From positions 62,001-126,000 of the forward strand of contig NIVC01002443.1 in assembly GCA_002269645.1 (NCBI GenBank): a stretch of DNA of 64,000 nucleotides. The letters are read 5' to 3'. Below, piece after piece: positions 1 to 64,000 of the stretch; position 1 is the first letter of the stretch; each line of letters opens with the position of its first letter. The notes under the pieces are model-generated. The model did no database searches. It saw nothing but the letters and a program-made list of their open reading frames with translations, and was not told the DNA's origin. The position numbers and the translations under genes were made by a program. This DNA comes from Macrostomum lignano (Eukaryota).

Positions 1-241
1 TCTTGTTTAGTCTGCAGCATGACTGACCTTGAGTAGCGTGTCACCTGATCTTTCTTAGTCTGCAGCATGACTGACCTTGAGTAGCGTGTCACCTGATCTT
101 TCTTAGTCTGCAGCATGACTGACCTTGAGTAGCGTGTCACCTGATCTTTCTTAGTCTGCAGCATGACTGACCTTGAGTAGCGTGTCACCTGATCTTTCTT
201 AGTCTGCAGCATGACTGACCTTGAGCAGCGTGTCACCTGAT
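1..241. repeat. 48-bp tandem repeat, about 5 copies, cut by the window edge
   Basis: Unit ttcttagtctgcagcatgactgaccttgagtagcgtgtcacctgatct recurs at 48-bp spacing (agtctgcagc at 9, 57, 105...). Confidence 0.95.
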
Positions 242-255
242 CTTGTTCATCAAGG

Positions 256-1331
256 TCAGGGGGAGTTAATAACAAATTTATCATTGAATAGGTGCGTGGC
301 ACCTTTCATTGCCCCAGCTCGGATAACGGGTGCAGCGGAGGCATGTTGAGGACGGTGTTCAGGGGTAGAGGGGTACGCCAGGGTGATGGCTCGGCAGATG
401 CTGCCCTGCAGCCTGTACAGCCAGTCTCGCACCGTCTTCAGCTTCAGCGCACTGTACCAGATGAAGCACGCGCATAGTTGATGCTGGGTCGGATGATGCC
501 TGTGTAGAGCCATCTGGCCGTCATAGAAAGAGCCCCCAGGTAGGTCCGGTATCTCTGCTTTACTCGTTCAAAACATCGCTTAGTGCTCCAGATGACATTG
601 CCAGCATGCACAGTCCAACGCAGATCATGCGTGAGCGTTATCTTCCTATGGTGAAGATAATGGCCACCGTCCTGACGGTGCTGATACATGTAGTTCGGCC
701 ATTCCGGGTGGCCCAGTTTTGCACCTTGTCAGCGAAGTGCTGCTGCATCAGATTCCGTAGCATCATGCTGACGTCATCGGCGAAGCCGGCTTTGACGATG
801 CTGCTCGGGACGGCAGCCATCAGTCGTTCGCTCATCACGTGGTTTCAGAGAAGTGTGTTGAGTACCCCGTCTTGGCCTCGGTCTTTTATCACTCTGTTAG
901 TGCAGATTGCATCCATGAGGGTGGAGGTCACCATTCTGTTCCCCGATCATTAATTCGATCCATCGCACAATGCTGGATCTGACCTTTTTCTGTAAAAATG
1001 GGTCTCTGAAGGAGCCAAATTGTAAGTTATCAAAGGCCTCTTGATGTCAAAGAAAAGTCAACAAGCGATCTCTTTATTGAGGATTGCTTTCTCAAAGTCT
1101 GATGTTATACGTAAAATGATCCGTTATTTACCTGGCTGAAAAGCGAACTGGTGCTTACTTATGGGTGCCGCCCACAGGTTGCAGTCGCACAGCCTCCTCA
1201 GGATGAGCCTCTCCATCAGGTTAACGCAGAAGGAGTTTAGGCTAATGGGATGGAAGGATTCCACGTTAGTATCGTCGCTTTAACGGGCTTGGGGATGACG
1301 ACCACCCAGGCAGTCCTACAAATAATGGGGA
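256..1331 (-). pseudogene. Degenerate non-LTR retrotransposon (LINE) reverse transcriptase fragment, same family type as 19183-22252
   Basis: Minus-strand translation, with stops and frameshifts, gives VVVIPKP, FHPISLNSFCVNLMERL, KHQFAFQPGK, AGFADDV (RT YADD-type motif) and LTHDLRW...WLYTGIIRPSINYA. These are collinear with the intact ORF at 19722-21569. Confidence 0.85.
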
Positions 1332-2460
1332 TGTGACCAGGTGGTGAAGCGATCAATAATAAGCTATGATATGATGTTATGATGAGCTATGATGTTATGT
1401 CTTGAATTTAAAATAAGCTTCACAAGTCGTCAAGTGGTGTTCCAAAATAATTGCGTACTTCTTACGCTCCAGACCACTTAAGGTTTCTTATATTTTAGCT
1501 TGCCACACAGCGGGCTTTAAAACTGGTACTGTCTCTTGGCTTCATGCGAGCCCATAGATAAAAGCAAAACGGTCAAACTGACAACATAAATACAGGTACA
1601 CAGTCAAGTCACATTATCCCTCTTTTCTTCAAGATACTTGGTACCTCTCTGGTGGTCTCCGGATCCGCACTGGGTATCTGTGCTCCGTGGGTTGATTTGC
1701 AATCGGCTCCTCATCGTCTCCAATAGATCTGTTAGTTGCCTCTGCTCTGTCTCTGACATGGTCCCTGTGCACCACCAGGTCTCGTCCTTGATGGTCCCGC
1801 ACTCGTTTCAGCTGTTCGCCCATCGCTTCTTGAAATACTCCTTCTCCCTCCACTCCTTGTTAAAGGGATCTTGAACCCAAACAGGATTGTGGACTTGATC
1901 GGTTTTCTTGTCCTGAAACGACCGACGATGTAGCAGTGACAACCTCGTATTGAACTCGCGACGACCAAACATTTCTAGACACGGAGCGACACCATTGGCT
2001 CTTGGGCAGACTTGAATGGCGTAAAAAGCCTGTTGCATTCGAACTTCCGGGTCTGGGTCGTTAAGCTGTTTTAACTTGGTCTTCAACCTTTTTACTGCGA
2101 CCTCGGCCACGCCATACGAAGTGGGATGATATCGGGGAGACTTAAGATGTAGCGCTTTCATCCGCTTCAACCAGGCCTCCGTTTCATTAGCAACGAACTG
2201 TCGTCCATTGTTAGTGACGAGTACTTCCGGGATGTTGAAATTGCAAAATGTTTCTTGCAGCACTTTAATCACAGCCGCTGCGTCAATATCTCGAACCCAT
2301 TCGGCAGCAATAAATCCCGTCTTGGCGTCCGAAACCACCAGAAAGTAGTCTCGGTCTAATTGACCAAGATCTGCATGTACTCGGCACCAGGCTTCCTTTG
2401 GCACTGGCCATGGTCTGAGCACAGCTTTCTGTGAAGGTCTCAGGCGTTGACATGTGCGAA
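1332..2460 (-). mobile_element. Ty3/Gypsy LTR retrotransposon 3' remnant: integrase fragment, PPT and probable 3' LTR (1332-1613)
   Basis: ORF 1808-2422 encodes an rve integrase core (PWPVPKEAWCRVHAD...VTNNGRQF...PRYHPTSYGVAE). A frameshifted tail RYPVRIRRPPERY resembles the pol end at 61902. A purine tract (agaaaagaggga) precedes a 282-bp segment bounded by TGTGAC...GTCACA. Confidence 0.8.
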
Positions 2461-3594
2461 CTGAAATCTAACAGCCGTTCTGAGTCGTGGTAATTTTGAG
2501 TCCTAAATTACAGCAACGAAATGGTTTGTACTTTAGGTATGAGACGAGAGGACGTCTCATACACAAGAGTGAATCTTAAGATTCAAGAATAAACTATTAT
2601 AAAAAACAATGTAATCTGCTTTCTTCATTGTAAGTTTGCTCAACTGTAAAAGCAACCAAACCTCTGACTAATGAAAGACCGGCTTGCAAAGGTATACATT
2701 CCATATTGCCGAAATACTCTTAAAGGAGAGACAAATTATGCTCATGTGCGATTTACCAAAAAAAGATGTAAATGTAAGAGCTTAGTCTTGATGCTATTAG
2801 AAGTATACATCAATCACAGGTATAGCGTTGACTGATGGGATAAATGTAGACACGTTCATAACTACGAAAGTCACCCAAGCTCATCAACGGCTTTAGCAAA
2901 AAGAAGCAATCTTATGAAGCAACAGTAACTTGGAATGCCTGAATTTCGCTTTCAAACAATGGCTTCGTTTTCTTCAATGTTTTTAAAAGTTTCCGCTGCG
3001 TCCGCCTTGGCTTCCGGTAAAGTGTTCCACTGACTTCTTCTTCAGTCAACTGTTGCAATGTACTCTTCCTTAAGCGACCGTACTACTGACTTTGGGGGAA
3101 CCAGTTAACAAAGATATGGTGGCTTTGCAGACTCCGGAAGCTCGCCAGTAGGTTTGCAAGTTTGCTTCTCATTATAGCTCACTACCACTAATGCAGTTGA
3201 TCTCAGAATTTTTTTCGTCTCTATAGCATTTTTTAAACAATAGCTCATGCATCGATTCTTTTTCTTAAACTTTTCCTGGGCTTAGCTAATGCAGCTCTGA
3301 GCTTTACCAAAGCTGAGAAATATTTCTTACGATTAACTGTTTCGTGGGTTGGTTAAGCCTCTCGAGCAAGCACTAAGCAATTTACTCGTATTTGTAGAAG
3401 AGACACTACACAAGTAAAAATATGTAAAAGCTAGAAGATTTACAGAATCTATAAATACACGCATTACATGAAGCGATATGAATAGATTAAACTTAAAAAA
3501 AAATTAAGACTGCTTGGATTTGAGTGTCGTATATTTTTAGAGTGTCTTAGGGTAAAATTACCTTCCTGTAGGGAACATGATTACCTACCTTTGT

Positions 3595-4862
3595 CGTTTT
3601 TTCTATACTGATGTGTTGTTGTCTCTATATGCCGCGATGCTGTTTTTTCTATACTGATGTGTTGTTGTCTCTATATGCCGCGATGCTGTTTTTTCTATAC
3701 TGATGTGTTGTTGTCTCTAGATGCCGCGATGCTGTTTTTCTATACTGATGTGTTGTTGTCTCTATATGCCGCGATGCTGTTTTTTCTATACTGATGTGTT
3801 GTTGTCTCTAGATGCCGCGATGCTGTTTTTTCTATACTGATGTGTTGTTGTCTCCATATGCCAAGATGCTGTTGTTTCTATACTGATGTGTTGTTGTCTC
3901 TATATGCCGCGATGCTGTTTTTTCTATACTGATGTGTTGTTGTCTCTATATGCCGCGATGCTGTTTTTTCTATACTGATGTGTTGTTGTCTCTATATGCC
4001 GCGATGCTGTTTTTTCTATACTGATGTGTTGTTGTCTCTAGATGCCGCGATGCTGTTTTTCTATACTGATGTGTTGTTGTCTCTATATGCCGCGATGCTG
4101 TTTTTTCTATACTGATGTGTTGTTGTCTCTAGATGCCGCGATGCTGTTTTTTCTATACTGATGTGTTGTTGTCTCCATATGCCAAGATGCTGTTGTTTCT
4201 ATACTGATGTGTTGTTGTCTCCATATGCCACGATGCTGTTTTTTCTATACTGATGTGTTGTTGTCTCTATATGCCGCGATGCTGTTGTTTCTATACTGAT
4301 GTGTTGTTGTCTCTATACTGATGTGTTGTTGTCTCTATATGCCACGATGCTGTTGTTTCTATACTGATGTGTTGTTGTCTCTATATGCCGCGATGCTGTT
4401 TTTTCTATACTGATGTGTTGTTGTCTCTATATGCCACGATGCTGTTTTTCTATACTGATGTGTTGTTGTCTCCATATGCCACGATGCTGTTGTTTCTATA
4501 CTGATGTGTTGTTGTCTCTATATGCCGCGATGCTGTTGTTTCTATACTGATGTGTTGTTGTCTCCATATGCCAAGATGCTGTTTTTTCTATACTGATGTG
4601 TTGTTGTCTCTATATGCCGCGATGCTGTTTTTTCTATACTGATGTGTTGTTGTCTCTATATGCCGCGATGCTGTTTTTTCTATACTGATGTGTTGTTGTC
4701 TCTATATGCCACGATGCTGTTTTTCTATACTGATGTGTTGTTGTCTCTATATGCCACGATGCTGTTTTTTCTATACTGATGTGTTGTTGTCTCCATATGC
4801 CAAGATGCTGTTTTTCTATACTGATGTGTTGTTGTCTCTATATGCCGCGATGCTGTTTTTTC
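3595..4862. repeat. 45-46-bp minisatellite, about 27 copies
   Basis: Unit ctatactgatgtgttgttgtctctatatgccgcgatgctgttttt(t); followed by an AT-rich (TAT/TAC)n tract to about 4968. Confidence 0.95.
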
Positions 4863-5723
4863 TATTATTATTATTACTAATACAAATTTTACTATTATTA
4901 CTACTATCATTATTACTTTTCTACTTATTTTTAATATTGTTACTGTTTTATTATTATTATTACTATTAAACAGACGCTGGCATAGGATGTCAGCGAAGCA
5001 CCCGCTGTTGGAAAAGAGTAAGGGGTAAAGGGTAGAGTGAAAAGAGTGAGGGGTAGACTGAGGGGTAAGGCTGTATCTGTTTTCTATGCTTGTCACCGAC
5101 GCTGTTCCCTATACTGCTATGTAGTTGTTTTCTACGCTGGCTTTATAGTGGTTTACTACTCGTCCTGATACGAGTATATCTACGATTTTAAAGTCAAATG
5201 GAAGTCATGTGATTCCAAGATTAGCTCTTCGATCTGTATTGTTCATCCGTCTATGCTTAATTTCTAGTAACGGAACAAACTTTGCGGAAGCTCTACTGCC
5301 CTTTGCGGGGGGGGGTAAGTACTCGTAGGTGCTGCGGTAGGGAGTCCGCTGGCCATAGACGCAGAAACTTTTGCAATCTTGAGTAGGGGAGTAGGGGTGA
5401 ACTTGCGGCAGCAGAGCTGCTACTGGGAATCGAATTGTTAAACAAGAAAAAACTTTTATTTAGAAAGTCTGAGTCAGAGAAACATCCCTCCGTGGGTAGA
5501 CGTACAAAGCCAGTGTAACTGTACTGCAGACCAGGGGTGGGGGCAGAGGGACTGAATCTGTTACTACCCGCGCCTTGACAACGGCACAGCAAACAAATCA
5601 ACTGAATGGCCTTTCAGAAAAAATGTAAAAACGGTAAATATTTTGGAGCGGGAAAAAGCTCCTTATTCCCATTCCGACACACAATTTCAGTACTGAGAGA
5701 CGGCAAACACACAACTTTGGGAG

Positions 5724-8700
5724 ATGTGTCAGCCACAGGTATTGCAACTATTTGCCATCGGTTTGTGCTGCGTCATGGTCTCCGAAGGTGTGTGATCAAG
5801 TTGATTTTTTGCTCCTAAATAGTTTATTAGCAAAATATATCCTGGTTTTTCGTGGCAAAGAAGTACTTTGAACGGACGAGAACTACTCTGGCGAGCTTTT
5901 CGATACGGCTTGCTTTTTAATTTGTAGCAAGGCGAAATCTGAGAAGGGGATGACTTTACCCATCCCCCTCCATAACTATTGCCATACAGGCGCTTGCAAC
6001 CGAACTCGCTATGTGCAGCACAACGGCGTCCTTGTTGTCAACTCGACCGTCAGTAGCCAAGTCCTGAATGTCACCGGAGTGACTTCAGTTGAAGCATGCG
6101 CCATGCTGTGCGGAATGAAATCCTGCTCTGCCGCCGTGTTCTGGAAGAGCAGCGATCTGTGCCAGCTGGTGACGGTGTCTCGGGAGCCGGGATTTGCTGG
6201 AAACAACGAATGGAGACTACTGGGCTCGGAGACTGCCGATGTGGTGGTGATGAAGCTGGAAAACTTCGAAGAACTGATGAAGCCTCTTGAAGTGTTTACA
6301 AGTGAGAGTTCAGCCGCATGAATAATTGCATAGAGTATCGCACACTTGGTGCACTTCTTCCCTCTTCTTTAAGTCGACTCGAGCTGGCCAAAAGTCACTA
6401 CGATAGTTTTGGTTTTTCCAAATTTTCCTACGCTATCCCATATTCGTGAGTTTACTCGTACTATCGGCTGTTTTGGGGTTGGCCTGCGCTAGCAGGGGGG
6501 GGGGGTTGGGCACGCTTTTATTTACAAGTGTCTTTATCGATTGAAATGTCGATTGAAATGAGACAAATATCAATATATAGACTAACTTTGGCCACTGAGC
6601 CCTCGTGTGGTTATTATTTTCTCGCAATTCTGGTCCTACATTGCTGACAGCGAAGCCTCATTCAAGTCAGCAGATCAGAATGGAAGAGCGAGATGAGAAG
6701 AGCAACAACCCGTGCACTTTTGGCGGAGCATCTTTGAAGACTTCGCTGAAGACAAGAATTGGGACGATGCAAAGCGTGCCTCCAAGGTGAAGCTCCTGCT
6801 GAGAGGGGAGGCCCAGGTCTGTGATTGGGACATGCCAGATGCCGTGAAAAAGAGTTATGAGAAAGTCAAGGCGATGCACTTCTTCTCCAGCAATACGGCG
6901 GCTCTGCCAGTCAGCACCGTGCCATGCAGGAGTTCCAAGGTCGACAACGCAAGAATGGCGAATCAATCAGGGACCTCTCGTTCGCTATCAGGCTGCTGTA
7001 CATGAGAGCCCGCCCGCATGACCCATCAACGCTCCGCGATCGGGAGCTCAAGTTCAGAATTATCCAGCTATTAAGCGCAGGGATACGCGAAGCCCTGCTC
7101 AAGGAGAGCAACTCGGATACATGCACACTGGGAACGCTGGTCGAGAGAGCCACCAGACTGGAGCAGGTGATGAGTAAGAACGCGACCGCAAGTTCGCCTA
7201 TGATCTTCGCGGTTGACGACCGGCTGGTCCGACTCGAGCAGCAACTGGAGACACTGACAGCCGCCGTGACAAGAGGTACCCCTCAAAGAGGCCTCAACCA
7301 GCGCACATTCGGTACGACAGCCGAGGCTTCCCGATTTTTATCGCCCTGAGTGAACAGTGAACCTTTTTTGAACTTTTCGCAATAGAGCTTTATTCCTCGT
7401 TCTTGGCGGGGGGGAAGTAGTGTGAGTTTTGTGTGGCATGTTTTGGGGTTGGCCTGCGCGGGGGGGTTGGGCCCGCTTTTATTTATCTGTGTCAATATCG
7501 ATTGTAGTGTACGCGCGTACTTTGTGCGTGACAAATATGAAAAAAAATATATCGACTAACTTTGGCCTATGAGCCCTCGTCTGGTTATTATTTTCTCGCA
7601 ATTCTGATCTTACATTCGTTTTATACTCAATCCATATGTGCATATTTGAGTCAGCGATAACTAATTCAAACATGCATGGATTTCAGACAATGGAACGGGT
7701 CGAATCGGCTCTGTCCAGCTGGTGACCATCGACATTGCCGGCTGCTACCGGATCGAACTCGCTGGTGCCAAGGGCGGCGACAACACGTATGTCAGTCCTG
7801 ACCAACTCGGCGGCAGGGGAGCTCTGGCTGCTGGCAACTTCAGTTTGTCAGTCGGAGTTCAGCTGTCGATTGTTGTCGGCCAGGCCGGAGGTCCGTCGCA
7901 GAGCAGCAGTTACTCTAGCGGCGGCGGCGGCGGAGGCAGCTTTGTGTACCGGACATCGGATAATGAGCTGCTGATGGCCGCTGGCGGTGGTGGCGGCGCG
8001 TCGTATGGGTATTCCGGTAAGCATGCGATTTTTATTGTATCGTAACTGAGAAGTTTAATAGTTGCTTTTGCCATATCGTCGTATGAATATGTAGTTATTC
8101 AATAATGCACGTCTAAGTAGTTTCAAGCAACTGAAGTCAACACAAACAGTTTGAACTTGAAGGGGATGATAGACGTATGAAACATTCGCCGACACTTATT
8201 CAGACACTTCTACAGACACTTTAGTTTCTGTCGTACGAATCGTAGGAACAAGCATTAAATTTGTTTATTCCTAACAAACTACCAGTAAACTGCTTTATTT
8301 TAAGCTTCTTTGCTTTATTTTATTAAATATGAATTAGGAAGTGTCCTGGACAAATTTAACTTTCTTCTTCACGTGAAGAGAATCTATGCAGAATAACAAA
8401 TTTCATGATTCATATTTAATAAAATAAAGCAAAAAAAGCTTAGAATAAAGCAGTTTACTGGTAGTTTGTTAGGAATAAACAAATTTAATGCTTGTTCCTA
8501 CGATTCGTACGACAGAAACTAAAGTGTCTGTAGAAGTGTCTGAATAAGTGTCGGCGAATGTTTAATACGTAGATGATAGTCGTATATCTTTTAGCTCGTC
8601 TTTAAATTTGAAAATTGCAAGTATTGAATGCACCAATGGGTTTTTAGAACTTAGGTGCGAAACTATGGCAAGAGCGACTTAAGTATCTTCCATCAAGTAT

Positions 8701-9936
8701 CTTCAATAGTCCTTGAACCAGGAACAAAACTACACAAATTTAGCTTTTTGCAGTAAGTTTAGGAATTTTAGCCTTCAAATAAAGAGTACATCAGAAGGAA
8801 GTCTATCGACACTTTTCTATCGTAAAATCGAACAAATGTTCGTGATCTATGGGCCAGAGTTGATTGAAGGTGTCTGCCAGCATAATGGCTCACTGATTTA
8901 TGACCTGCTGGAGACTTTTTTCTGCTTTGAAAAACTCCCAGACATTCTTCATTTGACGCCTATCGCATGCTAAAATTCTTCTTTTGAAAGCAAAAATTGG
9001 CATGTATACTAACTGCGAGCTTGAGTGAGCAGTAGGCACTTCTAAAAAATCGTAAAGCTAAAAGTTATTTTGTTGCAAAACTGAAAGGCACTCAGCAACA
9101 TGGTAAAGTTTCTAGCAAGAAACCAGAATTCTCAGATGTCAGTTTCTTGGTGAGGTGCCAGTGGAGAGTTATTGGCTAGAGTTGGATTACAGCTGCCACT
9201 TGTTAACCTCTGGTTTCGTGAAAACTTTAACATGTTGCTGAATGTATCTGCTTAGCTATAGGAGATTTCAAAGCCTTACTTTCCACTCCAGTAGATTGGG
9301 TAAATGAGCAATCGCTGCAATGAATGAACTGACTGCATGCTGTAAATGAATTTCAGGTCAACCCGGTGAGGCGGGCACGAGAGGCTCAAACTCGGTCGGG
9401 ACTAATTCTGTAAGTCTTGACCGTTCGACAGATAGTCGATCGGAATTAATTGTTTGCTGCAACTTAATACAGTCGACGTCTCCACAATGGCCGGCTTGCA
9501 GCCAGAGCGAACTGGCACCGGTGGCGCAAACGGACAGCCGGGCAGCAACGACCAAAGCACTGCGGCTACCGATAGAAGCCCTGGAGGCTGCGGAGCCGGC
9601 TGGCTTGGCAAGCCTACCGCCGCCCGCACAAGCACCCAATACGGAGACAGAGGCGGCAGCCGCGCCGACGGCTGGGTCGGCGGCAGAGCCGGAGACACGA
9701 GTCCCGCCGACGGCGGCTTCGGCGGTGGCGGAGGCGGAGGCGCGGCCGCCATAAAAGGCGCGGCAGGAGCCGGCGGAGGCTACAGCGGCGGCGGAGCCGG
9801 GACTCGCAGCGACCACGCCGGAGGAGGCGGCGGCTCCTTCTGCGGCGGCAACGGCTGCGTGGCCACAACGGGTGGCAACACGGGCAGCGAGCACGGCTTC
9901 GTGATGCTGCAAATGATCGGCAGCGGCTGCGCTTAG
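5724..9936 (+). CDS. Secreted protein: signal peptide + PAN/Apple domain + ALK/LTK-like glycine-rich (GlyR/TG) domain, about 397 aa, no TM or kinase
   Basis: Proposed join 5724..5787, 5990..6301, 7687..8016, 9357..9409, 9502..9936; all introns are GT-AG, phases are consistent, total 1194 nt. N-terminus MCQPQVLQLFAIGLCCVMVSEG is hydrophobic. PAN-type Cys pattern SVEACAMLCGMKSCSAAVFWKSSDLCQL. GlyR motifs FTNNGTGRIGSVQ..YRIELAGAKGG..GGRGA..IVVGQAGG..GGGGGGSFV..MAAGGGGG..DGGFGGGGGG..GGGYSGG..GGGGSF..N..HGFV. The exon 4/5 boundary is the least certain. Confidence 0.8.
6447..7614 (+). mobile_element. Small gag-only LTR retroelement (about 1.17 kb) in intron 2 of the PAN-GlyR gene
   Basis: Diverged direct repeats 6447-6640 and 7423-7614 (TG...CA), with a 4-bp TSD TTCG on both sides. 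PBS-like ttgctgacagcg at 6641 and PPT ggcgggggggaag at 7405-7417. Frameshifted gag-like frames at 6712-6890 and 6924-7349 (W..IFEDFAE..WDD..R...LLLRGEA; QEFQGRQRKNGESIRD..RDREL). Confidence 0.8.
8173..8570. mobile_element. Foldback/MITE-like element with about 160-bp terminal inverted repeats
   Basis: 8173-8334 and 8408-8570 are near-perfect reverse complements (about 4 mismatches) around a 73-bp spacer. Flanks (g)gatgatag and (a)gatgatag form an 8-9-bp TSD, which fits Mutator-like or hAT elements. Confidence 0.85.
9089..9244. repeat. Older imperfect inverted repeat (about 40-bp arms), possible decayed MITE
   Basis: cactcagcaacatggtaaagttt...gaaaccaga pairs with tctggtttc...aaactttaacatgttgctgaatg. 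Confidence 0.55.
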
Positions 9937-10431
9937 CCGCCGATTTTTAAGAATAGAACTACACAATTAGCGGAAACTGGTTCTATGAGTAGTATATGTT
10001 GCATAACATCAAAATAATAAACAAGTTCACGGCCCCCTAAATTACATAATATTGCATGCCGAAGTCATGTCAAATGCATATCGAAATGGGTCGAAAACAA
10101 GAATTCGTAAATTCTGAGACTTATTTCATCATCATATCTAGATTGACTTCGGCCGCGCATGTGTAAGGAAATATATAAGCGTACACTTTTCCTAAGCAAA
10201 CATGGCAGACACTTTGATTATACCCTTTATTAACCTATTTTTTACCAAATTTTATCCTTCCTCTCTCATCCCAAAAAAATATAATAATCGATTAAACCTG
10301 CCCTAATAACCGACAGCTCAGCCGTAGCTATTACGTGGCGCATCTAAAGGCTGCGTACGGCTGTTCAGTACAAGGACTGGGGGGTCGCCACACACCCTCA
10401 ATTTACCCCCAGCTGATGCTGCTGGTGTTAT

Positions 10432-10560
10432 ATTTTACAGCTGGGTGAACTGAAGCAATGCAGAATTAAGTGTCTTTTCTCAAGGACACAAATTGTGTCA
10501 GTGGAATCGGGAATCGAACCCCTTTAACCTTCAAGTCGTGAGTCCGGACGCTAAAACAGC
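10432..10560 (-). mobile_element. tRNA-derived CORE-SINE copy
   Basis: The reverse complement contains box B (ggttcgattcc) and gtgtccttgagaaaagacacttaattctgcattgcttcagttcacccagctgtaaaat. This matches the copy at 54748 and resembles the MIR CORE domain. Confidence 0.75.
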
Positions 10561-11446
10561 GACAGCAGCTCCAGAAAATCTCAAGGACGACCAAAAGCGA
10601 TGCGATTTAATTTTCGCAGTGTCGGAGAGTTAGTGCTTACATGCAAGAAGTATTTTTAAACCCTTGGAAAGTCAGCTAAGGGAGCACACATTTAATTAGT
10701 TACATTTTCTTTGCTTCTATGGGTAAAATCGTGAGTTCAGAGAATTCGCGTGTACATGTACATGATTTGCAGAGAGTACCAGTTCAAAAAGCAGTACGTG
10801 AAAAATTTGATATGTTGCATGTTTACATACTGTAGGCTTTGCAGATCGGCTGAACGAGCTGAAACTTGAAGGCTACAGTTCTATTTCCGCACCATTTCTC
10901 TGAACGTACGTTTAGGGAGGGGTACATAGCTTCCATTATATACTGTACATATACTCTATATATATCATGTAGTTTGCATGGTGACATTTGATTTTCTAGG
11001 GGGTATGGTCAACATAGTAAAGTAGGGGCTACTTTCACACTGGCTCCCCGTTCTTACGCATATGCCTGCACAATGGGTGATATTTTGTCCTAAGTAGACG
11101 GATGATAAGGTTTCATTTTTAAGTCGAACTTGAATTACTTTATAGTTTAAAATTTCTACTACGATCAGAAAAAAATTTACGTTAAAAAATAACTAAGTCT
11201 TTTATTTACGCAAGTTTTTTAATAATAAGAGACAGTACGTTCAATTTAAAGCTACCTTTTGTTATAATATACTATCTTTCAATGAAAAATTCTTATTGAC
11301 ACTTGATACAACGCCAAAAATTTAAATTATACATATTTTTACATTTTTGTCACCGCGAGCATTACAAGAGTTACAACCTACAAATAGCGATTCGCATATC
11401 ACGACAAATTATATTTTAAATCATCGTCTTATGCGTCCTGTATGAC

Positions 11447-33233
<21,787 letters not shown>

Positions 33234-34461
33234 TCTCTGGCTCAGTTAGAGTTGATTCTCTGTTTTATAATTTTTGTTCTTTATTTGTTTGTAAATGTTT
33301 CTTCTATATGCAAGATTGATCGAAGAATGCACAGCCTTCATTTAAATTTTAGTCGGCCAACAATAATAACAAATTATTTATTAGTTAAAAATATTAATAG
33401 CTTTTATTTGTTTAAACAGCGCAGAATGTACAGGAAAGAAAGATAATATAAAAAGCTAAGATTGTTGACAAGAGATATAATTAAAGTTAAAATAATCAAC
33501 TATTTGTTTCTTGCTCGTGTAAAACTACGAGTATTTAAAATTTTAATCTATAATTTTTTATTGTTTAAAATCATTTAGTTCGCACGTAGTACTGCTTTTT
33601 ATAATTAAAAAAAAATAACTCTGATATATTTTTTGTCTAATTTTTGAAAAAAATAGCAGTAAATCGAAAATTGACGAAAAATATCAAGGTTATTTTAATT
33701 ATAATAATTTAGGTTATTACGAGTATATTCTAAAAAAATAAATTTGATAATTCGATTAACATAAAATAGTAAACGTTTTACAAATCTAGTTTTTGGCAAT
33801 GGATTCAAAGGAAAAGTTTTAAATAAAAGACATAAAATGTGCATCTAGTTAAGTCTGAAAAAAACAATTTTATTTAAATTTCTCCAGGTTCTGTTTGAAG
33901 ACGTTCTTTGTTTCGATTTTGTTCTTATTTTTGGCACTTTTTTCCGTCCTTAACTATTATTTCTTCTATTCTAAGGGCATTCCAAAAAAACGTAAATTAA
34001 TTTTGATAAGTTATTTTTCAACAGTCACTTTTTGCACACTAATCTACTATTTAAAAGCTGTTGTCAGTAGTGCGTCTAGTGCTGGCGATACTTCTTGAGC
34101 GCTTAAAGTTACTTCATGATTCTTCTGTACTTTTAAACACTTTGACTGTTTTGAATAGTAATATATTCAACCTATAAAAACATTTTTAAAAATGTCTTGA
34201 ACTAGTAAATGAACGTTTAATATGATTGCCTGTGAAACTTTGTTAATCTGACTTAAGTCTGAGTAAAGTTCGTTGAGTAAAGGCTGTTTTACTTAGCTTT
34301 TAGCAGCAATAAATTAATGATATCGCTTGTGGTTTCCAAAATCAGACTATCTGAAAATGTTTTTGTTTTAATGTACTTCTTAAAGTTAAAAGAAGTTTCA
34401 AACGTCTGTTTTAACTCCGTTTTTTAATAATATGACTCCTAGTACATCTTACTAAAAGTCG

Positions 34462-35610
34462 CTCCCAGATCCTCAGTTGCTTGGCCAGCCTCCCAGATCC
34501 TCAGTTGCTTGGCCAGCCTCCCAGATCCTCAGTTGCTGAGCCACCAGCCTCCCAGATCCTCAGTTGCTGAGCCACCAGCCTCCCAGATCCTCAGTTGCTC
34601 AGCCACCAGCCTCCCAGATCCTCAGTTGCTGAGCCACCAGCCTCCCAGATCCTCAGTTGCTTGGCCAGCCTCCCGGGATCCTCAGTTGCTGGGTCAGCCT
34701 CCCAGATCCTCAGTTGCTGAGCCACCAGCCTACCAGATCCTCAGTTGCTCGGCCAGCCTCCCAGATCCTCAGTTGCTGAGCCACCAGCCTCCCGGATCCT
34801 AAGTTGCTGAGCCACCAGCCTCCCAGATCCTCAGTTGCTGAGCCACCAGCCTCCCGGATCCTAAGTTGCTGAGCCACCAGCCTCCCAGATCCTCAGTTGC
34901 TGAGCCACCAGCCTCCCAGATCCTCAGTTGCTGGGCCAGCCTCCCAGATCCTCAGTTGCTGGGCCAGTCTCCCAGATCCTCAGTTGCTGGGCCACCAGCC
35001 TCCCAGATCTTCAGTTGCTGGGCCACCAGCCTCCCAGATCTTCAGTTGCTGAGCCACCCTTCCAGATCCTCAGTTGCTAGGCTAGCCTCCCAGATCCTCA
35101 GTTGCTGGGCCAGTCTCCCAGATCCTCAGTTGCTGGGCCACCAGCCTCCCAGATCTTCAGTTGCTGGGCCACCAGCCTCCCAGATCTTCAGTTGCTGAGC
35201 CACCCTTCCAGATCCTCAGTTGCTAGGCTAGCCTCCCAGATCCTCAGATGCTAAGCCACCAGCCGCCCAGATCCTCAGTTGCTTGGCCAGCCTCCCAGAT
35301 CCTCAGTTGCTGAGCCACCAGCCTCCCGGATCCTAAGTTGCTGAGCCACCAGCCTCCCAGATCCTCAGTTGCTGAGCCACCAGCCTCCCAGATCCTCAGT
35401 TGCTTGGCCAGCCTCCCAGATCCTCAGTTGCTGGGCCAGTCTCCCAGATCCTCAGTTGCTGGGCCACCAGCCTCCCAGATCTTCAGTTGCTGGGCCACCA
35501 GCCTCCCAGATCTTCAGTTGCTGAGCCACCCTTCCAGATCCTCAGTTGCTGGGCCACCAGCCTCCCAGATCTTCAGTTGCTGGGCCACCAGCCTCCCAGA
35601 TCATCAGTTG
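34462..35610. repeat. 27/31-bp minisatellite, intergenic
   Basis: Unit cctcccagatcctcagttgctgagccaccag (31 bp) and ...ttggccag (27 bp). Confidence 0.93.
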
Positions 35611-36479
35611 CAAATCTTGCAAGTGCAAATGCAAATGTATAAATGCAAATGTAATGCAAATGTAATAGTTGCAAATGCAAATGTATAATACATGTATTAC
35701 CAGTTAAGTTAGGCAATTTCAAAGTATCGATTTTAATATATAGACTACACATACATTTACCCGAAAATTTTAAAGAGCTGAAAGAACTTTTCAGACTTCA
35801 ATTAAACAAGTTAGAGAAATCTGACCCACTACTGCACTTAAACAAAAGGTGAACAGCCAACAAGCACTCTTTGGCTGCCTAAACTGGTTAGGATGTACGT
35901 GGCATGCCAAAGAATGTACATTGTATGTACAGTGTACACACTGTTATTGGTCAGCATTTTGAAGCTAGAACCAATCGGAATCTAAGGAGCTGAAATCAAT
36001 GAGACAAGGGTAAAAAGTGAAAGGGTAAAAACGTCGGATAGTCATGATATGTCATCGTGCACTTCTATAGCAAGCCTCATGGCTCCAGGAGCGTAATTGA
36101 CAAACTGGCTTGATAGTTCCGGCAATAAAACAGCAGTCATATTACCACCGTAAGTTGTATAAGATTATATTTAACAACTTCTATCTCTGACTTTTCCCAT
36201 ATACTAATTCTCTAAGATCATTTTTTATATACTGAAAATGAGTTGTCTGTGAGCATATGCTATTGATTTTTAGCTAAAACGGCTCAACCGATTTTCTTCA
36301 AACTTGCACCATTCGATTGGAAATTTTCCCGTGACGTCTCAATAATGCGAAGATTTTCGCTTTTATGCTTTAATAGTTAACCAATTGCCTATTTAACAAC
36401 TATAGACTCACTATAATTACATGGATCTAGTAAAACTTACATATTACTCCCTATTTATCTAAATGTACCTGAATTATGC

Positions 36480-36695
36480 CTAAGCTCGAATATATCTACG
36501 AGTATCTATATCTATCACTCATCAACAATATTTTATACATCTACCTACCTACCTATCCATCTACCTACCTATCCATCTACCTATACCTATCCATCTACCT
36601 ACCCATCCATATACCTACCTATACATCTACCTACCTATCCGTCTACCTACCTATCCATCTACCTACCCATCCATAAACCTACCTACCTACTACCT
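36480..36695. repeat. (CTAC/CTAT)n low-complexity tract upstream of the first TRPA exon acceptor
   Basis: Direct inspection. Confidence 0.8.
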
Positions 36696-36717
36696 ATGGT
36701 TCCTATTTCGCAGGAAA

Positions 36718-39700
36718 ATGTCCAATGTGAACAGTTGTGAAGAATCTGACGCGTCTAGTTACAGTGACGCAAGTGTAGATTCCGATTCAGAAGAACCCAA
36801 GCAAACAAGCAAACAGCAAAATATGAAAGAAGAGCTGGACGTAAGTTTGGACGCCGGACAACAGCGAAAACAGGTGAGAATTCAACTATTAAATACCTTT
36901 ATACGTACGTAAAGTACTTATATTACTTTAAATTCTTAAGCAATTACGGTTATAGATTGGATTGCAAATTCTATTAGTTTACGTTGTGATTAATAAGATC
37001 AGTTTATACTAGCAATCTACGCCCCCATTGGGGAGCCAAAAAATGCAATACACGTTTTTTTAATAAGCTACATGTATCCTTGAAATCTTAAAAAATCTCC
37101 TGTCAAACCTTGTAAGCCTTGACATGTCAGTAATTCCCCCCCCACAAGCTTTAACATATCAACTTCCCCCCTTGACATCTCAGCAACGCCCCCAATAAGC
37201 CTTGGAAATCTAAAAATATCTGTCAACCTTCTAACCCTAACCCTAGCTTACCCTAACCCTAACCCTAGCCTAACCCTAACCCTAACCCTAACCCTAACCC
37301 TAACCCTAACCCTAACCTAACCCTGAAGCATTGACATTTCAGTAATTCTCTCTAAGAGTCATTATAGCACTACTACAGCATTAAAGCGATTCCCTGCAAG
37401 CCTCGACATCGTAGGGATTCCCAAATGAATCTAGAAGATTAGATTAGATTATATAAGATTAGATTAGATTAGTATATAGGATTAGATTAGATTAGATTGT
37501 ATTGATTGGATTGGATTAGATTAGACTAGATTCGATTAGATTAGATTAAATTAGATTAGATTAAAATAGATTAGATTAGATTAAATTAGATTAGATTAGA
37601 TTAGATTCGATTCGATTCATTTAGATTAGATTAGATTAGATTGGATTGGATTGGATTAGACTAGATTCGATTCGATTAGATTAGATTAAATTAGATTAGA
37701 TTAAAATAGATTAGATCAGATTAGAATATATTCGATTAGATTATATTATATTATATTGGACGGGACAAAATTAGATTAAAATAGATAATATTAAAATAAA
37801 TGAGATTTGAATGCATTAGAATAGATTGGATTATATTAGATTAGATAAAATAGATTAGACTAGATTAGATTAGATTAAAATAGCTTTCACTAGATTAAAT
37901 CAGTGTTCACCAGTCTGAGTTTAATTCAATGTTCGCAGATTTTTCACGCAATCATCGATTCTATGAGAGTCACTACTGATCAATCATCCATTCTATGAGA
38001 GTCACTCCTGATCAATCATCCATTCTATGAGAGTCACTCCTGATCAATCATCCATTCTATGAGAGTCACTCCTGATCAATAATCGGTTCCATGAGAGTCG
38101 CTTCTGATCAATCATCGATTCTATGAGAGTCACTCCTGATCAATCATCGATTCTATGAGAGTCGCTCCTGATCAATCATCGATTCTATGAGAGTCACTCC
38201 TGATCAATCATCGATTCTATGAGAGTCACTCCTGATCAATCATCGATTCTATGAGAGTCACGATCCTGATCAATCATCGATTCTATAAAAGTCACTCCTG
38301 ATCAATCATCGATTCTATGAGAGTCACTCCTGATCAATAATCGGTTCTATGAAAGTCACTCCTGATCAATCATCGATTCTATGACAGTCACTCCTGATCA
38401 ATCATCGATTCTATGAAAGTCACTCCTGATCAATCATCGATTCTATGAGAGTCACTCCTGATCAATCATCGATTCTATGAGAGTCACTCCTGATCAATCA
38501 TCGATTCTATGAGAGTCACTCCTGATCAATCATCGATTCTATGAGAGTCACTCCTGATCAATCATCCATTCCATGAGAGTCGCTTCTGATCAATCATCGA
38601 TTCTATGAGAGTCGCTCCTGATCAATCATCGATTCTATGAGAGTCACTCCTGATCAATCATCGATTCTATGAGAGTCACTCCTGATCAATCATCGATTCT
38701 ATGAGAGTCACTCCTGATCAATCATCGATTCTATGAGAGTCACTCCTGATCAATCATCGATTCTATGAGAGTCACGATCCTGATCAATCATCGATTCTAT
38801 AAAAGTCACTCCTGATCAATCATCGATTCTATGAGAGTCACTCCTGATCAATAATCGGTTCTATGAAAGTCACTCCTGATCAATCATCGATTCTATGACA
38901 GTCACTCCTGATCAATCATCGATTCTATGAAAGTCACTCCTGATCAATCATCGATTCTATGAGAGTCACTCCTGATCAATCATCGATTCTATGAGAGTCA
39001 CTCCTGATCAATCATCCATTCTATGAGAGTCACTCCTGATCAATAATCGATTCTGTGAGAGTCACTAGTGATCAATAATCGATTCTGTGAGAGTCACTAC
39101 TGATCAATCATCGATTCTATGAGAGTCACTCCTGATCAATCATCGATTCTATGAGAGTCACTCCTGATCAATCATCGATTCTATGAAAGTCACTACTGAT
39201 CAATAATCGATTTTATGAGAGTCACTCCTGATCAATCATCGATTCTATGAGAGTCACTACTGATCAATCATCGATTCTATGAGAGTCACTCCTGATCAAT
39301 CATCGATTCTATGAGAGTCACTCCTGATCAATCATCGATTCTATGAGAGTCACTCCTGATCAATCATCGATTCTATGAGAGTCACTCCTGATCAATCATC
39401 GATTCTATGAGAGTCACTCCTGATCAATCATCGATTCTTTGAGAGTCACTCCTGATCAATCATCCATTCCATGAGAGTCGCTTCTGATCAATCATCGATT
39501 CTATGAGAGTCGCTCCTGATCAATCATCCATTCCACGAGAGTCGCTCCTGATCAATCATCGATTCTATGAGAGTCACTACTGATCAATTATCGATTCTAT
39601 GACAGTCACTCCTGATCAATCATCGATTCTATGAAAGTCACTCCTGATCAATCATCGATTCTATGAGAGTCACTCCTGATCAATCATCGATTCTATGAGA

Positions 39701-42700
39701 GTCACTCCTGATCAATCATCGATTCTATGAGAGTCACTCCTGATCAATCATCCATTCCATGAGAGTCGCTTCTGATCAATCATCGATTCTATGAGAGTCG
39801 CTCCTGATCAATCATCGATTCTATGAGAGTCACTCCTGATCAATCATCGATTCTATGAGAGTCACTCCTGATCAATCATCGATTCTATGAGAGTCACTCC
39901 TGATCAATCATCGATTCTATGAGAGTCACTCCTGATCAATCATCGATTCTATGAGAGTCACTCCTGATCAATCATCGATTCTATGAGAGTCACTCCTGAT
40001 CAATCATCCATTCCATGAGAGTCGCTTCTGATCAATCATCGATTCTATGAGAGTCGCTCCTGATCAATCATCGATTCTATGAGAGTCACTCCTGATCAAT
40101 CATCGATTCTATGAGAGTCACTCCTGATCAATCATCGATTCTATGAGAGTCGCTCCTGATCAATCATCGATTCTATGAGAGTCACTCCTGATCAATCATC
40201 GATTCTATGAGAGTCACTCCTGATCAATCATCCATTCTATGAGAGTCACTCCTGATCAATCATCCATTCTATGAGAGTCACTCCTGATCAATCATCGATT
40301 CTATGAGAGTCACTCCTGATCAATCATCGATTCTATGAGAGTCGCTCCTGATCAATCATCGATTCTATGAGAGTCGCTCCTGATCAATCATCGATTCTAT
40401 GAGAGTCGCTCCTGATCAATCATCGATTCTATGAGAGTCACTCCTGATCAATCATCGATTCTATGAGAGTCACTCCTGATCAATCATCGATTCTATGAGA
40501 GTCACTCCTGATCAATCATCCATTCTATGAGAGTCACTCCTGATCAATCATCGATTCTATGAGAGTCACTACTGATCAATCATCGATTCTATGAGAGTCA
40601 CTCCTGATCAATCATCGATTTTATGAGAGTCACTCCTGATCAATCATCGATTTTATGAGAGTCACTCCTGATCAATCATCGATTCTATGAGAGTCGCTCC
40701 TGATCAATCATCGTCTCAATGAGAGTCACTCCTGATCATTCATCGATTCTATAAGAGTCACTCCTGGTAATCGATTCCATGAGAGTCACTCCTGATCATC
40801 GACTGCATGAGAGTCACTCCCGATCATCGACTGCATGAGAGTCACTCCGGATCATCGACCCATGAGAGTCACTCCTGATCAATCATCGATTCTTTAAGAG
40901 TCACTCCTGATCAATCATCCATTCCACGAGAGTCGCTTCTGATCAATCATCGATTCTATGAGAGTCACTACTGATCAATCATCGATTTTATGAGAGTCAC
41001 TACTGATCAATCATCGATTCTATGAGAGTCACTCCTGATCAATCATCGATTTTATGAGAGTCACTCCTGATCAATCATCGATTCTATGAGAGTCACTCCT
41101 GATCAATCATCGATTCTATGAGAGTCACTACTGATCAGTAATCGATTCTTTGAGAGTCACTCCTGATCAATCATCGATTCTGTGAGAGTCACTCCTGATC
41201 AATCATCCATTCCATGAGAGTCGCTTCTGATCAATCATCGATTCTATGAGAGTCACTCCTGATCAATCATCGATTCTATGAGAGTCGCTTCTGATCAATC
41301 ATCGATTCTATGAGAGTCACTCCTGATCAATCATCGATTCTATGAGAGTCACTCCTGATCAATAATCGATTCTATGAGAGTCACTCCTGATCAATCATCG
41401 ATTCTATGAGAGTCGCTTCTGATCAATAATCGATTTTATGAGAGTCATTTCTGATCAATGAACTTGTTCAAATATACTTGCGACATTCTTAAGCGCATGT
41501 TTAATGGGAATAAAACAGATGTCTAATATACGTCTAATTTCTAACCAAACACAGCTTTTACTCGCCTACGATTGGAGCAATAAAGCGACTAAGAAAGGCT
41601 GCAAATGTTGTAATCCGGTAAGGCAAAAAACTATAAATTTTTAATTTACTAATTTAGTGTGCTAACGACTCTAGTTTTAAGCCCCCTCAGATGAAATGGC
41701 GCCCTTCAGATGAAATGGCGCCCCTCAAATTAAATGACACCCCCTCAGATGAAATGGCGCCCCCTAAGATGAAATGGCGCCCCTCAAATGAAATGGCGCC
41801 GCCTTAGAAGAAATGGCGCCCCCAGATAAAATGGCGCCCCCTAAGATGAAATGGCGCCTCTTTAAATAGAATAGCGCCCTCTTAGATATAATATTGCCCC
41901 CTCAAATCAATGAGAGTCCCTCATCATTGAATCCATGAGAGTCACTCGTGATCATCCACCCACGAGAGTCATACAAAATTCAAATATACTTGCTACACTT
42001 AGATACGCATGTATGACATGAATAAGTCAGATGACTAAAATACGTCTAAATTCTAACCTATCACAGGTTTCAATCTGCGTGTCGGCGAAGGTGAACGAGA
42101 AACTGGAAAAACAGCCTTGGAAGAATATGCAGGTATGGCAAAAATCGTTGCATGTTTTATTTACTAATTTAATGTGCTAAATACTCTGCCCGCCTCACCA
42201 CAGTTGAAATGGCACCCTTAGGATGAAATGGCACCCCTTAAAATCCATGAGAGTCACTCCTGATCATCCATCACATGAGAGTCACTCCTGATCATCCACC
42301 ACGTGAGAGTCACTCCTAATCATACACCACATGAGAGTCACTCCTAATCATCCACCACATGAGAGGCACTCCTAATCATCCACCACATGAGAGTCACCCC
42401 TAATCATACACCACATGAGAGTCACTCCTAATCATCCACCACATGAGAGTCACTCCTGATCATCCACCACATGAGAGGCACTCCTAATCATCCACCACAT
42501 GAGAGTCACTCCTGATCATCCACCACATGAGAGTCACTCCTAATCATCCACCACATGAGAGGCACTCCTAATCATCCACCACATGAGAGTCACCCCTAAT
42601 CATCCACCACATGAGAGTCACTCCTGATCATCCAACACGTGAGAGTCACCCCTAATCATCCACCACATGAGAGGCACTCCTGATCATCCACCACATGAGA

Positions 42701-45700
42701 GGCACTCCTAATCATCCACCACATGAGAGTCACTCCTGATCATCCACCACATGAGAGTCACTCCTGATCATCCACCACATGAGAGGCACTCCTAATCATC
42801 CACCACATGAGATTCAGCCGTTGAAAACAAGACTTTTTACTCGTAACGACTCAAACGCATCAAACGCGTCCAAGAATCGTTGTGCTAGCGTTTAACTTTC
42901 TACTAGCTCAGTAGGCTAGTCAAAGCGCAATTACTCGTAGATTGTAATAGGCTAAGACTGAGTGCCCGATTAAAACGGTACTTAAGCCAAGAAGCTTCCT
43001 GGAGTCACTAGCGTCGCCTCAGAGTCGTTTCAGACGCGTTGCGGATGACAGGTCAAATTGGAAAGAAGTGATTCGAAATAACTCTAAAATGACAAGATGT
43101 CACGGTTAAACTATAAGGATGGACAGGCAAAGAGGCAAACAAAGCGATGTTTGACGAGCAAGAGACGGCAACAGCGCAACGAAGCATTACGAGCGTAAAG
43201 GGGGAGCAGCAAACTGACGCCCCAAAAGTTACGGGCAATTCTCTATTTTTATTTCGTTCAAAAAATTGAGTGCAGAGTGGCGAGAGTGGCGAGAGCGCAA
43301 AGGCCACTCGGCGGTATAAATAGGCAGGCCTCCCCCAAATTGGCAAGCCACTGAACGTGGCGGAGTAATGGACGCATACAATTCGCCTAAAAGTCGCAGA
43401 AGAAGCGCTTTAGCGTCATTGTAAAATCGTTACTGCATCGCATCTGAGTCGATGAGCATGCATTTATCTATTCGCCCAGAAATTACGATTCAACAGTCTG
43501 TTTAAGGCCAGTAGTAACGACTCTGTAACACGTCCTAAGCGCCTCAGAAGTGACGCACTAACGATCTCCAGTGACGCTAAAGCTCTTCTTCTGCGACTTT
43601 TTTAACGACTGCAGAACGCCGCCGAAACGCCGGAAATGTGACTTTATTTCATCAAGCGACGCAAATGCGCTTCAAACACAACTCAGTGACTCTAATGCCA
43701 CTCTGGAACGCCTCAAATCAAATATACTTACGACACCTGACATTAGTTACATACGCATGTTTAACACGCATAAGTCAGATGACTAAAATACGTCTAAATT
43801 TTAATCAATCGCAGATTTTACGCGAATCGGCAGCTCCGGTGAATGAGGGACAGAAAACTCTGTTTTGGAAGAATATTCCGGTAAAGCAAATATCATTGCA
43901 TTTTCTATTTACTAATTTAGTGTGCTGTGACCATAGTTGTGCCCCTACCTTAGATGAAATAACGCCCCTCTAATGGAATGGCGCCGCCTCAAATGAAATG
44001 ACACCGCCTTAAATGTGATGGCGCGCCTTTAGATAAAATGGCGCCCCTCGAATGAAATGGTTACGCCCAGACGTTATCGATTGATATAAAAATGTAATTA
44101 ACTAATATACAAATTAATTGCAGCCCAGTCAAAACGCCAATAAACTGCTTACTAGCAAAGACAGCCACGATGTGACGCCGCTGATGCTTGCCGCTTCCGC
44201 GAAAGGAAGCTTGCTGAAACATCTACGAGGTGAGAGACTGGATCATTAACAGTTTGAATATTTCTTATCTTTAAGCATAGCCCAAGTAGAACTGAAACAT
44301 TGACACTTGCTATATGCTTGTAGAGAAACTCGAAGAAGAGGCTCTGAAGAAAGCGATCAAAATGAAAGATCACGACGGGAACACCATGCTTCACTACGCT
44401 GTAGTTAGCAACGAGGCGGAGGTATTAAGTGATTTTTACTATCTTCATTCAAATACATGGCCAATTTACTTCATCTATTCTCCTAAAATTTTTTTACAGA
44501 AAATAGAATTGCTAGTAGGTCGTGGAGCTGACATCAATGCAGAAAATGTAAGAGCTTTCTTGTACTCGTATTTTTTTAAAGCATCGATCGGTCGGCGAAC
44601 TTCGGCCTGTGGGTCCTTTGAAATTTCATAATAGCAGTTTATCCGCTCAAGGTTTGTCTCTTCTTTCTTCCCTCTTTCCCCGTTAAAAACGTTACCGTGA
44701 CAAGAATCGCAAAAAATCCTTGCAAGCAACTCTCTAGTGTCTCTATAGTTACTCTCGATGCGACGGAGAGGCGATTGTTGCTCGTCACGTGAGAGTTGCA
44801 GAATCGTAAGAGACGCGAAAGAGTCGTCCAAGATAATTGTCGGTTGGCTCATTGATTCAGTGATTCTACAGCGACTTTAGCACGCCTCACAAAACGACTA
44901 TACGGTTTCATTATAGTCGGTTATACCGTCGCCCCAGAGTCGTTTCAAAGTCGCAGAAAATAAAAATATTCAAATTGACTTTTGGGCAACTCTTTGACAT
45001 ACTTTTTGGCGACTTTTACCGGTGCTTCTTGTCATTTTCGAGTCGTTTAGAGTCACCTCCTTCCTATTTTACTTTTCATCGGCAACGACTTTGAAAGGAC
45101 TTTGGTCCGGTGATGCAGTGACTCTGGGACGCTTCTTGGTGCTTCTATTGTTGGTACCGTTTTCATCGGGTTCTGTCCCGCAAGCATTACGCTAGATTCT
45201 CTATGTCTTAACGATATGAGCTGGAAGTGCATCTTCATAACTACTCACTGTAATAATCATATCAAACCCGTATTTCAGAGCGACAAATCCACGCCTCTGC
45301 TGATTGCGTCGGCTCTCGGTCACACAAAATCGGTGATCAAACTGTTAAAGCTCGATGCTTCAAAGTATACGAAGGACAAGCAGGGCAGAACAGCCATGCA
45401 TTGGTGAGTAGAGTGGCGCACTGCTTTGCACAGAGTCTTGCATTGTCAGTCTTGCATTTTGGCTCAATAAACTCCTGTCACCAATCTGTGCAGACTTGCC
45501 AAGCCTCCAAAATTTATCAGCACGTCGACCACGTCAACCATGTGTCTGCATCAGTTCTGACTTCTTTTGGTCACTGGCCTTCAACCAAACGTGGCTTCTG
45601 GATCTTCAACGGGTGGCAAATTTCTCTGTTATCTCTGATCAAGGCTCGATAGTGGGCAGTCCTAAACTGCTATAGCTTCTCAAGCATTTAGTCGTTTATC

Positions 45701-48700
45701 CAGTCGTCGTCGCCTCCTTTTACGACCCATTTTACGAAAATTTAACGGTTTCATACATGACAGTGGATTAAATCAAATTTTCGTGGTTTCGTTCCTTCGA
45801 GACTCTCTCTGCAAAAAATTCATTTCAACTTACAGTATAATTATCAAAACAGCTTCTCAATTAAAATATTAATACCCAATGAGTACTAGTAGTAATACTC
45901 GTATATATAAGAGGACTTTTAACACCTTTATTTCCTTTATGATAATGAAATAGTAATATATTGAATAGCCTCACTATAGTCATATTTCAGTATTAAATAA
46001 CTTTTGAGAGCTTCAGAATATAAAAGCGTATGATGACAAATCTCAATCTACTGTCCATAAGTATCTGGTGTCACCTGTTGAATGTCCAGAAGCTCCGTCT
46101 GGGCGAAGGCCGGTGACAAAAGAAGTAACGATGTATATTTTTTGTTAAATTTTATCTTTGTGTTATCAATTTATCCAGATTTAGAAGTAATTTAAAATCA
46201 TGTTTTACGAGTCTTTTTGACATTGTGATATTTTCAGTTCTACTTCAAGTAACTCGTAATTTCATTTTCGCTTGTTGTTTATTTAATTAAAGGTGCTTCA
46301 GGCAGCAAGACACGGATATTTACGACGCTCTGATGAAAGAGGTAAATTTTTTATTTGACATTAAAAGTTTGCTACACGATTTATTAATAGGCTTTCAAAT
46401 TGCTTCAGGGGCACGGCACCATGGGACAGGGGGACATGTACATGTACCAGCTCTAGACGGTTATGCCAATGCTCTGTGCCCCTTAGTGAACCTGCTATGA
46501 AAAAAAATTGCTTTACAGCACCAAAATCAGTGCCTGCAGAGCCTAAATGAGTGTCTGCACAGTCAAAATGAGTGTCTGCACAGTCAAAATGAGTGTCTGC
46601 ACAGTCAAAATGAGTGTCTGCACAGTCAAAATGAGTGTCTGCACAGTCAAAATGAGTGTCTGCACAGTCAAAATGAGTGTCTGCACAGTCAAAATGAGTG
46701 TCTGCACAGTCAAAATGAGTGTCTGCACAGTCAAAATGAGTGTCTGCACAGTCAAAATGAGTGTCTGCACAGTCAAAATGAGTGTCTGCACAGTCAAAAT
46801 GAGTGTCTGCACAGTCAAAATGAGAGCTAGCGACAACACAAATTCTCAATATAATGTACATGTACATGTAGCATTCTTTGGCTTTGTCCCCCGCACCATA
46901 AAATCCATGGGGACGCCTCTGAATTGCTTCGAACGTTGACATTCAAAACGCCACTATTGAAGGCCAGCGAGGAAGAAAACGACGCCGAATTCATGACGCC
47001 ATTTCACTGGGCCTGCCGACAAGCCAGAAAAAAGGAGGCCATGCTGATGGTAAAGAAGAATTCGAAACTGCTCGGAAAAGTGGACGCCCAATTGAGAACT
47101 GGGCTGCACTGGGCTGTGCTGGCGAACAGCACTGGCCTGGTCAAGGCGCTGCTGCAGTTGAAAACTGAGCCCAACCAACCAGCTACTGTTCTATCGAAGT
47201 GCTTGAACGCTGGAGACTTTCAGGGCAAAAGTCCGCTGCACTACGCCGCAGAAGCTGGTAACTTAAATGTGAGCAGGCAACTGTTTAAAATTTTTGTCAT
47301 GTACATGCAGATTTGTTATTGCCATGCACCAACAGTCCTTGGTGGGCGCCCCTGTCTCATCGATGGGCCTCTAAATTTTGGTGGCGCTTCCCTGTCTCTT
47401 GTCAGGCGCACCGGTTTCTTTGTTGGCGCCCCCTGTCTCTTTGTGGGCGTCCCTGTCTCTTGATGGGCATCCCTGTCTCTTGGTGGCCCCCCTGTCTCTT
47501 GGTGGGTCCCCCTGTCTCTTGATGGGCACCCCCCCCCCCTGTCTCTTGATGGGCGTCCCTGTCTCTTGGTGGCCCCCTGTCTCTTGGTGGGCACCCTTGT
47601 CTCTTGGTGGGCACCCCTGTCTCTTGGTGGGCACCCCTGTCTCTTGGTGGGCACCCCTGTCTCTTGATGGGCACCCCCTGTCTCTTGGTGGCCCCCTGTC
47701 TCTTGGTGGGCACCCCTGTCTCTTGATGGGCACCCCCTGTCTCTTGATGGGCACCCCCTGTCTCTTGGTGGCCCCCTGTCTCTTGGTGGGCACCCCTGTC
47801 TCTTGATGGGCACCCCTGTCTCTTGATGGGCACCCCTGTCTCTTGATGGGCACCCCTGTCTCTTGATGGGCACCCTCTGTCTCTTGGTGGCCCCCTGTCT
47901 CTTGGTGGGCACCCCTGTCTCTTGATGGGCACCCCCTGTCTCTTGATGGGCACCCCCTGTCTCTTGGTGGCCCCCTGTCTCTTGGTGGCCCCCTGTCTCT
48001 TGGTGGGCACCCCTGTCTCTTGATGGGCACCCCTGTCTCTTGATGGGCACCCCCTGTCTCTTGGTGGCCCCCTGTCTCTTGGTGGGCGTCCCTGTCTCTT
48101 TATGGGCGTCCCTGTCTATTTATGGGCGTCCCTGTCTCTTTATGGGCGTCCCTGTCTCTAAGGTGGGTGCCTCTCAGTCTCTGTGAGCGCTACTACCCCT
48201 GTCTTAGGCGGGTGGATGCCACGACCAAGAGGAGGCAAACGTTGAACTTCACAAACTGCAAAAGCTTTCGTTCACTAATACATGTACCTACTTAATGGGA
48301 GCTAAAGTTAGATCGATTGCAAAACTTTTCGTCCCAGCCTAATTTATTTGAAAACAGAGCGAAATGTTTTACAATTTGGACGAATTCGATTGCAACTAGG
48401 CATATTTTCGTTTTCTTGCGGGCAAAAAAATCTCAAGCTGTCTTGTTTCTTAGGTCCAGACCAGGGGTTGGAAAGCTGTTTTACTTCCACAATTTCAATG
48501 GATCCGAGGGCCGGATAGAAAGTCTTCACGGGCCAGATTTTGCCAACCCCTTAGTCTAGAAGTCTTTAGCGAGACACCCGAGTGTCAAGCAGTTCCCACA
48601 TTGTTGTCAATATCCAATAGCAATGGTCGCTTTCAGAAGTTGTTTTCAAATTTTGAAGAATGTGTATTATCTGAAACTAAGAAATCAAACTAAATCCTTG

Positions 48701-51700
48701 CTTATCCGCTTAATTTGGCACAGATCTTCAAAGACCTAGTCGACTGTGGCGCTAAACTAACGGCAATCGACAACGACTGCAGGACTCCATTGCACTTGGC
48801 CGTTAAAATGGGCCACGCGGACTTTGTGAAAAAAAGCTTGGATTATCTTGAAAAGTTGAAGACAGAAAGCTCAGATAAAGAAACGAAAGAGCAAATGTTG
48901 TTGAAGCAGCACATGTCGATCCAGATTCGGGCGATGGAGCATCGGGACATCAGTGGCATGACCTGCCTTTTGATTGCAGCGGAGCAGGGACACCCGATGC
49001 TATTCGAACATCTTCTAAAATTCAAAGCTGATTTTACTGCCAAGTAAGCATATATTTTAACTACTCGTACATTTGAAAAGTTTATAAAGTATCACAAGAG
49101 TGCTTTTACATGCTTAATGATGCTTTGTCGCTTAGAGACAACATTGGTCGCAACGCTCTGATGCTTAGTGTTGGCGGTGGGCATCGAGACATTGCTAAAA
49201 AAATTCTCGACAAAGGCTTGGATGTCAATGCCACTGACGTCAACCAGGTGAATTTTGTCTATGTGTATGTTTTTTTCTGTCTTTGCTTCTGTCTTGGCTT
49301 CAAGTTTGATTTCTTGGATTTGGTGTAGCTGTCTTGTTTTCTGTCTTGGTCTTTGTCTTGGTATCTGTCTTGGATTCAAGTTTGATTTCTGCCTTGGTAT
49401 ATCTGTCTGTTTGTCTGCCTTACCTATCATCATTTTGTTGAAAAAAATCCTCAAAGCCATTTTCCACACGCCAGAACACGGCTCTGCACTATGCCTGCAA
49501 GCACCCTGACCCCGTGAGCTGTCTGGACTTTCTCTTGGAGCACGGCGCCAAGCTGCAGCAGAATGGCATCGAGGAAACTCCACTTGACGTGGCGTTGATG
49601 AATCAAAACGAACGGGCTATTCAACTTTTTCTATCCGAGAAGTAGTGAGTTAAATGTAAAATATCGAGTCAATTCTTCGAAACTGCGTTTATTTATTTAC
49701 TATCAATACTTTTCAATTGGAAAACCATTTACAGTTTTGACTACACGATGTCCTACAGAAAGGCTGACGGCTACAGTCACATGAAGGACTTCATTAAACA
49801 CATGCCAGATGCTGCCATGGTGCGTTCAGCGTTTTCGTTGAAATAAGTAATAAATTAACTTTATTGTTCTCAGAGCAAGTAGTCTACAGTAAAGCTTTTA
49901 CAACTAGGTTTGAGCAAACTGGCAGAAAAGAAAAAATGATCAGATCCATTAAGTTCCCTTTCGTGCCAAACTGTTTGCTTCGAACTCTATTAACAAAAAA
50001 CAACTGCTATGCTGGATGTCTGAAGGGTTCGGTTCAAGCACACTGCCTAATGACAATGATGGTTGAAGAATGGCATGAGAGATCGAGAAACTTGACCTCT
50101 AGCTGTTTAGGTTGCGTATTTTCCAGTTCCAGTCCAATGAGACTTGAAGTTGCCACTTTCCAGCTGGTTCTAAACCGGTCTGTTACGAAGCATAGTAGTG
50201 AACATGCTGACTTCCTGGTAAGTTAAAAAAGCTATTACGCTCGTAACCATCACAAAAGTTTAACCAGTTAAATTGAAATTCTAGTATTTCCCTTTCTTTC
50301 AATCAGGTTGAGTACAACTTTGACCACCTGGATCCGGGTCCTGACGAGGCTCCAACGCACAAACATCGCAGCAAGGCTCTGTTGAAAATAGTAGAGTATA
50401 AACGCATTGAGTTGCTGAAGCATCCGGTTACCACGTCTTTATTGGAAAGCAAAATGCAAGTTTATTTATCATCATAGTATTCATTCATAGTATTTATTTT
50501 TTATTATCATCCTTCGTGTATGTTGTTATGTTGTTATGCCAGTTATTTTTGCTTCTACGTGTTCGATCTAGTTTAGTTTAACTTTTTCAACCCAGCTTCG
50601 CAGATTCAAAATTGATTTCGCTTGTTAAGCAGATATTTTGCCAGATTTTTTGTGCAGACACGACCCGGTTTTTTGCAATCTAAAGAGTTTAAAAATTCTA
50701 AAAGGTTAAAGGATGAAGTCTCCATCCAAACTTTATTCAGCAACACAAATTTTGCGATTTAGATTTACAAATGCCAATGGACCTAGGAAAGTTGTGTACA
50801 ACTGACTTTTAAAAGCCTATCATATCACTTCCTAATTGCAGAGGGATTACTGGCTTCATATTCAGTTTGGATATTATGCTGTATCTCCTGTTTCTTAGCT
50901 GCCTAACCGCCTTCGTTGTTTTGAACATGCCTCCTAAGACGTCGACGCCTTTTACCACGGCAATCTGCTTCAACGACAGTAACAAAAGCAGCTTTGGTTG
51001 GACAAACAACTTTTACCGACTCGTAAGTCAGTAATATATACTGGTCTTCAGATCATACTTAGAATATAAATTTTATAACATTTTTCTAATTTAATTTGAA
51101 ACGGCACCATCATTAACAGGAGGACGCTAAAGAACCGTTTAAATCACGCCTTCCTGTAGCTATCACATTAGGAATTCGGTTGTTTGTCGGCTTTATCAAA
51201 ACTTTATTGAAGGTAAAAAAACTGTCTGTTTATTGCGCAAGATTCAAGAGTACTTTTTTGCAACTTACCCCTGCACTTTGCAGCTTTATGATTGGAAAAA
51301 TAATTGTTCATCCTAAGAATTTTCTTTACGCAACTCTTTACGCGTTAACAATTGCTTTCATCCTACCGATTGGCTCCTGTTCGCATTCCTACAACTCTGC
51401 CTTCGGATGTTCAGCGTAGCCATGGCCTGGAGTCTACTTTTGTTCATCTTTGAATAGTGAGTCAGTTGATTTTGTCAAATACATTGATTTTTATTTTTGA
51501 ATACTACTCATAAATGCGATCGTAATTGCGCTTTTAGTTTTCCCGTCTGGGGAATCTATCCGGCTATGTTTCAACGAGTGGTGACCTCGCTGCTGAAGGT
51601 GCTGCTAATGCATCTCTACTTGTTCGTTGGCTTCAGCCTGGCCTTCTGCATCGGCATGGGCTCTACCGTATGTCGCCATAGCTAATTTTGTATAATATTG

Positions 51701-53572
51701 TAATAAATAATACCTGTATTAGAGTATCTCAAAAAATCCATTTTATTTGATTCATTGAAGCATTTTTTATATTACTAGCGTGGTTTTGATAATCAATACC
51801 TTTTATTAAAACATTTTAGGATATGTTTGAATACTTCTTCTTATCGCTGTTAAAGACATTCGATATGACTGCAGGCGAGCTGGATTACGTCGAAATTTTC
51901 TTTGAGAAGACTAATAGTTTCTCGGCTGAAATGCGGGTTGGCATTCTGCTGTTTTTTATTGTATTTGTCATTATTATGCCGATTTGTCTAGTCAACATGC
52001 TGGTGAGTAGTCTCATGCTTTGTGAGTAGTCTCATCCTGTCGTGAGTAGTCTCATCCTGTAGTGAGTAGTCTCATCCTGTCGTCAGTAGTCTCATGCTTT
52101 ATGAGTAGTCTCATGCTTTGTGAGTAGTCTCATGCTTTATGAGTAGTCTCATGCTTTATGAGTAGTTTCATGCTTTATGAGTAGTCTCATGCTGTAGTGA
52201 GTAGTCTCATGCTGTAGTGAGTAGTCTCATGCTGTAGTGAGTAGTCTCATGCTGTAGTGAGTAGTCTCATGCTGTAGTGAGTAGTCTCATGCTGTAGTGA
52301 GTAGTCTCATGCTTTCGTGAGTAGTCTCATGCTGTAGTGAGTAGTCTCATGCTGTAGTGAGTAGTCTCATGCTGTAGTGAGTAGTCTCATGCTGTAGTGA
52401 GTAGTCTCATGCTGTAGTGAGTAGTCTTATGCTGTAGTGAGTAGTCTCATGCTTTCGTGAGTAGTCTCATGCTGTAGTGAGTAGTCTCATGCTGTAGTGA
52501 GTAGTCTCATGCTGTAGTGAGTAGTCTCATGCTGTAGTGAGTAGTCTCATGCTGTAGTGAGTAGTCTCATGCTGTAGTGAGTAGTCTCATGCTGTAGTGA
52601 GTAGTCTCATGCTGTAGTGAGTAGTCTCATGCTGTAGTGAGTAGTCTCATGCTGTAGTGAGTAGTCTCATGCTGTAGTGAGTAGTCTCATGCTGTAGTGA
52701 GTAGTCTCATGCTTTCGTGAGTAGTCTCATGCTTTCGTGAGTAGTCTCATGCTTTCGTGAGTAGTCTCATGCTTTCGTGAGTAGTCTCATGCTTTCGTGA
52801 GTAGTCTCATGCTTTCGTGAGTAGTCTCATGCTTTCGTGAGTAGTCTCATGCTTTCGTGAGTAGTCTCATGCTTTCGTGAGTAGTTTCATGCTGTAGTGA
52901 GTAGTCTCATGCTGTAGTATGTATTCTCATGATGTAGTGAATAGTCTCATCCTGTCATGAGTATTCTCATGCTTTAGTGAGTGGTCCTATGCTGATGACT
53001 ATCAACCGCCTGCTTATAGCTCATTGAGTTCTTTTAACTTCCAGGTCGGTATCGCTGTTGGCGACATTGATAAACTAACGAAAGTGGCCAGTCTCAAGAT
53101 GGAGCACTATCGAGTAAGTTAACACGGATGCATTTGTGAAACAAAACTTTAAACAGAAAAAAATTTGCTTGTTTATGTATTGAACGCTAGCTTTGACACT
53201 TGTCTCAAATAAAGGATTGACTTTCGAAATCCCGAATCTTTGCAAAGCTATATTGTATCATATTTGCCGTTTCTAATTCATTTGCAGATCAATATAATTT
53301 ATGATTTGGAGGATTTCCGAAGGAAATTCTGCAAGTACATTTTCGGTTGCCTGAGCTGCTGCATATGCGCGCACCAGAGGTCGTATTCATTCAAGATGAA
53401 TTCAACAAACAAAGCAAAGCAGTGCTGTGTCTGTTGTTGTTATGTCACGGACTTTTGCACCTGTTTCTACACTTTTAAATGGTTTAAACCTTTTCGAGAC
53501 CAAAAGCGTTATAGAAAGTGGCTAAATGAATACGGCGGCAAGATCGAGAGGGACCCGCTAGCAAAGGACTGA
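36718..53572 (+). CDS. TRPA1: TRPA1-like transient receptor potential channel (about 12 ankyrin repeats + 6 TM); contains apparent frameshifts as given
   Basis: Exons: 36718..36840 (or ..36873), optional 41555..41617 / 42067..42132 / 43815..43880, then 44124..44229, 44324..44421, 44500..44547, 45279..45403, 46293..46341, 46963..47268, 48724..49043, 49136..49247, 49475..49644, 49735..49819, 50164..50217, 50307..50455, 50842..51022, 51120..51212, 51284..51456, 51538..51667, 51820..52002, 53045..53113, 53288..53572. Ankyrin motifs TPLMLAA, GNTMLHYA, RTGLHWA, GKSPLHYA, RTPLHLA, NTALHYA. TRPA hallmarks HMPDAAM-LVLN, VEYNF, RIELLKHPV, WGIYPAMF, SLLKTFDMTAGELDY, MPICLVNMLVGIAVGDI. Orthology within TRPA is not established. 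Confidence 0.85.
37231..37324. repeat. Interstitial telomere-like (CCCTAA)n tract
   Basis: About 15 units of ccctaa (TTAGGG on the minus strand), a few degenerate. Confidence 0.85.
37435..37890. repeat. (ATTAG)n pentanucleotide satellite
   Basis: Direct inspection. Confidence 0.9.
37949..41459. repeat. 32-bp satellite, about 110 copies (3.5 kb), in the first TRPA intron
   Basis: Unit gagagtcactcctgatcaatcatcgattctat. Confidence 0.97.
41555..41617 (+). CDS. Candidate cassette mini-exon X1 of the TRPA gene (63 nt, phase 0/0): LLLAYDWSNKATKKGCKCCNP
   Basis: acacag|CTT...CCG|gtaagg; open frame; flanks homologous to X2 and X3. Confidence 0.6.
42067..42132 (+). CDS. Candidate cassette mini-exon X2 (66 nt, phase 0/0): VSICVSAKVNEKLEKQPWKNMQ
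   Basis: tcacag|GTT...CAG|gtatgg; open frame. Confidence 0.65.
42245..42812. repeat. 28-bp satellite related to the 32-bp satellite
   Basis: Unit gagagtcactcctaatcatccaccacat; shares gagagtcactcct(g/a)atc with the 32-mer. Confidence 0.93.
43815..43880 (+). CDS. Candidate cassette mini-exon X3 (66 nt, phase 0/0): ILRESAAPVNEGQKTLFWKNIP
   Basis: atcgcag|ATT...CCG|gtaaag; open frame; shares VNE.....WKN with X2. Confidence 0.65.
46406..46921. mobile_element. Non-autonomous hAT-like element (516 bp) carrying a 21-bp minisatellite
   Basis: Perfect 8-bp TSD AATTGCTT (46398-46405 and 46922-46929). Imperfect TIRs caggggcac..ccatgg and ccatggggacgcctctg. Internal array (gagtgtctgcacagtcaaaat)n at about 46548-46823. 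Confidence 0.8.
47340..48150. repeat. About 20-bp GC-rich minisatellite in a TRPA intron
   Basis: Unit gggcacccctgtctcttgat / ...ttggt. Confidence 0.92.
48462..48552. mobile_element. Short hAT (Charlie-like) MITE
   Basis: TIRs caggggttggaaa and ttgccaacccctt, internal gagggccggata motif, degenerate TSD gtccagac/gtctagaa. A related end occurs at 63350. Confidence 0.6.
52003..52990. repeat. 19-20-bp minisatellite starting at the 5' splice site of the TRPA S6 exon
   Basis: Unit gtgagtagtctcatgctgta / ...gctttc, roughly 45-50 copies. Confidence 0.95.
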
Positions 53573-54747
53573 CGACATTGCTAACTTCTTCGGACTACGC
53601 TAAGGTCAACTTTAATTGAAACATAATTTATATTCCCAATTAAAAACTGAAGCGCGCAAACTAAAACAAAAGTATATAAGAAGACTAAATTTCAGGAAGC
53701 TGTAAAACTACACACTTATGTTCCACATTTTAACAAAAAACAGCAATTTCTGGCGCTTGTCAGTAAATTTTTAATCTCTAGCTGTTGTATTTATACTATT
53801 AATATTAGCGAAATATTTATAGATAGCAAAAGTTTCTGATTTTTGTAAATACGCTCGCAGTAATTAATTGTTATTCAATCGTTTAATATAAAGTCATCTC
53901 ATTTAAAAAACATATCATAAAAGACTGTTTCTATCCAAAAAATGCTTTGCTGGTACAACAGCACGAGTTAAAAATAGTGTTATTGTGGTGCGGTTAGCTA
54001 AAAATTCTAGATTTAAAATACATCCATTTTTTCTTTTGAAATTTATAACTAAGCTAACCTCTATTTGTACTTTCTAAAGCATATTTGTCGTTTTTTCGTG
54101 ACTACGCAATGTTTTTGTTATTATTGATGAAAAGCATTAAAACAGTTTTTAAAGACTGATAAATATTTGGTTTTCTTTCCTAATATTTTAATCCCGCTAA
54201 TGCGTCGTTTAAATTTTTTTCATAGTCGTTCTTTTCGTTATTTGGAGTTGATATTTGTTATTTTATTCCCCCTATAAAATATTTTTTTGTTTTAAATGCA
54301 CAGTACCTTAGCTTACAATATACGAGCTGTAGTGTTGCATTTTATTGTTTCAAATTATATTTAAATATGATTATTTTCCGGCTTTGTATGGACGGAAGTG
54401 TAACTTGTCCGGTATATTTAAATACTTAGCGAATGAGGCTAGTAGAGTACTAGAGTACTTTTATTTGCTATAGTAAAAGAAATACAGTTCTCATTTTTCT
54501 TATATCTTATTATTAAATGAGTACACTTAAAGACTGATATTATAACATACCACGTTTTCAATATTGCCTAGACTGGTTGATCTACATCCAAGACTGCCAC
54601 ACGCATGAATTAAAACATATGAGTAGAATTTCTTGGAAACAGAACCCAAATGAAACCAACTAGCATATACGATCGATTTAGAACCCTGCGATACTCGTAT
54701 AATACTTTACGCACAAAGTTAAACAGCTAAAGCGGATGTCAAGGGGG

Positions 54748-54900
54748 TTGTAGCCTATAATGGTTAAAAGTGTCGGACTCGCGACTTTAAGGTCGGGGGT
54801 TCGATTCCCGATCCCACACGGAGCAGTTTGTGTCCTTGAGCAAGACACTTAAACTCTGCATTGCTTCAGTTCACCCAGCTGTAAAATGGGTGCCAGAATT
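54748..54900 (+). mobile_element. tRNA-derived CORE-SINE copy
   Basis: Box A-like tagcctataatggttaa and box B ggttcgattcc, then gtgtccttgagcaagacacttaaactctgcattgcttcagttcacccagctgtaaaatggg (MIR-CORE-like). Confidence 0.8.
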
Positions 54901-55126
54901 AGTTGTCCTTGAATGGAAATAGTTAGAAAAAATTGCTACAAACAATACAATGCATTGGGTGTACACTATAGTAACTATAATATTGATTCGCTTGCAAAAT
55001 AGCAAGTGGAAGCTATAATCGATTGAAACACCCCGAGTCGGAATATAAAGAGTCTTAAGCCTTTCAGGCTCTGCATACACAGATATAATGGCAGAGTTAG
55101 CTACTAACTAGTTGTGTTGCAAGCAG

Positions 55127-56472
55127 ATCCCAGACTTAAAGCAGTCAATGCCAAACGACCAGTCACCACAGCAGCGCGACCAGCTGCAGACAGCCTCTGA
55201 CAATCTTGAACTGGCTATCGAGGCCATCGACAAGCACTTTCTCAATCGGCTTCGTGACAAGTCGACCGTGGCAGTCGATTCGGGCAGTTCCCCCAGCGCC
55301 AAATCCAAATCTGGTGGCAGCAAGAAGGAGAAATCGCTTCTGCCCGTGTACAAGCCCACCTTGGCGCATCTGGCCAGGTTTCACAAGCTCCAGCGTCTTT
55401 GCGATGGTCTCGAAAAGTTTGCCGAAGTTTTTCGTGAACTCCATGGAAGGCGTGGCGACGTGCCCAGCCAGCTGGAGGGACAGGTGAACTCGTTCGGTGG
55501 TCAGGCCCAGTCCGTGAGTTGGAGGGACTGAGGAACAGGATGAAGGGTTACTGAGACAGATTGACACTGAGACAGATTGACACTGAGACAGATTGACACT
55601 GAGACAGATTGACACTGAGACAGATTGACACTGAGACAGATTGACACTGAGACAGATTGACACTGAGACAGATTGACACTGAGACAGATTGACACTGAGA
55701 CAGATTGACACTGAGACAGATTGACACTGAGACAGATTGACGCTGAGACACTGACAGATTGACACTGAGACAGATTGACACTGAGACAGGTTGACACTGA
55801 GACAGGTTGACACTGAGACAGATTGACACTGAGACAGACTGACACTGAGACAGACTGACACTGAGACAGATTGACACTGAGACAGATTGACACTGAGACA
55901 GATTGACACTGAGACACTGACAGATTGACACTGAGACAGATTGACACTGAGACAGGTTGACACTGAGACAGATTGACACTGAGACAGACTGACACTGAGA
56001 CAGACTGACACTGAGACAGATTGACACTGAGACAGATTGACACTGAGACAGATTGACACTGAGACAGACTGACACTGAGACAGACTGACACTGAGACAGA
56101 TTGACACTGAGACAGACTGACACTGAGACAGATTGACATTGAGACAGATTGACACTGAGACAGACACAAACACTCAGACAGACAGAAGCGCAGGACCAAT
56201 TTCCACTGTCCCCCCAGCTCACGGCCCAGATCCGAGACCAGTGGGCCACCAAGAAGGCCGCACTTGACGCGGCCTACTGCCTGCAGTACGTGAAGGCCTT
56301 GGAGTTCAAAATCAGCGAGCTGCACAAGCTCTGCTCAAGACTGCTGGACACCTGCTTCGATTTGTTGAGATCGGCGAAAAGTGCCGGCGTGAGTCGTCTG
56401 CCGATCAGTCAGGAGTTGGTGATGGAGATTGCCGAAGGCTTGCCTGAGAAATACACGGCTGAGACTGGATAG
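55127..56472 (+). CDS. Unidentified two-exon alpha-helical protein (about 214 aa from ATG 55148), or extra 3' exons of the TRPA gene
   Basis: Exons 55127(ATG 55148)..55513 and 56194..56472. Phase-0 GT-AG intron filled with a 16-bp repeat. GC-rich, gene-like codon usage. No family recognised. Confidence 0.6.
55549..56185. repeat. 16-bp minisatellite
   Basis: Unit tgagacagattgacac. Confidence 0.95.
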
Positions 56473-56539
56473 GGTGTGAGTGGGGTTTTGTGAGTGTGAT
56501 CATCTGTGAATTCATATGAGTGCATGTGTGTTAGTTATT

Positions 56540-57402
56540 GTTACTCATGAGTAAGTTTATGAGTGAGTTCATGAGTGAGTTTATGAGTGAGTTCATGAGT
56601 GAGTTTATGAGTGAGTTCATGAGTGAGTTCATGAGTGAGTTAATGAGTGAGTTAATGAGTGAGTTAATGAGTGAGTTAATGAGTGAGTTAATGAGTGAGT
56701 TAATGAGTGAGTTAATTAGTGAGTTAATAAGTGAGTTAATGGGCCGTATGCAGAAAGCCTAGTCCAGACTAGCTAGTCCGGACTTGTGTAGTTCAGTCTA
56801 TAGTCTATGGTCTAGCTAGCCTAGTTCTGCTATAGTAGACTGGTCTAACTTTGCGTTTCTGCATACCAAATCCAAGTCCAGACTAGCTTTTCAAGACCGG
56901 ACTACCCTAGACAGAGCTTTCTGCATACGGCCCAATGAGTGAGTTCATGAGTGAGTTCATGAGTAAGTTCATGAGTGAGTTCATGAGTGAGTTCATGAGT
57001 GAGTTTATGAGTGAGTTCATGAGTGAGTTCATGAGTGAGTTAATGAGTGACTTCATGAGTGAGTTCATGAGTGAGTTTATGAGTGAGTTCATGAGTGAGT
57101 TCATGAGTAAGTTCATGAGTGAGTTCATGAGTGAGTTAATGAGTGAGTTCATGAGTGAGTTCATGAGTGAGTTTATGAGTGAGTTCATGAGTAAGTTCAT
57201 GAATGAGTTAATGAGTGAGTTAATGAATGAGTTCATGAGTGAGTTAATGAGTGAGTTCATGAGTGAGTTCATGAGTAAGTTCATGAGTGAGTTCATGAGT
57301 AAGTTCATGAGTAAGTTAATGAGTGAGTTCATGAGTGAGTTCTTGAGTGAGTTCATAAGTGAGTTCATGAGTGAGTTCATGAGTAAGTTCATAAGTGAGT
57401 TT
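56540..57402. repeat. 12-bp minisatellite interrupted by a MITE
   Basis: Unit atgagtgagttc / ...tta / ...ttt. Confidence 0.93.
56741..56933. mobile_element. PIF/Harbinger (Tourist-like) MITE, 193 bp
   Basis: Perfect 18-bp TIRs gggccgtatgcagaaagc / gctttctgcatacggccc; 3-bp TSD AAT on both sides. Confidence 0.85.
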
Positions 57403-57673
57403 GGAGACTGTTTTTTAAAGCTTAATATTGAATTAGCCAAAAATTTATGTTTTTTAGTGTTTCGTAGAAAGTTGTCTACTAAAAGTAATTTCTTTACTAT
57501 TACGGAAAGAACAATTAAGTTTCGTTCATATTTTCATAAATGTCATTGTTGATTGTGAAATTTCTCTTAATTTCAAACCAAGCGAATACGGTTCATCTGA
57601 GTTGAAAAAGTCTGTGTACAAAAATATTTTTGGTCATAAATAAAACCCGAATAGAGCCTAGATATGATATTTT

Positions 57674-57953
57674 TGTCGTGTAGCTACCAGTATGTGCATG
57701 CACTCAGTACGAGTATTGATTTGTATTTGTACTTTCCTTATTATTTCTTTCTCTATTATTATCTATGCAAGCTTGGCACGTTAGGTTTGAGTTATTGCTA
57801 TTTGAGTTATGGGCAAATTGTGTACGCTTAAATTATGTCATCACTCTCGCGCACGTAGCATCGCTTTACAATATAATTACAGACATCAGAGCTTCGATAG
57901 CTCTCTCGTAGTCTTCAACCACTTTAAACAAGCAGCATAGCTGATTTACCACA
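57674..57953 (+). repeat. 5' LTR (280 bp)
   Basis: Direct repeat of 61986-62264. Confidence 0.95.
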
Positions 57954-58710
57954 ATGGCGACGAGTTCAAATGGACGGATTCCGGAGCTCACACAAGACTC
58001 CGACTTCGAGATTTACGCGGAGAGAATGGAGCAGTATTTCATCTGCAACAAGGTCGAGTCCACCGAGGCCAAGCGCGCTACATTTCTCACTGCCATTGGA
58101 GAGAAAAACTACAAACTGCTTCGGGACCTGTGCCATCCGGACAAGCTGACCACTAAGACATTCGAGCAACTCAGAGACGTCCTTAAGAACCACTGCTCAC
58201 CTGCTCCTTCCGAGATTGCTGCCAGATTCAAGTTTCAGCGCAGGATGCAGCAAGAAGGCGAATCGTTCACAGTCTTCCTGGCAGGTCTCAAGTCTGCGGC
58301 GGTGCACTGAAATTTCGGCTCAACACTGAATGAGCGACTTCGTGATCAGCTGGTATTTGGCATGAGTAGCGATGCAATGCGCTCCAAGTTGTTGGAGAGT
58401 GCGAACAACTCCTACGAGGCGCTGACTACCCTGGCTATTTCCTTGGAGACTTCGCAGAGATCTTCAAGCGAAATGTCGCTACTGTCGTCTACACACCGAG
58501 TCACGGCTCAACCAGCTGCGACCGCACGCCCCAGCAGCAGGCAAGCCAACTCGTTGAGACCATCTGCCGGCGCGGCATCGCCCAAGACTAACCGTTGCGA
58601 CAGCTGCGGAGGCTCTCATTCGCGACAGACACCGCAGCGCCAAGTGCCACGGCTGCGGCAGGCTCGGTCATCTCAAGAAGGTCTGCCGTTCATCCAATGC
58701 TTCCATCAAG
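57954..58710 (+). pseudogene. gag: gag with a nonsense codon and a frameshift
   Basis: MATSSNGRIPEL..FEIYAERMEQYF..IAARFKF..RMQQEGES. TGA at 58308-58310 sits at a usually conserved Cys. The frameshift lies between two CCHC knuckles (CDSCGGSH... / KCHGCGRLGHLKKVC); the second knuckle is in frame with pol. Confidence 0.85.
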
Positions 58711-61700
58711 ATGGTAGACGAGTCTGACTCCGCCACAGAGGACGAACAGGAGGAGGAGCCCATCTTCCACGTATCGAGCGCCTCCCGGTCGGCCATCATG
58801 GTGCCTCTGCAGGTGGAAAAGACGCTGACGCAGTTTGAGCTGGACACCGGATCAGCTGTCAGCTTGGCACCAAAGTCCTTCTACGACCAGCATCTCAGCC
58901 ACCTACCGCTGCGCCCATCGAGGACCACACTGCGTACCTACACTGACCAGGAGTTTTGCCCGCTCGGCGAGGTGACTGTCAGTATCAACTATGAGGGACA
59001 GTCCTATGCGCTGCCACTGCTCATCGTGTCCGAAGGCGGCGCTCGGCTCCTTGGCCGCAACTGGCTGACGGCCATCCGACTGGACTGGCCCCGCTTGACT
59101 GCTCCAGTCAACGCCGTAGCGGAGAACCCCAACGACATCGCTGCAGAAATAATTCAGCAGTTTCCAGACGTCTTCGCGGACAACCTGGGCAAGTACCGAC
59201 TGGGGGAGGTGAAGTTGCACGTCCAGGACAGCGCCACGCCCCGTTTCTACAAGGCCCGGCCAGTACCTTACGCCCTGCGTGACAGCGTAGACAAGGAACT
59301 GCAGCGAATGGAAGCAGAGGGCGTCATCACTCCAATCACCACCTCCGACTGGGCGGCGCCGATTGTTCCGGTCGTTAAGAAGGATGGCTCGGTGCGCATA
59401 TGCGGAGACTACAAATGCACCTTCAACCGCGTGGCCAAGCAGGAGCACTATCCATTGCCGAGGATCGAGGACCTGTTCGCACGGCTGGGCGGCGGCTACA
59501 AGTGGAGCAAGCTCGACCTGGCCAAGGCGTTTATGCAGCTGCCGATCTCCGAGGATAGCAAGCAGTTCCTCGTCGTCAACACCCAGCGAGGACTGTTTCA
59601 AGTCAACCGCTTGCCCTTCGGCATCTGCTCGGCCAGCGCCATCTTCCAGCGCGTGCTCGACACCCTGGTGGGGCACCTCGACGGTGTTCAAGTCTACCAG
59701 GATGACATCTTGGTGACGGGCTCTACATTGGCTGCGCACAAGGCCAACCTGATGCAAGTGCTGCACAAGCTGCAAGAGGCCGGTCTGCACATCAACGTGA
59801 CCAAGTGCGCCTTCTTCAGAGATTCGATCGACTACCTGGGTCACCGGATCGACCGTCACGGTTTGCGGCCACTCGCTGACAAGATCGAGGCCGTGCAGCG
59901 TGCGCCGGCGCCGACCGATGTGAGTCAGGTGCGCTCCTACCTGGGCATGCTGACTCACTATGCAAAGTTCCGGCCCAACTTGGCGTCGGTTGTAGCACCT
60001 CTCAACCACCTGCTTACCAAGGGCGCAACTTGGAAGTGGGGCGATCCCGAGGACCAGGCCTTCCGTGCTTCAAAGCAGCTGTTGCTGGACTCTGGTGCCC
60101 TGATGCACTTCAACCCGGACTTGCCTCTTCGGCTGGAGTGCGACGCGTCAGCATACGGCATTGGCGTCGTGCTCAGCCACCGCGTGAACGGCCAAGACCA
60201 AGCGATCGCGTTCGCCAGCAAGTCTCTGACCTCAGCCCAGCGCAATTACTCCCAGCTGGACAAGGAGGCGCTGGCAATCATCTGCGGCGTGCAGCGCTTT
60301 CACCAATTTCTTTACGGTCGCCACTTCACCATCGTGACGGATCATCGGCCGCTCCTCGGACTGCTGGGCCCGGACAAGGAAATCCCGACGCGCGCTGCTG
60401 CCAGAATGCAGAGGTGGGCCATCCGACTATCGGGCTACCAGTACTCCATGGAGTTCCGGCCGACCGAGAAGCATGGAAACTGCGATTCCCTCTCCCGCCT
60501 GCCGCTCAAGGGCAACTTCGTCGAAGAAGCCGCGGTACACTCGCTCACTCTAGAGGACGATTCGAGCGTCGCAGTGACTGCTGCTGCCATTGCCAAGGCA
60601 ACTCAAGCCGACACGGCACTGTCAAAGCTGCTGTGGGCCCTGCGGTCGGGACAGGAGCTGCCAGCTAACGACTTCCCGGACTTCGCCCATCGTCAAGCAG
60701 AGCTTTCAGTCGAAGCCGGTTGTGTGCTGATGGGATCTCGCGTCGTTATCCCGGACACCCTGCGCAAGTCGGTGCTGCGGGAGCTGCATCTGGCACATCC
60801 CGGTGCGAGCCGAATGAAGGCCCTCGCACGGAGCTTCGTCTGGTGGCCTGGGCTAGACAAGGAACTAGAGCAGCTCGGGAGAGAGTGCGACACCTGCAGA
60901 GCTCATCAGGCAGACCCAGCAAAGGCTCCAGTGCATCCCTGGCTGTTCCCCAACGAACCATGGAGCCGCCTACATGTCGACTTTGCCGGCCCAGTCAACG
61001 GTCGAGTGTACATAGTCATTGTCGACGCCTACAGCAAATGGCCCGAAGTTCGCCTCATCAGCGACACGTCTGCTGGCGGGACCATCGGGCATCTCCGTGA
61101 CGTATTCTGCCACTTGGGCCTGCCAAGGATTCTCGTCTCCGACAACGGCCCCCTGTTCGCCTCTCGTGAGTTCGCTGACTTCATGCGTAGCAACGGGATC
61201 CGGCACGTGACTTCAGCGCCCTACCACCCGGCCACCAACGGACAGGCCGAAAGATTCGTGCAGACGCTGAAATCTCACATCAGGAAGTCGGGTCACTCAG
61301 CGGAAGCCATGCAGCGCTTCCTGTTTGCCTACCGGATCACGCCGCATTCGAGCACCGGTCCCTCACCAAGCGAACTGCTATTCGGACGTCGCCTGCGATC
61401 CCGGCTGGACCTCCTGCGACCGTCCCTGACTGAACAGATGCGACACCGTCAGAGTGCGAGCACCGACTCGACGCCCCGCCAAGCCCGGTCCTTCGAAGTT
61501 GGTGACACCGTGCGAGTGAAGACCTTCGGCAAGGATGCCGGCTGGCGGCCCGGCCTCGTCATGGCGGCGGGCAAGCGCAACTACGATGTCAAGGTCGGCG
61601 AGGGCATCGTCCAGCGCCACATCGACCAACTCCTGCCAGAGCAGCGTCAGCAGCCTCCAGTAGTACCGGCTGTCGCGGCACCCGACCGAGTACCACCGTC

Positions 61701-61902
61701 AATCTCCGAACCGACACCGCGGTCTGAGGTGGGCCCGGACAGCTCAACTTCGGAGACTTCGGCAGCGGCCCCGACAGCTGCTCTCGCTGGACCTGCTCCT
61801 GCTCCGATCATGGAAGTCGCCGGACAGCACGCCGGAGCAATGCGCCGATATCCAGAACGCATACGGCTCGCGCCTGCCAGGTTTCAGGCGGGCAGTGATT
61901 GA
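58711..61902 (+). CDS. pol: Gypsy Pol: protease, RT, RNase H, integrase (open)
   Basis: LDTGSA; WAAPIVPVVKKDGSVRICGDYK; SKLDLAKAF; YQDDILV; LECDASAYGIG; YSQLDKEALA; HLAHPG..CDTC; HVDFAGP; SDNGP; PYHPATNGQAERFV. Confidence 0.95.
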   Translation: MVDESDSATEDEQEEEPIFHVSSASRSAIMVPLQVEKTLTQFELDTGSAVSLAPKSFYDQHLSHLPLRPSRTTLRTYTDQEFCPLGEVTVSINYEGQSYALPLLIVSEGGARLLGRNWLTAIRLDWPRLTAPVNAVAENPNDIAAEIIQQFPDVFADNLGKYRLGEVKLHVQDSATPRFYKARPVPYALRDSVDKELQRMEAEGVITPITTSDWAAPIVPVVKKDGSVRICGDYKCTFNRVAKQEHYPLPRIEDLFARLGGGYKWSKLDLAKAFMQLPISEDSKQFLVVNTQRGLFQVNRLPFGICSASAIFQRVLDTLVGHLDGVQVYQDDILVTGSTLAAHKANLMQVLHKLQEAGLHINVTKCAFFRDSIDYLGHRIDRHGLRPLADKIEAVQRAPAPTDVSQVRSYLGMLTHYAKFRPNLASVVAPLNHLLTKGATWKWGDPEDQAFRASKQLLLDSGALMHFNPDLPLRLECDASAYGIGVVLSHRVNGQDQAIAFASKSLTSAQRNYSQLDKEALAIICGVQRFHQFLYGRHFTIVTDHRPLLGLLGPDKEIPTRAAARMQRWAIRLSGYQYSMEFRPTEKHGNCDSLSRLPLKGNFVEEAAVHSLTLEDDSSVAVTAAAIAKATQADTALSKLLWALRSGQELPANDFPDFAHRQAELSVEAGCVLMGSRVVIPDTLRKSVLRELHLAHPGASRMKALARSFVWWPGLDKELEQLGRECDTCRAHQADPAKAPVHPWLFPNEPWSRLHVDFAGPVNGRVYIVIVDAYSKWPEVRLISDTSAGGTIGHLRDVFCHLGLPRILVSDNGPLFASREFADFMRSNGIRHVTSAPYHPATNGQAERFVQTLKSHIRKSGHSAEAMQRFLFAYRITPHSSTGPSPSELLFGRRLRSRLDLLRPSLTEQMRHRQSASTDSTPRQARSFEVGDTVRVKTFGKDAGWRPGLVMAAGKRNYDVKVGEGIVQRHIDQLLPEQRQQPPVVPAVAAPDRVPPSISEPTPRSEVGPDSSTSETSAAAPTAALAGPAPAPIMEVAGQHAGAMRRYPERIRLAPARFQAGSD

Positions 61903-61985
61903 ACCTTGTGACACTGACTTGACTCACAAACTAATCTTGAATCACCATGCTTTTTTTCGAGTTTTAACTCCCTGTGGGGAGGAAG

Positions 61986-62264
61986 TGTCGTGTAGCTACC
62001 AGTATGTGCATGCACTCAGTACGAGTATTGATTTGTATTTGTACTTTCCTATTATTTCTTTCTCTATTATTATCTATGCAAGCTTGGCACGTTAGGTTTG
62101 AGTTATTGCTATTTGAGTTATGGGCAAATTGTGTACGCTTAAATTATGTCATCACTCTCGCGCACGTAGCATCGCTTTACAATATAAATACAGACATCAG
62201 AGCTTTGATAGCTCTCTCGTAGTCTTCAACCACTTTAAACAAGCAGCATAGCTGATTTACCACA
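61986..62264 (+). repeat. 3' LTR (279 bp)
   Basis: Direct repeat of 57674-57953. Confidence 0.95.
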
Positions 62265-62449
62265 ATTTTGACAGCATTTATGACGCTCTTCTTGTTGTTC
62301 CAATGTAAATAGGCTATATTTAGGAATGCAGTGGCTTCGCAGTTTTGACACTTGGATAACAGCGACTATATGAGCATAGTCGTAACCACTTTGTTGTAAC
62401 CACTTTTAAACAATTATTTACAGCCAGTATTCAGTGTGTTTTATATAAC

Positions 62450-62900
62450 TATTCACCTACCTAACTATACCTACCTGATTATCTGCTTAACTCCCTAACC
62501 CTCCTAACAAATCTAATTTTCCCCTACCTAACTTACTAGCCAACTAACCTACAATCTAGCTACCTCCTATATGTACTTGCAAAAGCTGCCGACCTATCTG
62601 TGCCCGTCCAACTACCTACTTACCAACCTACCAACGTATCTATTTACTTACCTGTCTACTAATATACCCTTACCTACTTATTACCTGCCTACTAATATAC
62701 CTACTACTAACCAACCTACTAATATACATACCTACCTACCTATCTATCTATCTACGTACCTACCTACTGTAACTACCTACCTACCTACCTACCTACCTAC
62801 TTACCTCCTACCTACCTATCTACCTCGCCTATCTACCAACCAACATATAGTCAATGCTTATCTATAAAACCTATCAACCTACTAAGCCAATCTACAGTAA
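62450..62900. repeat. (CTAC)n-like low-complexity tract
   Basis: Direct inspection. Confidence 0.8.
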
Positions 62901-63349
62901 CCTAGTAATGTAATAAATATATAAATAATGAAACTGAATTGTCAAGCGCACGACTTCACCTTCTTTAAACTATTAGTTTTAGCCCGTCCAAAATGAGCCA
63001 TCATTCGTTGTTAATTCAACCGCACTTGCCCTCGCCCTTAAGTCAGGCGAATTCTCAGCAGGGTAAACTTAAAATTGTTGGGAAATGCTTGTTCGCATGA
63101 ACTCAGCTAGCATTGAGGGCGCACTCTAAAATCTCTCAGAATTCTCTACTGAATGTACACTGGAGTTGCTGGATTCTCTGCACCACTTCAGATTTGGACA
63201 GCCTAATATTAATAGACGAACTGAAAGATTCAAATAGCAACATTTATAAGCGTTTATATTGTTGAATTGTTTTATAAGACGTTCAAATATGCACACCGGC
63301 CCCTTGTGAAGCGATCGGCCCGTGGAGTACCTGGTTTTATCTCTAGGCC

Positions 63350-63410
63350 AAGGGGTAGGCCAACTTTGGCCAACAAAGCCTCTCTATCCGGCCCTCGGGT
63401 CCTTTGAAAC
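63350..63410. mobile_element. hAT-like terminal fragment related to the 48462 MITE
   Basis: aaggggtaggccaactttggcc...ctctctatccggccctcgggtcc aligns with the reverse complement of the right end of 48462-48552. Confidence 0.5.
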
Positions 63411-64000
63411 TTTAAAATAGCAATCCGACCAGCTCAAGATCTCTTCTCTCCTTTCTCGTCTCATCTTCTTCTTCTTATCTCCTCTCCTTTCTTCCCTTAC
63501 TTGGCCCGCAGCCATGAGCTTTTTTGAGCGACATAAAAAACAAAAAAGCAGAATTGGTTGTGGAATACGAGCTAGTTTATATAAAATTAACAAGAATAAT
63601 AAAAGAAAAGCTTTGCACAGAGAGTTGAGACACTCGCAGCACTTAAGAGAGATGGAGAGATAGAGAGAAGATGACTCAACATCTAGTTGCAGTGTTGTTT
63701 TGTTGTTCTCTAAGTCTCCATGGGTTGAAAAACTTAATGGCGGTGCACAATATAGCAGTCCAGAGGCTTTCTCAAGGTGAGATAAAGGTGAGTGAAAAAG
63801 CTCATATCGTAGCCTCAGCCCTTGACAAATAACAAACTCGAGGCCAAGGTTTTTTCGGTCGTATAAAGCGATGCTTTTCAAAACAGTCTATTTAAAGGAA
63901 AGCAACCTTTGACTGCTCGTACAGCATTGAATTTTTTTGTCCTCTGCTCGTACAATGGCAGACAACCGAGTGTCACCTTTGTCCGAGTCGCCCCCGCCAT

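Follow-up and report, generated by a model that had tools for sequence, protein, structure and literature searches.

Three tandem copies of a small phase-0/0 exon in the ankyrin region of a Macrostomum lignano TRPA gene

The DNA we analyzed, a 64-kb stretch referred to here as the window, is identical in sequence to Macrostomum lignano contig NIVC01002443.1. It holds a TRPA-family gene whose coding sequence, PAA57810.1 (BOX15_Mlig019302g1), maps onto it exactly as 19 exons, with GT-AG introns save for one GC-AG intron at exon 16. The annotation of this record was derived from RNA-seq assemblies, and ab initio prediction was not used (PMC5730564). Pfam Ank families identify an N-terminal ankyrin repeat domain in the host gene (E = 2e-51), and the host genes share only 25-28% identity with annotated TRPA1 proteins of other phyla. 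The annotated coding sequence ends at residue 759, within the transmembrane region, and exons homologous to the remaining channel lie after it. Compared with its homeologue, the window copy has +1 and -1 indels (1 nt each, at 51301 and 51404/51405) that lead to an early TAA, and PF00520 was unmatched in a rough composite. With ankyrin exons missing, a frameshift and an early stop, this copy looks degenerate. A literature search found no mention of Mlig019302.

Exons 2-4 of PAA57810.1 are three mini-exons, X1, X2 and X3 (Table 1), each set in one of three homologous blocks (~41465-41680, 41977-42190 and 43715-43935) that can be aligned over ~210 nt. The blocks had been proposed in a sequence-only reading of this DNA, and direct reading, repeat finding (families D7, D8, D9 and D11) and motif counts bear them out: two conserved intron motifs occur exactly three times each in the 64 kb, against chance expectations of 0.00 and 0.02. 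Coordinates and the exact mapping of PAA57810.1 likewise confirm that the mini-exons are stop-free, preceded by AG and followed by GT, in phase 0/0 and multiples of three in length. The annotated frame is the sole plus-strand frame open across all three. Significant homology, lengths of 63, 66 and 66 nt and identical phase make them tandemly duplicated exons. Exon 1, at both of its possible donors (after 36840 and 36873), and exon 5, which starts at 44124, are also in phase 0, so that any combination of the mini-exons does stay in frame, as had been claimed.

Table 1. Exons, conserved intron flanks and repeats at the triplicated locus (positions in the window)
Feature	Position	Strand	Details	Source
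Exon 1	36718-36873	+	ATG at 36718; 52 codons; donor CAG/gtgaga; alternative phase-0 GT after 36840	exact PAA57810.1 mapping
32-nt satellite array	37949-41459	.	110 copies; fills intron 1	TRF
Block 1 upstream conserved flank	41467-41554	+	TCAAATATACTT; GCATG at 41495 (-60); CTAAT/CTAAC branch-point-like motifs; CAG acceptor	
Mini-exon X1 (annotated exon 2)	41555-41617	+	63 nt; LLLAYDWSNKATKKGCKCCNP	
Block 1 downstream conserved flank	41618-41665	+	GTAAGGCAAAA...TTTACTAATTTAGTGTGCT	
20-nt GATGAAATGGCGCCCC array after block 1	41681-41893	.		TRF
Block 2 upstream conserved flank	41979-42066	+	GCATG at 42007 (-60)	
Mini-exon X2 (annotated exon 3)	42067-42132	+	66 nt; VSICVSAKVNEKLEKQPWKNMQ	
Block 2 downstream conserved flank	42133-42180	+	holds TGCATG at 42149-42154 (+17 of X2)	
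28-nt satellite array	42246-42816	.	20 copies; akin to 32-mer of intron 1	repeat finding and TRF
Non-satellite insert	42817-43714	.	internal 33-nt inverted repeat 43389-43421 / 43569-43601	
Block 3 upstream conserved flank	43717-43814	+	GCATG at 43755 (-60); 10-nt insertion specific to block 3	
Mini-exon X3 (annotated exon 4)	43815-43880	+	66 nt; ILRESAAPVNEGQKTLFWKNIP	
Block 3 downstream conserved flank	43881-43928	+		
20-nt array after block 3	43954-44060	.		TRF
Exon 5	44124-44229	+	PSQNANKLLTSKDSHDVTPLMLAAS...; phase-0 start; return of confident ankyrin fold and of Pfam Ank matches	

A repeat array had been said to follow each block; 20-nt arrays do follow blocks 1 and 3, but after block 2 there are two copies of the unit. 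The non-satellite insert between blocks 2 and 3 has a related inverted copy at 45015-45170 and is probably a dispersed-repeat insertion; it accounts for the longer spacing of these two blocks. Such surroundings invite the explanation that the blocks are themselves an exonised transposable element or other dispersed repeat, or contain no genuine exons, their flanks being conserved because of the element. Satellites surround the region, two families of them bracketing every block alike; a dispersed-repeat fragment lies between blocks 2 and 3, and more than half of the M. lignano genome is repetitive (PMC5730564). Yet the flank motifs have no further copies in the window or in the 29 kb of the homeologous locus (NIVC01000867.1) that we examined, which starts ~8-13 kb downstream of the expected block position, and no extra copy of a block, as a genome-wide repeat would have it, was found in these 93 kb (64 kb + 29 kb). 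Further, the ends of the blocks form no inverted repeats, and an Rfam scan of 36000-45500 returned no match, so the flanks are no known snoRNA, miRNA or other RNA. Exon position and phase match a genuine ankyrin exon of the paralogue, and X1 finishes an ankyrin helix in intact copies of the gene. We consider an origin of the blocks as a mobile or dispersed element very unlikely.

The relation of the mini-exons to the ankyrin domain is seen in two UniProt proteins from other gene copies, A0A1I8HWJ3 and A0A1I8JLU6. Both read ...NIIK/LLLAYDWNNKATKKGCKCCNP/VSIC.../ILRES.../PSQN, and the X1-X3 peptides differ at one residue only between gene copies. Because these copies have 124 further ankyrin-repeat residues between exon 1 and X1, X1 provides the end of a repeat, and the whole cluster falls within the ankyrin domain. 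The earlier placement of the exons, immediately ahead of the first ankyrin repeat, applies to the window copy only, where tblastn of A0A1I8HWJ3 residues 53-176 found no exons for the 124 residues. The A0A1I8HWJ3 gene was unplaced on any contig searched. In the window model, the exon 1-X1 junction may have arisen artificially, from intact-copy transcripts mapped onto the window copy.

In the AlphaFold2 model of A0A1I8HWJ3, residues 177-181 finish a helix, residues 185-240 have pLDDT <50, and a confident ankyrin fold returns after 241. Only the first ~5 residues of X1 complete a helix, in the intact copies the second helix of an ankyrin repeat, and the model suggests that the X1-X3 insert is disordered. 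Its low pLDDT may only mirror few homologues in the alignment. Pfam found no domain in the X1-X3 peptide, whose units, at 21-22 residues and without the TPLH helix 1, are not ankyrin repeats of the 33-residue helix-turn-helix kind. At the same position, between homologous flanking exons, alignment places a single 105-nt phase-0/0 exon, ILLGHKANPQLKELDGTSVLHLPSRRNNLQLCQIL, in the tandem paralogue.

Conservation among the blocks is concentrated outside the coding sequence. Invariant columns in the three-way alignment, which compares paralogous copies and not species, make up 64% of the upstream flank, 32% of the exon, 71% of the downstream flank and 9% of the adjacent spacer (exon vs flanks, Fisher tests, p = 2e-5, 0.003 and 0.07). 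The exon peptides had been described as diverged; the exons are less conserved than their intron flanks, yet they can still be aligned. GCATG is invariant at -60 of all three acceptors, and the TTTACTAAT element stands alongside it as a candidate splicing element of the blocks. Folded as a consensus, the blocks give a weak structure (-9 kcal/mol over 263 columns), and convincing covariation is absent. A 6-bp pairing of GGUAAG, at the 5' splice site, with UUUACU is seen in this fold and is unsupported.

The same pattern could arise from positive diversifying selection on the exon peptides, each copy having neo-functionalised after duplication (X1 through its CKCC cluster, for instance), instead of from constraint on the flanks. 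Between X2 and X3, dN is ~0.63 and dS ~0.35 (ratio ~1.8), and dN exceeds the divergence of the flanks, but with 22 codons and ~14 synonymous sites this estimate is very noisy, and the near-identity of the peptides between gene copies (one residue) indicates no ongoing rapid change. In the spacer adjoining the flank, 9% of columns are invariant, no more than expected at random; neutral sequence is thus saturated, and the exon, with 32%, remains under constraint. We find this explanation improbable.

The sequence-only reading had proposed a mutually exclusive or combinatorial switch and had named constant co-inclusion as the finding that would speak against it. All three deposited models, PAA57810.1, A0A1I8HWJ3 and A0A1I8JLU6, carry X1, X2 and X3 consecutively, which is evidence from models and not from reads, and protein database searches, including a full phmmer scan, found no deposited protein without any one of the three. 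A bacterial repeat protein returned by that scan was rejected as a spurious match. Because every deposited model includes all three, the exons look like an ordinary triplication and not a proven splicing switch: the tandem exon triplication is real, and the switch is unsupported.

Strict mutual exclusion after the manner of Dscam or srp would put exactly one of X1-X3 into each mRNA through competing RNA pairings. The exons are homologous, share their phase, have similar lengths and were duplicated along with part of the intron, a process proposed as the origin of selector sequences (PMC6071210). The three deposited models, with all three exons, contradict such exclusion at the level of models, and no mechanism that would enforce it was found. 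With lengths divisible by three, co-inclusion triggers no frameshift; the introns between the mini-exons, at 449 and 1682 nt, impose no steric block; and all sites are GT-AG, with no incompatible sites among them. Nor was docking/selector pairing found: no docking site emerged from duplex energies, which lay within ~2 SD of shuffles whether computed against intron 1, against the 42817-43716 spacer or against the pre-exon-5 region, ungapped helix enumeration yielded 10-nt A/U-rich helices only, at chance level, and the consensus fold is the weak one described above. We give mutual exclusion hardly any credence.

The mini-exons might instead be regulated cassettes, mostly co-included in bulk RNA and skipped singly or combined in particular cell types, such as sensory neurons. 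Their flanks, including GCATG at -60, would then bind splicing regulators, and up to eight in-frame insert variants could result. Symmetric exons, all phase 0/0 and multiples of three, and conserved flanking introns are what such cassettes show; here the flanks lie far above the exons in conservation among paralogous copies, not species, and the spacer next to them shows no more than random conservation. The better-conserved flanks and the GCATG at -60 hint at regulated splicing, with X2 having an additional TGCATG in its downstream flank. In C. elegans unc-52, which has three in-frame cassette exons in tandem, a GCATG upstream represses the inclusion of one of them (PMC1500816). Because the Mlig_3_7 pipeline retained only isoforms at least 75% of the major isoform (PMC5730564), minor or cell-specific skipping would be lost from the annotation. 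On the other side, every deposited protein found keeps all three exons; GCATG is a 5-mer with a background of 0.9 per kb in the 64-kb window, and its conservation may just be general flank constraint; and constitutive small exons in long repeat-rich introns may also need strong definition signals. Regulated cassettes strike us as possible but doubtful. We rate as unlikely the more particular proposal of combinatorial cassettes under one intronic module (GCAUG at -60, duplicated branch-point-like motifs and a downstream UUUACU complementary to the 5' splice site) that would vary a flexible cysteine-containing insert in sensory cells.

What we take to be the probable explanation is that X1-X3 are a tandem triplication of a small phase-0/0 TRPA-gene exon, spliced in consecutively within the ankyrin domain. 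The ancestral exon would be the one finishing an ankyrin repeat (end of helix 2 and loop), as in the paralogue's single exon, and would have been triplicated in tandem together with ~90 nt of the preceding intron and ~50 nt of the following one. X1, X2 and X3 would follow one after another in the mature mRNA, replacing one canonical ankyrin repeat, and the product would be an irregular stretch of ~65 residues, midway through the ankyrin domain and probably flexible. The flanks, judged from their motifs, may act as splicing signals that define small exons within large satellite-filled introns: branch-point-like CTAAC/CTAAT, a CAG acceptor, a GT donor with an A/U-rich element, and GCATG at -60. 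The three deposited models suggest constitutive inclusion in all cells. A combination of symmetric exons with flanks that surpass them in conservation usually marks regulated alternative exons, and this observation runs against our explanation.

Like tandem exon duplications in other animals (PMC9013439, PMC6071210), the cluster consists of adjacent homologous exons of near-equal length and the same phase, with part of the intron co-duplicated. In typical clusters, by contrast, exons are more similar than introns, the reverse of the Macrostomum blocks, and the copies substitute for one another, whereas X1-X3 are co-included. Docking/selector clusters (Dscam exon 6, srp, 14-3-3zeta; PMC6071210) share with the blocks a repeated conserved intronic element upstream of each duplicated exon, but X1-X3 come without a complementary docking site or enforcing mechanism and occur together in the deposited models. 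Closer in layout are exons 16-18 of C. elegans unc-52, tandem in-frame cassettes regulated by intronic GCATG and TCTATC (PMC1500816); these, too, are three consecutive symmetric exons derived from a repeat domain, with conserved intronic elements including an upstream GCATG. The unc-52 exons differ in that they encode whole Ig modules and their skipping was shown experimentally, whereas X1-X3 encode an ankyrin-repeat fragment only and no skipped isoform of them is known.

Drosophila TrpA1 reportedly has alternative N-termini and mutually exclusive exons between the ankyrin domain and the pore (Kang et al. 2012, Zhong et al. 2012). Both genes encode TRPA-family channels whose cytoplasmic N-terminal region is variable at the level of exons. 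Unlike the alternative promoters or first exons and the one mutually exclusive pair of Drosophila, whose functional differences have been demonstrated, the M. lignano gene has a triplicated internal exon without demonstrated alternative use.

If inclusion is constitutive, the locus would be a tidy case of ankyrin-domain remodelling by partial-repeat exon duplication, and its value would lie mainly in the correct annotation of the M. lignano TRPA paralogues. If inclusion is regulated, a compact splicing-control module would be flagged by the inverted pattern of conservation, and the gene would make the modular tuning of a nociceptor-type channel tractable in M. lignano, an animal that is transparent and capable of transgenesis.

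Open frames on the + strand yield a composite protein matching PAA57810.1 ('hypothetical protein BOX15_Mlig019302g1', 759 aa, Macrostomum lignano), which is encoded by NIVC01002443.1 (GCA_002269645.1); over the 34.6 kb compared, this record equals the window base for base, with record position 88718 corresponding to window position 26718. Exact spliced mapping resolves PAA57810.1 into 19 exons on the window, of which exons 2, 3 and 4 are the mini-exons X1, X2 and X3; the intron after exon 16 has a GC donor (AAT/gcaagt, 50455/50456) and all others are GT-AG. Pfam ankyrin matches are strong in this host gene, and annotated TRPA1-like proteins of hemichordates, echinoderms, arthropods and cnidarians show 25-28% identity over ~76% of its length. 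Its paralogue Mlig025935g2 (1172 aa, with PF00520; 43% identical) begins inside the window at 63955 (first 15 residues at 63955-63999, 100% identity), so the two are tandem neighbours and a second TRPA gene lies ~10 kb downstream. A tandem TRPA paralogue pair is also present on NIVC01000867.1.

Direct reading and repeat finding (families D7, D8, D9 and D11) confirmed three homologous blocks, each consisting of a mini-exon and its conserved intron flanks. In 64 kb there are exactly three copies of the upstream motif CAGATGWCTAAWATACGTCTAA and exactly three of the downstream motif TTTACTAATTTARTGTGCT, against 0.00 and 0.02, respectively, predicted from shuffles, and the annotated frame is the sole + strand frame open in all of X1-X3. 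The blocks, splice sites and 0/0 phases described in the sequence-only reading are accurate and non-random, and the cluster is a genuine tandem exon triplication, already within deposited gene models. A 20-nt GATGAAATGGCGCCCC array follows every block, and a 28/32-nt CATGAGAGTCACTCCTGATCA-type array immediately precedes blocks 1 and 2; at block 3, a ~900-nt non-satellite insert stands between the 28-nt array and the block. This insert and a 570-nt satellite expansion account for the wider spacing of blocks 2 and 3. The insert has an inverted relative in a later intron and probably represents a dispersed or MITE-like repeat. It is very unlikely that the blocks themselves are copies of a dispersed repeat or transposable element; their motifs and both satellite families are absent elsewhere in the window and from the 29-kb homeologous locus, and inverted repeats do not bound the blocks. 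Two further open frames, pol-like and integrase-like, are LTR-element debris typical for the M. lignano genome.

Features of the mini-exon cluster, its flanks and its surroundings (window positions unless marked L002, the homeologous locus)
Feature	Position	Strand	Detail
X1	41555-41617	+	63 nt, AG/GT bounded, phase 0/0
X2	42067-42132	+	66 nt, AG/GT bounded, phase 0/0
X3	43815-43880	+	66 nt, AG/GT bounded, phase 0/0
Exon 1	ATG 36718, end 36873	+	phase 0; second phase-0 GT after 36840
Exon 5	start 44124	+	phase 0
Upstream flank			three-way invariant columns 64% (63/98)
Exon			three-way invariant columns 32% (22/68)
Downstream flank			three-way invariant columns 71% (34/48)
22-nt spacer before 20-mer array			three-way invariant columns 9%
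12 nt before unit			three-way invariant columns 0%
Flank elements			branch-point-like motifs CGTCTAAW and TTCTAAC, CAG acceptor
GCATG	exactly -60 from all three acceptors		a further TGCATG lies at +17 of X2
A/U-rich TTTACTAAT element	28-36 nt downstream of each donor
Possible hairpins	41618-41665, 42133-42180, 43881-43928
Block 2-3 insert	42817-43714		internal 33-nt inverted repeat, 94% (43389-43421 / 43569-43601)
Inverted fragment related to insert	45015-45170		73% identical
Intron 1	36874-41554		(CTAACC)n 37231-37324, (AGATT)n 37436-37877, 32-nt satellite 37949-41459 (110 copies, 3.5 kb)
Long tandem arrays in/around gene	46500-46830, 47290-48200, 52100-52850, 55166-56334, 56534-57549, 3600-4900		several yield long spurious open reading frames
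Satellite in paralogue's equivalent intron	L002 11830-12000
Retrotransposon pol-like frame	58558-61899	+	1114 aa
Integrase-like frame	1811-2467	-	219 aa
Upstream neighbour	26718-33233		annotated IFT140-like WD40/TPR protein (1482 aa product)

The sequence-only reading set the mini-exons just before the first ankyrin repeat. This placement is an artefact of the truncated window copy, as two UniProt models from other M. lignano gene copies, A0A1I8HWJ3 and A0A1I8JLU6 (same cluster, 97% mutual identity), have 124 additional ankyrin-repeat residues between exon 1 and X1. Their junction into X1 reads ...GQTAVHIACNRNDDNIIK/LLLAYDWNNKATKKG..., from which it follows that X1 contributes the loop of an ankyrin repeat and the last part of its helix 2. 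Between homologous exons ending ...NHEEVVQ and beginning TNDTALISCRDKHGVTPLM, the paralogue has a lone 105-nt phase-0/0 exon that encodes ILLGHKANPQLKELDGTSVLHLPSRRNNLQLCQIL; the intron positions of this exon are those of NIIK/X1 and X3/PSQNANKLLTSKDSHDVTPLM, and in an alignment of 21 TRPA homologues the same slot holds one canonical ankyrin repeat. The cluster therefore lies within the ankyrin domain and derives from an ankyrin-repeat exon that was triplicated and shortened. Its units have 21-22 residues and lack helix 1 (TPLH motif), and the X1-X3 peptide has no Pfam domain match. In an AlphaFold2 model of A0A1I8HWJ3 (24-sequence alignment, mean pLDDT 76), residues 177-181 finish a confident helix, residues 185-240 (the remainder of X1, together with X2 and X3) have pLDDT <50 where the alignment is without homologues, which itself lowers confidence, and a confident ankyrin fold returns from exon 5. 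The predicted structure suggests that X1-X3 probably form an irregular, flexible insert of ~65 residues.

A mutually exclusive or combinatorial switch among the mini-exons, as had been proposed, is unsupported by the transcript-derived models: PAA57810.1, A0A1I8HWJ3 and A0A1I8JLU6 hold all three exons, the latter two carrying them in succession with a single difference, S>N in X1. An exhaustive phmmer search of 1.84 billion representatives, run with the N-terminal 132 residues, gave A0A1I8HWJ3 as the only true relative, and protein database searches found no deposited protein lacking any of X1, X2 and X3. The Mlig_3_7 GenBank annotation derives from RNA-seq assemblies, not ab initio prediction, through a de novo transcriptome and StringTie merged with TACO, then TBONE and TransDecoder (PMC5730564). 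TACO was run at isoform-frac 0.75 (PMC5730564), so minor isoforms would have dropped out. The mini-exon lengths are all multiples of three, the introns between them are 449 and 1682 nt, and every site is GT-AG. Duplexes of the flanks with intron 1, the 42817-43716 spacer and the pre-exon-5 region fell within ~2 SD of shuffles; helix enumeration gave nothing beyond chance-level 10-nt A/U-rich pairings, the block consensus fold is weak (-9 kcal/mol), and Rfam returned no match. Because lengths, introns, splice sites and pairing searches offer no feature that would enforce exclusivity, we reject strict mutual exclusion.

Counted over all alignment columns, the blocks share 72-80% pairwise identity in their intron flanks and 51-65% in their exons (exon versus flank, Fisher tests: p = 2e-5 for blocks 1 and 2, 0.003 for blocks 1 and 3, 0.07 for blocks 2 and 3). 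The low invariance of the spacer and pre-unit columns indicates that neutral sequence is saturated, and hence that constraint acts on the exons and more strongly on the flanks. Flanks that outdo exons in conservation are the opposite of the pattern described for typical duplicated-exon clusters (PMC6071210), and are the only unusual aspect of this one. Between X2 and X3, dN/dS is ~1.8, from 22 codons only. Intronic GCATG is known to regulate splicing. In C. elegans unc-52 it was shown to repress one of a set of three tandem cassette exons (PMC1500816). Here its fixed position is a lead and no more, since the window has 0.9 copies of the pentamer per kb. The GGUAAG 5' splice site could pair with a conserved UUUACU ~28 nt downstream in a 6-bp hairpin, with one pair broken in block 2, and this pairing is without statistical support. 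The block 3 upstream element ATACTTAC is identical to the 8-nt 5' end of U1 snRNA, also without statistical support. Flank conservation keeps alive the idea that X1-X3 are skipped in particular cell types, which we nevertheless consider unlikely.

The exons for the 124 ankyrin residues of A0A1I8HWJ3 and A0A1I8JLU6 are not in the window, where repeats and satellite fill intron 1. The homeologous locus (L002 1-10000) aligns with window positions 49001-64000 at ~80-96% identity, and against it (51284-51420 versus L002 2599-2725) the window has gained a T at 51301 and lost a G at 51404/51405. These indels create a TAA at 51314-51316 that terminates the 759-aa deposited CDS partway through the transmembrane region. 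The homeologue is in-frame through this stretch, and downstream of the TAA the window still has exons homologous to the rest of the channel. The indels are either a pseudogenising pair or homopolymer assembly errors. Given the missing ankyrin exons and the early stop, the window copy resembles a duplicate in decay, provided that these differences are not errors of assembly. The argument that the mini-exons tune a sensory channel fits, if at all, the intact gene copies.
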